Below, one piece after another: positions 1 through 64,000 of a stretch of 64,000 nucleotides of DNA. The DNA comes from an uncultured Planctomycetaceae bacterium. Lineage in GTDB: Bacteria > Planctomycetota > Planctomycetia > Planctomycetales > Planctomycetaceae. Within the stretch, counting starts at the first letter, position 1. Every line of letters begins with the position of its first letter. Both the position numbers and the translations under genes were made by a program. The notes under the pieces are model-generated. The model did no database searches, had not been told where the DNA came from, and saw only the letters and a program-made list of their open reading frames with translations. The stretch is taken from positions 8,491 through 72,490 of the forward strand of contig CAYVFI010000032.1 in NCBI GenBank assembly GCA_964450955.1. The letters are read 5' to 3'.

Positions 1-1235
1 GTGGTTACCGCGATGGCTTTCATCCACTCCACTACAGTTCCCGCAGCGTGCTGATTAGGCACAAGGGCATCACGCTTACAAATTGGGGCCCTGAGTTTAA
101 CACGGCGGCAGCACCAGAGTCTGAGAGCCAACGGCTACCGCAGATTAATGGCACGTACCCAATCGGCGAAGAGAACGATAAACGACGGAAGGAAGTGGAA
201 GCTGGCGACCCTATGGTTCGGATCGCTGCGGATAACGTGACAGTCTCCAACCTGATGGTCTGCGGCAGCCGTGGCGCAGGCATCGCCATTCAGGGCCTGG
301 AGGACAATGAATGTTCTTCCGTCACGGTTCAAAACTGCTACGTCCACCGATGCAGAGGTCCGGGCATCATTGCTTCCAACGCTGCAGCGCTGACGATCGA
401 AGATGCACTGCTGAGGTACTGTGCTGAGTATGAAGGCAAAGCCCACATTGAGGTCACGGGCTCAAAGGACCTGCAGATACTCCGCTGCGAAATCCTGCAC
501 CCCTTCCCTACCCCCGGAAGCGAAACACTTGCTGGCGGAATTTACCTGAATGGATGCGAATCAGGAGACCTGGACGGCAACACCATCAAGCAATTACCGG
601 GGCAGAAAGCGATTTACATCTCGGGCGCGGTGAGCCACCTGTGGGTCTCCCGCTCGTTCATTTACGGTTGCGGCCGCGGTATCATACTGGATCCGGAAAA
701 TAACCCCACCAGCGAAGTGGATGTCTTCTCAAACCTGGTGGTTCGGTGTGATGGGCCAGCGCTGTTTGTTGGTGCCGGTGACCGGCTCTCGCAATTGTCC
801 GTCAACTACAACACATTCTTCGAATGCCAGGGCGGGGGTGCGCTATTCAGTGGTTCCCGAATACGTCGGGGGATCTGCACCAACAATCTGTTGTTTGACA
901 ATTCTGGTCCGGACCTCAGGCTGTCTGATACTACCGGTCTACGAATCTTTAACAACGTGTACCGCCACGGGATGATCGAGTTGTCTGAAGCGTACGAAGG
1001 GTTGGAACAGAACTTCCAGCTGCTTGCTGAAGACGGAACCTTTCCACCTCAATTGGAAATCCAACAATCAGGCAAAGCAGATGCTCTAGAGCCAGCCAGC
1101 TACGCGCCGTGCCTCAAGTCGGCTGGAATCGACAATGGGAACCAGACGCGTCTGCCATTGATGACTAAAGACTTAACTTCAACCCTTCGCGGTGACCAAC
1201 CAGATATCGGAGCGGTTGAACGCAGAAGAGACTAA
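1..1235 (+). CDS. Right-handed parallel beta-helix repeat protein (pectate-lyase-fold), 5' partial. The reading frame is open back to the window edge.
   Basis: The frame has no stop from position 3 to the TAA at 1233..1235. Repeated motifs of the NxxGxxI / GIYLNGCESGDLDGNTI type are typical of parallel beta-helix repeats. Confidence 0.6.
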   Translation, partial: GYRDGFHPLHYSSRSVLIRHKGITLTNWGPEFNTAAAPESESQRLPQINGTYPIGEENDKRRKEVEAGDPMVRIAADNVTVSNLMVCGSRGAGIAIQGLEDNECSSVTVQNCYVHRCRGPGIIASNAAALTIEDALLRYCAEYEGKAHIEVTGSKDLQILRCEILHPFPTPGSETLAGGIYLNGCESGDLDGNTIKQLPGQKAIYISGAVSHLWVSRSFIYGCGRGIILDPENNPTSEVDVFSNLVVRCDGPALFVGAGDRLSQLSVNYNTFFECQGGGALFSGSRIRRGICTNNLLFDNSGPDLRLSDTTGLRIFNNVYRHGMIELSEAYEGLEQNFQLLAEDGTFPPQLEIQQSGKADALEPASYAPCLKSAGIDNGNQTRLPLMTKDLTSTLRGDQPDIGAVERRRD

Positions 1236-2512
1236 GCGAATAGTCGTCGGATCGGTTTGCCACGATCGGTAATCGGAATCGGTCGTTCGCCGGCGTAGAG
1301 TTCTTCGGACGGATCCACACCCATCGCACATGCGATCGTGGCGTGGAAGTCGGGAATCGAAACGGGCTCGTCAAGAATCTTCATGCCAAGTTCGTCGGTT
1401 TGGCCAATCGTGATTCCGTTCTTTAAGCCACCGCCGGCGAGAACCATACTGAATGCCGCCATGTGGTGGTTCCGACCGCCTCCACCATCCCAACCTGCAG
1501 GACGGCCGAATTCGGTGGCCACAACGATAAGCGTCTTGCCCAACATCTTGTGTTGCTCAAGATCAGTGACCAGCGTGGCAAGCGACTTGTCTAAATCCTG
1601 AATCAACAGGTGTTGTTTTAGCTGGCCCTGACGGTGCGTGTCCCAACCGGAACCGTTTACGAAGTTCATATTGTGTGACACTTCGACGAACCGAACACCC
1701 GCCTGGCACAACCGCCGAGCCAACAAACACCGCTGACCAAATTCGCTTCCGTAGCTATTGCGCAGGTCGTCAGGCTCACCGTTCAAGGCAAACACGCGTT
1801 TGAAATCGGGGCCCGAAAGTCGCAGTGCTTCTTCAATCGCCTGATCATAATCCTGAATCGCCTGGTGCTGCTTGTTCCTGCCGACGTAGCCCTTCTTCAG
1901 ATCCGCCAGCAACTTCTCACGCCGCGCTTGCCGCGCGGAGTTCACGGAACTGTCTCTCGTAAAGCTGCTCGGCCCGGATGCCGTATCGGTTAGGTACACA
2001 TAGCCCGACTTCGGCCCAAGATAGCCAGGACCGCTCGATACGTTTGGGTAACCGATAAGGATGTAGGCCGGAACCTGATCGTTGATTGGTCCACGCGAAT
2101 GGGTGATCAGCGAACCGATTGATGGATAGACGATCGTCCCACTGGTCGCGCGACCGGTGTGAACGAAGTTGGTCGCAGCAGCGTGATCGGGAAAGCCTTT
2201 GTGGTTGCACGTGCGAACGATATTGAACCGATCCAGAACCTTCGCGCAGTGGCTGAGATGTTCAGAAACCTGCGTTCCCTGTATCGCCGTGTCGATGGCC
2301 GCGTAATTTGAACCTGGCTTCCGGGTCTTCGGATCGCCAAGACGCTTCGGATCGAAGGTATCAATCTGGCAGGCTCCACCACCCAGCCAAATCATGATGC
2401 AGTGTTCGGCCTCGCCTTTGGGAAAATCTTCGGCGGCCGACACGTTCCCCGGCAGAGAAGCGGCGACACCCGTTGCGGCTGTGGCTTTGATGAAGGTTCG
2501 TCGGTTTTGCAT
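1232..2512 (-). CDS. DUF1501 domain protein (sulfatase-like fold) with a twin-arginine signal peptide
   Basis: 426 aa ORF with N-terminus MQNRRTFIKATAATGVAASLP (TAT motif RRxFIK). Conserved DUF1501 blocks are present. It sits directly downstream of a DUF1553/DUF1549 gene, the canonical planctomycete pairing. Confidence 0.85.
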   Translation of the reverse strand: MQNRRTFIKATAATGVAASLPGNVSAAEDFPKGEAEHCIMIWLGGGACQIDTFDPKRLGDPKTRKPGSNYAAIDTAIQGTQVSEHLSHCAKVLDRFNIVRTCNHKGFPDHAAATNFVHTGRATSGTIVYPSIGSLITHSRGPINDQVPAYILIGYPNVSSGPGYLGPKSGYVYLTDTASGPSSFTRDSSVNSARQARREKLLADLKKGYVGRNKQHQAIQDYDQAIEEALRLSGPDFKRVFALNGEPDDLRNSYGSEFGQRCLLARRLCQAGVRFVEVSHNMNFVNGSGWDTHRQGQLKQHLLIQDLDKSLATLVTDLEQHKMLGKTLIVVATEFGRPAGWDGGGGRNHHMAAFSMVLAGGGLKNGITIGQTDELGMKILDEPVSIPDFHATIACAMGVDPSEELYAGERPIPITDRGKPIRRLFA

Positions 2513-2519
2513 TGTTGAC

Positions 2520-5500
2520 CTATGGACTAAACCGGAACTCGGGTGAGTTCATCATACTCCAGATCAGATCCTCAAGGCGTTCTCGCCAGTCCAGATCGAG
2601 CCGTTTCGTTGGCGGATCACCGCGGCGAACCACCTGCTCCAATTCCTGCTTGATCGTACTGGCTTCTTCTTCCAGATGATTAGACCACGATATTGTCCCC
2701 CGGCGATCGCGAGCCGGCTTGGTAATTGGTTCATTCGGACGCCGCCGCGTTTCAAAACCTGGCGACAACAAGTCAGTCACAATCTGAGCCTCAGTGATTG
2801 TCGGCCGCCGCGTGAACAGTCGCAGGTGGAGTTCTTCTGCAAGTTGCCGGACGCTGAGTTTCTCCTTCAAAGCAAGCTGCGTCAGCACGTGATCATCCGA
2901 AAGCCGACTGGCTCGTCTGGCAAGAACCCCATTGGCAAACTCAGCCGGTTGCAGAGCCGTGAGGTCATCAGGCCGTTCGTTAACCGGAGCCTGCCGCGCA
3001 CCCCGCCAGCCGAACTGTTCGAGAAACGTCACAAACGGTTGGGCGAACGGCATTGCCAGCCCCGGTCGATCGCGTTCGTTTGATGTCGATGTCAGCATCC
3101 ACGCGCGGCGCGGTGAACCGAGATTGAGTGACAGAGTGGCTGGCCGGGCTCCGTCGACATCGAACGCAATGAGACCCGCGTTGTATGGCTTGCCGCTAAA
3201 CACAAACATCGAATCCAAGAGCTGTTCGGCCATTAGCCGACGCTGTTGCGGACCCGCGAACTGTTCAGCCTGGTCCGATGCAACGGGAGCCCGTTGATAG
3301 ACCCGGCTGTTGAGAATCAATCGAGCGATGTGCTTGATGTCGTAACCGCTGACGATGAATTCGTTGGCCAGCCACTCCAGTAGTTTTGGATGCGATGGTT
3401 CAACGCCTTCCCAATCGTCCAGGTACTCAACCAAACCCCGGCCGAGGTAGCGATGCCAAAGTCGGTTCACCATGACTTTTGCAAAGCGTTCGTTTTGAGG
3501 CAGAGTCAGCAGGCCTGCCAATCGTTCTCGCGAGTCATCTTGATTTCGCAGGGCACCCGCGGGAATCATGTCGTTGGAATGTTCGGCGAATGTCCACGCA
3601 GGCAGCACTTTCGAACCCGGCTTCAGCGTCACCTTGACCGCCATGTGAGCCAACTCGTCAGCAGGCACATCGATCGAGCTTGTTTTGGGAACCTGTTCCG
3701 GCCCACGTTTCAGCATTGCAGCCAGGGAGAACAAATCTTTCTGCTGCACGTCATGGCTGGGGGCGTCGTGGCAGCGGGCACACTGCATTTGGATGCCGAG
3801 GAAGGCCTGGCCAATGATGTGCGATTTCGCGGCCATCGGAACGTCATTTTCTGACGCCATGCCGAACCCGGCCGGACCACCTTCAAACTTGCCACCCTCC
3901 ATCATGACTAGTTCGGTCACGAACCGATCGAAGGGTTTGTTCTCGAGGAATGACTCGTGAATCCACCACCGAAACGGCCCGGTGTTGTTAAGCGACGGGT
4001 TCACGATATTCGGATTCTCAGCCAGCACGTCCTGCCAGTAACCAACCCAATGATCGGCCCAGCCCTCTTCAGCCAACAGGCGATCAATCGCCCTGCCCCG
4101 CCTCGTCTGCGGCGTGTCGGCAAGGAAAGACTCAATGTGTGCACGTCCCGGAATGGTTCCGATGGTGTCTAAAGTGGCTCGTCGCAGGAACTCCAGATCG
4201 GCAAGTGGCCTGGCGACTGACACACTCTGTTCGGCGAGACCGCGATCAATGAACTGATCGATGGTTTGGGTGCGATCGTGTTGTCGGGCGGCAACATATT
4301 TGCGCGCCAGATCGTGGCGGAATTTCCAGTACTCAGTTTCCGTGGAACCAACCTCGTCACGGCGCCGTTTGTTGATCGCGATAAGCTGCTTGCGGTTCCA
4401 TTCCTGGAACTCGCTCCAGCCATCATCGGTCACATCAAACGACTGCCCAAAACTCACAATGCGAAAGTCACCAGACGCATCCGCGATACTGACCGAAGCG
4501 TCGCCCATTTCCGGCCGCCTGTTTTTCAAGCCGACCAGAATCTCCAGCCGCAGTCGGTGCGACTCATCGTTGCCATCAATCTCAACTACCGCCTGCCGAT
4601 CGCCCCGCTGCAATGGTCGAATGTTTGGGCTGTGGCTTCGATCGAGTTCCCAAATGGGACCGTTCGCATCAACCGTAATTTTGTACGGCTGCGTCTCTGC
4701 AACTTTCTGGTCATCAACAAACAGTCGCGACATCTCACGCGATCGAAGCAGGATGCGGTGCTCGCCTGAAGGAATTACGACATCGGCGTGAGCTCGAACC
4801 AAAAACGGTGTCGGGCGAGCCGTATGTACGCCACGTTCGTTGTACCGCTTTGGCAGCTCGGGGAATGCAAAGATGTCCGATGTAAACGACTCAGCAAATT
4901 TGGTTCCCCGGAAGTTCCAACCGTTGGGAACGCGTTCCAGAATCTCAACCAGTACTTTGTTTTGAGGAACCACAACCGGGGGAAGCGTGGGTGCGTTGTA
5001 CCGATAGCGCTGAGCAATCCGCGTGGCCGGTAATGCTCGGCGGTGAATCGCAATTTCATCCATTCGCCCGACGAACGAACTACCCGGGTTCCCGCCCATC
5101 GCAGCACCAATCCAGACCTCATCGTCATTCACCATCGGCGCGCGGGTCGTGTCACCGCCGAGTCCCCACTTGCCCGTAACACGTTCGCCATCGATGTAGC
5201 CGCGAACACTGCCCTTCTTCCCAAAGGTGTAGGTCAGCGCGACGTGGTGCCAGCCGTCGCCGACAGAGAACGTTTGGTTGGACTCCCACCGGTGATATTC
5301 GTTGCCTTCACCGCGGCTACGAAACAAGAACGAAAGCCCCGCGCTGCCGCTTTTCCTTTGCAGACGGAGGGCCCAGTTGTGGTTCTCTTTGACCTGCCCT
5401 GCCAGGTAAGTTCGCCCTTTGCCGATGATGTATGAATAACCGCCCGGCAGCCTGGTCGGAGCCACCCAAGCTTCGATTGTCATGCTGTCGCCAAGGTCAA

Positions 5501-5786
5501 AATCGAACGGGCTGTTTTCGCCGGGATCAGCGATCCGAAGATAGCTCCTACCGTTCAGCTTCAGCGCCGAATTATCTTCGGCGAACAGAGGGAACTCAGG
5601 CCCCATCGGCCCGGGTACTGTTTCAGGCTGTCCCACCAACTGCTGTTTGAAGTCGCCGCCAGTCGCAACCTCCACGAAGGACCAGTGAGCCGCGGGCTGA
5701 TCGCGGTGCAGTTGCTCAACGTGCTTGACCTGCGCAGTTGCGGGAAGGGCCACGGTGAAAATGGTAAGGATCGTGCGGTAGTGCAT
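2520..5786 (-). CDS. DUF1549/DUF1553 (PSCyt/PSD-type) protein with a LamG-like domain; signal peptide
   Basis: 1088 aa ORF with an N-terminal signal peptide (MHYRTILTIFTVALPATAQ). It carries a CARCHDAPSHD motif (DUF1549-like) and a WWIHESFLENKPFDRF block (DUF1553-like). An 8 nt gap separates it from the DUF1501 gene. Confidence 0.85.
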   Translation of the reverse strand: MHYRTILTIFTVALPATAQVKHVEQLHRDQPAAHWSFVEVATGGDFKQQLVGQPETVPGPMGPEFPLFAEDNSALKLNGRSYLRIADPGENSPFDFDLGDSMTIEAWVAPTRLPGGYSYIIGKGRTYLAGQVKENHNWALRLQRKSGSAGLSFLFRSRGEGNEYHRWESNQTFSVGDGWHHVALTYTFGKKGSVRGYIDGERVTGKWGLGGDTTRAPMVNDDEVWIGAAMGGNPGSSFVGRMDEIAIHRRALPATRIAQRYRYNAPTLPPVVVPQNKVLVEILERVPNGWNFRGTKFAESFTSDIFAFPELPKRYNERGVHTARPTPFLVRAHADVVIPSGEHRILLRSREMSRLFVDDQKVAETQPYKITVDANGPIWELDRSHSPNIRPLQRGDRQAVVEIDGNDESHRLRLEILVGLKNRRPEMGDASVSIADASGDFRIVSFGQSFDVTDDGWSEFQEWNRKQLIAINKRRRDEVGSTETEYWKFRHDLARKYVAARQHDRTQTIDQFIDRGLAEQSVSVARPLADLEFLRRATLDTIGTIPGRAHIESFLADTPQTRRGRAIDRLLAEEGWADHWVGYWQDVLAENPNIVNPSLNNTGPFRWWIHESFLENKPFDRFVTELVMMEGGKFEGGPAGFGMASENDVPMAAKSHIIGQAFLGIQMQCARCHDAPSHDVQQKDLFSLAAMLKRGPEQVPKTSSIDVPADELAHMAVKVTLKPGSKVLPAWTFAEHSNDMIPAGALRNQDDSRERLAGLLTLPQNERFAKVMVNRLWHRYLGRGLVEYLDDWEGVEPSHPKLLEWLANEFIVSGYDIKHIARLILNSRVYQRAPVASDQAEQFAGPQQRRLMAEQLLDSMFVFSGKPYNAGLIAFDVDGARPATLSLNLGSPRRAWMLTSTSNERDRPGLAMPFAQPFVTFLEQFGWRGARQAPVNERPDDLTALQPAEFANGVLARRASRLSDDHVLTQLALKEKLSVRQLAEELHLRLFTRRPTITEAQIVTDLLSPGFETRRRPNEPITKPARDRRGTISWSNHLEEEASTIKQELEQVVRRGDPPTKRLDLDWRERLEDLIWSMMNSPEFRFSP

Positions 5787-5969
5787 TCTGAACCCAGTAT
5801 TCGAACCGATTCAGCATACCGACTCTGATGCACTCCGGGCGAGACAAGTCTCGAAATCACAACCAGCAGTCTGCCCATTTACGCGGTTCAGCCCATCATT
5901 GCGTCCCTCTTCTGTCGCCTGACAGGGGATTGATCATCGAAGGCCAGTCCTTTCAACACCAACGATAGA

Positions 5970-6629
5970 TTAGAACACAACATTGGAAGGCCCAATTTCA
6001 GAGTTTTGAAACTGCCTCTCCTCAGGAAGTGCATTCTGGATCAGATCCGAGAGTTCGCGGAACACTATGTCATCATTGATTTTGATTCCCGGAGCCGCTT
6101 TTTCCAAATACTCCAATCCATCTTTAGTTACGTTCGTCCCCGACAGATCTACAAACCGTAGTTTCTTGAGTTTGGCAATTTCCTGAATTCCGCTATCGGA
6201 AATGACCGTACCTGAAAGATCTAAATGCTTAATATCTGGTAAGTGTGCAAGAAGATCATGGATATTCTCATCAGTTAGTTTTTTAGACCCGCTCAGATTG
6301 ACATCCGAAAGCTCACTAAAAGGGAGCCGCACTAATTCGACCGCACTTTCGACCATTGACTGGTGACAAAACGGCCTCTGAGCTCCCGTTGAATCGCAGT
6401 AAAGCGACAACGTCGATCGACCGTCAAGCAATTCAACTAAGCGTTCTTGTTGATGGATATTATTTAGGCGAAGCCAGGCATAACCTACCAGAACACAGGA
6501 TGCCACCAAAGCAGGAAGAAACCTTCGGAGGCTGGGGCGCATAAGGGAAACCAAGTTTGCTTTGCTCACGGCAACACTCTTTCCACACACCCAAGTGAAA
6601 GTGAAAGCAGGGTGGGCAACGCCCACCAC
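5970..6629 (-). CDS. Leucine-rich repeat protein with an N-terminal membrane anchor
   Basis: 219 aa ORF with a hydrophobic N-terminal segment. It contains LRR-like repeats (LDLSGTVISDSGIQEIAKLKKLRFVDLSGTNVTKDGLEYL). Confidence 0.5.
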   Translation of the reverse strand: MVGVAHPAFTFTWVCGKSVAVSKANLVSLMRPSLRRFLPALVASCVLVGYAWLRLNNIHQQERLVELLDGRSTLSLYCDSTGAQRPFCHQSMVESAVELVRLPFSELSDVNLSGSKKLTDENIHDLLAHLPDIKHLDLSGTVISDSGIQEIAKLKKLRFVDLSGTNVTKDGLEYLEKAAPGIKINDDIVFRELSDLIQNALPEERQFQNSEIGPSNVVF

Positions 6630-6941
6630 CGATCGTGTGTTGGCATTGCTACGTCCTCGCCAGTGACCACACGGACGTCCGGAGTGCTAAATCGGTACCG
6701 TTGCTCCGCCCGCCGAATCGGCGGCAGCCCGTAGTCAATCGCGAGGTCCTGGAGGTACGCAATCTCAGAAGTCGAATGCAACCCGCTGTCGACATCGACG
6801 CGATACACCGGGACTTGGGGAATGAGACACAGCAACACGGGTACTACCAGCATTAGATTGCCCATTCGTGGTTGTGAAAGCAGAAAAAGCGACCGCAAAC
6901 TGAGTCTGCGGTCGCTTCGAATTTTGGCTGGCTACGGACTA

Positions 6942-8291
6942 TTACTCGCCGTCAGCGTCGCCTTTCTTCTCAGACTTGGCGTCTTTTTTCTCTTCCGAGT
7001 CGCCATCGTCTTCTTCAGATTCTTCTTCGTCTTCATCGTGGTTGCTGAGATCAACTTCGTGGCCGGCTTCGGCCATGAGTGTCTCAAGAGCTTTGTCGAG
7101 ACTAGCACCGCGAACGTTCTTGTAGCGAATTTTGCCTTCACCATCGAGGACATAGATTGTCGGCCAAGCGCTGACATTCCATGCTTTTGAAATTGGTCCG
7201 CGGGTGCCTTCCGGGCCATTCCAAAAACTACGCCACGAGATGTTCTCTTCTTCAAGAACGTCCTTCAGCTTTTCTCGATCACCGTCGCTGTTAACGCCAA
7301 TCAAAGCAAATGGTTTACCTGCGAGCTTCTTCACGAGCGACCGCTCGTGAGGGTACATAGCCCGGCAAGGTCCTCACCAATTGCCCCAGAAATCCAGCAA
7401 CACAATTTTGCCTCGATAGTCGGTGAGTTTGAACTCAACACCATCCAGGTCTTCGGCTGCGATTTCCGGAGCTTCTTTGCCAATGCTTAAGTACTGAATT
7501 TCGAACAGCGCGTCCTTCGCACTGTCGCCGATTGGTACCCCGCGTCGTTCGACAGAGGCGTACTTCTTCACCACGGTTTCGTAGAGCGCCTCAACTTCTT
7601 TCAGCGTCTCACCCTCGGCACCACGTGCCATCAGGTCGGCTAACGACATCGTCGCCAGAGCCTTTACAGTTTCGGAAGGGTTCTCTTTGATCAGCGATCG
7701 AAACCGTGCTTCGGCTTTCGGGCGAGGTACACCAAAGCCAGAGACTCCCACGACCAGCTCCATGGCTTCGCTGTCGGCGTAGTTTTCAAACATGAAGTCC
7801 AAAGCCGATTGCCGTTTCTCAGCCGGTCCATTGGCGGCAATCCACGCCATCGATTGAGCAGCAATCTGCTCCATCTCAGCCAGATATTGTTCTCTATCGG
7901 GTTGTCCCTTTGATTTCAGATATTTGGTGACCGCGTCGCGACCTTCCTTAGCTGCCTCGCGATAGCCTTTCATGAAGTTCTTGTCACGTGTCGCCTTCAT
8001 GAACTCCTGAGTCTTGCTGTCGTAAGAATCAGTCAGACTCCTGACGGCATCGAGAGCCGGGGTCTTCACGACTTCTTTGACGGCTTCCTTTTCAGGAGCA
8101 TCTTCGTCTTTCGAGTCATCTTCTTCTTTGGCGTCTTTCTTTGCTTCTTCCTTTTCGCCCTTTTCCTGGTCTTCAGCCTTCTTGTCTTCCTGAACCGGAG
8201 CAAAGGCTACCGGATCTGGTTCAAACGCGTTTGTCGCGTCGAGGCCGAACAACAGCAAGAGGCCGGCGATCAATATGCCGGAGTGCCGCAT
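6942..8291 (-). CDS. TlpA/ResA-like thioredoxin-family protein, candidate selenoprotein. An in-frame TGA at 7374..7376 is read as Sec, giving the motif W-U-G-P-C.
   Basis: ORFs 7374..8456 (ending ...KIVLLDFWGNW*) and 6942..7358 are in the same frame and separated only by a TGA. Translating through it gives FWGNW-U-GPCRAMYPHERSLVKKLAGKPFALIGVNSD, a textbook thioredoxin WCGPC active site with Sec in place of the first Cys. The probable start is MRHSGILIAGLLLLFG at 8291 (signal peptide). Acidic K/E/D-rich low-complexity regions follow the signal peptide and occupy the C-terminus. Confidence 0.6.
7331..7350 (-). promoter_or_regulatory. Candidate bacterial SECIS hairpin downstream of the UGA at 7374..7376
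   Basis: The mRNA 3' of the UGA is GGACCUUGCCGGGCUAUGUACCC then UCACGAGC-GGUC-GCUCGUGA. This is a perfect 8 bp stem with a 4 nt loop containing G and U, starting 24 nt after the UGA. Confidence 0.4.
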
Positions 8292-8441
8292 GGTCTGTCT
8301 CCAAAGTGGTAAATGGGGTTTGGTCAAATGGATTGTGTCTTGAATTGCATCCGACCGAAAGTTCAAACATCGGTAAAGAGCACGGTTTGTCTCACGCACT
8401 GGCATTCTGTGCCCACCAGCTTCACGATATAGGAATACCGT

Positions 8442-10262
8442 TTGAACCGAGAACATCGACCCATGACTGTTAAGTCCCTTGCATTCACGCTGCTACTCGC
8501 CCTTTCTGCTCAAGTGCTGGCTGTCGAACGGCCCAACATCCTGTTCATCACAGTCGATGACATGAGCTGCGATTCCGTTGGAGTTTATGGCTGCAAATTA
8601 ATCGGCACGACGCCCAATATGGATAAATTGGCCGGCACAGGCCTGCGGTTTCAGCACGCTCACGTGCAGGTCGGCAACTGTATGCCGTCCCGAAACGTAA
8701 TGTGGACGGGACGGTATCCGCACAACAACCGAGTCGAAGGTTTCTATCAGATCAAGAACCCGGAGTATCCTCATCTTGTGGATTTGATGAAGGGGGCCGG
8801 TTACTTCGCGGCCATCCGCGGCAAGCATACTCACTCAACACCATACAACCCATACGCCTGGGATATCGTGCTGGATGGAAACAACGGTCGGAACAACCTG
8901 AAGAACGCCGCGTCGTACTACGATTCGACAAAGCAAGGCATAATCCAAAGTGGCGACAAACCGTTCTGCGTCATGGTCAACATTTCTGATCCGCACAAGC
9001 CGTTCTACACGGGCCCGAACGATCCGAATCAACCATCGAAGACGTTCAAGGCAGCCGAAATACCGGTTCCTGGATTTCTGTTTGATAACCCTCAGATTCG
9101 AAAAGAACTCGCGCTGTACTACTCGTCAGTGCGACGGGCTGACGACTGTGTAGGTTCAGTTCTGAAAGCACTGGATGAATCGGGTGAGCGTGAGAACACG
9201 ATCGTCTGCTTTCTGTCAGACCACGGCATGCCACTGCCGTTTGCGAAAACTCAGCTGTACCGACACAGCACGCATACACCGCTGATGATTCGCTGGCCGG
9301 GCGTGACTAAACCAAATTCGGTTGATGATACGCACGTTGTGTCTGCCATTGACTTGCTGCCCACACTGCTGGACATGACGGGAACCAAACACCCGGACGG
9401 TCTGGAGGGGCATTCGTTGGTTCCGATACTTAAAGGCGAGACACAGAGCGATAGGGAATTTGTGTTTAAGGTCTACAACGAAAACGCCGGCGGGGTTCGA
9501 CAACCAATGCGAAGTGTCGATTCCAAACGGTTCGGCTACATCTTTAATCCATGGTCAGACGGAAAACGAAAGCTCACAGGCGCGACGTTGGGGACGGCTT
9601 CCTACAAGGCCATGCAACATGCGGCACCCAACAACCCATTCGTTTCATCAAGGCTCAATACATTCGTGTATCGAGAGCGCGAAGAGTTCTTCGACTACGA
9701 GGCCGATCCCGACGCGCTGCGGAACCTGATTGACGATCCAAAATACGCAGACCAAATCGCCAGGCACCGCGCGGCGATGGTGGGGTTCATGACGCGAACG
9801 CACGACCACATGCTAAACGTCTTCAAGAACCGCGGCGACGAACAAACAGTTCAGGCCTATATGTCCAAAGTCGAATCGGAATCCGCCGCTCGGCGTAAGA
9901 AGAAGCGAGCCGCAAAACAAAGCGGGCAAAACAGACAAAACGGCGGTGCGAGACGAAAACGTAAACTGATTTCTATCAAGCCAGGCGACGCCAGGTCAGG
10001 CGAACCGCTAACGGTGATCATTAACCACAAGTTGCCCAAAGCGCTGGGAGAACAGAAAGTGCATGTCACCCTGAAGAATGCCGATCAGAAGCGGATCGAC
10101 CGGCAAGTCATCACAGTCAGCGGCACCGGTCGGGCCACGGTCACATTCAATGTCGATGAAGACAAAATCGCGAATGGCCCAGTGTCCTACGCCGCATTTG
10201 TTGGCGAAAATTACGGCAGCAATCTGCAGCATGTGACATCGAAGCCAGTGAAGGTTCGCTGA
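8442..10262 (+). CDS. Sulfatase (arylsulfatase family), secreted, with a basic linker and an extra C-terminal domain
   Basis: 606 aa ORF with a signal peptide. The sulfatase signature C-x-P-S-R is present (GNCMPSRNVMWTGRYP). A C-terminal RRKKKRAAK...RRKRK basic stretch is followed by a ~100 aa domain. Confidence 0.85.
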   Translation: MNREHRPMTVKSLAFTLLLALSAQVLAVERPNILFITVDDMSCDSVGVYGCKLIGTTPNMDKLAGTGLRFQHAHVQVGNCMPSRNVMWTGRYPHNNRVEGFYQIKNPEYPHLVDLMKGAGYFAAIRGKHTHSTPYNPYAWDIVLDGNNGRNNLKNAASYYDSTKQGIIQSGDKPFCVMVNISDPHKPFYTGPNDPNQPSKTFKAAEIPVPGFLFDNPQIRKELALYYSSVRRADDCVGSVLKALDESGERENTIVCFLSDHGMPLPFAKTQLYRHSTHTPLMIRWPGVTKPNSVDDTHVVSAIDLLPTLLDMTGTKHPDGLEGHSLVPILKGETQSDREFVFKVYNENAGGVRQPMRSVDSKRFGYIFNPWSDGKRKLTGATLGTASYKAMQHAAPNNPFVSSRLNTFVYREREEFFDYEADPDALRNLIDDPKYADQIARHRAAMVGFMTRTHDHMLNVFKNRGDEQTVQAYMSKVESESAARRKKKRAAKQSGQNRQNGGARRKRKLISIKPGDARSGEPLTVIINHKLPKALGEQKVHVTLKNADQKRIDRQVITVSGTGRATVTFNVDEDKIANGPVSYAAFVGENYGSNLQHVTSKPVKVR

Positions 10263-10397
10263 CAGGCGGACGCCCGATCCGACAGTCCGATCGCGCTTGA
10301 CGAATAGGGTCGGGTTTCAAAGGGACTTGGTGTCAGCGAGTCACAAGACAATCCTGCGATCGTGTTCTGACCGGACGGGCGCAATCCGCCCCGGTGG

Positions 10398-13133
10398 CTA
10401 ATCGTCGCTGGATTCTTCAGGCAAACCTTCGCCCAGGGTTCGTAAAAGGAACTCCTCGTACTTGCGGTAGCGGTTGAGTCGTTTCACATCACCGCCGAGG
10501 CCGTGACTTCCGGTTGGGTCGAGAAACAGTTCGACATTGGTTTCTTTGCCGGCTTTCAGAAGTTCGCGGTAGACCTTCACCGTGTCCTGGAACAAAACGT
10601 TGGTGTCTTCCATACCGTGGACCAAAAGCAGTTTGCCTTTGAGGTTCTTCGCGAGTGGCAGCAGCGAATACTTCTTCTGGTCGGGTTTGTCGGTACCTGA
10701 CGGGCCGATGGTTCCCGTCGAATACCACGAGTTGTAGTTTTCCCATTCTGTTGGGCCGGCTCCTGCCATACCAACCTGGAAGACCTTTGGTGCCGTGTAG
10801 AGACACATTTGTGTTTGGAACCCGCCGAAGCTCCACCCGAAGATGCCGACACGTTTGTCGTCGATGTTCATTTCTTTGGTCAGGTATTTGACTCCATCAA
10901 CCAGGTCTTCAACCTGTGGCTTACCCACTTGTTCGTAGTTCGCCTTCTCAAACACGCCGCCATAGCCCGACTGACCGCGGGGGTCGATGACGACGGTAAC
11001 GTAATTGTGTTTCTTTGCCATGTACGAGTTGAAGAAGTACGCGCTGGCACTGTAGCTGCCGTCGACGACAGACTTTCGTGTTCCCAGCGGACCGCCGTAG
11101 ACGTAAATCAGCAAAGGATGCTTGTTCTCTTTCTTCCAGTCGTCTGGTTTGATGACCATGCCCTTGATTGCGTGGCCGTGTCGGTTCTCGTATTCGAAGA
11201 ACTCGGGAACCGTTTTTGTGAAGTGTTTGGCGATCTCGGCGTGCGAGTCGGTCAGTGTCTCAACATCTTGTTTGTCGTCCTGGCGGATGAGTTCGACCAG
11301 TTTGCCGTAGGTGACGAAGTTGGATAGCAATCGTTTGCCATCGTTGCTGACTGCGACGCTGGAGTAGGTTCCGTCTTCCTTTGAAACCCGTTGCATCTGT
11401 TCGGTTTCAAGGTTGATTGAGTAGACCATTTCGCGGGCGGACGAGTCTTTGGTGGCGGTCACAAACAGGTGCTTGTGATCTTTCGACATCCGTTGTGGGT
11501 AGACTTCGTAGTGCCCGTTCGTCAGCTGTTTGACGCTTTCATACAGCGGATCCAGCATATGAACGTGGCGGAAGCCGCTTTGTTCGCTCACGAAAACAAT
11601 GTGGTGACTGTCCCAGGCGAACTGAGGCGAAACCATGCGTGGCGTGTTTGGGCCGCCAAAGTGCTGGAACCGATAAGCGACGCGAGCCGGGTGCTTCTTT
11701 GGGCCTTTGTCATCATCTTGCTTGCCCGACTTCTTGCTGTCCTTGTCATCGTCTTTGGGGAACTCGCCCAGCAGGATCTGGACTTCTGAGTTCTTCTGGT
11801 CGAAGAAACAGAACGTGACTTTTGATCCGTCGGGAGCCCACTCAGGGCTGCTGATGGTGTCTCGTGGTTCGTCGATTTTGGTTCGGAAGATCTCGATCAA
11901 TTCAGCGTCTTCGGTTTTTGCCTTCTCAAGGTCGTAAAGAAACACCGCCACATCACGCGGTTCGGTCTTGTCGTCGGAAACAGTACGGGCCACCGATGAC
12001 GCTTTGGCGAATCGATCGCGATACCGAATGTAGTCCACTGTTCGAGAACCGGTTGGACGACCGCCACTTCCGCGACCAACCACGACAAGACGTTTGCCAT
12101 CGGGGCTAACATCGTATCCGGCCAGTTCCAGACCACCGCTTAGTCGCGGGTTGATTTGTTCGACCATGTGGCTGCCGAAAGTCACCCGATGTACAACGTC
12201 GTCGGCTCCAAATGTGAACCCTGACCCATCCGGCAGATAGTCCACTCGCGATTCTCGGTTGTTGGTCTTTGTTAGCCGGGCGAGCTTTGGTTTTGTGACA
12301 TCTTCAATCTGATAGACGTCGCCACCAGTCGAGATGAGCATCGCATTCTTTTCGGGATGCCATGTGAATGATGAGATGCCGCCGTAACGCGGGGCTTTTT
12401 CGTCGTCGGCGTCTTTGTCCGACACCTTGCTGACGATTTTCTGGATTTCCTCGTCGCTTAGTTTGTCCTTTTTACCCTTCGCTTTTTCTTCGTCGGTGTC
12501 GGTGGTCTCTTCTGACTTGGCGTCCTTGTCCTGTTCGTCTTCTGAGTCCTTCTTGTCGTCTGACTTCTTTTTCTTTCTGGCTTTTGCCAGTCGCGCTTCC
12601 TTGACCTTGCGAGCCGACTTTTGGAACTCGGACATCATGACCACATTGGTCAGTCGCGTGTTTGTGTTGTTCTCAAAATCGTAAAGCCAGATGTCACTGC
12701 CGTGGCGACGTTCAACACGCGGCCGATACAGATACGCAGCGAAGCGACCATCGTTCGAGAACGCGGGCCGTGACGCTCGAGAACCGAACATGCTTTTGTC
12801 GGGGAACAGGTTCTCAAGCGTGAGTTCCTTTTTCTTGTTGTCCTTCTCGTCCTTCGAAGCAGCTTTTTTCTGATCCTTCTGGTCAGCGTCTCCGTTCTCC
12901 TTCTTATCGCCGGACTTCCTGGCGTCGTCCATTTCCTGCTTCTTGCGTTCCTCTTCCTGTTTTTTCAGACGCTCGGCTCGCTTGCGCTTGCGGCGTTCCT
13001 GCCTGGTTTCCTGCTTCTTTTCGGTTTGTTCCTGCTTTTGTTTGTCGTCCTGCGACTTCTTTTCAGTGTCCTGGGCGAACCCGATGTGAGTGAATACGAC
13101 GAGGCAAAGCGTAAAACAAATTCGGCGAATCAT
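10398..13133 (-). CDS. S9 family peptidase (prolyl oligopeptidase/dipeptidyl-peptidase type) with N-terminal K/E-rich low-complexity segments
   Basis: 911 aa ORF with a signal peptide. It has a beta-propeller-like middle and a C-terminal alpha/beta hydrolase with the catalytic serine motif GWSFGG. Confidence 0.85.
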   Translation of the reverse strand: MIRRICFTLCLVVFTHIGFAQDTEKKSQDDKQKQEQTEKKQETRQERRKRKRAERLKKQEEERKKQEMDDARKSGDKKENGDADQKDQKKAASKDEKDNKKKELTLENLFPDKSMFGSRASRPAFSNDGRFAAYLYRPRVERRHGSDIWLYDFENNTNTRLTNVVMMSEFQKSARKVKEARLAKARKKKKSDDKKDSEDEQDKDAKSEETTDTDEEKAKGKKDKLSDEEIQKIVSKVSDKDADDEKAPRYGGISSFTWHPEKNAMLISTGGDVYQIEDVTKPKLARLTKTNNRESRVDYLPDGSGFTFGADDVVHRVTFGSHMVEQINPRLSGGLELAGYDVSPDGKRLVVVGRGSGGRPTGSRTVDYIRYRDRFAKASSVARTVSDDKTEPRDVAVFLYDLEKAKTEDAELIEIFRTKIDEPRDTISSPEWAPDGSKVTFCFFDQKNSEVQILLGEFPKDDDKDSKKSGKQDDDKGPKKHPARVAYRFQHFGGPNTPRMVSPQFAWDSHHIVFVSEQSGFRHVHMLDPLYESVKQLTNGHYEVYPQRMSKDHKHLFVTATKDSSAREMVYSINLETEQMQRVSKEDGTYSSVAVSNDGKRLLSNFVTYGKLVELIRQDDKQDVETLTDSHAEIAKHFTKTVPEFFEYENRHGHAIKGMVIKPDDWKKENKHPLLIYVYGGPLGTRKSVVDGSYSASAYFFNSYMAKKHNYVTVVIDPRGQSGYGGVFEKANYEQVGKPQVEDLVDGVKYLTKEMNIDDKRVGIFGWSFGGFQTQMCLYTAPKVFQVGMAGAGPTEWENYNSWYSTGTIGPSGTDKPDQKKYSLLPLAKNLKGKLLLVHGMEDTNVLFQDTVKVYRELLKAGKETNVELFLDPTGSHGLGGDVKRLNRYRKYEEFLLRTLGEGLPEESSDD

Positions 13134-13318
13134 GTGGAGAACCGTTCGGATTCAAGACAAAAGATGATTGTGCTGACATCATGGTACGGAGTGACGTTTT
13201 GGGTCAGCAAGCAGCGAATCCACTGTATCGCGTCCGATCGGTTTTTTGTGGGGGAAGTGTCGGATTTGCCGGAGACGGTGTACTCTGGCATACAACGTTT
13301 TCACAGACGGAATAAATA

Positions 13319-14749
13319 ATGAGAACTCGATTCACCTTCGCCCTGATCTTTGGCCTGAGTTGTACCGGTATGGCTGCCGGTCAGGAGCAAACAACCGATA
13401 CGGAACCGGTCAGGGAACGAGCAGCGGGGCAGGAAGCAAAGCCGATCGAAGAGGCGGTTCCTGAGCAGGAGCCTGCTGCGGCTGTAGAGATGGTTGGTGA
13501 AGAAATCGAGGTGCTCGGCAACTCCAGCATGGTCGAACAGGCTGTAGCCAAAGAGCTCGCCTACCTCAAGAAGGTGACCAGGCTGGATGACGGAGTCATT
13601 GCCGGAATGAAGTTGGGAATGAAGCCCCTCATCAGGAAAGAGGCTGGAAGGCAGGGTCAGATGTTCGCAATGCCCAACATGATTAGTCCCAGCTTGCTTA
13701 AGGCAATAGCGAACGCAGCCGAGCTGGTGGTACCGGACAAGAAGCTGTACGCAGTCTACCGCGAAGACATTGATCTGCGTCTTCGCTTTGACGAAGCCGC
13801 AGCAGTTACAGCGTTCACTCAGACGCTCGGAAGTATGGTCGGGCTAACTACGTCTCAGGGCCCTGCATGTGAGAAGCTTGCGAGAAAGCTGTACAAGCAG
13901 GGCACGATTAATGGTTCGACATTCCTTCTCGCTCAGGGTTCCCTTGGGCCGGTGGTTAAGGCGGCGGATCTGAAAACTGTTCTGACTGAAAAACAGCTGA
14001 AGTACTTCAAGGAATTTAATACTGGCCAGGCGATGTTTTTCGATCCACAGCCCACAAAAGAGGAACAGTCTGCAGCGGAACACCGCGAGGAACTGGTTGG
14101 AAACCTACGCAAAGTGATCGCGATGAAGATCGACCAGGTGGACGGCGAATTCAAACTTGATGCTCGGCAGAGGCGAAAACTGGAACTAGTTGGCAAGAGC
14201 ATCATCTCGAAGACGGTGGCGAAACGGGTGCAGGCCGAAGTGGAGTACAAGCAATGGATGGCGGCCCTGCAAGCTGGAAACGATGGCTTTGAAGAACCTG
14301 ATCCTGAGATGATGGCACTAGCGACAGCGGGCCCCGTCCAGCTATTTGAGAACCAGGCCGCACGATGGGACAAGTATGTCACCGGAACGTTGAATGACAA
14401 ACAGAAGGCGACCTGGGAGGCAATGAAAAAGTCGCAGGCTTTCGCGGTTCGTGACTCTTTGTGCTACATGTTGGTCAAAGCGTTTGGGGCGCAGTTGAAC
14501 CTGACCGGGAAGCAGCAAGCAGCGACGCATAAGCTCATGTCGAATCACCTTGGACCCGTCACCTCAGGTGGCATCAACAGCGAGGGCATTATCGACAGCT
14601 ATCGCGGCTTACTGGACATCAAAGACGCTGACTTCGCCGAAGCGATGGGTGACGATAACTGGCAGACCTTTAAGCCACAGATGAATGAGTTGAGGCAGCA
14701 GATTGAGGTAATGGACAAGAAAAAGGCGGATGAAGAAACCGACGAATGA
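13319..14749 (+). CDS. Hypothetical secreted protein
   Basis: 476 aa ORF with a clear signal peptide (MRTRFTFALIFGLSCTGMAAGQEQ) and normal codon usage. No family recognised. Confidence 0.5.
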   Translation: MRTRFTFALIFGLSCTGMAAGQEQTTDTEPVRERAAGQEAKPIEEAVPEQEPAAAVEMVGEEIEVLGNSSMVEQAVAKELAYLKKVTRLDDGVIAGMKLGMKPLIRKEAGRQGQMFAMPNMISPSLLKAIANAAELVVPDKKLYAVYREDIDLRLRFDEAAAVTAFTQTLGSMVGLTTSQGPACEKLARKLYKQGTINGSTFLLAQGSLGPVVKAADLKTVLTEKQLKYFKEFNTGQAMFFDPQPTKEEQSAAEHREELVGNLRKVIAMKIDQVDGEFKLDARQRRKLELVGKSIISKTVAKRVQAEVEYKQWMAALQAGNDGFEEPDPEMMALATAGPVQLFENQAARWDKYVTGTLNDKQKATWEAMKKSQAFAVRDSLCYMLVKAFGAQLNLTGKQQAATHKLMSNHLGPVTSGGINSEGIIDSYRGLLDIKDADFAEAMGDDNWQTFKPQMNELRQQIEVMDKKKADEETDE

Positions 14750-14802
14750 ACATGGCGAACCCCGCGACCTGCAGCAAATCCGCCGGGACAGCGTGTGGTT
14801 CG

Positions 14803-16263
14803 CTACTTCGGAATGTAGTTCAGAGTGTAATACGCGGCTGTGTGCAACAGCGGCGACCGCTTTGCTGAACGAACACCCTTCAGGTGCAACTCATGCACAT
14901 GGCCGCGCTGTAGTCCATCGATAAACAGCCGCACCGATTTTCCGTCCGCGCCGACAACGGCTTTGGTAATGGTCGGCTTGGTATGATCGACCTCCGGGCT
15001 GCCGTATGACGACTGGAAAATATAGGTGTAGGTTTCGATTTCATACGACGCCAGATCCTGCGCCGTGGAAGTATCGACTGGTTCTGTGAAGGTGAGTTCG
15101 AAGCCATCCGATTTGGCTCGCATTTCATGAACCTCAAAAGGTGTCTTGCCAGTCCAGACGACACGTTCGACAGCGAACGGTTTCTTGCCGATGGAACCCC
15201 AGCCACGGTTGGTTCCACCAACAAACATAGAACCATCTTTGCCGAATTCGACCGGAAGACTGCCGGATCCGAATCCTTCACGAAACGGGAAGCATGCGCC
15301 TTGATAATGACCGTCTATCTTTTCCAGAAAGCACCGCATGACTGTCGAATCGTGTTGATCGCCGACAAACATCTGGTTCCGAAACGGACCAAATTTCCCG
15401 CCGCTCACATCGCACGCGACACCGCTGGCTGACTTTCCCATCTTGCTGTACGGAAACAGAATGACCGGCGGTTCGTACTCAGGAATCTTGTCCGCTTCGA
15501 CCATAATCCGGCTACCGCTAAGAGGTTCCTTTGGAGCCGGACCAATGGCGCCCCTGGATTCCGGGTACCACTTATTGCCGCCGGGGTGCCCCTGAAACGA
15601 ACCGGGTCGCAACCACTTCAGGCTACACGTTCCGTTCCACGGTCCCTGATTATCCGTGTAGAACACATCACCGGTGGCGTTGAAACCGACTCCGCCAGGC
15701 GAACGCACTCCACTGCAGGTTGGAATCAGGTCGCCCTTTTCGTTGGCCCGCATGCACCAGCCTCGAAACTTGCTGTTCGAATTAAACGAACCGGTCAGGC
15801 ACATCGGCAGCCAGATGTTGCCATCCTTGTCAAACTTCGAACCAAACGTGTATTCGTGATAGTCGCCGTTGATGCCCCATTGGTCGGTGACGGTTTCAAA
15901 CACATCAGCTTTGCCATCGCCATTAGAGTCTTTGATTCGGCTAAGTTCGCACCGCTGCGTGACGTACAGCCAGCCATCCTTGTACGCCAGCCCCAAAACT
16001 TCGTGCAGCCCGTGCGCGAAGCGAGTCATCTTCACGTCGTCGACGGAACCGGAGTACGCGTTCTCGACCATGTAAATTTCACCGCGGCGCGATGAGACGG
16101 CTACGCGACCGTTCGGCAATGGTTCAATCGCTCCGGCTTCAAGAACGACGCCTTCCGGAATCGGCAGTGTCAGTAGTTTGTAGTAGTCATCTTCCTTTGC
16201 CGTGTCCTGTGCGAACGCAGGAGTGACGAAAAGAACTGACAGTACGGCTATTGTTTTCAACAT
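14803..16263 (-). CDS. Glucose/sorbosone dehydrogenase-like beta-propeller protein (PQQ-dependent sugar dehydrogenase family), secreted
   Basis: 486 aa ORF with a signal peptide. It sits immediately downstream of a multi-heme cytochrome c/PA14 gene, a common planctomycete pairing. Sequence blocks are typical of the GSDH-like propeller. Confidence 0.5.
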
Positions 16264-16318
16264 GGTCTTGAATTCTTAGTTGCGATTAATTCTGTAATCC
16301 GCAGTCGAAGCAGGCGTT

Positions 16319-19021
16319 CTACCAACGAATTTGCTGAACCACTTTTGAAGTCACAGGAACCAGAAGTTCCTGACTACCTTTGATTTCGCGGATCATTGGT
16401 TTTGATCCGGGGAACGTCATCTCAACGGCGTTGTTGATGAGATAGGTGTCGTCCTTGATCTTCTTTACATCGCCCGCGGCGGCTCTGAAATACCACATCC
16501 CGTCGGGCTGGCCGTTGTTGGCTGACTTCACGGTGATGGTTCGCTCAAGCCACGGGAACGGCTTCTCTTTGACCGGTTTGATGAAGTCCGAAACGCTTGT
16601 TTCACCAATCGTGTAGTTAAACGTCGGCTGGCCGGTATCGTTTAGCTTGTAGCCACGAAACCGAACCGGTTCGGGCACGTTTGGCCAGGCCGGCCACGTT
16701 TCGGATTTCGTATCTTTAAGCTTCGCCAGCGGAATGCTGCGAACCAAAGACATGCGGTTATCGCCCAACGGTTCCTGCCGACCCTGACCGCGACCGGTCC
16801 AGTGTTTCGCGGCGTCGATGAACGCGCCGTGCCAGATAAGAGCCAGGCTCATGTCCGTCGCGTCCCACGCATAATGGGCCTTCTCAGGGTTTCCGATCGC
16901 GATCCCACGTGGGCTAAGGCCCGCGATGAAGTTGCGATAGATGACCGGTTCTCGGAATGGCTTGAGTTCCATCTTTCCGACAACCATGCCCGCAGGAATG
17001 GATGCCTTGTCGCCGTCGGCCAGGTAAGTCCAAATCGCCTCGACCTGCGTCGCCGCTGTTCCGTCGAGAACGTTTTTCATAATGACTTTGCCGTTCGGCC
17101 ACGCCTGCGGCATGCGAGTCCCAGGCCGGTAAGCCTGAGGATCAAGCAGGTAACGATGGAACCAGTCCTTTCGCAGTCGGCGTGTCATGGTTTGCAGGTC
17201 CAGCGCCTGAAGTCCCGGAGCTTTGTACTTGCCAAAGTAATGACACTTCATGCAGGACAGGCCGTCACCGCCAACCAGCAGTCGGCCGCCGCCCTTCACG
17301 CGGTGGATCGGTTCTTTAAAAGTCACCTTCGAAACTTCTTCTCTGCGATCCGCCTTCGCGAACGCATCGACGATGGCTCCGACATGCTCCGAACCAAACT
17401 TCGGCATACGCGTTAGCATGTAAGGCCGATCGTTGGCTCCGTTGTCCATGACGTGTTTCAGCCACGCAGAATTTAACTTGTCGCCCACCCCATCCAGCGG
17501 CGGCGGAACGCGGCCTTCGTCACCCATTTCCGGGATGGTTGTCTTGAAGTAATCGTTGCGAACACGTTCGACTCCGCCGATTTTGTTTCGCACATGACAC
17601 GCATAACAATTGAACGTCAGCATGGTACTGGCGATCGGTGAAGCAGCCGGTGCTGGAGTCCGAGACGCCGCGATCAGCGATTCGCGCTGGTTCGCGCTTA
17701 GGTGGAAGTTCGGAACATTCGGTGGTGGTTCAGCCGCAACACAGCCGGCAACCCGGCGGGATGGCAAACGAATGGACTTCATTGGCGTCCCGACCAACAC
17801 GCCGCCCCGTTTCACATTGTGGCACGAAGCACAATTGTATTTGGCAAACAGTAGCTGACCCTGCTTTGCGAGTTCCGGTTGCCATTTGAACCCACCGTCG
17901 GTCTCAACGGGCACTTTGGTTGATGTGACGAAACCGGCAAGGTCTTGCTTTCGGCCGCCCGGTGCTTTGATTTTTGCTTCCAGTTCTTCTCCCCCGCCAC
18001 CTTCGAAGTATTCCAGCCGCAATGCGTGCGGGCCTTCGGATAGTTGTTGTCGTCCCTGCTTGCGAGACATCGGATGAATGCCGTCGTTAATGATGAGCGG
18101 CTTTCCATCGATCAGAAGTCGGCTGCCATCGTCAGAAGCGATTTCAAATTGGTAATTGCCTTCTTTGGCAATCTGCAGGAACCCTTCAAACACAATCCCA
18201 AAGTTGTCTTTGCGAGCAGCCAATCCCAAATCGAATCCGGTAACGGCGCCCGCTGACTTCGGTTCCAGCGAATCAAAGTCCGGCAGGTTTTTCCAACTGC
18301 CTTCGTAGTACTTGTAAGTCAGGTTCGCGGGAACCTTGATATCGCGTAGCAGATAGCCTGCGATATCTGCGGCTTCGGCGTCTGTCAGGTTTAGGTTCGG
18401 CATCCGCCCCGACGGCCTCGCGGCGTGCGGGTTCCTGAGAAACGCAGCCAGACTGCCGACCGTGTACTTCTTGTCCACAAACGCCAAAGGGACCGACCCC
18501 TTGATTGTTGCTGCTCCTGCCTGCTGAGGCTGATGGCAGGCGACACAACCAACCTGATGAAACAGTCTTTTGCCGCGAACAATCCCACTGGGCGGAGTGT
18601 CTACCAGGATGTTGTCACCGACCAGAAAGTGAGTGATCGATTCGGCAGCCTTGTCGCGTTCTGCCGCAGGCAAGGCGTCCAGCATAGAAGGCATCAGCGT
18701 TCCAGGCTTGGCAACATGTGGGTTCGCAATGATCGCCCGAATGGCGTCCGGTCGAACACGCTTTCCTATGTCCTGCAAATTCGGAGCACTCCGAGGATGC
18801 GCCGCCTTGGGCAGACCGTCGTGACAGCTGGCACACCGGAGTTCGTTTAGGAGTACGTGACCCGCTTCGGCAGATTTTGCGGATTCGGCATGAAAACGTT
18901 CGACGCCGGAAATAAGTGGGTAATCATCTGCTCGCGTCGCACGTCCTCCACAAAGGATGGCAGAAAACACTGCAACGACAAAACACAGACGCGCAATAGA
19001 GAGTGATGGCCTTGGTGTCAT
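16319..19021 (-). CDS. Multi-heme c-type cytochrome with a PA14 domain (planctomycete-type heme-binding CxxCH protein)
   Basis: 900 aa ORF with a signal peptide. It has five CxxCH motifs (CASCH, CVACH, CASCH, CYACH, CMKCH). A PA14-like block is present (GFDLGLAARKDNFGIVFEGFLQIAKEGNYQFEIASDDGSRLLIDG). Confidence 0.8.
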   Translation of the reverse strand: MTPRPSLSIARLCFVVAVFSAILCGGRATRADDYPLISGVERFHAESAKSAEAGHVLLNELRCASCHDGLPKAAHPRSAPNLQDIGKRVRPDAIRAIIANPHVAKPGTLMPSMLDALPAAERDKAAESITHFLVGDNILVDTPPSGIVRGKRLFHQVGCVACHQPQQAGAATIKGSVPLAFVDKKYTVGSLAAFLRNPHAARPSGRMPNLNLTDAEAADIAGYLLRDIKVPANLTYKYYEGSWKNLPDFDSLEPKSAGAVTGFDLGLAARKDNFGIVFEGFLQIAKEGNYQFEIASDDGSRLLIDGKPLIINDGIHPMSRKQGRQQLSEGPHALRLEYFEGGGGEELEAKIKAPGGRKQDLAGFVTSTKVPVETDGGFKWQPELAKQGQLLFAKYNCASCHNVKRGGVLVGTPMKSIRLPSRRVAGCVAAEPPPNVPNFHLSANQRESLIAASRTPAPAASPIASTMLTFNCYACHVRNKIGGVERVRNDYFKTTIPEMGDEGRVPPPLDGVGDKLNSAWLKHVMDNGANDRPYMLTRMPKFGSEHVGAIVDAFAKADRREEVSKVTFKEPIHRVKGGGRLLVGGDGLSCMKCHYFGKYKAPGLQALDLQTMTRRLRKDWFHRYLLDPQAYRPGTRMPQAWPNGKVIMKNVLDGTAATQVEAIWTYLADGDKASIPAGMVVGKMELKPFREPVIYRNFIAGLSPRGIAIGNPEKAHYAWDATDMSLALIWHGAFIDAAKHWTGRGQGRQEPLGDNRMSLVRSIPLAKLKDTKSETWPAWPNVPEPVRFRGYKLNDTGQPTFNYTIGETSVSDFIKPVKEKPFPWLERTITVKSANNGQPDGMWYFRAAAGDVKKIKDDTYLINNAVEMTFPGSKPMIREIKGSQELLVPVTSKVVQQIRW

Positions 19022-20277
19022 TCTTGCAAATCTTGATTGGTCTCCGTCCGAAGTTCGGATGATCCTTCGTGCGGAGAGGTGGGGTCAATCAACTCGACAG
19101 CAGGTGTGCAATCAGGTCGATGACACTCGACTTGTTCGGTGGGAACCCAGAAGCATGGGCAGCTGGGTGAAGTTTTCCCGAAATCGTTTGCAGAGTTCGG
19201 GATGCAGCGGAAACAAAAACCGGAGGGAACTCAACTGATGTTTGGTACGGAGGTTGCCCAAAGGCACCGTGCCAGTGCTGATCATCAGCAATGGAGTCGC
19301 CAGAAGCAAGCTTTGCAGGGGGGCGACTCAATGAGGCATGGAAAAATGGAGAAGAAAATGAACGCAATTCAAATGCTGGAAGAACAGCTCGGCTTCGCTG
19401 TAATCGACTCATTGGTTCAGGCTAACGTCGATTTACAGACAGTCACGCTTGAACAAGCCAAGCAAATGCTGGTTCAGGCCGGTCGCGAACGCCGCGAAAA
19501 CGGCGACGGACTAAGCCTGCACGTTGGGTGATACGCGCCGAAACGGGCCTGTCGCAGAACGATTCGCAAGTGCGTGCGTCGCCCGAACAGCGTCGTCGCG
19601 TCCCTGGCTGAAATCCACATCACACCCGGCGTCCGGTGATTTGAAGCGTTGAACTTAACCGCTTCGCGTGGTCAGCGTTCGCTGAGGTAAGAACGTCTCT
19701 TGTTGGATCGCCGCTTTTTGTGTGGTCCGATTTTCCTGGTCGCCTGGGTTTTCCTGGTCATCGGCGCTGAGACTGTCTGGTGCGATATCGCTCGGCTGTT
19801 CGCCGGTGATGCTGCGACTTTATGCGGTCGCATCTGCGCCAAGGGGGCCATGCTGGAGGAGTCGTCTGACTGTGTTGTGCTGTCGGGCGTTACTCATTCT
19901 CTTTCAGCAGGAATCACCACCATGACGCCATGGCAACAGCGGATCACGCAGCTCACAAAACGTATGGCCGAAGAACGCAAACAACTCACCCGGCGACGCC
20001 CGTTTGAACCAGCCTTCGCCCGATCGGAGTCTCCTTCACGCTGCGCGGTACCAGGAATTCCGCCCACACATACGCCCGACGCTTGCCCCAACCGGCCGAA
20101 AACACTGCCTGGAAGCGGATCAGCCACGATCGACGACCGTTTGCAAGTGACAAGCCGCATGTCGGCCCGTACTCTAAATGCTGTCCCGCTCACTGAGTCA
20201 CACTGCATCCGCAGTTAGCACACAAACCAAGCTCACGAAGCGGAAAACTTCAACGCACGATCTCTACGTCCGCATCC

Positions 20278-21135
20278 TTGCAGCCGCAGAGATCGCAATT
20301 CGTTATGCGGCAAAGGATCAAGAACGCGCGGATGGTCCCGAAACGCAAAAATCAGGCACTTCGTGATTCGCTACTGAAGCACATCTACGCTCTCGGCGGA
20401 ATTGCAGTCGCCGAAGACTTGCGGCCACGTGTCGAAAGCGAACTCAACCTGACCATCAGCGACGACGAAAATGACCGATGGACACCGGTCGTTTCATGGG
20501 CACTGATTGACATGCGTGATGAAGGTCTACTCGTCAGCCCATTCGAAAGTCGCGACAGCCCTGCGAGTCGTTCATGGATTCAAAAGAACTGCCCTGGGCG
20601 CGATTCCAAACAGCAAGTGTGGCGCATCACGCAATTGGGCCGCTCACATCTCAAATCGCTTGGCACGGCGCTCAACGAGATTTCAGTACTATTGCCTTCG
20701 ATTGAAGCGGATAGTCAATCAGCATTCGACGTTGCCGACTTGGCCGACGCACGGACGCGAATTGTCTCAACAATTGTTGCCCGGCGTGGTCAACCTGAAT
20801 TCAGGCGTCGACTCTTATCGCTGTATGACTCTCGCTGTGCGTTCACGAATGCGGATGCGTCCGAAGCGCTCGAGGCGGCGCACATCATGCCGTACAAAGG
20901 TGAGCACACGAACCACCCGTCGAACGGACTTCTTTTGCGCGGCGACATCCACACACTGTTCGATTTGGGGCTTTTGGCAGTAAACTCCGGCGACATGACA
21001 ATTATCGTGTCTGGTCAGCTGCAGCATTCTTGTTATGCGCAGCTCTCCGGCAACTCCCTCAGTCTGCCGGATTCCCAATCGGACTGGCCAAGTACAGACG
21101 TACTCGACTGGCACCGGGAAAAGGCTGAGTTGTAG
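20278..21135 (+). CDS. Mrr_N-like winged-helix plus HNH endonuclease-domain protein (restriction-like nuclease). The true start may be an internal Met around 20305 or 20332.
   Basis: The C-terminus carries HNH_2-type motifs (CAFTNADASEALEAAHIMPY...NGLLLRGDIHTLFDLGLL). The N-terminal ~110 aa show the Mrr_N-like pattern (...WALIDMRDEGLLVS...QVWRITQLGRSHL). Confidence 0.6.
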   Translation: MQPQRSQFVMRQRIKNARMVPKRKNQALRDSLLKHIYALGGIAVAEDLRPRVESELNLTISDDENDRWTPVVSWALIDMRDEGLLVSPFESRDSPASRSWIQKNCPGRDSKQQVWRITQLGRSHLKSLGTALNEISVLLPSIEADSQSAFDVADLADARTRIVSTIVARRGQPEFRRRLLSLYDSRCAFTNADASEALEAAHIMPYKGEHTNHPSNGLLLRGDIHTLFDLGLLAVNSGDMTIIVSGQLQHSCYAQLSGNSLSLPDSQSDWPSTDVLDWHREKAEL

Positions 21136-21543
21136 ACTGTCCTGGGCAACGGCAATCTAACAAAACAGGTGTGTGACTCACTGAACGCGGGAAAGAAATT
21201 GGACGTCGATCATAGTCAGGTTCTGACGAAATGCTGTACTGGCTGATATCTGACGTCACGCGGGGAATGGCGATTAACTACGAATTGCAGAACCGTGAGA
21301 CTGCAACTACAAAACGCATTGACGGTCGACGCGTTTGGATGCCCTACCACGTATCGCTGCTGCAAAAGGTTGACCAACGATGGGCCGATTGGAAACAATC
21401 TGAATATGATGCCACACTATTAACCCATCCGTCCAACGATGCATAACAATGGGTCGCACACGGAGCAGCGAGCCGCGCGGGTTTTGAAATCAATGTCGTT
21501 TGCCGCAGGCCGGTGAACCCGAACGTTAGCCAGCAATCAAGCC

Positions 21544-21963
21544 ATGGTAGAACGAACCTCGGAGACGCAGTTGCTGTCAGAGCTCGACGCAGCACATTCT
21601 GCAGCGATTGACGCCTTCAGCAACAAGGACATCGGTCGGTATCGGGTTTGTTTCACGCCCGGACTGAAATACACGCAAGCTCACGGCCAGACCATCGGGC
21701 TGGACCAATTGATGTCCGACGTCAAAGCACAATTCGATCGTGTCCACTCTCTGGGTACGTCATACGATCGAATTGCTGTGAACGTTCATTCAAAAGATCG
21801 TGTCACTGAAACGCTGAAACAATCCGCGTGGGTAAAGATCCGCGTGTTCGTATTCTTCACCAAACACTGGTCTCTCGTGCGGAAAGGAGATTACACGTGG
21901 CAAAGAATCGGGAGCCAATGGAAGCTTGATCAAGTTGTCGTTCACAGTGAATCAGTGACGTAA
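21544..21963 (+). CDS. Hypothetical protein, possibly NTF2-like (SnoaL/DUF4440-type) fold
   Basis: 139 aa ORF. Length and pattern are compatible with an NTF2-like protein. Weak support. Confidence 0.35.
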   Translation: MVERTSETQLLSELDAAHSAAIDAFSNKDIGRYRVCFTPGLKYTQAHGQTIGLDQLMSDVKAQFDRVHSLGTSYDRIAVNVHSKDRVTETLKQSAWVKIRVFVFFTKHWSLVRKGDYTWQRIGSQWKLDQVVVHSESVT

Positions 21964-22251
21964 TCTGATGGCGCGAGCCGGCTAACAACAACGTGCACCG
22001 GAATGCGGTTGGTCGCCGAAGTTTTCAATCAGATCGCACGTCCGCAGCCGGTGGTTTGAATCGTTATCAAGTAAAGAGACCATGCCTCGCGCGGCCGTAA
22101 CCCGAACAGTAGTTGTTTTGATCGCGATAGTGGTTGCACAAATGGTCGTTGCGGCTCCTCCACTGCTGAGGTTCTTTGAGCGTTCGCGACGGGGTGTGCA
22201 GGAGAATGGCCCGGCACGCACCAATCGGAATCCGATGCAGCGGAACGTTGC

Positions 22252-23751
22252 CTACTTTTGGCCGAAGTCGTTGTACATTTTTTGGATTTGTTGTCGGCTT
22301 CGGATGCTGGGTTTGGTGCCGCCGTAATATTTGTCGCGGATCCACTTTGGTTGCCAGCGATCGGGAACGCGTTTGGTCGTTGAGAAATCTACGGCTTTGG
22401 GCTTTGGCTTCTTGCTGGTGAGTGGCACCTTGTCGCCCCAGGCTTTCTGCCAGTCCGATAGTTTGGTCATGAGCCGATCGACGTGCGGTTTGTGGTCGGC
22501 CGAATTGGCAAGGTTCTTCATTTCGCTGGGGTCGTTTTTCAAATCAAACAGCTGGGTGTGATTGATTTGTGGATAACGAATCAGCTTCCAGCGGTCTTCA
22601 CGCACCGATCGTTGATGGCTGGTGTACTGCAGGTAAACCTCGTCGCGAACTTTGTTTCTGGTTCCCTTCCAAATCGATGAGAGGTCTTCTCCATCCAGGT
22701 TGGCAGGCGCTTTGAGTCCTGTCATTGAACACAGCGTCGGGTAGATGTCCAGCAGGTAAGAGAACGCGTTGGTTGATTTGCCGGCGGGGATACCGTCCCC
22801 GACGAAGACCAACGGGCACCGCATGCTGTGTTCGTAAACGCTTTGTTTGCCCAGCAAGCCATGGCTTCCCATCGCCAGGCCATGATCGGCGGCATAGATG
22901 ATGATTGTGTTGTCCGCTCTGCCTGAATCTTCCAGAGCTTTCAGAACGCGCCCGATCTCGACATCCAGGTGATCGACCATGCCGTAGTATTCTGCCAGTT
23001 GATCACTCACCATATCTTTGGGTCGCGGCCAGGGAGCCAGGCTTTCGTCGCGACCCGTCATGAAGCCGTTGTTGAACGGATGCTGTGGCAGAAAGTTGTC
23101 GGGCAGCGGAGGCCGTTTGTTGTAGTACTTTTTCCGGTACTCCTGCGGTGGCTGACGCGGGTCGTGCGGAGATGTAAACGCGGCGTAGGCGAAGAACGGT
23201 TCTTCTGAATCCTTCTGCTTGCTTAGAAAATCAGTCATCGCATCTGCGAACAACGTGCTGGAGAACCCGTCACCAATCCGCTTGTTCACAAGTTTTCCGT
23301 CAACAATGTCCTGCAGCGGAACCTGAATGTGGTCGCTCATGCCGCCCATGTACACGGCCTTGCCGCTTTCAAAGCTGCGCAGGATTGATTGGTCGCCGTT
23401 GTGCCATTTGCCGGTTGCGAATGTCTTGTAGCCCTGCGTTTGCAGCAGCTGACCCAGCGTCGTTTCGCCCTTCATGAGATTGTTTGAATGCATCCAGTGC
23501 TTGCCCGTGTGCAGCATGGCTCGACTGGGAACACAGACGGCTCCGGAGTTAGAACCGAAGCAGTAGTTCTGCTTGAAACTGAAACCACGCTTCACCAGCG
23601 AATCGATATTCGGCGTATCGATATTGGGGTTCCCCCAGGCACCAATTGTGTCGGCACGTTGGTCGTCGGCAAACAGCAAGAGGATGTTGGGACGTTCGGC
23701 TGCGTGCAGTTGAGGGAGAACCAGAATTGCGAGGATCAGAATGCGTTTCAT
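22252..23751 (-). CDS. Sulfatase (arylsulfatase family), secreted
   Basis: The start is set at MKRILILAILVLPQLHAAERPNILLLFADD (ATG at 23751) rather than the longer upstream ORF. The sulfatase signature is present (CVPSRAMLHTGKHW). Confidence 0.85.
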   Translation of the reverse strand: MKRILILAILVLPQLHAAERPNILLLFADDQRADTIGAWGNPNIDTPNIDSLVKRGFSFKQNYCFGSNSGAVCVPSRAMLHTGKHWMHSNNLMKGETTLGQLLQTQGYKTFATGKWHNGDQSILRSFESGKAVYMGGMSDHIQVPLQDIVDGKLVNKRIGDGFSSTLFADAMTDFLSKQKDSEEPFFAYAAFTSPHDPRQPPQEYRKKYYNKRPPLPDNFLPQHPFNNGFMTGRDESLAPWPRPKDMVSDQLAEYYGMVDHLDVEIGRVLKALEDSGRADNTIIIYAADHGLAMGSHGLLGKQSVYEHSMRCPLVFVGDGIPAGKSTNAFSYLLDIYPTLCSMTGLKAPANLDGEDLSSIWKGTRNKVRDEVYLQYTSHQRSVREDRWKLIRYPQINHTQLFDLKNDPSEMKNLANSADHKPHVDRLMTKLSDWQKAWGDKVPLTSKKPKPKAVDFSTTKRVPDRWQPKWIRDKYYGGTKPSIRSRQQIQKMYNDFGQK

Positions 23752-24016
23752 CGGTGAGTTCTCGTGGTGAGTCGTTGTTGCTATGTCTGGGCGGAGTGGC
23801 GCGCGGAGGGGCTGAGGATAAACTGGATGCTCACTGTTTTTGGGTGGCCGTGTTTGGATTGAGGAACCAGCGAATCTCCGGTAGTTTCGGGGCTTCTTTC
23901 GCAGGCTCATTCCAGTCCTGGCTTGCCACGCAACCTGTTTTACGGCCAGGTCGTGGCGAACAAAGCGGCCGCCGCGATTATTTTCGAACCGCAGCGGCCG
24001 CAATGTCAGTCGCTTA

Positions 24017-25492
24017 TCACTTCCAGCCCGCACCCTTCGTGCTGGTTTTCACTCGGCAGACAAATGCGTCAGCCGTGATATAAAGAGTCGTTCCATCGCC
24101 GCCCCAGCCGCAGTTGGCTGTCGCCTGACCGGTATCGATTCGACCCAGTGGAGTTCCATCCGGTGCGAAGACATGAACGCCGCCGGGGCCGGTGGCGAAC
24201 AGGTTGCCTGCTTTGTCGACCTTGAGACCATCGGGTAGTCCCTTCATCTTGCCGACCAATGAGGTCGCGTCGAAAAAGACTTTGCCCGGGCCAATGGTTC
24301 CATCGTCTTTGACGGGGAACGCTTTCCAGATGGCGGCCTTCGGATCTGACTGGGCGACATACAGAGTTTTCTCATCGGGAGAAAACGCGATGCCGTTTGG
24401 CCTGGTCATCTCTTTGGTCAGCAGCGTTAGCTGGCCGTCTTTTGAGAGACGGTAGACGCCGCAGAAGTCGAGTTCCCGACGTGGGTCGTCAAACCGTTTC
24501 GGAAGCCCGTACGGCGGATCCGTGAAATATAGATCGCCGTTGGATTTGAAGCAGGCGTCGTTGGGGCTGTTAAGCCGCTTGCCCATGTAGTTGTCAACGA
24601 GAGTCCGCTTGCCGCCGTCTTTCGTTATCACAGACACGCGGCGATCGCCGTGTTCGCACGAAACCAAACGACCCATGGAATCCAGCAGCAAGCCGTTGCA
24701 ACCAGGTTCTCCACCGTACTTGCTGACGCCAGTGAAACCTGACGGCTTCAGATACACCTTCGCTTCGCTCCAACCTTCCCGCCACTGATACACTGAGTTG
24801 CGCGGGATGTCAGAGAATAGAAGCGAACCGCCTTCGTCGTCGGCGACCCAGACAGGCCCTTCCGACCAGTCGTGGCCTTTGGCCAGTACTTCGATTGACG
24901 CTCCAGTCGGAATCAGTTTGTCGAACCGTGGATCCAGACGAACGATGTTGCCAAAGCCAGAACCTGCTGACGCGCTTGCCTGAGCCACGCCAAGTTCTTT
25001 TAGCTTACGAACAAGATCGCTACCCGCGTTTCGTGTTCCACCCCGCTCGATTGCGGCGATCTTGCCGTTCTTGTCGATGTAGATTGTCTTGCGAGCCGGA
25101 TACAGCCGGTTTGGGTTCGTGACGACACCGTATGCCATCGCGACCTTGCCGGTTGGATCACTGAGAATTGGATAGTCGAGATCAAGGTTCCTGGCGAACC
25201 GGGTATTGATCTTGATGGGGTCACAACTGGCGGTGAAGTAGGCAACGTCGAAGGCCTTAATGGCTTTGCCGCTCTCACGGAGCGACTTGCATTGAGCCGT
25301 TCAACCGCCGGTTTCGGCCTTTGGGAACCATGACAGCACGACGGCTTTGCCTTTCATGTCAGCAAGTGCGTAAGTCTTGCCATCACTACCCTGCAAGCTG
25401 AAGTCAGGCGCGGTGTCGCCCACGCTAAGTTGTTGGGCAGATGCGGGAATCGCACATGCCAGCAGTGCGGCCAAAACTGTTGCGGCACGCAT
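24017..25492 (-). CDS. Fusion protein: BCP-type peroxiredoxin with selenocysteine at the peroxidatic position (in-frame TGA at 25301..25303) plus an SMP-30/gluconolactonase/LRE-like beta-propeller
   Basis: ORF 25301..25585 ends ...[13 protein letters not shown]. Reading through the TGA continues in frame as [65 protein letters not shown]...[13 protein letters not shown] and joins ORF 24017..25138. The region aligns residue by residue with E. coli Bcp (FYPKAMTPGCTVQAC; CP=Cys45 becomes U, CR=Cys50 conserved). The likely start is [20 protein letters not shown] (signal peptide, ATG at 25492). Confidence 0.6.
25268..25286 (-). promoter_or_regulatory. Candidate bacterial SECIS hairpin downstream of the UGA at 25301..25303
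   Basis: The mRNA after the UGA is ACGGCUCAAUGCAA then GUCGCUC-CGUGA-GAGCGGC. This is a 7 bp stem (one G.U pair) with a 5 nt loop containing G and U, starting 15 nt after the UGA. Confidence 0.4.
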
Positions 25493-25746
25493 AGATGTTT
25501 CTCCTGGTGGAAGTCTTGATGGGGGAGCAGCAGTGTCAAGTGTTGCCTGAGTCTTCAGAGTCTGGTTTGAATCACTGTTGGTCACTGTGAAGCAAGCAAT
25601 GGACCAACGGTCCTAAACTGAAAATCGTGGCACAGCACTAGTTCAATTGTGATCACTGACTGCGTCAAGTGGCTCACTAATTGTACCCGGATTGGCCAGG
25701 TGGTGCTTTAGTCACGGTGCTGAAAACCAGGACTGGTTCGTAACGA

Positions 25747-26361
25747 TTGCCGCTGAATCGAAGGAACCGTAAGGCTTCACTGCATTTCGTGTTGAGTCAG
25801 CCTGCAAACACTGACAGGGCTCAGGTTGACTCATTCAGAGTGCTCCTATCAAATTGCGGCTCAACCAACGCGTTCAGGAAGCGAATCGTGGCACGACCCA
25901 TCTGGCTGCAACTTAACCAAAGCGACTCACCCCACGGCGACGTCGTATTGTCTTTCGGGCAAACTCAACAAACCGAAGATTCTTACTACTTCGCGATCGA
26001 TTCGAATGTGAGCCCCGGCGACGAGTCTCCGCAAAAGGCGGCTCTCGTGATGGCCGGGCTGTTGGGTCAGTGGTTGAGTCGTTTGGATGCCAGTGAGAAC
26101 GCGTACTTGCCGGTTGGGTTTTCTGACCAAAGCATGACGTGGCTTTACGCAGAACAAACCGGCGAAACCACAAAGCTGACTTTGGGCTGGTCGGAAGACG
26201 AAGGCTGGTCGGTGTTACCATCAGACGTTGGCGATAAGAACCCGGCCGCGTTTACTGCGATGGATGACGTGGAACCAGTCACCCTGTATGGACCGCGGTT
26301 GTTGAGCTTGGTTCGTTGGAACCGGTGCGTCTTAGGTGAAACTGCCAAAGCTGATACTTAA
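25747..26361 (+). CDS. Hypothetical protein (weak)
   Basis: 204 aa ORF in an otherwise empty 1.3 kb stretch. No motifs recognised; the start is uncertain. Confidence 0.25.
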   Translation: MPLNRRNRKASLHFVLSQPANTDRAQVDSFRVLLSNCGSTNAFRKRIVARPIWLQLNQSDSPHGDVVLSFGQTQQTEDSYYFAIDSNVSPGDESPQKAALVMAGLLGQWLSRLDASENAYLPVGFSDQSMTWLYAEQTGETTKLTLGWSEDEGWSVLPSDVGDKNPAAFTAMDDVEPVTLYGPRLLSLVRWNRCVLGETAKADT

Positions 26362-26916
26362 TGCAGCACCGCCGCGAATCGTGACAATGGAACGGTTCCA
26401 GGTCAGTGCGTCAGTCAGTTCGGTGTCATTGCCGATCGTGGCTGCAGTCGGCGGTGAATCGCTAAGCCGATCGAGCGGTGCGAGAAGTCGGAATCATCGA
26501 CTGTCGGTGAGAGCCGCGTTCAGCATCGCGCGTTGCGGGTGAGTTTGATTGCTGGGACTGGCGTGGTAGCGTTGGGTACGCCGGAGCCTGTCGTTGCTGG
26601 GCGGGCGGCGCGGGGCTTTCGTCTGGGCGCAGGACCAGCCATGCAATGAGCCGGTTCGTTCGCTTCAGATGTCCGCATCGCTTGCACCGCAACATGCAAG
26701 CCATAGACGAATCGCAATTGCGACTTGAACGGGCATAATCCTGGCTTGAACAACCGTGACATCGAAGCATGGTATCTCTCCCTATCTACCACTATTAAAG
26801 ATCGTCGCTTCCGGAGTGGCCACTGGTTGCAGTTGTTCGGGACCGCACTGCTATCCTGGGTACAGCGCTCGCGGAGTCCGGTCATGCGGTTCGATTCTTC
26901 GTGTGCCAGGTAAAGA

Positions 26917-28134
26917 TTACCGCTCTGTAAGCAGTTCCTTCACAAGTTCTTCATATCGCGCGCGAAGCTTTTTGTAGGCTTCGCCGGTGGCGGGGCCGCT
27001 GAATCCGGTGTACACGGCGCGCACACTTCCGTCGGCTCGAACAAAAATGGTGGTCGGGTACGAACGCACTTTGTCGATCAGCGGGAACTGCCTGGTCGCG
27101 GTGGACTTGTCTGACAAACCCGCCAGCAGAACCGGATACTGTGTGTTGTGGCGTTTGATGTATCGCTTCACCATTTCGACATCACGATCGAACTCGCCCG
27201 TGTGTTCGAACGCCAGGCCCACAATCGAAAGGCCACGCGGACCGTACTTGTTTTGCAGTTCAGAAAGATACAGGGCCGCGTCATGACAGTTGGGACACCA
27301 CGAACCAAACACCTGAATGAGCCGCGCTTTGCCGGCGAATTTTGGGTCACCCAGCGACGTCAGTTTGCCGTCAAGATCCGGGTACTTGATGTCGTTTAAG
27401 TTCACATCCTTAAGCACCGTGGACAGCCGGAACGCGTCGGGCAGTTCGGCCTTCGGATCCAGCTTCCCCGCGAATGTCTCGTGCCAGCTGTTACCCGACC
27501 AAAAATCACCGGCCAGCGTTCCATCTTCTTGTCGCTGCATCCGAAACAAAAACGCATGCGCGCCGTCGAAGACTGAGAGTTCAACGGAGTCCGGTTTCGC
27601 TGGCGGCTGAATTGTCAGGAACCGATAGTCGCCCGTTGTTGTGAGGAACGTGCCCCACGGCGCGTTGTCGGTTTTTCGAATGGAGAAGACACCCAGCGCG
27701 GGGTCATCGCTTTCAGAAAACTTCACGGACCACTTACCGACGTATGGTTTGAACGCAGCGTCTTGCGATGGAACCGATGACATTGGCCGCGCGACGAATT
27801 TCATCTCGCCGTAGCGTTCTTTGCCACGCCGTTTGCGGTATTGACCGACCAACTGATCGCCGTCAAGCCTGGCTTTTATCGTAGAATCGTAGTGTGGGAA
27901 CGACAGCGTGATGTTGTCGCCGTCCACCCGGACCATTGGGATTTCGATTCTCTCCAACGGATCCGAAATCGCGGCCGACCATTTGCCATCGCTGGAAGAA
28001 AGCAGCAGCGGGAACCGAATTGGCCCGCCCGGTGTTTGCAATTGAGCGTCATATTGGCCCGGTTTGATATCGGCCGCGTAAAGATTGCCTGCAGTCAGGG
28101 ACAGCAGGAACACGAAAATGACAGGGCGATACAT
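26917..28134 (-). CDS. TlpA-like thioredoxin-family protein (Cys form, WCPNC) with a large N-terminal domain; secreted
   Basis: The C-terminal thioredoxin fold has active site VFGSWCPNCHDAALYL. The start is set at MYRPVIFVFLLSLTAGNLYA (signal peptide). Confidence 0.75.
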   Translation of the reverse strand: MYRPVIFVFLLSLTAGNLYAADIKPGQYDAQLQTPGGPIRFPLLLSSSDGKWSAAISDPLERIEIPMVRVDGDNITLSFPHYDSTIKARLDGDQLVGQYRKRRGKERYGEMKFVARPMSSVPSQDAAFKPYVGKWSVKFSESDDPALGVFSIRKTDNAPWGTFLTTTGDYRFLTIQPPAKPDSVELSVFDGAHAFLFRMQRQEDGTLAGDFWSGNSWHETFAGKLDPKAELPDAFRLSTVLKDVNLNDIKYPDLDGKLTSLGDPKFAGKARLIQVFGSWCPNCHDAALYLSELQNKYGPRGLSIVGLAFEHTGEFDRDVEMVKRYIKRHNTQYPVLLAGLSDKSTATRQFPLIDKVRSYPTTIFVRADGSVRAVYTGFSGPATGEAYKKLRARYEELVKELLTER

Positions 28135-28207
28135 GCGACTCTCCAGTAGGGAGAATGCAACGTACCAGTCGAAGTGACCGCATTCCACTCAACCGCCGGA
28201 CGGGCTT

Positions 28208-29581
28208 TTACGATTCCTCTTCTTCCGATTCGTCGGCACCTTCTGCTTCCAAAGCTTCGAGTTCCCCAAGGATACGGTCGCGAATCTCCGCATCGGTGTT
28301 TTCAAGGTACTCGTCGAAGAACGCCTTCGGATCGTCGACCACAAACGCCACGCGCTGTATCGATGCGGTCAATAGCTCGAAGCTGCAATCTCGTGCGTAC
28401 CGGACAATCTGCGGAACAGCTTGCGCCAGCGATGATTCGGCGTCTTTTCCGTAAAGGGCAAATGTGCTCAACGTGGCTTCGGCGACCTTTGGATTGCGAT
28501 CCTGTAGTAGCGGCGCGAGTTCTTCTCGAACCTGTAATCCGTCGTGTGTCGAATCGAGTTCTGGCTGGATCGCTCCAACAGCCATCGCGCAATGGGCGCG
28601 GATTTCTGCTTGCTGGGCCGAGAGCTGTTCCAGTACGGCTGGCAATGTTTGTTCGGCAACCGAACCCAGCATAGCGATGGTCTTGGCGGCTTCCGCTGCC
28701 ACACCCGGGTTACGGTGTTTGACGGCATCTCTTAGCAACTCTGCCGCGCCAGTTGCTGCTGATGGGTTTGCCTGCAGAGCCCACATCGCGGCAACCTGTT
28801 GCGTTTCGGTTCCGTTCTTTAAGTCGTCGATGATGGACGTGGCCGAACGAGTTTCGTCTGGCTGTGAAGCGTTGTCTGGTCTGAACAGGCAGTCGCCGGT
28901 CTTCGTGATGTACTTGTATCCTTTCTGAAACGCTCCACCAGCGTCGGCTGCCAGCATCGAAGCCCAGGCGGGTTGGTGTTCGTCTCGAACCCACGCCATG
29001 AGTGCCATCGCATAGCCCGGTACGCGAGCCTGCAGATGGCCAGCTCCTCGAATCGACCATGACTCCCACGTTCCATAAGGCGCCGCGGTACTTTTGGCCG
29101 TAGTGTTCGCCTGGAAGATTCCCAGACCAAGAAAGACCGCCAGCAAGTCGGTCAGTGATTCGGTGTCGCCCATGCCTTCGGTCAGGTGTCCGCTGTTGGT
29201 CAACGTGTCTGCAGCGACTGATCGAGCCAGCGTGGCGATAAGCCGTTCCTGGTCGGCGACGTCATCGGTTCCAACTTGTACGACCGGCTTTTCACCCGGC
29301 TTCGGATCGCAGCAGGCTCCATCCTGACAGCAGCCCTTGACCGACAATTCGAATCGGTCAGACGTCGTTCCCATGAAGTCGCAGACACGCGAGAACACAT
29401 CGGCGACGTCGTCCGGCTGACCGTTGTATTGGTTCGGAAAAAACTCACCCGTCGGTTGCACGATGGTCGCCGACTTCATGCGGTCCAAACCAAACCGCTG
29501 CGCAAGCCAGTGCATGCGGCGTTCGGTCCAGACTTTCTCACGGATTTCCAGCGGTGATTTTGGTTTCAGTAGGCCAAGCAT
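28208..29581 (-). CDS. HEAT-repeat protein with an unknown N-terminal domain and an acidic C-terminal tail
   Basis: 457 aa ORF. The C-terminal half has HEAT/armadillo-like repeats (PAVLEQLSAQQAEIRAHCAMAVGAI..., LQDRNPKVAEATLSTFALYG). It ends in EGADESEEEES. Confidence 0.5.
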   Translation of the reverse strand: MLGLLKPKSPLEIREKVWTERRMHWLAQRFGLDRMKSATIVQPTGEFFPNQYNGQPDDVADVFSRVCDFMGTTSDRFELSVKGCCQDGACCDPKPGEKPVVQVGTDDVADQERLIATLARSVAADTLTNSGHLTEGMGDTESLTDLLAVFLGLGIFQANTTAKSTAAPYGTWESWSIRGAGHLQARVPGYAMALMAWVRDEHQPAWASMLAADAGGAFQKGYKYITKTGDCLFRPDNASQPDETRSATSIIDDLKNGTETQQVAAMWALQANPSAATGAAELLRDAVKHRNPGVAAEAAKTIAMLGSVAEQTLPAVLEQLSAQQAEIRAHCAMAVGAIQPELDSTHDGLQVREELAPLLQDRNPKVAEATLSTFALYGKDAESSLAQAVPQIVRYARDCSFELLTASIQRVAFVVDDPKAFFDEYLENTDAEIRDRILGELEALEAEGADESEEEES

Positions 29582-29653
29582 GCGTCTGCCAGTGTGAATT
29601 GATCTTCGGTTCCACCCCGAAGATAGTGGAATCCAAACAATCCGAACACCGCG

Positions 29654-30979
29654 CTATTTGTCCGCAACAGGCTTTCGATGCAGCCTGAACCCGATGTCAG
29701 TGGGCCCGGGCGAAGAGTCTTCGCTGCCAAGGTCGCCCTGGCCGTCGATGAGGTCCGGCCCGACGCTATAGACGGCGATGTGATCTGTGGCGCCTTTTGT
29801 TTTGATTGGCTGTTCGTCAAAGGGATCGGTCATTATTTCTTCAAATGTTTGCCCTTCGGGCAATGCGAAGAAGTTAGCCGACAGTTCGTTCATCGATTCT
29901 GGTTCTTTACCTTGCTGACGTTCGAACCGCCGGATTGCCAGCCCAACAACCGCACACCGCGTTTCAGCGCTGCTGCGTGCGCCGGCGATTATCACTTGTT
30001 CTGTGGCGGGTAGTATCTGTAGCACGCCCGCATATTTGATCTTCCCAAAAGATGAGCTGCTGAGTTCTTTGACCGAATCGCCAAGTTCTTTGCCGGTCTT
30101 GATCGCGGAACTCCACGGTTCGTCCATCGATGCGATAAGCGTTTTATAAAAATCCAACGCTTCCAGTTCGTTTGTTGATCGGAACAGAGGGTTGATCTTC
30201 TTTACCGCACCCACTCCCATTGCTCGTTCACTGATTAACGATCGTTTAATGCCGGTCTTCACATCGGCTGCAGCCAGTCTGGTTTGTAGGTCGGCCAGTT
30301 GAGCGTCGGACCAGTCGCTGGTGCTGACAAGTTCTTCGATCGTGTGGATGGCCATAGCTCGGATTGCCACTCGGACAAGTTGTGAGATGAGGGTTGGTTC
30401 GAAGTGCATCGCTTCGGCAGTGGCCAGCATTCCCTGCACATCTTGATACGCCTGGTCGTAGTCCCCATCGTGCGCGTTGACGTAGGCTTCCAGCATGAAC
30501 AGGCGGGCGACGGTTCGTGATTCCTGCGTATTGGGCAGCAGGGTGTTGAAGCCCATCGAGAAATCAATCGGGAACCGGACGTAGCCGGCGGACGCGGCTG
30601 CCGCGTGGGCAGCAGTGAGTTCGGTCGACATTGTGGCGAGGAACTCTCGCGAAGCGTCCAACTGGTTCCATTCTATTCCTGGTAAGGGGGGTTTGTCTCC
30701 TCGGCCAAGAATGGGAAGGTCGGCTACCTTCGCATTGAATTGAGGCCCGGTGAGTGACTGGATGACAGCGACCCACTCAGCTGTCGCGTCGGCGCGATCA
30801 GTAGGAACAACGTAGTAGTCGTTTATCTCTGCGCTTGTTGACGGGAGGCCCTGAGCCTTGATGGTTTGTAGGCGAGAGGCCACTTTGGAGTGCCCCATGA
30901 ACCACATTGTGCCGGCGACGATGATGCACAGCAGTACGATTAAGGCACCGGTGGCCAGGACTTTGGATTTCGTTGCCAT
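29654..30979 (-). CDS. Hypothetical membrane-anchored protein
   Basis: 441 aa ORF with an N-terminal TM helix (LATGALIVLLCIIVAGTMWF). No known motif. Confidence 0.5.
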   Translation of the reverse strand: MATKSKVLATGALIVLLCIIVAGTMWFMGHSKVASRLQTIKAQGLPSTSAEINDYYVVPTDRADATAEWVAVIQSLTGPQFNAKVADLPILGRGDKPPLPGIEWNQLDASREFLATMSTELTAAHAAAASAGYVRFPIDFSMGFNTLLPNTQESRTVARLFMLEAYVNAHDGDYDQAYQDVQGMLATAEAMHFEPTLISQLVRVAIRAMAIHTIEELVSTSDWSDAQLADLQTRLAAADVKTGIKRSLISERAMGVGAVKKINPLFRSTNELEALDFYKTLIASMDEPWSSAIKTGKELGDSVKELSSSSFGKIKYAGVLQILPATEQVIIAGARSSAETRCAVVGLAIRRFERQQGKEPESMNELSANFFALPEGQTFEEIMTDPFDEQPIKTKGATDHIAVYSVGPDLIDGQGDLGSEDSSPGPTDIGFRLHRKPVADK

Positions 30980-31154
30980 TGGGTCGCTCAGTTGTTGTAG
31001 CTTGAATCAGAATTCCGAGTAGGGCCGAGAATACTGCCGATACCGTTCGGTCTGGAAGCTGCGAACCAAAAAAACGGGCGGCCATTTCTGGCCGCCCGTG
31101 GCGTTCAGCGAGATCTCGGGGGGTATCCCGCTGAGGTTCAAGGCCCTGCTTCGC

Positions 31155-32846
31155 TTAAGCATCCTTTGGCGGAGCTGGTTTGTCTTTGGCGTTTGCCAGT
31201 TTTTGCTCGACCACCGACTTTCGCTGCACAACAGGCTTCTTTTTCACCTGTTTCTCCTCAGACTTCGCTTCTGCGATCGTTCCATTCTCTTCGCCGCTGG
31301 ACGGACTTAATTTGGCGATAAATTCAGGAATTTCGATGCCCGCGATATCTTTCATCGTGTGCATCATCGGAGGCAGGCTGTGTGATAAGCCCTGCAGGAA
31401 GTTAGATGTAGCCGACTGGCCATTGCCGTTTCCTCCGCCACCTTCCCAGACCACGACCTTGTCGAACTTGATGTTCGAGATCGCCTTGGCTGAGCTTTCT
31501 GCCAGGTTGTCCAGGTGTTCCAGCATCAGCATCTGGAACGCTTGTTCTGAACCGCCACACGCGTTGACGATTTCTCGCAGGCCTTCTCCCTTCTTCGCGA
31601 GAATCTCGTACTGGCCGCGAGCTTCGGCTTCCAGCTTGGCGTAAATCGCTGCCGCTTCACCTTCGGCTTCCAGTCGCATCTGTTCGGCTCTGGCTTCGGC
31701 TTCGACGATGGTTCTGGCCTTCTCAGCTTTCGCCGGAGCTTCCAGTTCGGCTCGACGTTCTGCTTCGACTCGTTGTGCATCGGCGAGAGCCGCTTTGGCC
31801 ATCGCCAGGTTCTGCGCTTCTTCGACGGCGGCCTTCGCTTCTTTTTCTCTGGTCTCACCAAGTTGGTAAGCTTCCGCTTCCTTGACCTGCAAGGCCGCTT
31901 TTGCCGCAGCAACTTTGGCCTGAGCCTGAGCTTCACCGGCAATCGCGAGAGCTTTCGCTTCAGCAACCGCGATTCTTTTTTCGCGGTCAGCATCAGAAAC
32001 CAAAGCTTCCTTCTCAAACAGTTCTCGTTGTTCGCCGACTTCCTGTTCCTTGTCCAGTTCGGCAACTCGAACCGCTTGTTCGCGAGCCGCTTCTCGCATT
32101 CCAATTTCGCGAGCCTTGGTTGCGTTCGCCACTTCGACCATCTTGTCTCGGTTAGCGGCTGCCACACGAACTTCACCCAGTCGGACTTCGTCGGCCACGT
32201 CACCGCGAGCACGCTGAACCGCTTCCGATGCAGCCTTCTGACCGATGGCTTCGATATAGCCGCTCTCGTCTGTGATGTCGGTGATGTTGACGTTAATCAG
32301 CGTCAGGCCGATCTTCGACAGTTCTGGTTCCAGCGATGTTTGAACGGCTGTGAGGAACTGTTCGCGGTCGCGGTTAATGTCTTCAATTTTCATTGAAGCA
32401 ATCACCTGCCGCAGCTGACCGAAGATGATGTCCTCCGCCTGCTTTTTAACCTGAGCCGTATTTAAACCCAGCAATCGAATTGCTGCGTTTTGCATAATCT
32501 CCGGCTGTGTTCCGATCGCGACCGTAAACACGCTGGGCACGTTGACACGGATGTTCTCACTGGAAAGCGCGTCTCGTAGCGGGACTTCAATCTGAATTGG
32601 TTCCAGACTTAGGTACTCGTAGTCCTGCACAACGGGCCAGACAAATTTACCGCCACCATGCACACACGTTGCAGAGCGACCGCCTTTAACCTGACCATAG
32701 ATGACCAGAACCCGGTTACTCGGACAGCGTTTGTATCGGCTGGCGTACCCCACGACGGTTCCGAGCAGCGCGATAATAATCACGCCGACAATCATGACGG
32801 GCCCGGTTAGTTCTGGCAGTTGAGCCAGGATTTCGTAATCCAGCAT
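31155..32846 (-). CDS. Flotillin-like SPFH/band-7 protein (YqiK/FloT-type)
   Basis: The start is MLDYEILAQLPELTGPVMIVGVIIIALLG (TM, ATG at 32846). An SPFH domain is followed by a long E/A/K-rich coiled coil and then a flotillin C-terminal region. Confidence 0.85.
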   Translation of the reverse strand: MLDYEILAQLPELTGPVMIVGVIIIALLGTVVGYASRYKRCPSNRVLVIYGQVKGGRSATCVHGGGKFVWPVVQDYEYLSLEPIQIEVPLRDALSSENIRVNVPSVFTVAIGTQPEIMQNAAIRLLGLNTAQVKKQAEDIIFGQLRQVIASMKIEDINRDREQFLTAVQTSLEPELSKIGLTLINVNITDITDESGYIEAIGQKAASEAVQRARGDVADEVRLGEVRVAAANRDKMVEVANATKAREIGMREAAREQAVRVAELDKEQEVGEQRELFEKEALVSDADREKRIAVAEAKALAIAGEAQAQAKVAAAKAALQVKEAEAYQLGETREKEAKAAVEEAQNLAMAKAALADAQRVEAERRAELEAPAKAEKARTIVEAEARAEQMRLEAEGEAAAIYAKLEAEARGQYEILAKKGEGLREIVNACGGSEQAFQMLMLEHLDNLAESSAKAISNIKFDKVVVWEGGGGNGNGQSATSNFLQGLSHSLPPMMHTMKDIAGIEIPEFIAKLSPSSGEENGTIAEAKSEEKQVKKKPVVQRKSVVEQKLANAKDKPAPPKDA

Positions 32847-32975
32847 GTTTGGTCCCTTAAGTTTAAGTTTGTTCTGTTTGGTTAGACGCCAGTGTCCCGA
32901 CGCCCGCGCGCAACTTGTGCGCTGATGATTTGTTTGGTGTGCAGTGTGCGGTGGCAACCCGCACTTGATTACCGG

Positions 32976-33605
32976 CTACATTGAACCGGTTCCGATGAAG
33001 GCGTATTCGCTGTCAGTCGCATGAGCAACTTCAAGAACCTCACCCAGAACGCCCACAACCACGATTGGCGTTCCGGTCTTCAGTGGGGCACCAGCAGTGA
33101 CAGCCGGGTACTCCATCGTCCGTTCGCCCACACGAACGGTGACCTTGCCGGGTGTTTCTTTTTTGGCACCAACCGACAGGTAAACAGTTCCCGCCTGACC
33201 GACGGTGTCTTCAATGTGAACCGTTCCGTCTGCAGTCAATTTGTGCATGCTTCGGATCAGGAATCCGACGGCGTACATAGTTGCCCCGGCCGCGATCATT
33301 GCACTTAAAGTGGCTTGCAGCGGAGTGAAGTGATCTTTCAGCGTTGACCCGGTAAGCCCAAACACGGCGATGGCCGCAAGTATGGCGCGGGTGCTAAGCA
33401 TCCCGACCAGCCAGGTATCACCGACTCCACCGTGACCGACGTCGATGTCGGTATCCACGTCGAGATCAATGTCCATGTCGACATCCATGTCGACCGCATC
33501 CAGCCCATCCAGATCGCTGCCGCCGAGACCGACCAGGCCCATGGCCATCTGAATGAGGACCAGCGTTCCGCCGATCATTGCACAGTAGCTATAGACCGAT
33601 TCCAT
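32976..33605 (-). CDS. NfeD-like membrane protein (partner of flotillin/stomatin) with an inserted Asp-rich repeat
   Basis: 209 aa ORF with N-terminal TM helices and a C-terminal OB-fold-like segment (GKVTVRVGERTMEYPAVTAGAPLKTGTPIVVVGVLGEVLEVA). It sits immediately upstream of the flotillin gene in the same orientation. It contains DLDGLDAVDMDVDMDIDLDVDTDIDV. Confidence 0.7.
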   Translation of the reverse strand: MESVYSYCAMIGGTLVLIQMAMGLVGLGGSDLDGLDAVDMDVDMDIDLDVDTDIDVGHGGVGDTWLVGMLSTRAILAAIAVFGLTGSTLKDHFTPLQATLSAMIAAGATMYAVGFLIRSMHKLTADGTVHIEDTVGQAGTVYLSVGAKKETPGKVTVRVGERTMEYPAVTAGAPLKTGTPIVVVGVLGEVLEVAHATDSEYAFIGTGSM

Positions 33606-34198
33606 AGCGTTCCTCGCTAGAGCCAGAATTGTTCTTTCAATTGGCAGAACGTCGGGTTCTTAATCGGGTTCATGTGAATTCAGAAGTTTTTTCACGCGTC
33701 ACCTGGGATATGGGCCTTCTTGCAAATGGCGGTCTAAATGCCGCGGAAAAGCTATTTTGAACCGCTGACGTCTTAGGCAGCCAGGTACGAATAGAGGGCC
33801 GGAAAGGCCGGTGCCCGACTCGGCTGCCCGCTGCCTCAACCTCGCCCTTCGAAATCCGTGTCCGAAATTCGAAGTTCAATTTGTTCCCGAACCGGAACCA
33901 CCGACCGCTTGAATGATGCCCTGGTATCTCGGCAGTAGCATATAGCAGCGTAAGTGAATGTTTGCCGAGCCGATCCGGGTTCAGGAGTTTCAAAGCAGTC
34001 ACACTTAATGGCGACGGCGCCGGAACCCGGCTGCAAAGAACCGTAAGTGGTGCTAACGGCAAGCAAACCCACATCAATCGCCCGCAGTCCGCGCTCGCTG
34101 CGGTGCGGACTGCTGTCTGGTTCCTCCAATCCCTGGGTTGCCAGGGGTGTCCCGAGCCAGCCGTCAGAATGACAGACGACCGCAGGCTGGAATAAAAA

Positions 34199-34233
34199 GA
34201 GCCTCGCGAGCTTTTCGGGGGCTCGCGAGGCTC
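34199..34233 (-). terminator. Candidate Rho-independent terminator (minus-strand sense)
   Basis: Perfect 13 bp inverted repeat GAGCCTCGCGAGC ... GCTCGCGAGGCTC with a 9 nt loop. On the minus strand it is followed by TTTTTATT. No annotated minus-strand gene lies upstream of it. Confidence 0.35.
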
Positions 34234-34592
34234 CGTAATACCAGGTCAGCAACCACGCGGTTGCGTCTCCCGGCAGGCCCGTGAGAACTGACTGACTAAG
34301 ATCCTTGACGAGTGACGAGCAAACAAAAACAGAAACAGGACGTGGCGGACGTGGCCCATTTAGATAGCGAACAGGGGGCTGCGTTCTTCCAAAAAATGAT
34401 TGCAATCATCCAGGAAAGACAGCAGGTGGCCCATCTCACGGCCTTAAAGTCGGTACGGCCGGCCTAACAGCGACCAGAGCGACCTGTGTGCGTCGCACCC
34501 GCAACGTCGATCGGCAATCGATCGACTCTCGAATATCCGCGGCAAGCCCTGGCCTTGCGCCCCGGCGCCCCAACGACACTGGCGTGGCTTGT

Positions 34593-34660
34593 TGCGGCTC
34601 GGAATGCTGCGGCTCGGAATGTTGCGGCTCGGAATGTTGCGGCTCGGAATGCGCACGAGG
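34593..34660. repeat. Tandem direct repeat, 15 bp unit GTTGCGGCTCGGAAT, about 4.5 copies (one variant GCTGCGGCTCGGAAT)
   Basis: Read directly in the sequence. It lies about 180 bp upstream of the ECF sigma factor start. Confidence 0.8.
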
Positions 34661-34840
34661 GGCGTTCTCCGCCTCGAACCCAAAAAGTCCGGTGGAGTGT
34701 CTGCGAAGTACTAACTGCGGGTGTTCAAAGTGCCCAGTCCGGGCTACAAATCAAGGGCGCGACTCGAGAGGATTTGCGTCCCCCCTCACTACCGAAGCAA
34801 TAGTTGTTCATTGATCTTCCAAAAAACGAGTTGGAGACAA

Positions 34841-35512
34841 ATGGCGGGCATGCACACAAGCATCACCATGCTGCTTGACGCCGGAAAACACCGTGACGCC
34901 AACGCGTGGGCTCGGCTTGCAAAGGCTTACGAGCCACTTATTACGAAATGGATACGGCAACTGGGTGTTGGGTCGTCTGATGTTGCGGACCTCACGCAGG
35001 ACGTGCTTCTTGCGCTCGCGTCGGATCTCGAACACTTCAACCACAATGGCCGGATTGGTGCCTTTCGCAATTGGCTGCGAACGATTGCCGTGAACCGCTG
35101 CCGCCGGTACTGGACCGCGCAAGGCCGTCGGGTTGATACGCCGGACGTGGAAAGGCAGCTTGACCAGCTGGCAGATCCGCAAAGTGAGCTAACCAGACGC
35201 TGGGACTTAGAACACGACCAATTTGTGCTGCAGCAACTGCTGAATGATTTGCAGTTCGTCTTTGATAAACGGTCGATTGAAGTGTTCCATCGCGTCACAC
35301 TTCTGTCTGAGCCGCCCACCGACGTGGCTCGAGAGTTTGGCCTGACGACCGGGCATGTTTATAAGATAAAATTTCGTGTGATGCGAAAACTTGAGCAGGC
35401 TGCCAGCGAGCTGAATGACGATATCTTGTCCAGGCCGCACTTCAATCTGGCTGATAAAGCCGATGACAAAGCTGCGATGAAACGGACTCCGGATAAACGA
35501 CGCCACGGATGA
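34841..35512 (+). CDS. ECF-type RNA polymerase sigma-70 family factor
   Basis: The start ATG at 34841 is preceded by GGAG. Region 2-like and region 4-like segments are present (VARNVAARN...; LQFVFDKRSIEVFHRVTLLSEPPTDVAREFGLTTGHVYKIKFRVMRKL). Its stop overlaps the start of the downstream kinase gene (ATGA). Confidence 0.8.
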   Translation: MAGMHTSITMLLDAGKHRDANAWARLAKAYEPLITKWIRQLGVGSSDVADLTQDVLLALASDLEHFNHNGRIGAFRNWLRTIAVNRCRRYWTAQGRRVDTPDVERQLDQLADPQSELTRRWDLEHDQFVLQQLLNDLQFVFDKRSIEVFHRVTLLSEPPTDVAREFGLTTGHVYKIKFRVMRKLEQAASELNDDILSRPHFNLADKADDKAAMKRTPDKRRHG

Positions 35513-38406
35513 GCGATCAGGCAATTGATTTTGAAGGGCATCACCCTGACTCTGATACGCTGGAACAATACCTCAGCGATGCACTTCAGGATCCGCAGGC
35601 AAGTTCAGTCGGCGCGCACATCGACTGCTGTGCTGAGTGTCAGACAACGCTTGAGGAAATGACAAACTCGTTTCGTGTTGCCGCTAAGCTGCGCGATGCC
35701 GATTTTTCGAGATCGAATTTCGTCAACAACCAAAGCCCGGTAACACACGACAAAGCCGCGGATCGGTTTACATTGAAGGAGGAGATCGCGCGCGGCGGTA
35801 TGGGCATTATCTATCGCGCACACGATCAGGAACTTGATCGCGAGGTCGCAGTTAAGGTGCTCGCACGCGAACAGTCGGTAGCCAGGGCGCGGTTCGAACG
35901 CGAATCGCGGCTGTCAGCGCGATTGCAGCATCCGGGCATCGTTCCCATCCACCAATCCGGAACATTGAGCGACGGTCGCACATTCATTGCCATGAAACTG
36001 GTTGCCGGAAACACTCTTCGGGCACTGATTGACGAACAACCCGACGCGCGACAACGGCTGCAGCTTCTTGATGTCTTTCACCAGGTGTGTCAGGCCGTCG
36101 CGTATGCGCACAGCGCGGGGATTGTTCATCGCGATCTGAAACCGTCGAACATCATGGTTGGTGAGTTCGGTGAAGTGCAGGTCATGGACTGGGGCATCGC
36201 GAAAGTCTGGGCGACAGACAAGTCACCGACTGCGCAAACGGACCTGGACGTCTTAATGTCGGTTGACGTCACTCGTTATGGCAGTGTTGTCGGAACACCG
36301 GCGTACATTCCGCCCGAACAAGCTCGAGCGGAACCGGCAGATTGCCGAGCGGATGTTTTCGCACTGGGTGGCATTCTTCTTGAAATTATGACCGGGCTGC
36401 CGCCTTTCCACGGGCAAACTTCGACCGAAGCTTTGAAGAAATCTGCCGCCTGTGACACGTCGGGCATTCAGCAACTTCTCAATCTGGCTGAGGCGGATTC
36501 ATTGCTGCTGGCACTCGCAAAGGACTGTCTGGCGGCCGATCCGCAAAGCCGCCCGGCAGACGCGAGTGTTGTCAGCGATCGCCTGCAGGCCTACTTCTCA
36601 AGTCGTGACGAACGCCTGCGTGCGGCTGAGTTCGATAAGGTACGATCGACAGAGCGTCTGGCTGCGGAAGTCAAACGCCGCCGGCAAACCTTGCTGTTCG
36701 GCGTGGTCGTCGTGGTCGGGCTCATCGCAGCGCTGGGGCTGTCGATCCTTTATCTCAACGAAAAGAATACACGGCAGACCGAACGACTGCAGGCCAATCG
36801 AGATGCTCGCGAACGCAGGTTGGATCGCGAATCGAAAGTACGAGTACTGATTGCTAAAGCAACATCGCTACAGGCGCAGGCAGCCAGTGCCAGCAAACAG
36901 AACCAATACCAACTTTGGCAGGACGCCCAGCTGGAACTAAACAAGACCTCCGGACTGACTGACCGTGAACTTGATCCAGGACTTCAGGCCACTCTGGCGT
37001 TAGTGCGTGAGCAAGTTGATACACAGGTTGCCTCGGCTCGAGAGCGCCTCGAACGTCAGCGGGCCGAACAGCGGATTGTCGACGCAATTCGCGCGGCCAT
37101 CACGCGATCGCAATCGCCGGATACGCTCATGCAGTTCAACCCGGAATCGGCTATCGCTGAAAGCCTTGAGGATTCGTTCGCAAAGTTTGGACTCACCGTT
37201 GGCTGCGATTTCCAGCAAAGCGTGACGCAGATTGGTGACAGCGAACACGTCAACGAATTCCTTGCTGGTCTGAACCTCTGGCGTCGCCAAACATCAGATT
37301 CGGACGCAGAGCAGTGGTTTGGCTCATTAATTGACGCGTTGGACAACAACGAATTCCGCAGGAATCTGCGTGCCTACGCACAGGCCGGCGATCGTGCGGC
37401 TGTTACAGCGGCGGCGGACGACGATTCTGCTCTGGATTCGGTTTTGTCAGTACACACCATGATTAACAGCCTTGAATCGATCAAAAACATGTCGCGCCTG
37501 AAGACCTTCTTGCACGCGGCCCATACGCGGTTCCCGGATGACATGGAAATAAACTGGACGCTGGGGTGTCTCTACGCGCAGGCCTATCCGCAGAGTTCTC
37601 GACTCGCGATCCGGTACTTTCTGGTCTGTCTTGGACTGCAGCCGGACAACCCAGGCGTGTTGATAAATCTGTCATACCATGCGGCTCGCGATGGAGACTC
37701 TGAGGGCGCACGCGAGTATGCCGAACGACTAACGCACGTCGCGCCGAACTATCCCCAGCCATGGGTGAACCTGACGAAGCACTACGGCCAGAAGGGCAAC
37801 CTGAAAAAGTCGCTGGAGTGCGCAGACCGAGCCATTGCCATTGCGCCGAACTTCGCCACCGCACATCGAAATCGCGCAGTGGCGTTGCGAATGTTGGAAC
37901 GCTACGACGATGCACTTGCGTCGGTTGAACGCAGCATCGAACTGGAACCGCACAACCCGGTCGGCTACGGCTACCTTGCGGAGATCTATGAGGTAAGCGG
38001 CAAACCAGACCAGGCTCTCAAAGCCGCGCAAGCTGCAGTCGATCAAAGCCGATCGTCGCTGACAAGCCTTCTTTACCTGGCCCGCTTCCATGTTCGTCAG
38101 AACAACGATGAACTCGCGCTACCGATTTACCGCAAGCTCACCCGCCGGTTCCCCAACGCGTCGGCGGCATGGAAGGATTACACTACGTTGCTGCTACGCA
38201 CAAAGCGCTACGAAGAGGTTGTGACTCGCCTTAGCAAACCCGGCAAGGGGCTCCGTCTTACCAGCCAGCTTAAGCAGGCTCTCGCAATCGCCAGGCGTGA
38301 ACAAGGCAACCAGGCCACGACGCTCGAAACTGCTGTCGAATCGTTGTCCGACGACACGCCGGCTACTGGTCAGTCACAGGATCGCAGTGCCCAGGACAAT
38401 CGGTAG
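35509..38406 (+). CDS. Ser/Thr protein kinase with an N-terminal anti-sigma-like zinc-finger motif, a TM segment and C-terminal TPR repeats
   Basis: 965 aa ORF. The N-terminus has a H-x3-C-x2-C motif (GAHIDCCAECQ). A Hanks kinase domain follows (VAVKVL, HRDLKPSNIMV, DWGIAK, GTPAYIPPE). A hydrophobic segment lies around residue 390, and TPR repeats follow. Confidence 0.85.
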   Translation: MSDQAIDFEGHHPDSDTLEQYLSDALQDPQASSVGAHIDCCAECQTTLEEMTNSFRVAAKLRDADFSRSNFVNNQSPVTHDKAADRFTLKEEIARGGMGIIYRAHDQELDREVAVKVLAREQSVARARFERESRLSARLQHPGIVPIHQSGTLSDGRTFIAMKLVAGNTLRALIDEQPDARQRLQLLDVFHQVCQAVAYAHSAGIVHRDLKPSNIMVGEFGEVQVMDWGIAKVWATDKSPTAQTDLDVLMSVDVTRYGSVVGTPAYIPPEQARAEPADCRADVFALGGILLEIMTGLPPFHGQTSTEALKKSAACDTSGIQQLLNLAEADSLLLALAKDCLAADPQSRPADASVVSDRLQAYFSSRDERLRAAEFDKVRSTERLAAEVKRRRQTLLFGVVVVVGLIAALGLSILYLNEKNTRQTERLQANRDARERRLDRESKVRVLIAKATSLQAQAASASKQNQYQLWQDAQLELNKTSGLTDRELDPGLQATLALVREQVDTQVASARERLERQRAEQRIVDAIRAAITRSQSPDTLMQFNPESAIAESLEDSFAKFGLTVGCDFQQSVTQIGDSEHVNEFLAGLNLWRRQTSDSDAEQWFGSLIDALDNNEFRRNLRAYAQAGDRAAVTAAADDDSALDSVLSVHTMINSLESIKNMSRLKTFLHAAHTRFPDDMEINWTLGCLYAQAYPQSSRLAIRYFLVCLGLQPDNPGVLINLSYHAARDGDSEGAREYAERLTHVAPNYPQPWVNLTKHYGQKGNLKKSLECADRAIAIAPNFATAHRNRAVALRMLERYDDALASVERSIELEPHNPVGYGYLAEIYEVSGKPDQALKAAQAAVDQSRSSLTSLLYLARFHVRQNNDELALPIYRKLTRRFPNASAAWKDYTTLLLRTKRYEEVVTRLSKPGKGLRLTSQLKQALAIARREQGNQATTLETAVESLSDDTPATGQSQDRSAQDNR

Positions 38407-38654
38407 CAGGCCATCGGCCATTTTCGTTTGGGGCCGATAGATTGATTCGCCCCGCTTGTCGGAAATTGGCGGCAACAGGAAGTTGCCACTGTTTTCACGG
38501 TTGGTTGTCACCGTACCATGTCGAAGATTGGCGACGCGGTAGACGGAGTTCTTTTTCCCGGTCACGGAAATTGAGTTGCGGTCAACAAGCCGCAAAGGCG
38601 GCAGCCTGGCGAACGCCGTTCGGAGGGCAACAACCTGCAGGTCGCGCATTGCCA

Positions 38655-40100
38655 TCAGACTTTCAATTCGACCTCGGCGGTATCCGTATCATACCGATCG
38701 CGAATAGGCCCGACGACTTCTCGCACAAACGCATCCACCTGCTCCGGCGCGCGGCCGATGTAACGGGAGGCGTCGAGGGTGGATTCGAGATCGATACCGG
38801 CAAAGGCGGCGTTCGTTTTCAAGCGATCAATCAGGTCGTTGGGTTTGCCTTCCTCTTTCACAACTCTGGATGCTTCGTGGCTGTGAACACGAATGACTTC
38901 GTGAAGCTCCTGCCGATCGCCGCCTGCTTTGACACCCGCCATGAGAATTTCTTCGGTCGCCATGAACGGCAACTCGCCAGACAGATGTTTTTCGATGACC
39001 TTCGGATACACCACAAGTCCATCACACACGTTGCGGTAAATCAGCAGCACAGCATCGATGGTCAAGAACGACTGCGGCAAAGACAGACGCCGGTTGGCGC
39101 TGTCGTCGAGCGTGCGTTCCATCCATTGCACAGCCGCTGTGTCGTCGGCGTTCCTGGCAAGTGACATGGCGAACCGGGCCAGCGCACACATGCGTTCGCT
39201 ACGCATGGGGTTGCGCTTGTAGGCCATCGCGGACGAACCAATTTGGTTCTTGCCGAACGGTTCTTCCACTTCTTTGCGGTGCTGCAGCAGGCGAATGTCA
39301 GAACCCGCTTTGTGGGCCGACTGGCCAATGCCGCTTAGTGTCGCCAGGACATGCGCATCGACTTTGCGCGAATAGGTTTGTCCGGTTACGGAGTAACGGT
39401 TGTCAAAGCCCATCTTCTTCGCGACCAGTTGATCCAGTTGATCGACCTTGTCGTGGTCGCCGCTGAAGAGTTGCAAAAACGTGGCCTGCGTGCCGGTGGT
39501 TCCTTTGACTCCTCGGAACCGAAGTGACGCCAGGCGGTGTTCGACTTCTTCCAGATCCAGCACAAGGTCGTAACACCACAGCGTCGCGCGTTTGCCGACA
39601 GTTGTTGGTTGAGCCGGCTGCATGTGCGTGAAGCCAAGGCAGGGGATGTGTTTGTTTTCTTCCGCGAATTTTGCCATCTGGTCAATGACGCTGACCAGCC
39701 GTTTGCGGATCAGCAGCAGGCTGTCTCGAATCTGCAGCAGTTCCGTATTGTCCGTGACAAAACAGCTGGTCGCACCGAGGTGGATGATGGGCTTTGCGTT
39801 GGGGCATTGTTCGCCCCATGTTTCCACGTGCGCCATCACGTCGTGTCGACGGTTCTTTTCATGAACCGCGGCGCGGTCGAAGTCGATGTCGTCGATGTGT
39901 GATTTAAGTTCGTCAATCTGCGACTGTGAAACGTCGGTGAGTCCGAGTTCCAGCTGCGATTCGGCCAGTGCGATCCAGAGTCGTCGCCACGTCGAGTGCT
40001 TGGTCTGAGCGGACCAGATGCCGCTCATTTCTGTCGACGCGTAACGGGTGTTCAATGGGTTTTGATAGATGTCGTGACTCAAGGTTCCGGGAAACTCCAA
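38655..40100 (-). CDS. purB: Adenylosuccinate lyase
   Basis: 481 aa ORF with full-length similarity to the fumarate-lyase superfamily PurB (N-terminus [30 protein letters not shown]...). Confidence 0.9.
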
Positions 40101-40220
40101 AACTGCTGTGGCGAGGGCGTGCTGACCGGTTAGGATTCGCTGATTGGTCCTATCTTAATCGCCTGTGTTCACATTGCGATGAACCCTGCCACTGCATCTA
40201 CGAACTGTTGAAAGCTTCTC

Positions 40221-41264
<1,044 letters not shown>

Positions 41265-41567
41265 AACACTCACCCCGTTCGTCACCGATTCTGTATCAGT
41301 GGATCCACGACTCTTGCACTACAGGACTGGTCAGCAGTGCGCTGTCGTGCAAAAGCCGTTACGACCCTGTTGTCAATGTTCGGGCCGGGCAGGAAAGTGG
41401 GAGGCGAAAAATCAAGAGTCGGGGCATCAGCCGGCGGCGTTTGGGGCACAAAACTGCCTGCCGTTGGCATTTGCAGGGCCGTGAAGGCGAAAATTGCCGG
41501 GAGATTCGGGATTAGCCGCCGTCAGATTCGGTGCTATTATCTAGCAATACCAGTCGAAGGAAATGCC

Positions 41568-42002
41568 ATGGCTCGCAGTAACCCGGAACTCATTAACGCT
41601 CTTCGTGACACCGCCGACCGCCTGGATTCAGGGGCCCGCTATGAATGGGGGCATATGGCTCGATGCAATTGCGGGCACCTGGTGCAAACGGTGACCGGGA
41701 TGACGGATACAGAGATTTCGTGTTCTGTCGATCATCAGTTGGCAGAATGGACTGATCACGCTGAGAGCTTTTGCGCGGGCACCAGTTTTAAAGTGGACGA
41801 CCTGTTTCGAGAACTCGGCCGAATTGGATTCGATCATCGCGACGTTATGTCGCTTGAGAACCTGTCAGACAATCGCGTGCTGACTCGGCTACCTGCTGAA
41901 CGCAAACGATTACGCCGCAACCAGGTTGCCGACGTTTCTTTGTACATGCGCACGATGGCCGACATGCTGGAAGAAGAAACCCCGACGCAATCACTTGCAT
42001 GA
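41568..42002 (+). CDS. Hypothetical small protein
   Basis: The ATG at 41568 is preceded by GAAGG. 144 aa; no motifs recognised. Confidence 0.4.
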   Translation: MARSNPELINALRDTADRLDSGARYEWGHMARCNCGHLVQTVTGMTDTEISCSVDHQLAEWTDHAESFCAGTSFKVDDLFRELGRIGFDHRDVMSLENLSDNRVLTRLPAERKRLRRNQVADVSLYMRTMADMLEEETPTQSLA

Positions 42003-42239
42003 ACGGTGTGAGCCGACGTGGTTGAGGTACTTTGCGCCTGTTTGTTTTAGTGAGCGCTGCTGCCTTCCGCGACGGCGTCATCGATCGGTGAGCCCGTCGG
42101 TGAGGAACAACGCGTTCAGCCGCTGAAACATCCGCGGGAGCCACTGTTGCTTCTTAGGCCTCGGTTTCCCGTTGCCGATGTTGTAGCCCGGGGTTAGAGC
42201 TTCGCAGTTCGTCGTCGAGACGCCAGATGAGGTTTTGTT

Positions 42240-42550
42240 CCTCGCTCACGCTTCGGGTTTTCATTGTTGCCGGGTTGTCCGGCTTTCGAGCGCGAGCAAC
42301 TATTTGGTCGATCATGTCCCGTTGGAAAGCGGCATCTTTGGAGTCAGCGTTCACTGTGTTTCTCGCAATGGTAACCCGACGCGTAAGCGAGGAAGCTCCT
42401 GCTTACGTTCTCGGCTCCTGCTTACGTTCTCGCTTACGCTTCGGGTTGTCATTTTTGGTTCCTGCTTACGTTCCTGCTTACGTTCTCGCTTACGTTCTCG
42501 CTTACGCTTCGGGTTGTCATTTTTGGTTCCTGCTTACGCTTTGGGTTTCC
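42240..42550. repeat. Cluster of REP-like palindromic repeats (left flank of the RAYT gene)
   Basis: Multiple copies of CTCGCTTACGCTTCGGGTT and the inverted partner GGTAACCCGACGCGTAAGCGAGG. There are 12-mer sub-repeats (CCTGCTTACGTT / CTCGCTTACGTT) and a duplicated ~60 bp block. Confidence 0.8.
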
Positions 42551-43031
42551 GGTCTTGTCCTTCAAGTGTGTACTGGACAACTTGATCAAGTCCGTCATCA
42601 TCAAAGATCCAACGAATACTGCCGCGTTCGGCCCACCAATTTTCCGTTTTCTGTGGCAGTGCGGCTTCTTTGAGTCGGCGAGTACACCACGCTTTCAGAT
42701 CAGCTCGAACTTTTTTTGGTGGAGTCTCGAACGCTCCCACGACTGCATGCATGTGGTTGGTCCGACAATTGACGGCGTGGCAAATCCACTTCCGATGATC
42801 GCAAGTTTCGCGAATCTGGGTTTCGACAATTTGACGTTGTTTATGGCTGAGAATCCTGGCTTCTTCACGCATCTTTGCCGCAGCCTCCAGTTCACGCACG
42901 GGATCCGGTAGCTGCCAACCCTTCTGATATTCGACCCATCCACGCTGATCGCCCGGCAGCCAGGTTCCGTAAGTCGCGATGGTGATAAAGAAGGCAATTG
43001 GATCGTTCATCAGGTAACTCCTTCGGAGCAA
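42534..43031 (-). mobile_element. REP-associated tyrosine transposase (RAYT; HuH-Y1, IS200/IS605 TnpA-like)
   Basis: 165 aa ORF with the HuH motif NHMHAVV. The C-terminal block WAERGSIRWIFDDDGLDQVVQYTLEGQ matches the RAYT consensus W-x-R-x-x-S...L...Y-x3-N/Q, including the catalytic Tyr. It is flanked on both sides by REP-like repeats. Confidence 0.7.
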
Positions 43032-43094
43032 GTGGTCCTAACACTGGAAACCCGAATCGTCAGCGAGGGGCGCACGGGATGCCATCCAGTATAT

Positions 43095-43235
43095 CCTCGC
43101 TTACGCTTCGGGTTTCTGTTTGCTGTCGTCCTCGCTTACGCTTCGGGTTTTCATTGTTGGGTGTCGCTTACGCTTCGGGTTTTTATTGCTGTGGTCTCGG
43201 TTGCTTTTTGGCTTGGTAACCCGACGCGTTAGCGA
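43095..43235. repeat. Cluster of REP-like palindromic repeats (right flank of the RAYT gene)
   Basis: Three copies of (C)CTCGCTTACGCTTCGGGTT followed by the inverted GGTAACCCGACGCGTTAGCGAGG. Confidence 0.8.
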
Positions 43236-43364
43236 GGTTCCTTTTGCTTCTGAAGCGTCCGCCATCGTAGTCTCGCATTTTTCCGATCAGGTGCATCATC
43301 AAACGAAAAAAGCCCTTGTGAGATGAAGTGACATAGGCGTGCACTTCAACGCACAAGGGCTTAA

Positions 43365-43458
43365 CGGGAATGGATGGGAATCGAACCCACCTGGCGACTT
43401 TTCAGCCGCCACAACGGATTTGAAATCCGCGGCAGTCACCAGATCTGCGAACACTCCC
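43365..43458 (-). tRNA. selC: Candidate selenocysteine tRNA (anticodon UCA)
   Basis: The minus-strand sequence is GGGAGTG-TTC-GCAG-ATCTGGTGA-CTGC-C-GCGGA-TTTCAAA-TCCGT-TGT-GGCGGC-TGAAAA-GTCGCC-AG-GGTGGG-TTCGATT-CCCATC-CATTCCC-G. The acceptor stem is 7 bp and the T stem 6 bp, giving a 13 bp coaxial acceptor/T domain. The anticodon loop is UUUCAAA, with U33, anticodon UCA and A37. The variable arm is long (6 bp stem, 6 nt loop). The T-loop is TTCGATT, the discriminator is G73, and CCA is not encoded. The D-arm fold is ambiguous by eye. Confidence 0.65.
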
Positions 43459-43894
43459 CCGGTGATCCTTCGATGATACCGTCGAAGCAACGGCATTCAA
43501 CCACGGGTCCGGTCTTTGTACGACTCGCCACTGATTGGGTTCTATTCGGCTGTTTGAACCCTGGAACGACTTTGCGAACGATGTCGGTACTCAATCATCG
43601 TGACAAGCCAGATGGGATCGGCGGCGACCTTCACCACAGTGCGGGCCCGGATGCGGGGCGGAATTGGGCGAAATGGTTCTGTGGGACGCACTGACGGTTA
43701 GCGGCAATTCCTGCCGTTTAGTGTTTTCAGGTGTACGTTCCTGCTCACCCGAAGCTTGGCGCACAAGACAAGCGCTTAGCTGTTTCGTTGCTAACACTTC
43801 AAAACGGGGCACTCGCCGATCTCGCTGAGCGGGTGTGTCGATACAAGCAGGAAGCTGTCTTTGCTCCTGAGGCTGTCAATTACGGAAGACTGCA

Positions 43895-45682
43895 ATGAGA
43901 TGCCGCGTCCTGGGTTGTGCCGCCTGCATGTTGGTTGTCGTCAGTCTGGTAGGTTCGCCGACGTTCGCGGGTACATTTCCGATTAACGGTCCCGAGGACG
44001 CAGTTCGAATCAGGACCCGTGTTCGGGCGGCTCAATTCCTGACGCATGCCACTTACGGTCCGAAGTACGATGAGATTCTGAGCCTGGCGAAACGGATGGA
44101 GCAGATTGGTGTCCGACCGGCTTGCGAGGAATGGATTGATCGGCAGTTTAAACTTCCGATCACGAAGCATCAGTCGATGGTTTATGCGATGTTGGAGGCA
44201 GACAATATCGACCCGCTGGAGTACCGCCAGGATGGTAAGCGGTTCCGTCAGCATGCGTGGTGGACTGCGGCTCTGTCAGCAGAAGATCAGCTTCGCCAAC
44301 GAATGGCGTTTGCTCTGATGCAGTTCTTTGTTGTTGGTGACAGCGGCCAGAGCTTCAATAACCACCGCATAGACAGCAGTGGCAACGTGCGATTCACCGG
44401 AATCGTAAACTACTACGACATGCTGTTGGAGAACTCGTTCGGCTTCTATCGAGAGACGCTGGAAGACGTTACGTACCACCCCATCATGGGCGTCTGGCTA
44501 AGCCACCTGGGCAACCGCAAGCCAGATACTTCGATCGACCGTTTTCCTGATGAGAATTTCGCTCGAGAGATCATGCAGTTGTTTTCAATCGGATTGCATC
44601 AGCTAAACCAGGATGGGACACCAAAACTGGATGACGCAGGCCGCCTGATTCCCACCTACGACAACGAGACCGTCAGGGCCTACGCACGAGTCTTTACAGG
44701 ATTCGTGTACGCTAGAGGCACCGGTCTTGATCGAGCGAAAAATCTGCACGAACGAATGCAGCTGCTTGAGAGTGAACACGACACCGCAAGGAAAGTTGTT
44801 CTGGACCGAGTGATTCCCGCCGGCCAGTCAGCCAGCGACGACATTCGCATGGCTCTTAACAGCATCAACAAGCACCCCAATGTTGGCCCGTTTCTGGCTC
44901 GACACCTGATTCAGCGGTTCGTGCAGTCAAACCCTGCGCCGGCGTATGTCAGGCGGGTTGCGAATGTCTTCAATAACAACGGCAACGGCCGCCGCGGTGA
45001 TTTTAAAGCCGTACTCAAGGCCGTCCTGTTGGATAACGAGGCATTCAGCGGAGTCCGAATTTCGATTCGCGAGGATGAGGTTCGCGTGCGATCTACCGAT
45101 GGCGAAAGTAGTCGGCTACGCGAACCTATTCTTCGTTATGCGGCATTCCTGCGAGCGTTTGATGCGAAGTCGGACCACTTGACCGGCCGATTCATGATTC
45201 CTGACATGTACCCGATTTGGGATCAGGCGAACTACAAATCGCCAACCGTCTTTAACTTCTTCTCATCAGGTTTTCGTCCGCCCGGGATCCTGATGGACTA
45301 CCGGCCAGAGAAGGTCCTGCCACATGATGTGCTGGTTGCTCCTGAGTTTCAGATCCTGACGACTCGGACGGCCAACCAGATAGCGAATCAGCTTCGAGAC
45401 GACGTGATGGATGCAAGCGCCGACTTTAAGTTGGGCAGCGTTCCGAATGGTCGCTCTTTTAGCACGAGTGTTGCTTTGGATTTCAGCAGGGTGCGAAACA
45501 TGACGGGGCCATCTCGCATCGTGCAGCGTCTGGATCTCATGCTATGTCACGGGACCTTAAGCGATGAGACGCAGAAGGTAATCCGGAACGCGATCGCAGA
45601 GGAAACCGACGACCATGAAGAACGCATCCGTGCCGCGATTCTTTGCGTGCTGACTTCGCCGGACTGCATCATCAGCGAATAG
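43895..45682 (+). CDS. DUF1800 domain protein, secreted
   Basis: 595 aa ORF with a signal peptide. It is followed 65 nt downstream by a DUF1501 gene, the canonical DUF1800/DUF1501 pair. Confidence 0.8.
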   Translation: MRCRVLGCAACMLVVVSLVGSPTFAGTFPINGPEDAVRIRTRVRAAQFLTHATYGPKYDEILSLAKRMEQIGVRPACEEWIDRQFKLPITKHQSMVYAMLEADNIDPLEYRQDGKRFRQHAWWTAALSAEDQLRQRMAFALMQFFVVGDSGQSFNNHRIDSSGNVRFTGIVNYYDMLLENSFGFYRETLEDVTYHPIMGVWLSHLGNRKPDTSIDRFPDENFAREIMQLFSIGLHQLNQDGTPKLDDAGRLIPTYDNETVRAYARVFTGFVYARGTGLDRAKNLHERMQLLESEHDTARKVVLDRVIPAGQSASDDIRMALNSINKHPNVGPFLARHLIQRFVQSNPAPAYVRRVANVFNNNGNGRRGDFKAVLKAVLLDNEAFSGVRISIREDEVRVRSTDGESSRLREPILRYAAFLRAFDAKSDHLTGRFMIPDMYPIWDQANYKSPTVFNFFSSGFRPPGILMDYRPEKVLPHDVLVAPEFQILTTRTANQIANQLRDDVMDASADFKLGSVPNGRSFSTSVALDFSRVRNMTGPSRIVQRLDLMLCHGTLSDETQKVIRNAIAEETDDHEERIRAAILCVLTSPDCIISE

Positions 45683-45747
45683 TCGGGGCGCACCAGACAT
45701 CGTCAGGCCGGCTCTTAAGTTGACCACTCATATCCACGGACGGAACT

Positions 45748-47148
45748 ATGTACCCTCTCAATTTGGCTCAGGCCCTCAGTCGTCGGAACGTGCTTAAGCT
45801 TGCAGGTGGTTGTGCAGCCATGACGGCCGGTTCGGTTTTGTCGACGATCACAGGCCTAAGCCTTACCAGGTCCGCATGGGCGGCCGCTCCGACGTCGGTT
45901 GAGGACGATTACAAGGCACTGGTTTGTATCTACCTGTTTGGTGGGAACGATTCTTTCAACATGTTGGTACCGCGAGAAGCGGAGGAATACCAGGATTACT
46001 CTGAGGCTCGCCAGCAGATGGCTCTGGCCTCAAAAGACTTGTTGCCGATCAGCGACCAGAGCGGCCGGGCGTTTGGGCTGCATCCGGCCATGACCGACCT
46101 GAAGAAGATCTACAACGACGGTGATCTTGCTTTCGTTTCCAACGTAGGTGCTCTTGTACGCCCGACAACACTGGCTGACTATCGCCGCAATCTGGCGTTG
46201 CCGGTTGGGTTGTTCTCACACCCCGACCAGTCGCGCCACTGGCAGACGTCAATTCCTGAGTCGCGTACAGGTGTGACGGGCTGGGCGGGACGGATGGCGG
46301 ACATTTTGAATGATTCGACGAATGACAATCCGCACATTGCGATGAACATTGCAATCGATTCTGTGAACCTGTTTCAGACAGGACGCGAAGTCGTCCCTTA
46401 TGTCGTCAAAGCAAAAAAGCTGGCCGGATACCGAAAGACAGCCCGCGCGATGGATCGAATCTATACGCGGGCGACCGACGAGATGCTGGATCGTCGATAC
46501 TCAAATGTTATGGAGCAGGCTTTTGCAACGGTGAAACGCGGCTCTGTCGATGCTGCGATTAGTTACGCCAAAGCGATTAACGGTGTTTCCTCTGACATTC
46601 CGTTTCCCAACACGCAGCTTGGCAATCAGCTTGAACTTATCGCTCGAACCATCACAGCGCGAGAAACACTGGGTCAGAAGAGACAGGTATACTTTGCGCT
46701 GGTTGGTGGCTGGGACTTCCACGACGAAGTTCTCAATGCCCAACGCGACCTGCTGAAACAGGTGAACGATGCATTTGCTGCGTTCAATTCGGCGATGAAA
46801 GGAATGGGCATCCATGACAAAGTCACGACATTCACCGCGTCGGACTTCGGACGCACGCTAAGTTCAAATGGAAACGGAACCGACCATGCCTGGGGCGGCA
46901 ATCAAATGATTATGGGTGGTGGAGTGCAGGGGGGTGTGTTCGGTCAGTACCCCGGTTCGCTAAGAGACGACAAGTTGAACATTGGACGCGGGCGTCTTCT
47001 GCCGACTACGTCAGTGGATGAGTTTAACGCAGAGCTTGCAATGTGGTTTGGGATCGACAACGGCAACAGCCTTGAAGCGATCCTGCCCAACATTCGCCGC
47101 TTCTACAACGCAGGTTTGACAAGAGGTCCGCTTGGCTTCATGGGATAG
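45748..47148 (+). CDS. DUF1501 domain protein with a TAT signal
   Basis: 466 aa ORF. The N-terminus is MYPLNLAQALSRRNVLKLAGGCAAMTAGSV. Conserved DUF1501 C-terminal blocks are present (DHAWGGNQMIMGGGVQGG). Confidence 0.85.
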   Translation: MYPLNLAQALSRRNVLKLAGGCAAMTAGSVLSTITGLSLTRSAWAAAPTSVEDDYKALVCIYLFGGNDSFNMLVPREAEEYQDYSEARQQMALASKDLLPISDQSGRAFGLHPAMTDLKKIYNDGDLAFVSNVGALVRPTTLADYRRNLALPVGLFSHPDQSRHWQTSIPESRTGVTGWAGRMADILNDSTNDNPHIAMNIAIDSVNLFQTGREVVPYVVKAKKLAGYRKTARAMDRIYTRATDEMLDRRYSNVMEQAFATVKRGSVDAAISYAKAINGVSSDIPFPNTQLGNQLELIARTITARETLGQKRQVYFALVGGWDFHDEVLNAQRDLLKQVNDAFAAFNSAMKGMGIHDKVTTFTASDFGRTLSSNGNGTDHAWGGNQMIMGGGVQGGVFGQYPGSLRDDKLNIGRGRLLPTTSVDEFNAELAMWFGIDNGNSLEAILPNIRRFYNAGLTRGPLGFMG

Positions 47149-47565
47149 AACCGTGGTCGTAACTCGCAATGACTGCGAACAGTCCTTGCTGTTCTCTTCG
47201 CCGCGTCGATTGTGTCACTCCAACACCACGTGCGGTGCAGTTGTTTGACTGCTATCTGAAGCTTCGCCGCGAATGTAAAACGGCGAAGGCTGTTCTTTCC
47301 TGTCGGCACGCTCTTTGCATTGCTCTGCCTCAGCAAACTTTTCGCGGTTTGACGGAGAGAACACGGGTGTCGAATCTTATCCCATACCAGGATCTGCTGG
47401 CCCTTTCTGTGTGACGACCAGCGTACCAGAATCGGGCAAAAGGTCACATGGCTCGCTGTCGCTGGAATTGGTGGGCGTTCCCAGCGAGAATCATCGGCAG
47501 CAATACTGCGTATTATCCGGCTCCGCGACATCGGTGGCCCCGGTCTTCACACAGAGGAATACATC

Positions 47566-48705
47566 ATGAGAGAACTCAACATCGGCGTCGTGGGCTACGG
47601 CTTTATGGGTCGGACACACTCCAACGGCTACAAACGCGTTAATGACTTTTTCGATCCGGGTATTCGGCCGGTTCTGAAAGCCATCTGTGGTCGGAACGAA
47701 GAGAACGCGAAGGCGTTCGCTGAGAAGTGGCAGTACGAGTCGTACGAGACCGATTGGAAGAAGCTAATCGAACGCGATGACATCGACGCGATTGATATCT
47801 GCACGCCCAACAATACGCATGCCGAAATTGCCATCGCTGCAGCTAAGGCTGGCAAGATGGTTCTTTGTGAGAAGCCGCTGTCGATGACGGTCGCTGAAGG
47901 CGAAGAGATGTGCGACGTCATCGATAAAGCGGGCGTTGCCAACACCGTTTGGTACAACTACCGTCGCGTTCCGGCTGTGACCATGGCCAAGCAGCTAATT
48001 GATGAAGGTCGGTTGGGTCGAGTCTTCCATTACCGAGCGAACTTCCTGCAGGACTGGACCATTGCAGAAGACGTGCCGCAGGGTGGGGCCGCGTTGTGGC
48101 GACTGGATGCGGCGGCAGCCGGTTCAGGTGTGACGGGTGACCTGTTGGCTCACTGTATTGACACTGCACTTTGGCTGAATGGCAACATCACGACGGTGAG
48201 TGCGATGACAGAAACGTTTGTCAAAGAACGCATGCACGCCGAAACTGGAAAGGTGCAGAAGGTCAGCATTGACGACGCGTGTGCGTTCCTGTGCCGGTTT
48301 GGTAACGGTTCCATGGGGCTGTTTGAATCGACTCGCTACGCCCGTGGTCACAAGGCGCTTTACACGTTTGAAGTGAACGGTGAGAACGCGTCTATCAAGT
48401 GGGATCTGCACGATCTGCATCGCCTGGACTACTTCGACCACAGCGACGAAGGCAAGCTGCGAGGCTGGCGTTCGATTCATGTGACTGACCACGACGGCGA
48501 ACAGCCTTACATGGATAAGTGGTGGGTTCCCGGCCTGCAGATTGGCTACGAACACACTTTCGTGCACCAGGTGGCGGACTTCCTGCAGGCGGTAAACGAT
48601 GGGACTCCGTGTCCTCCAACTTTCCGGGACGCTTTGGAGACTCAAAAGGTGTGCGAGTCGGTTCTGGCGAGTGCGAAAGATGGCACGTGGCAGCAGATCA
48701 GCTGA
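47566..48705 (+). CDS. Gfo/Idh/MocA family NAD(P)-dependent oxidoreductase
   Basis: 379 aa ORF with an N-terminal Rossmann motif ([22 protein letters not shown]) and family-typical blocks ([14 protein letters not shown]). Confidence 0.85.
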
Positions 48706-48837
48706 TTCTGGCGTCAGAAAAGCGCGGTCTGGGGGTGGCTTAAGCAGTCGCCCGCAGGTCGGGCTTTGTTATAATCGGGATAGGTCGGAGCAGTCATTTC
48801 GCTCCGGCCTTTCTGTTTGGCTTGAAGGAAAAGAATA

Positions 48838-49323
48838 ATGGAACGCCAACCAATCTCTCGCGCTGGCTACGAAAAGAAGAAAGAAGAGATCCGGGTACTG
48901 GAAGAAGAAGTGCTGCCCGAGATCACTGAGAGGATCAAAGAGGCACGCGAAGAGGGCGACCTGAAGGAGAATGCCGAGTATCACGCTCAGCGTGAACAGC
49001 AGGGTATGGTTGCTGCAAAAGTCGCTCAGTTGAAAACGCTGCTCAATGGTTGCCAGATCGTTGACCGAGCCAACATGCCCAAGGGCGTTGTCACATTCGG
49101 AAGTCTCATCACCGTCAAAGACCTCTCTGACGGAATGGAAGAGCAGTACGAACTGGTCGGTCCGGGAGAAGAAGACTACGACGGCGAAATTATGAAAATT
49201 CTGACCAGCAGCCCGATCGCTCAGTCGATGATGGGCAAGAAGGTTGGCGATGTTGTCGAAGCTGACATTCCGGCAGGGAAGCTGAAGCTTGAGATCGCGG
49301 CGATTGAAGAACCACCTGAATAA
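48838..49323 (+). CDS. greA: Transcription elongation factor GreA
   Basis: 161 aa ORF with full-length GreA similarity (coiled-coil N-terminus ...[19 protein letters not shown]..., FKBP-like C-terminus). Confidence 0.9.
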
Positions 49324-49370
49324 TCACCAGGCGACAGTTGGTTCACTTCGATGCTTTGGAGTGATTGAAC

Positions 49371-49415
49371 AAAAAAAAGGCGAGCAACCAATTGGTTGCT
49401 CGCCTTTCTTGTCTT
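49371..49415. terminator. Bidirectional Rho-independent terminator between greA (+) and a convergent minus-strand ORF
   Basis: An AAAAAAAA run is followed by GGCGAGCAACC-AATT-GGTTGCTCGCC and then TTTCTTG. This is an 11 bp perfect stem with an A-run on one side and a T-run on the other. Confidence 0.6.
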
Positions 49416-49438
49416 TCAGTTTTTGGCAGTCCAACAGC

Positions 49439-49828
49439 TTAGCTGATCGCTGCTGCCTTGGCAGGCTCTTCAGCACCGAGGCCACCAAACAGTAAGGCAC
49501 CAATGCTACCAGGACCGTGGTCGTAGCAGTCATCGTTGTGCCAAAGTGGCAATCCAGCAGCATATCGAGCTGCAAGCATGGTCACCTTTTCTTCTGAGCC
49601 AGGCTTTGCACCCGTTGGCTCAGAAGGGTTGACTCCAAGTGATCGGATCTCTTCTTCGAACTGTTCTCCAAGATCGTCACAGTAAGCAGAAATATCAAAG
49701 CCAGGCATGGCTTCAGTGGTTGTGGTTTGCGATACCGACATAACGACGCAACTCTCCCATTTTATCATCGTTAACAGCAAGAGTGGTGCGTACAACCGGT
49801 GCAGAAAATTGGTCGTGTTCAACGACAA
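49439..49828 (-). CDS. Hypothetical small protein (start uncertain; internal Met candidates exist)
   Basis: 129 aa ORF ending at the bidirectional terminator. No motifs recognised. Confidence 0.3.
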   Translation of the reverse strand: MSLNTTNFLHRLYAPLLLLTMIKWESCVVMSVSQTTTTEAMPGFDISAYCDDLGEQFEEEIRSLGVNPSEPTGAKPGSEEKVTMLAARYAAGLPLWHNDDCYDHGPGSIGALLFGGLGAEEPAKAAAIS

Positions 49829-50069
49829 AGACGAGTCCCAGTAGATCGGAGGTCGTGGGACGTTCGAGTCTGGAAGCCTGCAACAACTTAACGGAAGTAC
49901 GACAGCACGGACGAATTGATTCTTGAGGGGAGGGTGCGAAATGTCAACAAAAAAACCTTCAGACGAATCGGAATCTCGCCCGCCGGAACGGCAGTCTCAA
50001 GCCGTCATGATGAATCTGCCAAATCACTTTCGAAAAAGACTCAGCCCTCACAGGTACGCCTTTCCAAAC

Positions 50070-52052
50070 TTAGCTGCCTGGGCGACTTACCTGGTAGCGT
50101 TTCAGTTTCCGGTCCAGGGTCGATCGCTCAATCCCCAGCAACTGAGACGCCTTGGACTTGTTCCAATCGGTATGGTCCAGCGTGGCCAGAATATGTTGAC
50201 GTTCAAGATCAGCGATCGCTGACGGAGTCCATGCCTGGCCTCCTGTCTGCGGCTGCAAGGGTTCAGGTTTTCGGTTCAGACGACTTAGCTGGATATCTGA
50301 CGCGCAGACCAGTTCACCGCCGCACAGGATGACTGTACGTTCAATTGTATTTTGCAGTTCTCTGACATTTCCGGGCCATGAATAATCCAGCATCAACTGC
50401 ATGGCGTCTTTGGTGAATCCATTAATTGGCCGACCCGTTTTCTGTACAAATTTCTTGAGGAAGAACTCAGCCAGCAGAGGAATGTCGCCGTCTCGATCTT
50501 TTAACGATTGAACGCGAATTTCTGCGACATTCAGCCGGAAATACAAGTCGCTGCGGAACTCGCCTTCTTCAACGGCTTCTTCGAGATCTCGGTTGGTGGC
50601 GGCCACGACACGCACATCAACCTGAACGGGCTTCCGCCCGCCCACCCGTTCAAACGGATGTCCTTCCAGCACCCGCAGGAACTTCGCCTGGATCGCCGGA
50701 GCCATTTCGCCAATTTCGTCAAGAAACAGCGTTCCCTTATGAGCTTGTTCGAATCGGCCCGCGGTCTTTTCTGTCGCGCCGGTAAACGCGCCTTTTTCGT
50801 GCCCGAATAGTTCGCTCTCAAGCAGACTTTCGTTCAAAGCTGCGCAGTTCATGCAGACAAAAGGTCCGGCGCTGCGGCTGCCGTGAATGTGTATGGATCG
50901 AGCGACCAGTTCTTTACCGGTGCCGCTTTCTCCGCGAATCAGGACCGTCGCTTCGGTGGGAGCCAGCAGTCCGATTTGCTTTCGCAGATCTTCAACCGCC
51001 GGACTTTGGCCGATGATTTCGCTTGCGATTTCCAGTTGGTCAATCAGATTTTTCTTCTGAACCTCAGCTTGCGCCAGTCCGCTGGCCAGTGACTCGCGTT
51101 CTTTTAACTGATCGACGGCTGTTGCCATCTGGTCAGCGACGGCGATGGTGAAGTTGAGTTCGTTCTCATCCAGCGGGTTATCCGGATTGGCTGAGTACAG
51201 ATGGACCAGTCCATGGAATCGATCGCCACACCGAATCGGAGCGCAGATGACGCTCATGGCTTTGAGTTCACCGAGGCTGTCGAACACGGCAAGTTCAGTA
51301 TCTTCTGAGACATCGCGAGCCAGAATGGCTTCTCGATCTCTGACCACAATGTCGGACAGGCTGGCTGAGAGCCTGTGGTAAGGCTGGTCGTCTCGCGAGT
51401 AGTACGCGGCCACTTTCAGATGCTTCGAATGTGGCGCAAGCTCTTTGCCTTCTTTCATCAGAAGTATTGCGGCAATGTCGGCAACGGTTTCGTCAGCCAG
51501 ACTGGTGAGCACAACATCGGCGAGTGCCTGCCGTGACTTTGCCGCGCCAAGTTGAAGACCCAGTTTGTAAAGCTTCGCAAGTTCCGCCCCGCCGGCAGAC
51601 TGGAAGCTCGCGTGATCCTGACGCGAAAGAATTGCTGGTTCTGCATCCAGTTGCCCCGCGCGTGTGTCTGTGTCTTCGTCAACTGGTGGCGATTCGGGTA
51701 GTTCCGTCGGGTCGTCGGTGAACGCCAGCTGAGTTCCGCCTATTTCAATAATCTGGCCTGGTTCCAGAGGCCAGTCGCCTTCGACTTCTTCCCCGCCAAT
51801 CGTCGTTCCGTTTCGGCTGTCCAGATCGCGCAAGAACCACTGATTGTTGGCCTTGAAAATTTCGCAGTGGTTACGACTGCAAATATCATCGCGCAGAACC
51901 ACCTTGTTTGCCGGCGCGCGGCCGATGGTGGTGACCTGATTAGGGGCCAGCCGAACCATGTCGTGCCAGCCACGTCCGTCCCAGCCCAGCAAATAGCCCC
52001 ACTCGACGGCAGAACCGGTTGTGGTTGAAGTTTCGTCCATTGCAATCCGCAC
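50070..52052 (-). CDS. Sigma-54-dependent transcriptional activator with N-terminal FHA and GAF domains and a C-terminal Fis-type HTH
   Basis: 660 aa ORF. The FHA domain is recognisable ([25 protein letters not shown]...[11 protein letters not shown]). The AAA+ sigma-54 interaction domain has [15 protein letters not shown] and GAFTGA. The C-terminal HTH is [17 protein letters not shown]. Confidence 0.85.
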
Positions 52053-52217
52053 CCAGGGGAAAAGAACCTGTCAGCTTAGACGAGACAACAGACCGTTCAA
52101 AGGGTCCGCGCTTGATAGATCGGCCGCGCTACCGAATTGTGGTGAAAGCCGCATCTTGCACTCGTCGGAGACATGAGTATTCTAGGTGTACAGGTTTAGT
52201 CACAGATAGGATCTCGC

Positions 52218-53471
52218 ATGAGCCTTGCCGGTTTGGGCAAAACGACAGGATTCGCCGTATTTGTCATTGGCATTGTCGGCGCAGTCAACGCTCAGGAGAA
52301 CTGGTCGCGGTTTCGTGGCGAAAACGGGACAGGAGTTAGTGCTCAAACAGGCCTCCCGGGGCAATGGTCTGAAAAAGACTACGCGTGGACGGTCGATATC
52401 CCGGGTAAGGGACATTCGTCTCCAATCGTCTGGGGCGAGAAGCTTTTTCTGACCACTGCCGTTCCAGATGCGGCGACGGGCGGAACCATACGTCAACTTC
52501 GATGCCTTAGCGCTGCGACGGGTGACAGCATCTGGACGAAGGGCATCAGCCTGGATTCATCGCATCTGCACAAGAAAAACAGCTGGGCATCCGGAACGCC
52601 AGCGACTGACGGCAAGATGATTTTTGTCGCGTTTGCCGACGAGACGCAGCATAAGTTGGCGGCGTTTGACTTCGGTGGGAACTCTGTCTGGACGAAAGAA
52701 CTTGGTGCGTTCACCAGTCAGCACGGTCAGGGTTCCTCTCCGATCGTCTTCGAAGATTTGGTCATCCTGCCCAACGACCAAATGGGGCCCAGTGAAATTC
52801 TGGCGTTTAAGAAGTCCAGTGGCGAACTTGCGTGGCGAACGAAACGCGAGTTCCGCAAAACGTCCTACGCTACTCCGATGATTCATGTCATCAACGGGCA
52901 AGCCCAGTTGATTTGCGTCAGCGGAGCGATGGGTGTGTGTAGTCTGGACCCACGATCCGGAAAGCTGAACTGGAAAACAGAACCGTTCCCAATGCGAACG
53001 GTCGCATCGCCCATCTTTGCCAGGGGATTAATATTCGCATCCTGCGGTTCCGGCAGTCAGGGAAAACTGCTGTTCGGAGTAGATCCAAAATTGGATGTCA
53101 AATCGGCTGAACGCGTTAGAATACGACGCCAGACGACTCTGCCCTATGTTCCGACTCCTGTCGAACATGGCGGGCGGTTGTTTCTGTGGACCGATCGCGG
53201 AATCGTGGTTTGCCTCGATCCGAAAGACGGTTCAGAGATCTGGAGAGATCGCGTCAGAGGTAACTTTAGTGGTTCGCCCATCTGCGTCGATGGGAAGCTT
53301 TATTGTGTTAGCGAGTCAGGGGATGTTGTTGTTGTTGCTGCGGGCCCTGAATTCAAGCTGCTTGGACGAACGTCGCTGGGAGCGCAAAGCTACGCAACTC
53401 CAGCGGTCGCAAATGGAAGACTCTACCTTCGGACCTTCAAGCGATTGATGTGTCTCGCGGCGAAGAGCTAG
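52218..53471 (+). CDS. PQQ-like beta-propeller repeat protein (BamB-like), secreted
   Basis: 417 aa ORF with a signal peptide. It has repeated W-rich beta-propeller blades (SPIVWGEKLFL, GDSIWTKG, GNSVWTKE, GELAWRTK, GSEIWRDR). Confidence 0.7.
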   Translation: MSLAGLGKTTGFAVFVIGIVGAVNAQENWSRFRGENGTGVSAQTGLPGQWSEKDYAWTVDIPGKGHSSPIVWGEKLFLTTAVPDAATGGTIRQLRCLSAATGDSIWTKGISLDSSHLHKKNSWASGTPATDGKMIFVAFADETQHKLAAFDFGGNSVWTKELGAFTSQHGQGSSPIVFEDLVILPNDQMGPSEILAFKKSSGELAWRTKREFRKTSYATPMIHVINGQAQLICVSGAMGVCSLDPRSGKLNWKTEPFPMRTVASPIFARGLIFASCGSGSQGKLLFGVDPKLDVKSAERVRIRRQTTLPYVPTPVEHGGRLFLWTDRGIVVCLDPKDGSEIWRDRVRGNFSGSPICVDGKLYCVSESGDVVVVAAGPEFKLLGRTSLGAQSYATPAVANGRLYLRTFKRLMCLAAKS

Positions 53472-53486
53472 AAACAAAGGAGCGGG

Positions 53487-53900
53487 ATGATGCCAGCATG
53501 GCCCGGAGGAGCTTGTCCACAATGTGGTGTGAATATGCCCGAGAACCTGATTCACTGTCAGGAATGCCGCGCGCTGTTGAATCCCGAGCTCAAAGCGGAC
53601 AGCGTGGAGATACCTGCGTTTATTCCGCTTCAGGAGATCGAGACCATGGTTGAATTGGTCCCGAATGGAAACTACGTCCTTTGCACATCGTGCGACAAAG
53701 AACTGCGAGTTCACAACAAGTACATTGGCCAAAAAGTGCAATGTAAGTTCTGCCGGTCACCATTCTCGTACGACGAGAAGGTCGAAGTAACCGCGATGTA
53801 TGGCAAGTGTCCGCACTGCGAAGAAGAAGTCCGGGCGGCTTTAAAGTACACGGGAATGAAAGTCGCCTGTCGGCACTGTGACGGGAAAATTCAGCTGTAG
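53487..53900 (+). CDS. Zinc-ribbon protein with multiple CxxC pairs
   Basis: 137 aa ORF beginning 13 nt after the upstream gene. Cys pairs are CPQCG, CQEC, CTSC, CKFC, CPHC and CRHC. Confidence 0.5.
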   Translation: MMPAWPGGACPQCGVNMPENLIHCQECRALLNPELKADSVEIPAFIPLQEIETMVELVPNGNYVLCTSCDKELRVHNKYIGQKVQCKFCRSPFSYDEKVEVTAMYGKCPHCEEEVRAALKYTGMKVACRHCDGKIQL

Positions 53901-54339
53901 ATCACAGTTGCCAGGTCGCAATTGCCTTTACTGTTACCGACACGGGCTTCATTGGTTTCGACCACGATACTGGAGGAAGCGAAGTACTTCACCGTGAGTA
54001 CTGCAGCGCCCCCTGAGCCGAGCTACGCTGCTGGATATTTTATGAGCGGCATCGCGTCCGTGCTGTCAAAAACGTGATTGTGCTGTGCCAAGCGTGGATC
54101 GCTGAACGAACATCCGTGGCGGTTTGGCTTTTGGATAAGCAAGCAGCCTCCAGCCTGCGCCCTCGGGCAATTCCATCACCCGGTCGACCATGCGCGAACG
54201 TCTTGTTGGTAGTTGGTTCGAACGTATGGGTACAGAAAAGAGAAGCCCCGGGAAAACGGCCCGGGGCTTCGTTCGCTGTGGATAATTCTAGTGTGCGGAC
54301 CGTTGAGTCAGGCGATCAGCACGGCGGACCCTACGTGTG

Positions 54340-56484
54340 TCACTCCCTGGAACCACTGCCGTCCAGCCCTCGTTTCTTTAGCAGTGGTTCGATCTTTGGT
54401 TCGCTGCCGCGGAACGATTTGTAGGCGTCCATTGCCTCGTAGGTTCCACCGGCTTCGAGGACAAAGCGACGATACTTCGACGCCAGGTCCGGGTTGAAAA
54501 GGTCTCCGGATTCTTTGAACGCGGAGAAGCCATCGGAGTCCAGAACCGCTGACCAGATGTAGCTGTAGTATCCGGACGAGTAACCACCGGCGAAGATGTG
54601 TGAGAAGTAAGTGCTGCGGTAGCGGGACTCGATTTCGTCAATCAAACCGATTTTGGCCAACGACTTCTTCTCGAACTCGGCGGTGTCCTGGACCTCCGCG
54701 GTGTCCAGCGTGTGCCAATCCATGTCCAGCAATGACGCAGCCAGGTACTCCGTGTTGGCGAATCCCTGGTTGAATTTGGAAGCGTTTTGAATCTTCTTGA
54801 TCAGCTCATCCGGAATCGGTTCGCCAGTTTTGTAGTGCAGCGCGTATTCCTTGAGGACGCTGGGTTCGCTGGCCCAGTGTTCGAGAATCTGAGCGGGGAA
54901 TTCGACGAAGTCACGCGGGACGTTGGTGCCGGACAGAGACTGGTATTTGGTGTTGGTCAACAAGCCATGCAGCGCGTGACCGAACTCGTGGAACAGAGTT
55001 GTGACTTGTTCGAATGTCAGCAGTGAAGGCTGATCGCCGACGGGCGGTGCGAAGTTGCAAACGTTGACGACGATCGGACGAACCTGCTCTTTGAGGTTCG
55101 ATTGGTCGCGGAAGTTGCTCATCCACGCGCCGCCGCGTTTGCTCTTTCGCGTGTAGTAGTCGGCGATGAAGACACCCAGATGCGAACCATCGGAGTTCCT
55201 GACTTCGAAGACCTGTGCGTCAGGGTGATAGAGTTCAACGCCGTCGATTGCCTCAAACGTGACGCCAAACAGACGATTGGCAACAGCGAAGGCTCCCTGC
55301 TGAGTCGCCTTGAGACTGAAGTAAGGCTTCAGGTCTTCTTCATCGAGTGCGTACTTTTTGGCTCGAACCTTTTCGGCGTAGTGCCACCAGTCGCAGCCAG
55401 CGATCTTGAAGTCACCGCCTTCAGAGTCGGCGATCTCCTGCATGTCGGCGACTTCCTGTTTCGCCCGAGCGAGAGCCGGCTTCCAAAGCTTCATTAACAG
55501 CTCGTAGACCGCTTTCGGTTCCTTCGCCATGTGCTCTTCAAGGATGTAATGAGCGTGCGTCGGGTAGCCAAGCAGTTGTGCTCGCTGAAAACGCAATGAC
55601 GCCAGCCTGGCAACAGTCTGTTTGTTATCTTTGTCGTTCCCATTGTCGCCGCGCATGACGTATGCGTTGTAGATTTCTTCACGCCGCTTTCGGTTTGTCG
55701 AATAGGTCAGGAACGGATACATGCTGCTGCGATGCGGAGTGAACAGCCACTTGCCCTCTTCGCCAGCTTCCGTTGCAGCAGTCGCGGCAGCGCTGATGAT
55801 GGCGTCGGGAAGCCCATCAAGTTCTTTCTTGTCCGCGATGAACATCTTGTACGCGTTGGTTTCGTCCAGGAGGTTCTGTCCGAACTGAACCGACAGCGTT
55901 GCGATCTCAGAGTTGATCCTTGTGACCTCCTCTTTATCTTCTTCAGACAGCAACGCGCCGCCGCGTTTGAATTGTTTGAAGGTTTCTTCGAGTAGCCGAA
56001 ATGCCTCTTGCTGATATTTGGTGGCATTGCGGGCCTCCCAGACTTTGTTGACTCGCTTAAACAGCTTTTCGTTCAGCAGGATTTTGTCTTCATGAGCGGA
56101 GAGCTTGGGCGAGATCTCCAATTGGATCTTCTGGATCTCTTCGTTTGTGTTTGAACTGCTTAGGTTGAAAAAGACGTTGGCGACTTTGTCCAGGAGCTTG
56201 CCTGTTTCATCGAGAGCCACAATCGTGTTCTCGAATGTCGCTGGCTCTGGGTTGTTCGCAATCTCGTCGATCTCTTTCAGGTGATCGGCCATGCCTTTCT
56301 CGAACGCCGGCACGTAGTGTTTGGTTTCAATCCGATCAAAGGGCGGAATACCGAATTTCGCCGTGTATCGATTTAGAAACGGATTAGATTGTGCGATCGC
56401 TTGCGAGGTATTGACCAAGTTAAACGCCATACAAAAAAGGATTGCGGCAAGAGAAAGAGGCAGGTGTCGACTGCGAGAGTGCAT
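54340..56484 (-). CDS. M3 family metallopeptidase (peptidyl-dipeptidase Dcp / oligopeptidase A type), secreted
   Basis: The start is set at MHSRSRHLPLSLAAILFCMAF (ATG at 56484). The HEXXH zinc motif is LFHEFGHALHGLL. Length and blocks fit the M3 family. Confidence 0.85.
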   Translation of the reverse strand: MHSRSRHLPLSLAAILFCMAFNLVNTSQAIAQSNPFLNRYTAKFGIPPFDRIETKHYVPAFEKGMADHLKEIDEIANNPEPATFENTIVALDETGKLLDKVANVFFNLSSSNTNEEIQKIQLEISPKLSAHEDKILLNEKLFKRVNKVWEARNATKYQQEAFRLLEETFKQFKRGGALLSEEDKEEVTRINSEIATLSVQFGQNLLDETNAYKMFIADKKELDGLPDAIISAAATAATEAGEEGKWLFTPHRSSMYPFLTYSTNRKRREEIYNAYVMRGDNGNDKDNKQTVARLASLRFQRAQLLGYPTHAHYILEEHMAKEPKAVYELLMKLWKPALARAKQEVADMQEIADSEGGDFKIAGCDWWHYAEKVRAKKYALDEEDLKPYFSLKATQQGAFAVANRLFGVTFEAIDGVELYHPDAQVFEVRNSDGSHLGVFIADYYTRKSKRGGAWMSNFRDQSNLKEQVRPIVVNVCNFAPPVGDQPSLLTFEQVTTLFHEFGHALHGLLTNTKYQSLSGTNVPRDFVEFPAQILEHWASEPSVLKEYALHYKTGEPIPDELIKKIQNASKFNQGFANTEYLAASLLDMDWHTLDTAEVQDTAEFEKKSLAKIGLIDEIESRYRSTYFSHIFAGGYSSGYYSYIWSAVLDSDGFSAFKESGDLFNPDLASKYRRFVLEAGGTYEAMDAYKSFRGSEPKIEPLLKKRGLDGSGSRE

Positions 56485-56655
56485 ATCCAGGTCCCTTCGG
56501 ACGTCTGTGTTTTGATATCGAAATCGTGGTCCAACACCATCCTGATGCCAGACCCACAAGTTTTAGCGGATGGCTGTTTGTTCAATCAAACGGCAGGCGG
56601 TCGTCTATCGGCAGAAGCGGGCTTTTATGGACGTTAGTGACTGTGCCCGATGGAT

Positions 56656-57231
56656 TCACATGCCACGCACTGTAGCCACTTCCTGCAGAAACGCCTCCGA
56701 TTCCGCGCGGCCGCGCAGGCGGAGAAACGGGACGTGGTTGAATTCGCCGCGGTCGGTCTCAATGGCTGCATAGCGGCGTTTGACTCGGTGGTAAGACGTC
56801 AGCGTCCAAAGCAACACGGACTCGCGGCTCATGAATGTCCGTCGGAAGGTCTCGCGGTTGCCGGTTCCGGGCCACAATTCCTGCTTTGATCGGATTCGGC
56901 GGATCGCTCGCTGAGTCGCCTGGGTGACGTTGCGGGTAAACGACATGTCCAGCCAAATGATGGCTGTGGCTCGTGACCATTTCGTTTTGAACGACTTGCT
57001 GTGGTAGTTGCCGTCCAGAATCCACCGGTCGGGGGCGAGTGCCTTGTCAAGCTTTTCGGTTAGCTCGTCCGCCGTCGATTCTTCCCAGTTTGGTTTGTGG
57101 TACAGCCGGTCCATCTCGATGTGTGGGGAACCAAGAAGCTTAGCCAGTTTCTTTGCGAACGTTGACTTACCGCTACCGCTGGTTCCGACAACGTTGACGC
57201 GATCAAGTTGTCGGAGTGATGGCGGGGACAT
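56656..57231 (-). CDS. P-loop NTPase (adenylate-kinase-like AAA family ATPase)
   Basis: The start is MSPPSLRQLDRVNVVGTSGSGKSTFAKKLAKLLGSPHIEMDRLY, with Walker A motif GTSGSGKST. The start codon lies inside the first copy of a ~255 bp tandem duplication. Confidence 0.65.
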   Translation of the reverse strand: MSPPSLRQLDRVNVVGTSGSGKSTFAKKLAKLLGSPHIEMDRLYHKPNWEESTADELTEKLDKALAPDRWILDGNYHSKSFKTKWSRATAIIWLDMSFTRNVTQATQRAIRRIRSKQELWPGTGNRETFRRTFMSRESVLLWTLTSYHRVKRRYAAIETDRGEFNHVPFLRLRGRAESEAFLQEVATVRGM

Positions 57232-57720
57232 GTTGGTTCTTACGGCGTGCGCGCGAGTTGGTGGTGGTTGGGTTTTGTTTGCGAGGTTCGAGAAGCCCGG
57301 CATCTGAAATTACGGAACACGTCTGTTGGCCGAAGAGAGCTTAAAGGTACGAAGATTGTCGCTCTACTGAATGAGATGCCGGGCTTCTACCCAGCGGCAC
57401 GCAGCACCATTCAACCGGCCCAGCGACCACGAGCGCTAACCACCGCCCCCACCGGATACCGATTTGGGAGTGACAGCGGGAACATGTTGGTTCTTACGGC
57501 GTGCGCGCGAGTTGGTGGTGGTTGGTTTTGTTTGCGAGGTTCGAGAAGCCCGGCATCTGAAATTACGGCACACGCCTGTTGGCCGAAGAGAGCTTAAAGG
57601 TACGAAGATTGTCGCTCTACGGATGAGATGCCGAGCTTCTGCCCAACGCCACGCAGCACCATTCAACCGGCCCAACGATTGCGAGCGCTAACCACCAACC
57701 CCACCGGATACCGATGCAAC
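57228..57720. repeat. Tandem direct duplication, two copies of about 240 bp with a period of about 255 bp
   Basis: Copy 1 runs about 57228..57466 and copy 2 about 57483..57717. Both begin ACATGTTGGTTCTTACGGCGTGCGCGCGAGTTGGTGGTGG. Identity is over 90% with scattered substitutions. Confidence 0.85.
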
Positions 57721-57734
57721 GGAACGTTGCTGCC

Positions 57735-58736
57735 TTAGAATTGGGAGAGGAAGCGGACGTCGTTTTCGTAGAAGCGGCGGATGTCGTTGATCTCGTGGCG
57801 CTTCATGCAGAAGCGTTCGACGCCCAGGCCGAAGGCGAAGCCGGAGACTTTTTCAGGGTCGTATCCGACGGCTTTGAACACGTTCGGATCGACCATCCCG
57901 GCGCCACCGATTTCCAGCCATGTGTCGCCCCACTTCATGTCCACTTCGACAGATGGTTCTGTGAACGGGAAGAAAGACGGACGGAACCGAATCTCAACGT
58001 CTTCTCCCAGGTAACCGCGGGCGAACATCGACAGCACACTTTTCAGTTCGGCCATGTTGACAGTTTCGCTTACCATCAGACCTTCCATCTGATGGAACAT
58101 CGGTGAGTGCGTCGCGTCCCATGTGTCGGGTCGGTAAACGCGGCCCAGTGAAACGATACGAATCGGAGGCGCGGTCTTTTCCATGGTTCGAATTTGAACC
58201 GTGGACGTCTGGCTTCGCAGCAGCATTGGTCCGCCCGCCGCTGATTGAGCGGCGGCCAGGTAGAAGTTGTCCAGCGGATCACGCGCGGGGTGGTCTTCAG
58301 GGATGTTAAGCGCTTTGAAGTTGTGGTGTTCGTCTTCGATCTCACGACCATCGACCACAGTGAAGCCGAATCGGCCCATCAGGTCTTTAAACGTATCCAG
58401 CGTTTGCGTAAGCGGATGACGTCGGCCAAGTTGATATTTCTTGCCAGGCAGCGTGACATCCAGACCCTCGACGGCAGCCTTGGGTGTGTCCAGGTTGGAC
58501 CTGGCGGAATCGAAGTGAGCCTGAACTTTGTTCTTGGCTTCGTTGAACTTCTTCCCAACAACCGGTCGTTCTTCCGGAGTCGCGTTCTTCATTCCCGCCT
58601 GAAGATCGCGCAGGCGGCCTTTCTTCTTGCCAAGGAATTGGATCCGGACCTCTTCCAGTGCGGCCGCAGAATCAGCGGCGTCGATAGCCGCGATGGCGTC
58701 CTTTTCGAATTGGTCGAAAGTGGCAAGAAGGTCCAT
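57735..58736 (-). CDS. pheS: Phenylalanine--tRNA ligase alpha subunit
   Basis: 333 aa ORF with full-length PheS similarity, including the class II motifs ...FHQMEGLMV... and ...[11 protein letters not shown]... Confidence 0.9.
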
Positions 58737-58868
58737 GAGTTCAACTCACTTCAGAACGGGCAGGGCCCGACAAGCGGACGTAAAAAAAGCCGAAGCCGCA
58801 CTTTGGCGAATTCGGCCACAAAACGAAAGAGCCTCATAGCCAAACGCCATGAGGCAATTTCAACTGAC

Positions 58869-59213
58869 TCACTTCGTGACGAGTTCGACGATCTTGGTGA
58901 ACATGTCTGGCGAGTGAATTGCGATTTCACTGAGCATCTTACGGTTCAGTTCGACTTCGGCCTTCTTCAGGTTGCAGATGAAGGCTGAGTACGACGTGTT
59001 GTTGGCTCGGCAAGCGGCTGTGATACGAGTAATCCACAGTCGGCGGAAGTCTCGCTTACGAACGCGGCGGTCACGGTATCCGTAGGCACGAGACCGGATG
59101 ACGGTCTCTTTGACGGTTCGCAACAGCTTGCTGCGTCCACCGACGTTACCACGGGCTTCTCGGAAAAGACGTTTCTTGGCTCGTGCGCGAGCCTTTCCGT
59201 AGCGAACTCTCAT
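58869..59213 (-). CDS. rplT: 50S ribosomal protein L20
   Basis: [26 protein letters not shown]...; full-length L20. Confidence 0.9.
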
Positions 59214-59347
59214 ATCTCTTAACCAGCGATGCATCCGCTTGCGGGACGCACTTCAACGAGGAGTAAAACTTGGCCGAAGGTTCAGCAAGGCTGCGAACCT
59301 GACGGGTTCATCCTGCACACCAGGAATCTGGTGAGGACATTCAGTCT

Positions 59348-59548
59348 TTAGGCACCCGGACGCAAAGCATCCGCGATCGTCTTGGCGACGGTACCTTCGA
59401 TAACACCGTCAACGCCAAGGCGACGCTTACGCTTACCGTTCTTGTGACTCAGGAGGTGGCCCCGGTAAGCACTTTTGTGCTTAGCCTTGCCTTTGGCGGT
59501 CAATTTGAACCGCTTCGCCATCCCTTTGTGTGTCTTTTGCTTAGGCAT
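59348..59548 (-). CDS. rpmI: 50S ribosomal protein L35
   Basis: [33 protein letters not shown]...; 66 aa, upstream of rplT. Confidence 0.85.
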
Positions 59549-59700
59549 TTCTCTGTTCCGTATTCCGCTGAGCCGGCTTAGGCTCGTTTGGGGAAGCGGG
59601 ACATCATAGCCACGCTTGCCAACCGTTTCCACGTCGTTTGGTGGCCAAAAACCGGGAAAAGTCCCCGACGGCCGTGTTCCCCTGACCAAGCTGATCAATC

Positions 59701-60951
59701 TCAGCGGGTCTGGCCGGAACCTTCCACCAAATACTTGTAGCTCGTCAGTTCACGCAGTCCACATGGACCCCGAGCGTGAAATTTATCGGTACTAATGCCA
59801 ATTTCTGCGCCCAGGCCCAGTTCTCCGCCATCATTGAACCGGGTACTCGCGTTCACAATCACCGCGGCCGCATCGACCAAAGTCGTGAATTTGCGGGCAT
59901 TTGAGACATCATCCGTCAAAATTGCCTCCGTATGGCCCGAACCGTACTGGTCGATGTGCTGAATTGCCTGATCCAGCGAATCGACCACCCGAACCGACAG
60001 AATCAGGTCCAGATACTCGGTTCCATAGTCCTCCAAGGTCGCCGGTTTGAACTCCGGAACCAGCTCGCAGCACTTTTCGCAGCCTCGTAATTCGACTCCG
60101 GCCGACATCAGATCGGCGGCCAGGCCTGGAATCAGCGTGTCGGCGACGTCTGCATGCACCAACAGAGACTCGGCCGCATTGCACACGCCCGGTCGCTGGC
60201 ACTTGCTGTTGATCACGATTTCGGGAACACGGTTCAGGTCGGCGAATTCATCGACATAAATATGGCAGATGCCGTCGAAGTGCCGAATAACCGGCATTGT
60301 CGCTTCGTTGGAAACACGTTCGATAAGCGATCGCCCACCGCGCGGGATGGCGACGTCAATCAGGTTGCCCAGCTTCAGAAACTCGCCCACTAATTCACGT
60401 TCGGGCCGATCGACGAATTGAACGGCGGCCGTTGGCAGGCCGCTGGCGTTCAAGGTGTCGGTCAGCAACTTGTGGAACGCGCGGTTTGTGTTGGCTGCTT
60501 CTTTGCCGCCGCGCAGAATGACAGCGTTGCCGCTTTTGACGCACAGGGCGGCGGCGTCGATGGTGACGTTCGGTCGCGATTCGTAGATGAAGAATACGAC
60601 ACCCATCGGAACACGCACCCGAGTGACCCGGAGACCGTTGGGCCGAATGCTGCCGTCAATCACTTCGCCGACAGGATCGGGCAGGGCGTTAATTTCTTCG
60701 ACCGCTGTGGCGATTGATTCTAACCGTTCAGTTGAGAGCGTCAGTCGATCGACCATTGCCGCGGACAAACCAAACTCTTCGGTTCGCGCAAGGTCGGCTG
60801 CGTTCGCTTCCAATAAGTCGGCCGATTTCGATCGAATCGCGTCCGCAACACGGCCCAACCAGTCGGACTTCGCCTGTCCGCTGGCTAACAACAACTGCCG
60901 CGATGCTTTGCGGGCTGCGGCGGACATGTTTTGGGCGTATTTCTCCGCCAC
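59701..60951 (-). CDS. proA: Glutamate-5-semialdehyde dehydrogenase (gamma-glutamyl phosphate reductase)
   Basis: 416 aa ORF with full-length ProA similarity (aldehyde dehydrogenase fold, catalytic Cys region ...[22 protein letters not shown]...). Confidence 0.9.
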
Positions 60952-61243
60952 TTTAGTTCTCCACCGACGATGTGTGCGCTTGAGGCATTGTGGCTGCCTT
61001 TTGACTAACTTGCTTCGATTCCTGCCGGGTCGCGAGCATCGCAGGTCAGCCCGTACGGCTCAAGTACCAACTGATGGCCCGCTAACTTGTGGCCATGTGC
61101 CGATTGGTTGGTCCGGCCTGGGCTGTTCGGTTATTTCCGCGGTGCGACGGATGTTGGATGCCAAATCCGTGTAACATCACGAATCCACTCTAACGGGACC
61201 TGCAAGGGCAGGGCGTCACTTCACTAATGCGAAGAGAACGAGC

Positions 61244-62800
61244 ATGGCTTCTGAACTAGTCCAACTGCAACCTCTGGACGAACACAACATCGCGCTGCAG
61301 GCGAACGTGCATCCCACGGATTGGGTCAATCCAGTGCCGGCCAGGCCCTATCACCTGGTCGCGATTGGAGCCGGAACAGCGGGGCTGGTCACTGCTGCTG
61401 CGGCCGCAGGCCTGGGAGCTCGCGTTGCGCTGATCGAACGCGAACTCATGGGCGGCGACTGTTTGAATGTGGGGTGTGTGCCATCAAAGGGAATCATTCG
61501 CAGCGGACGTATCGCGGCAACGGTTCGAGACGCAGCACCATTCGGCGTCAACGTTGCCGGCGATGTGACTGTCGATTTTGGCAAAGCCATGGAACGTATG
61601 CGGCGCCTGCGCGCCAAAATCAGCCCCAACGATTCGGCGACGCGGTTTTCTGAAATGGGGATCGACGTCTACTTCGGGCAGGGTTCGTTTGTTGATGACA
61701 ACACCATTCGAGTGACGCGTAATGACGGTTCTGTCACTGATCTCAAGTACAAGAAGGCGGTCGTTGCGACCGGCGCTCGCGCTGCAGCGCCGCCGATTTC
61801 GGGGCTGGACAGCGTTGATTACCTGACCAATGAGAACCTGTTCTCACTTACCGAATTGCCAGGGCGATTTGGTATTGTGGGCAGCGGTCCCATCGGATGT
61901 GAAATGGCTCAGTCGTTTGCTCGCTTCGGTAGTGAGGTCTTTTTGTTTGAGCAGGGAGACCACATCCTGACGCGTGAGGATCCTGATGCCGCGGCGATTG
62001 TGCAGAAGCAGTTCGAACACGATGGCGTCAACTTACTGCTTAGCAGTCAGGATATGAAAATCAGCCCAGCAGACGACGGAGCCATTCGTGTTAGCGTCAC
62101 GCAAAACGGCCAGCCAGCTGATGTTGTGGTTGATCAGCTGCTAATCGCGGTCGGTCGAGCCCCCAATACTGCGGGCCTGGATCTGGAAAAAGTCAACGTG
62201 AAGTACGACCGCAGTGGTGTTGAGGTCAACGATAACCTGCAAACGACGAACCCGCGCATCTACGCCGCGGGCGACATTTGTTCGAAGTTTAAATTCACTC
62301 ACACGGCCGATTTTCAGGCACGCATCGTAATCCAAAATGCTTTGTTCGCGGTGGGCCCGTTTGGAAAAAAGAAAGCCAGCGATCTCATTATTCCATGGGC
62401 AACATACACATCGCCTGAGATTGCCCACGTAGGTATGTATGAAGCTGATGCCAAACGCGATGGTGTCGCGATTGACACTTATATCCAACATTTCTCAGAT
62501 GTGGACCGCGCGTTGTTGGAAGGGCAGGAAGAAGGGTTTGTCAAAATCCACACAGCCAGGGGGACTGGGAAGATTGTTGGAGCGACCATTGTGGCTGAAA
62601 ACGCCGGCGACATGATTTCTGAAATCACGCTGGCGATGGCAAGCGGAATCGGCCTGGGAAAGATCGCCGGCACAATTCACCCTTATCCGACTCAGGCTGA
62701 AGCTATCCGCAAACTGGGTGACCAGTTCAATCGAACCCGGCTCACGCCGATGAGTCTCAAAGTCCTGAACCTGCTACGCCGAATCAACGTCGGCGCTTAG
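61244..62800 (+). CDS. Class I pyridine nucleotide-disulfide oxidoreductase (dihydrolipoyl dehydrogenase / mercuric-reductase-like flavoprotein)
   Basis: 518 aa ORF with an FAD-binding GxGxxG motif (AIGAGTAGLVTA). The redox-active disulfide is GGDCLNVGCVPSK. A second NAD(P) Rossmann motif is present (GIVGSGPIGCE), and the C-terminal dimerisation motif is HPYPTQAE. Confidence 0.8.
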   Translation: MASELVQLQPLDEHNIALQANVHPTDWVNPVPARPYHLVAIGAGTAGLVTAAAAAGLGARVALIERELMGGDCLNVGCVPSKGIIRSGRIAATVRDAAPFGVNVAGDVTVDFGKAMERMRRLRAKISPNDSATRFSEMGIDVYFGQGSFVDDNTIRVTRNDGSVTDLKYKKAVVATGARAAAPPISGLDSVDYLTNENLFSLTELPGRFGIVGSGPIGCEMAQSFARFGSEVFLFEQGDHILTREDPDAAAIVQKQFEHDGVNLLLSSQDMKISPADDGAIRVSVTQNGQPADVVVDQLLIAVGRAPNTAGLDLEKVNVKYDRSGVEVNDNLQTTNPRIYAAGDICSKFKFTHTADFQARIVIQNALFAVGPFGKKKASDLIIPWATYTSPEIAHVGMYEADAKRDGVAIDTYIQHFSDVDRALLEGQEEGFVKIHTARGTGKIVGATIVAENAGDMISEITLAMASGIGLGKIAGTIHPYPTQAEAIRKLGDQFNRTRLTPMSLKVLNLLRRINVGA

Positions 62801-63075
62801 TGCATGTGAGAGTCGGCTGACCTATGCAGATGTCAAAGTCTGCGGCTTGTCCGTCGTACGTAACCGCGCGAAGCTTCGCGTGTTGTTTGTCTTATCGCGC
62901 CTGCGAAAACTCTGCGGAGCGGCGACCTGCGGTTCTGATTGAAACATTGAATCTGGCTCAGATTTACTGCGGTTGAGCATTGCTCCGTGCTACCGTTTTT
63001 GTGTGCGGCATTGGCCGGGCGCCCAGATCGCGTCCGCCTGCTTCGTGCAACAACCAAGTCATCAGGAGCAACGCT

Positions 63076-64000
63076 ATGTCCAGATTCAAACCGTTCATTT
63101 TGGGAGCGATGGCTGGAGCTGCAGTGGTCTACACCAGTCTCCAATATCACGTCGTGCACTCCAACGATGGCTTCTACATGGTGGCGCGAGCACCGCAGGC
63201 ATCGATGGGTTTGGCCTACGCCGACATTCGCAACATGAGCCCCGAAGAACTGGCAACGCGTCCGGAACTGGCTCGAGCAATGACGGCTCATTCTGCTCGC
63301 AGTTTACTGGCCAACAATGGGTCTGATGCGAGTCTTGATTCGCTGACTGAAGCGGGTTCAGACATGTTCGGCGCGGCGCGAGACCGTTTGCGTTCGACCA
63401 CAGACGAGTGGAACGATTTGATTGACGACAGTGTGCCAACTCCACCGAACCCGTCACTGGACGCGCCGATTTGGAACCCGTTTGCCGACGACGCGGATGA
63501 GGGAGAACCGGAGTCAGACTTCGGGTCGATATCGTGGCCCAACGACGCGCCTGTGGCTTCGGAGTCTACCACACGTGAGCCCCGCTCGCCGTTCTCAGAT
63601 ACGACGCGTGAGACTGACTATTCTCCGTTCTCAGATATCACCGACCAACTTGATAACGCTCGCGATAGTTTTGCTTCTCAGACCACAGATCTGGCCAGCC
63701 AGTTTCAAAGTCGGGTCGAAGCGCGTGCCGGAAGCGGCGGCGCGAAACCATTTGATTTCGCGGCCGATACTCAGCCTGCGACACGAACGGCACCTGCGGC
63801 TCCTGCTACACCAGCCGTCCAGCCTCGCAAGATTCCGCTTCTTCGGGACGATCAAATTCGGAACTCGGTCAGCCAGCGAGCTCGCCAGATTTACGAAGAA
63901 TCTCGCCGCCGTGCGACCCAGCCGATCGACAGCTTGATCGACCGAGCCGAATCGCGCGCATCGTCAGTCATCGACGAACTGGTAAGCCCTCGACGTTCGA
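63076..64000 (+). CDS. Hypothetical protein, 3' partial, with an N-terminal TM helix and an S/P/D-rich disordered region
   Basis: The frame is open from the ATG at 63076 to the window end (more than 300 codons) and has GC-rich third positions. The N-terminus is MSRFKPFILGAMAGAAVVYTSL. A SPFSD repeat occurs twice. This ORF is missing from the ORF track because it has no stop within the window. Confidence 0.45.
   Translation, partial: MSRFKPFILGAMAGAAVVYTSLQYHVVHSNDGFYMVARAPQASMGLAYADIRNMSPEELATRPELARAMTAHSARSLLANNGSDASLDSLTEAGSDMFGAARDRLRSTTDEWNDLIDDSVPTPPNPSLDAPIWNPFADDADEGEPESDFGSISWPNDAPVASESTTREPRSPFSDTTRETDYSPFSDITDQLDNARDSFASQTTDLASQFQSRVEARAGSGGAKPFDFAADTQPATRTAPAAPATPAVQPRKIPLLRDDQIRNSVSQRARQIYEESRRRATQPIDSLIDRAESRASSVIDELVSPRRS

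What the first reader, a model, noticed from the sequence alone, without database searches (positions are those of the whole stretch)
43365..43458. Candidate tRNA-Sec (anticodon UCA) on the minus strand
The minus strand folds into a tRNA with anticodon loop UUUCAAA: U33, anticodon UCA that pairs with UGA, and A37. It has a 6 bp variable-arm stem, a canonical T-loop TTCGATT, discriminator G73, and a 13 bp coaxial acceptor plus T domain, read here as 7+6. No ordinary elongator tRNA carries UCA. The long variable arm and the extended acceptor/T stack are the structural hallmarks of tRNA-Sec, which bacterial SelB needs for recognition. Its presence fits the two in-frame UGA redox genes in the same window. 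A RAYT/REP insertion lies about 130 bp from its 3' end.
Basis: partly seen in the sequence, partly recalled or inferred. Interest (0 to 1): 0.8.

Follow-up and report, generated by a model that had tools for sequence, protein, structure and literature searches.

The report
Selenocysteine tRNA gene, 7/6 helix variant
This is a genuine, ordinary selenocysteine tRNA gene (selC) of a planctomycete; its one mildly unusual feature is that the 13-base-pair acceptor/T helix is split 7+6 rather than the textbook bacterial 8+5.

Summary
Window 43365..43458 (minus strand) is a tRNA-Sec gene. ARAGORN calls tRNA-SeC(tca) at those coordinates. Rfam RF01852 scores 65.6 bits against a gathering score of 47 (E 4e-11, full length). 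The fold beats all 200 shuffles (z -4.45). In 13 Planctomycetota homologues, 14 base pairs carry compensatory changes.

The window holds two UGA-containing redox genes. Each UGA aligns with a catalytic Cys of solved homologues (TlpA WCxPC; Bcp peroxiredoxin TPGCT) and is followed by a SECIS-like hairpin.

The window has no selA, selB or selD, and the source genome could not be searched. In five related loci the same tRNA type lies next to selA, and in two of them also selB; all score above curated cut-offs.

U8 faces C, which is no pair, while that C pairs with the G 5' of the T-stem. Ten relatives do the same. Four Pirellulaceae are true 8/5 (C8:G).

A 7/6 tRNA-Sec was proposed for mycobacteria in 2026. 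This is therefore a new member of a known kind, and interest is low.

The RAYT-like ORF and REP cluster downstream are real. That they are an insertion is not shown.

The parts
43365..43458 (-). tRNA-Sec (selC), 94 nt, anticodon UCA, G73, no encoded CCA. 7 bp acceptor + 6 bp T-stem, 6 bp D-stem with bulged A15 and UGGU loop, 8 bp variable stem.
   Evidence: ARAGORN; Rfam RF01852 65.6 bits, GA 47; fold z -4.45; covariation in 13 homologues.
43473..43500 (-). Promoter-like site: -35 TTGAAT, 16-nt spacer, -10 TATCAT, ending 15 nt upstream of the tRNA 5' end.
   Evidence: Consensus scan. The same arrangement occurs at the same offset in L012 (identical), L030 (TTGTTC/TAGCAT) and L038 (TTGACT/TACCAT). 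Function is inferred.
43300..43362 (-). Terminator-like hairpin (21-nt arms, 90% complementary, 11-nt loop) starting 3 nt after the tRNA 3' end, followed by TTTTTTCGTTT.
   Evidence: Inverted repeat I10; sequence. The scanner missed it because its loop limit is 8 nt.
6942..8456 (-). TlpA/thioredoxin-fold selenoprotein gene. In-frame TGA at 7374..7376 in the motif FWGNW-U-GPC. The likely start is the signal-peptide-like MRHSG at 8291.
   Evidence: Read-through ORF; AhpC-TSA, Thioredoxin_8 and Redoxin domains span the UGA; U aligns with the first Cys of TlpA WCVPC, 1jfu, E 2.7e-16.
7331..7350 (-). SECIS-like hairpin of the TlpA-like gene: 8 bp stem UCACGAGC/GCUCGUGA with a GGUC tetraloop. The stem starts 27 nt from the U of UGA and the loop starts at nt 35.
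   Evidence: Fold of 7310..7376 (-). The 67-nt z-score is only -2.1.
24017..25492 (-). Secreted peroxiredoxin(Sec)-SMP30/gluconolactonase fusion gene, 491 codons. In-frame TGA at 25301..25303 in the motif PKAETGG-U-TAQC (PxxxTxxU).
   Evidence: Read-through ORF; AhpC-TSA residues 24-147 plus SGL residues 209-474; U aligns with the peroxidatic Cys of Bcp-type Prx, 5epf TPGCT.
25268..25286 (-). SECIS-like hairpin of the Prx gene: 7 bp stem GUCGCUC/GAGCGGC with a CGUGA loop, stem starting 18 nt from the U of UGA.
   Evidence: Fold of 25237..25303 (-). Statistically weak (z -0.7).
42243..43249 (.). Neighbouring RAYT-like ORF (42534..43031, -) flanked by 10 copies, in both orientations, of a REP-like element with core CGCTTACGCTTCGGGTT. 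It lies downstream of the tRNA and is not part of the tRNA gene.
   Evidence: Repeat families D1-D4 and I1-I11; 11 hits against 0.21 expected; Y1_Tnp 21.3 bits, below GA 23; IS200 and REP_Tyr_transpos models far below cut-off; HUH motif NHMHAVV and C-terminal Tyr.

Best explanation
This is the functional selC gene of a planctomycete.

The proposed pathway is the established bacterial one, inferred for this organism and not tested here:
1. The gene is transcribed from its own promoter and ends at the hairpin plus T-run immediately downstream.
2. The transcript is trimmed, and CCA is added after transcription because none is encoded.
3. SerRS charges the tRNA with serine, using the long variable arm and G73.
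4. SelA converts Ser to Sec with selenophosphate from SelD, recognising the 6 bp D-stem and tetraloop.
5. SelB carries the tRNA to UGA codons that are followed by a SECIS hairpin, recognising the 13 bp acceptor/T helix.

Two such UGA codons lie in this window, at the catalytic residue of a TlpA-like thiol-disulfide oxidoreductase and of a peroxiredoxin-gluconolactonase fusion.

The 13 bp helix is most likely partitioned 7+6. U8 is unpaired, as in ordinary tRNAs, and G68:C86 forms a sixth T-stem pair. The total length matches the usual bacterial 8+5, but the junction is shifted by one pair.

The confidence of 0.93 is for the claim that this is a functional tRNA-Sec gene. For the 7/6 partition specifically, I put it at about 0.7.
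For: Shown:
- ARAGORN tRNA-SeC.
- RF01852 at 65.6 bits against GA 47, full length.
- Fold z -4.45.
- Cloverleaf covariation in 13 Planctomycetota homologues: 94.8% of cells paired against about 48% when partners are slid, and 14 pairs with compensatory changes. These include D-stem pair 16:23 (CG 6, UA 6, AU 1) and all 8 variable-arm pairs.
- Thirteen nt lie between the T-loop and G73 in the window and in all 35 homologues whose ends could be parsed.
- Junction: C86 pairs with G68 in 10 of 10 U8-type sequences, while U8-C86 is no pair. In three Pirellulaceae the same column is G and pairs with C8 (a fourth).
- The 7/6 model is -43.5 kcal/mol against -41.2 with that pair open. All 11 U8-type sequences fold 7/6.
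- L030 differs by one base, which turns G5-U into G5:C.
- selA (TIGR00474, 417-522 bits, cut-off 268) lies next to the same tRNA type in L003, L007, L031, L035 and L036. selB (TIGR00475, 357 and 315 bits, cut-off 242) lies next to it in L003 and L007.
- Two UGA genes in the window have U at catalytic Cys positions and SECIS-like hairpins. Both families are catalogued selenoprotein families (PMC13188914).
- A promoter-like site is conserved in position in four relatives, and a terminator hairpin follows the gene.

Inferred: expression, charging, and use by SelA and SelB in this organism.
Against: - No selA, selB or selD is in the 64 kb window.
- The source genome is not among the genomes hit in the collection scan (the closest, L030, differs by 1 nt), so the machinery could not be checked in this organism.
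- The G:C pair that defines 7/6 is invariant within the clade, so it has no compensatory change of its own. G68 is also invariant in sequences where it cannot pair.
- Half of the wider sample (18 of 36) has a purine-purine or C-A mismatch at this position, so a Watson-Crick 13th pair is not universally required.
- The SECIS fold statistics are weak (z -2.1 and -0.7).
Confidence: 0.93

Rival explanations
1. The gene is the same functional tRNA-Sec, but it folds in the canonical bacterial 8/5 arrangement with a tolerated U8-C86 mismatch as the eighth acceptor 'pair', and G68 stays unpaired in the variable-arm/T-stem junction.
For: - G68 is invariant in all 36 sequences, including those where it cannot pair, so its presence does not prove pairing.
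- 18 of 36 homologues have a non-Watson-Crick opposition at this position, so mismatches are tolerated there.
- No compensatory change exists at 68:86.
Against: - U-C is not a standard pair, while G:C at 68:86 is available in 10 of 10 clade members.
- Forming G68:C86 gains 2.3 kcal/mol, and every clade member folds 7/6.
- When the junction base is G instead of C, position 8 is C. The junction base therefore tracks whichever partner can pair with it.
- A 7/6 fold has been proposed independently for mycobacterial tRNA-Sec (PMC13449736).
Confidence: 0.22
2. The gene is a relic or orphan: an intact-looking tRNA-Sec in a genome that has lost selA, selB or selD. It would then be silent or act as a Ser-inserting UGA suppressor.
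For: No Sec machinery gene is in the window, and the source genome was not searchable.
Against: - Every helix is intact, and the nearest relatives differ only by pair-preserving changes.
- Promoter and terminator signals are present.
- Two genes in the same window keep an in-frame UGA at an essential catalytic residue, each with a downstream hairpin. That would be lethal to those enzymes without Sec insertion.
- Relatives with the same tRNA type carry selA and selB next to it.
Confidence: 0.03
3. The gene is a tRNA-Sec look-alike of another identity: a selC*-type tRNA-Cys(UCA) or an allo-tRNA that reads UGA without the Sec pathway.
For: [quoted passage not shown]
Against: - selC* tRNAs have U73 and an 8/4 branch, and allo-tRNAs have a 12 bp branch (8/4 or 9/3).
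- This tRNA has G73 and 13 nt between the T-loop and the discriminator.
- Its type is linked to selA and selB, not to a cysS or selB* copy.
Confidence: 0.01

Closest known systems
Bacterial tRNA-Sec (selC; Rfam RF01852), canonical 8/5 type as in E. coli and Aquifex aeolicus
   Same: - UCA anticodon, G73 and a long variable arm.
- A 6 bp D-stem with a 4-nt loop.
- A 13 bp acceptor+T helix.
- A G-U wobble as the first pair of the 5 bp T-stem core, invariant in 13 of 13 sequences. From my own knowledge, this corresponds to G49-U65 of E. coli.
- Service to UGA codons in redox enzymes that are followed by SECIS hairpins.
   Different: - The 13 bp are split 7+6, not 8+5. Position 8 is an unpaired U, and the linker to the D-stem is 3 nt.
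- The D-stem carries one bulged nucleotide.
- CCA is not encoded.
- The gene is not adjacent to selA or selB in this genome.
Mycobacterial tRNA-Sec, 7 bp acceptor / 6 bp T-stem variant (PMC13449736, RNA Biol 2026)
   Same: The same proposed 7/6 partition, which keeps the 13 bp acceptor-T domain. It is likewise predicted from secondary structure and not solved.
   Different: - A different phylum, with no shown sequence relationship beyond the family.
- Nearly all mycobacterial genes encode CCA and lie with selA and selB, according to that paper. This one does neither.
12-bp-branch tRNA-Sec variants (7/5 Cloacimonetes type; 8/4 type) and tRNA-Sec-like allo-tRNAs / selC* tRNA-Cys (PMC5330540, PMC5389517)
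   Same: All are departures from the 8/5 rule that standard tRNA-Sec models still detect.
   Different: Those have 12 bp branches, with 7 residues between a 5 bp T-stem and G73, or a 4 bp T-stem. selC* has U73. This tRNA has 13 nt after the T-loop and G73.

Membership tests
Bacterial tRNA-Sec (selC) | Anticodon UCA in a 7-nt loop with U33 and A37 | tested here: met
   The loop is UUUCAAA. ARAGORN reports anticodon tca.
Bacterial tRNA-Sec (selC) | Score at or above the Rfam RF01852 gathering threshold over the full model | tested here: met
   65.6 bits against 47, E 4.1e-11, model positions 1-91 of 91.
Bacterial tRNA-Sec (selC) | 13 bp acceptor + T-stem coaxial helix (ordinary tRNAs have 12) | tested here: met
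   Thirteen nt lie between the T-loop and G73, and all 13 pair as 7+6.
Bacterial tRNA-Sec (selC) | The 13 bp partitioned as 8 (acceptor) + 5 (T), the textbook bacterial form | tested here: not met
   U8 opposite C86 is not a pair. Rfam marks acceptor pairs 8 and 9 of its consensus structure as non-standard. Column 8:90 pairs in 0 of 10 clade members. This does not exclude membership, because 7/5, 8/4 and 7/6 variants are accepted in the literature.
Bacterial tRNA-Sec (selC) | 6 bp D-stem closed by a 4-nt loop (SelA recognition element) | tested here: met
   4+2 bp with one bulged A and loop UGGU. Pair 16:23 covaries: CG 6, UA 6, AU 1.
Bacterial tRNA-Sec (selC) | Long variable arm and discriminator G73 (SerRS identity) | tested here: met
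   An 8 bp stem with a 4-nt loop, with all 8 pairs showing compensatory changes. G follows the 13th nt.
Bacterial tRNA-Sec (selC) | selA, selB and selD present in the same genome | not testable with these tools
   None is in the window, and the source genome was not retrievable. By proxy, selA and selB lie next to the same tRNA type in five related loci, and SelA is widespread in Planctomycetota.
Bacterial tRNA-Sec (selC) | Selenoprotein genes with an in-frame UGA at a Cys-equivalent site, followed by a SECIS hairpin | tested here: met
   Two genes: TGA 7376 (UGPC) and TGA 25303 (PxxxTxxU). The hairpins have G/U-containing apical loops, though their fold statistics are weak.
selC* tRNA-Cys / allo-tRNA | U73 (selC*) and a 12 bp branch of 8/4 or 9/3 | tested here: not met
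   G73 and a 13-nt 3' strand. Family definitions are from PMC5389517.
12-bp (7/5) tRNA-Sec, Cloacimonetes type | Only 7 residues between a 5 bp T-stem and G73 | tested here: not met
   Eight residues follow the 5 bp T-stem core. The definition is from PMC5330540.
RAYT (REP-associated tyrosine transposase), neighbouring ORF 42534..43031 | Y1 HUH transposase fold scoring above the curated model cut-off | tested here: not met
   Pfam Y1_Tnp 21.3 bits against 23. NCBIfam REP_Tyr_transpos 18.9 bits against 80, and IS200 20.1 bits against 55.
RAYT (REP-associated tyrosine transposase), neighbouring ORF 42534..43031 | HUH motif, a catalytic Tyr, and flanking REP arrays in both orientations | tested here: met
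   NHMHAVV and VQYTLEGQ. Ten REP copies on both strands lie within 42243..43249.

The most novel reading that the evidence does not exclude
A clade of Planctomycetota (Planctomycetaceae-like, Phycisphaeraceae and unclassified MAGs) uses a true 7/6 tRNA-Sec, while neighbouring Pirellulaceae use 8/5. The switch would rest on coupled changes at just two positions: U8 with C86 in one form, C8 with G86 in the other. If so, SelA, SelB and RNase P in these bacteria measure the total 13 bp length and not the position of the acceptor/T junction. The junction could then slide within one phylum without loss of Sec decoding. The 7/6 form has been proposed only for mycobacteria so far.
Probability: 0.6. 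Interest if true: 0.35.

Novelty: new member of a known kind. Interest (0 to 1): 0.2.

Why it matters
It marks this planctomycete as a selenocysteine user. It also means that at least two genes in the window, a TlpA-like oxidoreductase and a peroxiredoxin-gluconolactonase fusion, must be annotated through their UGA and not split or truncated.

The 7/6 partition adds a second phylum to a tRNA-Sec variant reported only recently. It also offers a natural 8/5-versus-7/6 pair within one phylum for asking what SelB and SelA measure on the tRNA. This is a refinement of known biology, not a new system.

Tried and rejected
- **Source genome:** The genome-contig scan found no identical tRNA (the closest, L030, differs by 1 nt), so the source genome is not a representative there.
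- **Sec machinery of the source organism:** Pfam on 50 ORFs and motif scans found no selA, selB or selD in the window. A SelA homologue search returned thousands of Planctomycetota hits, but none could be tied to this genome, so I abandoned that route.
- **Synteny:** blastn of window 38-50 kb against all loci matched only the tRNA itself, plus about 80 nt upstream in L012. The REP core is absent from all relatives' loci. 'Insertion' of the RAYT/REP block therefore cannot be shown.
- **Literature:** the search tool cannot take '7/6' or '8/5' as terms. Proxy terms found the mycobacterial 7/6 report. I found no paper on tRNA-Sec structure in Planctomycetes.
- **Further selenoprotein genes:** a six-frame scan for UGA in redox motifs gave only the two genes. 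All other hits were off-frame noise.
- **Alternative D-arm reading:** I considered a canonical 4 bp stem with a 9-nt loop. I rejected it because pair 16:23 covaries.
- **L021 (Campylobacterales):** excluded from the alignment because its ends were ambiguous.

Full report
**Observation**

The minus strand of window 43365..43458 reads GGGAGTGTTCGCAGATCTGGTGACTGCCGCGGATTTCAAATCCGTTGTGGCGGCTGAAAAGTCGCCAGGTGGGTTCGATTCCCATCCATTCCCG.
- ARAGORN finds exactly one tRNA in the 64 kb window: tRNA-SeC(tca) at these coordinates.
- Rfam's tRNA-Sec model RF01852 is the only family in the window to reach its gathering score: 65.6 bits against 47, E 4.1e-11, full-length match.
- The strand folds at -45.5 kcal/mol, against -29.05 +/- 3.7 for 200 dinucleotide shuffles. 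The z-score is -4.45 and no shuffle does as well.

**Anatomy**

The fold has these parts:
- A 7 bp acceptor (1-7 with 87-93).
- A 3-nt linker, U8 U9 C10.
- A D-stem of 4+2 bp with a bulged A15 and the tetraloop UGGU.
- An anticodon arm with loop UUUCAAA.
- A variable arm of 8 bp with a 4-nt loop.
- A 6 bp T-stem (68-73 with 81-86) stacked directly on the acceptor, with T-loop UUCGAUU.
- Discriminator G, and no encoded CCA.

A promoter-like pair, TTGAAT-16-TATCAT, ends 15 nt upstream of the tRNA. The same arrangement sits at the same offset in three relatives. A 21-nt-arm hairpin followed by a T-run starts 3 nt after the 3' end.

**Relatives**

One scan of the GTDB representative genomes used a pattern for the D-loop, anticodon arm and T-loop. 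It returned 38 loci, mostly Planctomycetota MAGs. ARAGORN calls tRNA-SeC in 36 of them.

On an alignment of 13 Planctomycetota sequences, the cloverleaf is 94.8% paired. Sliding the partners gives 37-52%. Fourteen pairs carry compensatory changes. These include D-stem pair 16:23 (CG 6, UA 6, AU 1), all eight variable-arm pairs and two acceptor pairs.

The closest relative, L030, differs by a single base, which converts G5-U into G5:C. The gene is therefore under selection for this structure and is not a chance fold or a decaying copy.

**7/6 or 8/5**

The window and all 35 homologues whose ends could be parsed have 13 nt between the T-loop and G73. The question is who pairs with the junction nucleotide, position 86.
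- In the window and 10 other Planctomycetota sequences, position 8 is U and position 86 is C. U-C is no pair, but C86 pairs with the G just 5' of the T-stem. That gives 7/6.
- In four Pirellulaceae sequences, position 86 is G and position 8 is C, a Watson-Crick 8/5.
- Two sequences are ambiguous.
- Eighteen have a purine-purine or C-A opposition at this position.

On the 13-sequence alignment, column 72:90 is G:C in 10 of 10 U8 sequences. Column 8:90 is C:G only in the three 8/5 sequences.

Forming G68:C86 lowers the energy from -41.2 to -43.5 kcal/mol, and every U8-type sequence folds 7/6. Rfam's alignment flags acceptor pairs 8 and 9 of its consensus structure as non-standard.

The caveats are that the defining G:C has no compensatory change of its own, and that G68 is invariant even where it cannot pair.

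**Does it serve Sec decoding?**

The window contains two genes with an in-frame UGA.
- Gene (a), 6942..8456 (-), is a TlpA/thioredoxin-fold protein with the motif FWGNW-U-GPC. The thioredoxin-fold domains span the UGA. U aligns with the first Cys of WCVPC in B. japonicum TlpA (1jfu, E 2.7e-16).
- Gene (b), 24017..25492 (-), is a signal-peptide-bearing peroxiredoxin fused to an SMP-30/gluconolactonase domain. Its motif is PKAETGG-U-TAQC. U aligns with the peroxidatic Cys of Bcp-type peroxiredoxins (5epf TPGCT).

Both UGAs are followed by a hairpin with a G/U-containing apical loop. Gene (a) has an 8 bp stem with a GGUC loop, and gene (b) a 7 bp stem with a CGUGA loop. That is the form expected of a bacterial SECIS, although the fold z-scores (-2.1 and -0.7) are not decisive on their own.

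Both protein families are already catalogued as selenoprotein families: Prx with PxxxTxxU, and TlpA-like or Redoxin proteins with UxxC (PMC13188914). A Cys-type paralogue (FGSWCPNC) lies at 26917..28188. A six-frame scan found no further credible UGA genes.

**Sec machinery**

No selA, selB or selD is in the window (Pfam on 50 ORFs; motif scan). The source genome could not be identified or searched.

By proxy, five loci carry the same 7/6-type tRNA next to selA (TIGR00474, 417-522 bits, cut-off 268). Two of them also carry selB (TIGR00475, 357 and 315 bits, cut-off 242). The gene orders are selB-selC-selA, selB-selA-selC and selA-selC. SelA homologues annotated from Planctomycetota and Phycisphaerales are abundant.

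All indirect evidence points to a working system.

**Mechanism**

The mechanism follows the established bacterial pathway and is inferred for this organism:
1. SerRS charges the tRNA, using the long variable arm and G73.
2. SelA converts Ser to Sec with SelD-made selenophosphate, reading the long D-stem and tetraloop.
3. SelB-GTP binds Sec-tRNA through the 13 bp helix, binds the SECIS hairpin, and delivers the tRNA to UGA.

The G-U wobble that opens the 5 bp T-stem core is invariant in all 13 sequences. From my own knowledge, it corresponds to G49-U65 of the E. coli EF-Tu antideterminant box.

**Comparison with known kinds**

The gene meets every defining feature of bacterial tRNA-Sec except the 8+5 partition. 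Accepted departures from 8/5 already exist:
- 12 bp 7/5 and 8/4 forms (PMC5330540; PMC5389517).
- A 7/6 form proposed for mycobacteria in July 2026 (PMC13449736).

It is not a selC* tRNA-Cys, which has U73 and an 8/4 branch. It is not an allo-tRNA, which has a 12 bp branch. I found no paper describing tRNA-Sec structure in Planctomycetes, though the literature tool cannot search for '7/6' as such.

**Neighbourhood**

Downstream of the tRNA, 10 copies of a REP-like element (core CGCTTACGCTTCGGGTT, both orientations) lie between 42243 and 43249. The window has 11 hits, against 0.21 expected by chance.

They flank a 165-codon ORF with weak, sub-threshold similarity to IS200/RAYT transposases. The ORF has an HUH motif and a C-terminal Tyr.

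The RAYT/REP reading is reasonable. That it is an 'insertion' is untested, because no relative is syntenic here and none carries the REP. The rest of the window is typical planctomycete gene content: DUF1501, DUF1549/1553, DUF1800 and sulfatases.

**Verdict**

This is a real, standard selC gene that ordinary annotation tools find. The only non-textbook aspect is the 7/6 partition shared by a Planctomycetota clade, which is a minor variant with a recent precedent.

I rate it a new member of a known kind, with interest 0.2.

Noticed in passing
window 24017..25492 (-): The Sec-peroxiredoxin domain (residues 24-147) is fused in frame to an SMP-30/gluconolactonase (SGL) beta-propeller domain (residues 209-474), behind a signal peptide. 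An ordinary gene caller would report only the 373-aa C-terminal part (24017..25138) and lose the Prx domain.
   Followed up: partly
window 6942..8456 (-) and 26917..28188 (-): The window holds a Sec/Cys pair of TlpA-like thioredoxin-fold proteins with long N-terminal extensions. One has WUGPC (UGA at 7376) and the other WCPNC. The Sec form also has long acidic, low-complexity stretches near its N-terminus and at its C-terminus.
   Followed up: partly
loci L002, L005, L006, L010, L011, L013-L015, L017, L020, L022, L023, L025, L026, L028, L029, L032 (and L021): In half of the sampled bacterial tRNA-Sec genes (18 of 36), the 13th position of the acceptor/T helix is G-G, G-A, A-A or C-A, whichever partner is chosen (7 + mismatch + 5). 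A Watson-Crick 13th pair is therefore not universal. The sample is biased by the search pattern.
   Followed up: partly
window 42243..43249; L001 ends: The independent Logan short-read contig (SRR12112860) is 100% identical to window 42509..49405, and both its ends fall in repeats. One end lies in the REP array and the other in an inverted 33-nt repeat at 49378..49410. This suggests that repeats fragment assemblies of this organism.
   Followed up: no
window 42227..42673 (+): This 148-codon ORF runs through the tandem REP copies and has no family match. It is most likely an artefact of the repeat array and not a gene.
   Followed up: partly
L003, L007, L031, L035, L036: Gene order around selC varies within Planctomycetota: selB-selC-selA, selB-selA-selC and selA-selC. 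In the window's subgroup (L018, L019, L030, L038, L039), no selA or selB motif lies within the held flanks of selC.
   Followed up: partly
all U8-type (7/6) loci and the four Pirellulaceae loci: None of the 11 7/6-type genes, and none of the four Pirellulaceae 8/5 genes, encodes the 3' CCA. Of the other 21 genes whose ends could be parsed, all encode it.
   Followed up: no
window 20278..21135 (+), 50070..52052 (-), 35509..38406 (+): Other gene content includes an HNH endonuclease ORF, an FHA-GAF sigma-54 activator, and a Ser/Thr kinase with TPR repeats next to an ECF-type sigma factor. No link to the tRNA is apparent.
   Followed up: no

What the first reader, a model, noticed from the sequence alone, without database searches (positions are those of the whole stretch)
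57228..57720. Tandem ~255 bp duplication covering the start codon and leader of a P-loop NTPase gene, with an internal 14 bp long-range inverted repeat
The intergenic space between pheS and the adenylate-kinase-like ATPase gene consists almost entirely of two more than 90% identical copies of a ~240 bp unit. Copy 1 contains the gene's ATG (plus 57229..57231) and the first codons. Copy 2 reiterates the same ATG context upstream, where it gives only a short ORF. Each copy contains GAAGCCCGGCATCT ... AGATGCCGGGCTTC, a 14 bp inverted repeat enclosing about 70 nt, so the leader is structured (candidate attenuator or riboswitch-like element, or an RNA gene) and has been duplicated. A recent duplication could change expression, or it may mark slipped or unequal recombination.
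Basis: seen in the sequence. Interest (0 to 1): 0.5.

Follow-up and report, generated by a model that had tools for sequence, protein, structure and literature searches.

The report
Old tandem duplication of gene leader
The non-coding spacer between the pheS gene and a small ATPase gene, including that gene's start codon, was copied head-to-tail in one uncultured planctomycete lineage; this is a real but ordinary structural mutation, not a recognisable riboswitch or RNA gene.

Summary
Two head-to-tail copies (57213-57466, 254 nt, and 57467-57715, 249 nt; 92.8% identical) fill the pheS–NTPase spacer on the minus strand. The gene-proximal copy carries the real ATG and the first 19 nt of the ORF. 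Each copy holds a 98-nt hairpin closed by a 15-bp stem.

It is not an assembly artefact: the copies differ at 18 positions, and a separately assembled JGI contig is 100% identical across them.

It is derived and not recent. Thirteen assemblies of the sister species (about 19% divergence at four-fold sites) carry one copy. The two copies are closer to each other than to that orthologue, and about 7% apart.

More distant relatives have spacers of 0 nt (TGATG stop/start overlap), 78 nt and 162 nt, all without the hairpin. The spacer is therefore a young, growing operon spacer.

There is no Rfam match, no compensatory pair, no conserved ORF and no other copy in 185,579 species genomes, which argues against a riboswitch, an RNA gene or a MITE. 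The stem's only two changes give G·U pairs on the gene-sense strand, so a transcript-level hairpin is plausible. The duplication also creates a 24-codon upstream ORF. Interest is low.

The parts
57213..57466 (-). Copy A, the gene-proximal repeat unit (254 nt). On the sense strand it has a G-rich 5' part, the 98-nt hairpin, an A/C-rich leader without a Shine-Dalgarno sequence, the real ATG and the first 19 nt of the NTPase ORF.
57467..57715 (-). Copy B, the distal repeat unit (249 nt), 92.8% identical to copy A. It carries a reiterated pseudo-start region.
57291..57388 (-). Proximal 98-nt hairpin with perfect 15-bp arms (57291-57305 / 57374-57388) and a 68-nt loop. Sense-strand MFE is -37 kcal/mol, z = -5.0. 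An in-frame upstream ATG (57303..57301) lies in its 3' arm.
57544..57640 (-). Distal 97-nt hairpin with arms 57544-57558 / 57626-57640. One substitution gives G·U on the sense RNA and C·A on the antisense RNA. Sense z = -4.0.
57411..57485 (-). Upstream ORF created by the duplication. It starts at the reiterated ATG (57485..57483) and runs for 24 codons (MFPLSLPNRYPVGAVVSARGRWAG). It reads across the B/A junction and stops at TGA 57413..57411, 22 nt before the proximal hairpin.
57716..57730 (-). Small hairpin GCAACG-UUC-CGUUGC just after the pheS stop and outside the repeat. The distal duplication boundary abuts it. L027 has CGAACG-UCC-CGUUCG, in which two base pairs are swapped compensatorily.
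56656..57231 (-). P-loop NTPase gene (191 aa; AAA_18 / adenylate-kinase-like; nearest NCBIfam model is 'DNA topology modulation protein', below its cut-off). The start at 57231 agrees with the N-termini of homologues.
57735..58736 (-). pheS (phenylalanine-tRNA ligase alpha subunit, 333 aa), the last gene of a co-oriented rpmI-rplT-pheS cluster upstream of the spacer.

Best explanation
This is a fixed, lineage-specific, head-to-tail duplication of the whole non-coding pheS–NTPase spacer plus the first 19 nt of the NTPase ORF. It arose by illegitimate recombination or replication slippage in a spacer that was already expanding. The distal breakpoint sits against a small hairpin, and a relative has its own 20-nt duplication at the same spot.

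Shown:
- The copies are adjacent and 7% diverged.
- They are closer to each other than to the single orthologous copy in the sister species.
- They are present in a second, separate assembly.

Inferred:
- The NTPase was ancestrally co-transcribed with, and translationally coupled to, pheS (TGATG overlap in L112).
- In this clade a spacer grew between the two genes.
- The spacer acquired a 98-nt stem-loop that acts at the RNA level on the gene-sense transcript. It most likely serves as an intercistronic stabiliser or partial barrier that uncouples NTPase expression from the highly expressed rpmI-rplT-pheS message.
- Downstream of the stem-loop lies an A/C-rich leader without a Shine-Dalgarno sequence that serves as the translation start region.
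- The duplication places a second hairpin and a second start region upstream. The second start region opens a 24-codon upstream ORF that ends 22 nt before the proximal hairpin.
- The gene-proximal copy is the working one. The net effect on NTPase expression is probably small (nearly neutral, or mildly modulating).
For: - Two copies are present at 92.8% identity and there is no third copy.
- The sister lineage (NTPase 92% aa identity, pheS 94.8% nt identity) has a single 248-nt spacer, identical in 12 metagenome assemblies plus one GTDB representative.
- Three-way comparison gives 9 A-unique changes (3 of them at the junction), 10 B-unique, 24 sister-unique and 2 sites where all differ. This places the duplication after the split.
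- Four-fold-site divergence between the species is 0.19 (105/547), against 0.072 between the copies.
- JGI contig L014/L114 (80.9 kb) is 100% identical over 5.3-6.4 kb, including both copies.
- Spacer lengths form a series: 0 nt with TGATG overlap (L112), 78 nt (L009), 162 nt sharing only the first ~90 nt of the unit (L027), 248 nt, then 503 nt.
- L027 has a 20-nt tandem duplication of the post-pheS hairpin plus ATCGG.
- No sigma-70-like promoter or intrinsic terminator is predicted in 56500-58000, which fits co-transcription.
- The stem's two changes are G·U-compatible only on the sense strand. Hairpin z-scores are better for sense than antisense (-5.0/-4.0 against -4.0/-2.8).
- Since the duplication the proximal hairpin has 0-1 changes against 4-5 in the distal one.
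Against: - There are no expression data, so co-transcription, the role of the hairpin and translation of the upstream ORF are all inferred.
- The promoter and terminator scans use E. coli-type consensus sequences, which may not apply to Planctomycetota.
- Only three versions of the unit exist, so covariation cannot be assessed. The strand argument rests on two substitutions (chance about 0.25).
- The proximal/distal asymmetry in changes is not significant (p about 0.06-0.1).
- A 250-nt tandem repeat persisting long enough to diverge by 7% might mean selection retains both copies, which would contradict 'nearly neutral'.
- Gene conversion between the copies could make an older duplication look younger.
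Confidence: 0.8

Rival explanations
1. The ~250-nt unit is a cis-regulatory structured RNA (riboswitch, attenuator or protein-binding leader) controlling the NTPase. The two tandem copies are kept by selection as a two-stage switch, like tandem riboswitches. Translation of the upstream ORF would open the predicted long-range helix that pairs AUGGUGCUGCGUG with CGCGCGCACGCCGU just upstream of the real start.
For: The unit folds into a closed structure: the 15-bp stem flanked by a predicted outer helix (cols 57-76 with 206-225) in all three versions. The hairpin is the most conserved part of the unit. Both copies have survived to 7% divergence even though tandem repeats tend to be deleted (inference from general knowledge). 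The upstream ORF stops right at the 5' strand of the outer helix.
Against: There is no Rfam family at the gathering threshold, and the two sub-threshold matches (E 2.9 and 9.5) are chance-level and not in the repeat copies. None of 70 predicted pairs is compensatory, and the inner-loop helices break in the sister species. The hairpin occurs only in two sister species and is absent from syntenic spacers in L027, L009 and L112. Whole-unit divergence is about 0.7 of the four-fold-site rate. The 3' leader shows indels and near-neutral divergence.
Confidence: 0.08
2. The unit, or its 98-nt hairpin, is an independent small RNA gene on either strand that happens to lie in the spacer and was duplicated.
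For: The hairpin is stable (z down to -5.0). Sequence in the hairpin loop is well conserved (GAGCGACAATCTTCG, ACCTTTAAGC) between the species.
Against: There is no predicted promoter or terminator on either strand, no Rfam match, and no other copy or homologue in 185,579 species genomes beyond the orthologous site. The repeat boundaries include the gene's start codon and 19 nt of ORF, so what was duplicated is the leader and start region, not a self-contained gene.
Confidence: 0.05
3. The hairpin is a miniature inverted-repeat transposable element (15-bp terminal inverted repeats around 68 bp) that inserted into the spacer. The two copies would then reflect mobile-element activity.
For: It has perfect 15-bp terminal inverted repeats. 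It is present in the window and sister lineages but absent from L027, where the spacer is about 100 nt shorter.
Against: The flanks GGTTCG / ACCCAG show no target-site duplication. The 19-mer spanning loop and arm finds the full unit only at the orthologous site of one other species among 185,579 genomes, and the other 10 hits share only 19-25 nt. There is nothing in viral contigs, plasmids or phages, and no further CM hits in the window or 11 related loci. The repeated unit is 254 nt with gene-derived ends, not 98 nt.
Confidence: 0.03
4. The duplication is an assembly artefact (mis-expansion of a single copy).
For: Two short-read Logan contigs (L015 and L121) end about 30 nt past the pheS stop.
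Against: The copies differ at 16 substitutions and 2 indels, and the differences sort cleanly by phylogeny; an artefact would give identical copies. A separately assembled 80.9-kb JGI contig has the identical two-copy sequence. Both Logan contigs break in the ~30-nt segment shared by the two co-occurring lineages, and one of them is from the single-copy lineage. The breaks are therefore explained by k-mer sharing, not by the repeat.
Confidence: 0.02

Closest known systems
Bacterial tandem segmental duplication by illegitimate recombination or replication slippage (gene duplication-amplification; own knowledge, e.g. reviews by Andersson & Hughes and by Reams & Roth)
   Same: It is a head-to-tail repeat with no long homology at the junction. 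The state is derived relative to a single-copy sister. One breakpoint lies next to a small hairpin.
   Different: It is very small (254 nt) and almost wholly non-coding. It is fixed and has diverged by 7%, unlike the large, unstable, transient duplications usually described.
Intercistronic stem-loops that set differential expression within operons (REP hairpins in malE-malF; puf operon hairpins of Rhodobacter; own knowledge)
   Same: A strong hairpin lies between co-oriented genes that are overlapping or coupled in relatives. It has no U-tract, so it is not a classical terminator.
   Different: It occurs at a single locus and does not belong to a repeated family. It has a long 68-nt loop. There are no experimental data.
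Tandem riboswitch architectures (e.g. tandem glycine aptamers; own knowledge)
   Same: Two consecutive copies of a structured leader lie upstream of one ORF.
   Different: There is no conserved aptamer core, no covariation and no Rfam match. The element is found in two species only. The distal copy also carries a copied start codon and ORF fragment, which marks an accidental segmental duplication.
Regulatory upstream ORFs in bacterial leaders (e.g. the iraD leader ORF, PMC5574718, listed)
   Same: A short ORF precedes the main cistron in the same transcript.
   Different: Here the upstream ORF is a by-product of copying the gene's own start. It ends 180 nt before the real ATG, and nothing shows that it is translated.
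MITEs
   Same: It has 15-bp perfect terminal inverted repeats around a short core.
   Different: There is no target-site duplication and there are no dispersed copies.

Membership tests
Tandem segmental duplication | Two directly adjacent, co-oriented copies with significant identity | tested here: met
   57213-57466 and 57467-57715, 92.8% identical, no spacer between them
Tandem segmental duplication | Single copy at the orthologous site in a close relative, with the paralogues closer to each other than to the orthologue | tested here: met
   13 sister-lineage sequences have one copy. Distances are 21 differences A to B, against 35 and 36 to L001.
Tandem segmental duplication | Not produced by assembly | tested here: met
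   There are 18 differences between the copies. A separate JGI contig is identical. Raw reads are not available.
Riboswitch or other curated cis-regulatory RNA family (Rfam) | Match to a curated covariance model | tested here: not met
   Nothing in the region at gathering thresholds. The only hits at E up to 10 (snoTBR5, Dictyoglomi-1) are chance-level and lie outside the repeat copies or at their edge.
Riboswitch or other curated cis-regulatory RNA family (Rfam) | Secondary structure supported by compensatory changes | tested here: inconclusive
   0 of 70 (sense) and 0 of 67 (antisense) predicted pairs are compensatory. Only three near-identical sequences exist. The stem shows two G·U-preserving changes on the sense strand.
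Riboswitch or other curated cis-regulatory RNA family (Rfam) | Recurrent association with the same gene across lineages | tested here: not met
   The hairpin is absent upstream of NTPase orthologues in L009, L027, L112, L013 and L028.
Riboswitch or other curated cis-regulatory RNA family (Rfam) | Ligand- or signal-dependent conformational switch | not testable with these tools
   Needs in-line probing or reporter assays.
Intrinsic (Rho-independent) terminator | G+C-rich short-loop hairpin followed by a U-tract | tested here: not met
   The scan found 0 sites in 56500-58000. The stem is followed by CGAACCUCGC, and the loop is 68 nt.
MITE or dispersed repeat | Terminal inverted repeats | tested here: met
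   15-bp perfect arms.
MITE or dispersed repeat | Target-site duplication and multiple dispersed copies | tested here: not met
   The flanks are not duplicated. The only copy outside the window, among 185,579 species genomes, is at the orthologous locus. There is none elsewhere in the window.
Small protein-coding gene | ORF conserved in frame, with substitutions biased to synonymous sites | tested here: not met
   No ORF is shared by A, B and L001 in any frame. Shared DNA is read in different frames because of indels.

The most novel reading that the evidence does not exclude
The ~250-nt unit could be a clade-restricted cis-acting RNA that gates read-through and translation from the pheS operon into the NTPase gene. 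On this reading the duplication is kept by selection. It adds a second gate, and an upstream ORF borrowed from the gene's own start. Translation of that ORF would melt the long-range helix masking the real start region, which lacks a Shine-Dalgarno sequence. This would be a newly born, two-tier leader caught early in its evolution.
Probability: 0.08. Interest if true: 0.5.

Novelty: new member of a known kind. Interest (0 to 1): 0.2.

Why it matters
The main value is as a cleared candidate. A striking 500-nt repeat with a perfect 15-bp stem turns out to be an ordinary, moderately old segmental duplication of a fast-evolving operon spacer, not a new RNA class.

There is also a modest evolutionary point. 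Across close relatives the pheS–NTPase junction goes from an overlapping stop/start (TGATG) to spacers of 78, 162, 248 and 503 nt. Part of that growth is by tandem duplication, once of 20 nt (L027) and once of 254 nt (the window). This shows how a long structured leader and an upstream ORF can arise from nothing inside an operon.

For annotation, gene callers are misled by it. They report products of 214-215 aa or 152 aa instead of 191 aa.

Tried and rejected
- **Rfam:** cmscan on the whole window at gathering thresholds, and on 57000-57950 at E up to 10, found nothing relevant.
- **tRNA/tmRNA:** ARAGORN found only tRNA-Sec at 43.4 kb.
- **Tandem Repeats Finder:** it did not list the 253-nt repeat. 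The repeat is nevertheless unambiguous by the repeat finder and blastn.
- **Promoter and terminator scan:** 0 sites of either kind.
- **Six-frame translation of the unit in both species:** no shared ORF.
- **Genome-collection scan with TTTCAGATGCCGGGCTTCT:** 11 loci, of which only L020 (the sister species) holds the unit. The rest share only the 19-25-mer.
- **Other collections:** the same pattern found nothing in viral contigs. The unit found nothing in plasmids or phages by blastn.
- **Metagenome protein scan with the NTPase:** it returned only relatives at 53% identity or less, most below 50%, and was of no use for this spacer.
- **Exact-protein look-ups of the 191-aa NTPase:** not on record, because callers chose other start codons.
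- **Covariance model of the hairpin:** searching the window and 11 related loci recovered only the three known instances.
- **RNAalifold on both strands:** no compensatory pairs.
- **Literature searches:** no directly comparable described case and no planctomycete promoter or terminator rules were found.
- **Upstream in-frame ATG in the hairpin arm (57303) as the true start:** considered and rejected. Homologue N-termini align to the ATG at 57231. The extension is read in different frames in the two species and is out of frame in copy B.

Full report
**1. What is in the sequence**

Both flanking genes lie on the minus strand. pheS (333 aa; tRNA-synt_2d and Phe_tRNA-synt_N) occupies 57735-58736. 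A 191-aa P-loop NTPase occupies 56656-57231; its Pfam AAA_18/AAA_17 matches and its nearest NCBIfam model, 'DNA topology modulation protein', are all below cut-off. rpmI, rplT and proA lie upstream of pheS on the same strand.

The 503-nt spacer contains two head-to-tail copies. Copy A is 57213-57466 (254 nt) and copy B is 57467-57715 (249 nt). They are 92.8% identical, with 16 substitutions and 2 single-base indels. Copy A reaches 19 nt into the NTPase ORF, whose ATG is at 57231..57229. Copy B therefore carries a copy of the start region.

From that copied start a 24-codon ORF (57485..57411) reads across the B/A junction. It stops 22 nt before the hairpin of copy A.

Each copy holds a 15-bp inverted repeat around a 68-nt (copy A) or 67-nt (copy B) loop. 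It is perfect in copy A (57291-57305 / 57374-57388) and has one substitution in copy B. A perfect repeat of this kind is expected about 0.009 times per 64 kb, and it is the only one of that length in the window.

The remaining 19 nt of spacer include a small hairpin (57716-57730) just after the pheS stop. There is no third copy of the unit in the window.

**2. It is real**

An assembly artefact would produce identical copies. These differ at 18 positions, and the differences sort cleanly when the sister species is used as a reference. A separately assembled 80.9-kb JGI metagenome contig (L014/L114) is 100% identical to the window over 5.3-6.4 kb, including both copies.

Two short-read Logan contigs end about 30 nt past the pheS stop. 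One belongs to the single-copy lineage. Both break inside the ~30-nt stretch that the two co-occurring lineages share. That is a k-mer graph effect and has nothing to do with the duplication.

**3. It is derived and not recent**

The closest relative has an NTPase 92% identical in protein and pheS 94.8% identical in DNA. Four-fold degenerate sites differ at 105 of 547 positions, or 0.19. Its spacer is a single 248-nt copy, identical in 12 independent metagenome assemblies and in the GTDB representative L020.

In the three-way alignment 9 positions are unique to A (3 of them at the junction), 10 are unique to B and 24 are unique to the sister; at 2 positions all three differ. A and B are therefore each other's closest relatives, at 21 differences against 35 and 36. 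The duplication happened in the window's lineage after the split.

The 7% divergence between the copies is roughly 40-50% of the distance to the sister species. It is not a fresh event. Gene conversion could make it look younger than it is, not older.

**4. Where the unit comes from**

More distant syntenic relatives show a graded series of spacers:
- In L112 (pheS 84% identical) the pheS stop overlaps the NTPase start (TGATG), which suggests a translationally coupled operon.
- In L009 (NTPase 77% identical) the spacer is 78 nt and unrelated in sequence.
- In L027 (NTPase 79% identical) the spacer is 162 nt. It shares only the post-pheS hairpin and the first ~90 nt of the unit (ATCGG…CCGGTTGRATGG), with no 98-nt hairpin.

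L027 has its own 20-nt tandem duplication of 'hairpin + ATCGG'. This lies at the same place as the distal boundary of the window's 254-nt duplication.

The small hairpin differs between the window (GCAACG/CGTTGC) and L027 (CGAACG/CGTTCG) by two swapped base pairs. This is the only compensatory change seen anywhere in the region.

The spacer is thus a young, expansion-prone piece of non-coding DNA inside what was an operon. The 98-nt hairpin and the A/C-rich 3' leader are found only in the window lineage and its sister.

**5. What it is not**

- **A known RNA family.** No Rfam family matches at gathering thresholds. At E up to 10 there are only two chance-level matches. One lies in pheS and the other straddles the coding end of copy A; neither lies within the repeat copies proper.
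- **A structure supported by covariation.** RNAalifold on the three versions gives 70 (sense) and 67 (antisense) predicted pairs, and none is compensatory. The small helices predicted inside the hairpin loop break in the sister species.
- **A strongly constrained element.** The unit as a whole differs from the sister at 0.136 per site, against 0.192 at four-fold sites (z = 1.9). Constraint is weak at most. The 3' leader carries indels and near-neutral divergence, and the hairpin is the best-conserved part.
- **A protein-coding gene.** No reading frame is shared among the three versions.
- **A dispersed repeat or MITE.** There is no target-site duplication. A 19-mer spanning loop and arm finds the unit only at the orthologous locus, among one genome for each of 185,579 species. 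It finds nothing in viral contigs, and the unit finds nothing in plasmid or phage collections. A covariance model of the hairpin recovers only the three known instances.
- **A classical terminator or an obvious promoter.** No sigma-70-type promoter or intrinsic terminator is predicted on either strand. That scan uses E. coli-type rules.

**6. What the hairpin probably is**

The stem has changed twice, once in copy B and once in the sister species. Both are C-to-U changes in the 5' arm of the gene-sense RNA. They keep G·U pairs on that strand and would give C·A mismatches on the other.

Shuffle z-scores are also better for the sense strand (-5.0 and -4.0) than for the antisense strand (-4.0 and -2.8). 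This is thin evidence, since two events have about a 0.25 chance of pointing the same way. It does favour a hairpin that matters in the pheS-to-NTPase transcript.

The ancestral state was coupled, and the stem has no U-tract. The most likely role is therefore an intercistronic stem-loop. It would stabilise the upstream message or partly block read-through, uncoupling the NTPase from a highly expressed ribosomal-protein/pheS transcript. After it comes an A/C-rich, G-poor leader without a Shine-Dalgarno sequence, which serves as the start region. These steps are inferred, not shown.

Since the duplication the proximal hairpin has 0-1 changes and the distal one 4-5. This hints that the proximal copy is the functional one, but the difference is not significant.

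**7. Consequence of the duplication**

It adds a second hairpin and a second start region upstream. The latter opens a 24-codon upstream ORF ending 180 nt before the real ATG. I judge the effect to be small.

The alternative is that both copies are kept by selection as a two-stage leader. In that case translation of the upstream ORF would open the predicted helix between AUGGUGCUGCGUG and CGCGCGCACGCCGU next to the real start. This cannot be excluded. The survival of a 250-nt tandem repeat to 7% divergence is the one observation that points that way. I give it about 8%.

**8. Verdict**

It is not recent, and the riboswitch, attenuator and RNA-gene readings have no support. This is an ordinary tandem segmental duplication in a fast-evolving operon spacer of an uncultured Planctomycetaceae lineage, and its interest is low.

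Noticed in passing
window 42095-43200: A dense cluster of ~32-nt direct and inverted repeats (core CCTCGCTTACGCTTCGGGTTTTCATTG) sits immediately beside a tRNA-Sec gene (43365-43458, minus strand). It is seen in Tandem Repeats Finder rows and in several long imperfect inverted repeats.
   Followed up: no
window 34590-34652: A tandem array of a 15-nt unit (TGCGGCTCGGAATGC), 4 copies at 95% match. Its context was not examined.
   Followed up: no
L027 64-103: A relative (NTPase 79% identical) has an exact 20-nt tandem duplication of the post-pheS hairpin plus ATCGG (CGAACGTCCCGTTCGATCGG, twice). It lies at the same spot as the distal breakpoint of the window's 254-nt duplication, which suggests a slippage-prone site.
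   Followed up: partly
L112 3499-3505: In a more distant relative the pheS stop codon overlaps the NTPase start (TGATG). The two genes therefore look translationally coupled there, whereas they are 503 nt apart in the window.
   Followed up: partly
window 57232-57303 (minus strand) and L001 4001-4069: An ATG inside the hairpin's 3' arm is in frame with the NTPase in both species, despite a -1 and a -2 indel between them. Gene callers therefore report 214-215-aa products, or 152 aa in the JGI contig. Homologue N-termini and the frame-shifted middle segment argue that this extension is not coding.
   Followed up: partly
L015 end and L121 end: Two Logan short-read contigs, one from each sister lineage, end within 2 nt of each other about 30 nt past the pheS stop. 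This is the stretch the two lineages share, consistent with both lineages co-occurring in those samples and breaking the k-mer graph.
   Followed up: partly
L109-L111 (pheS 90% identical): In this intermediate lineage the NTPase is not downstream of pheS at all; an unrelated gene on the opposite strand follows. Synteny at this junction is therefore labile within the clade.
   Followed up: no
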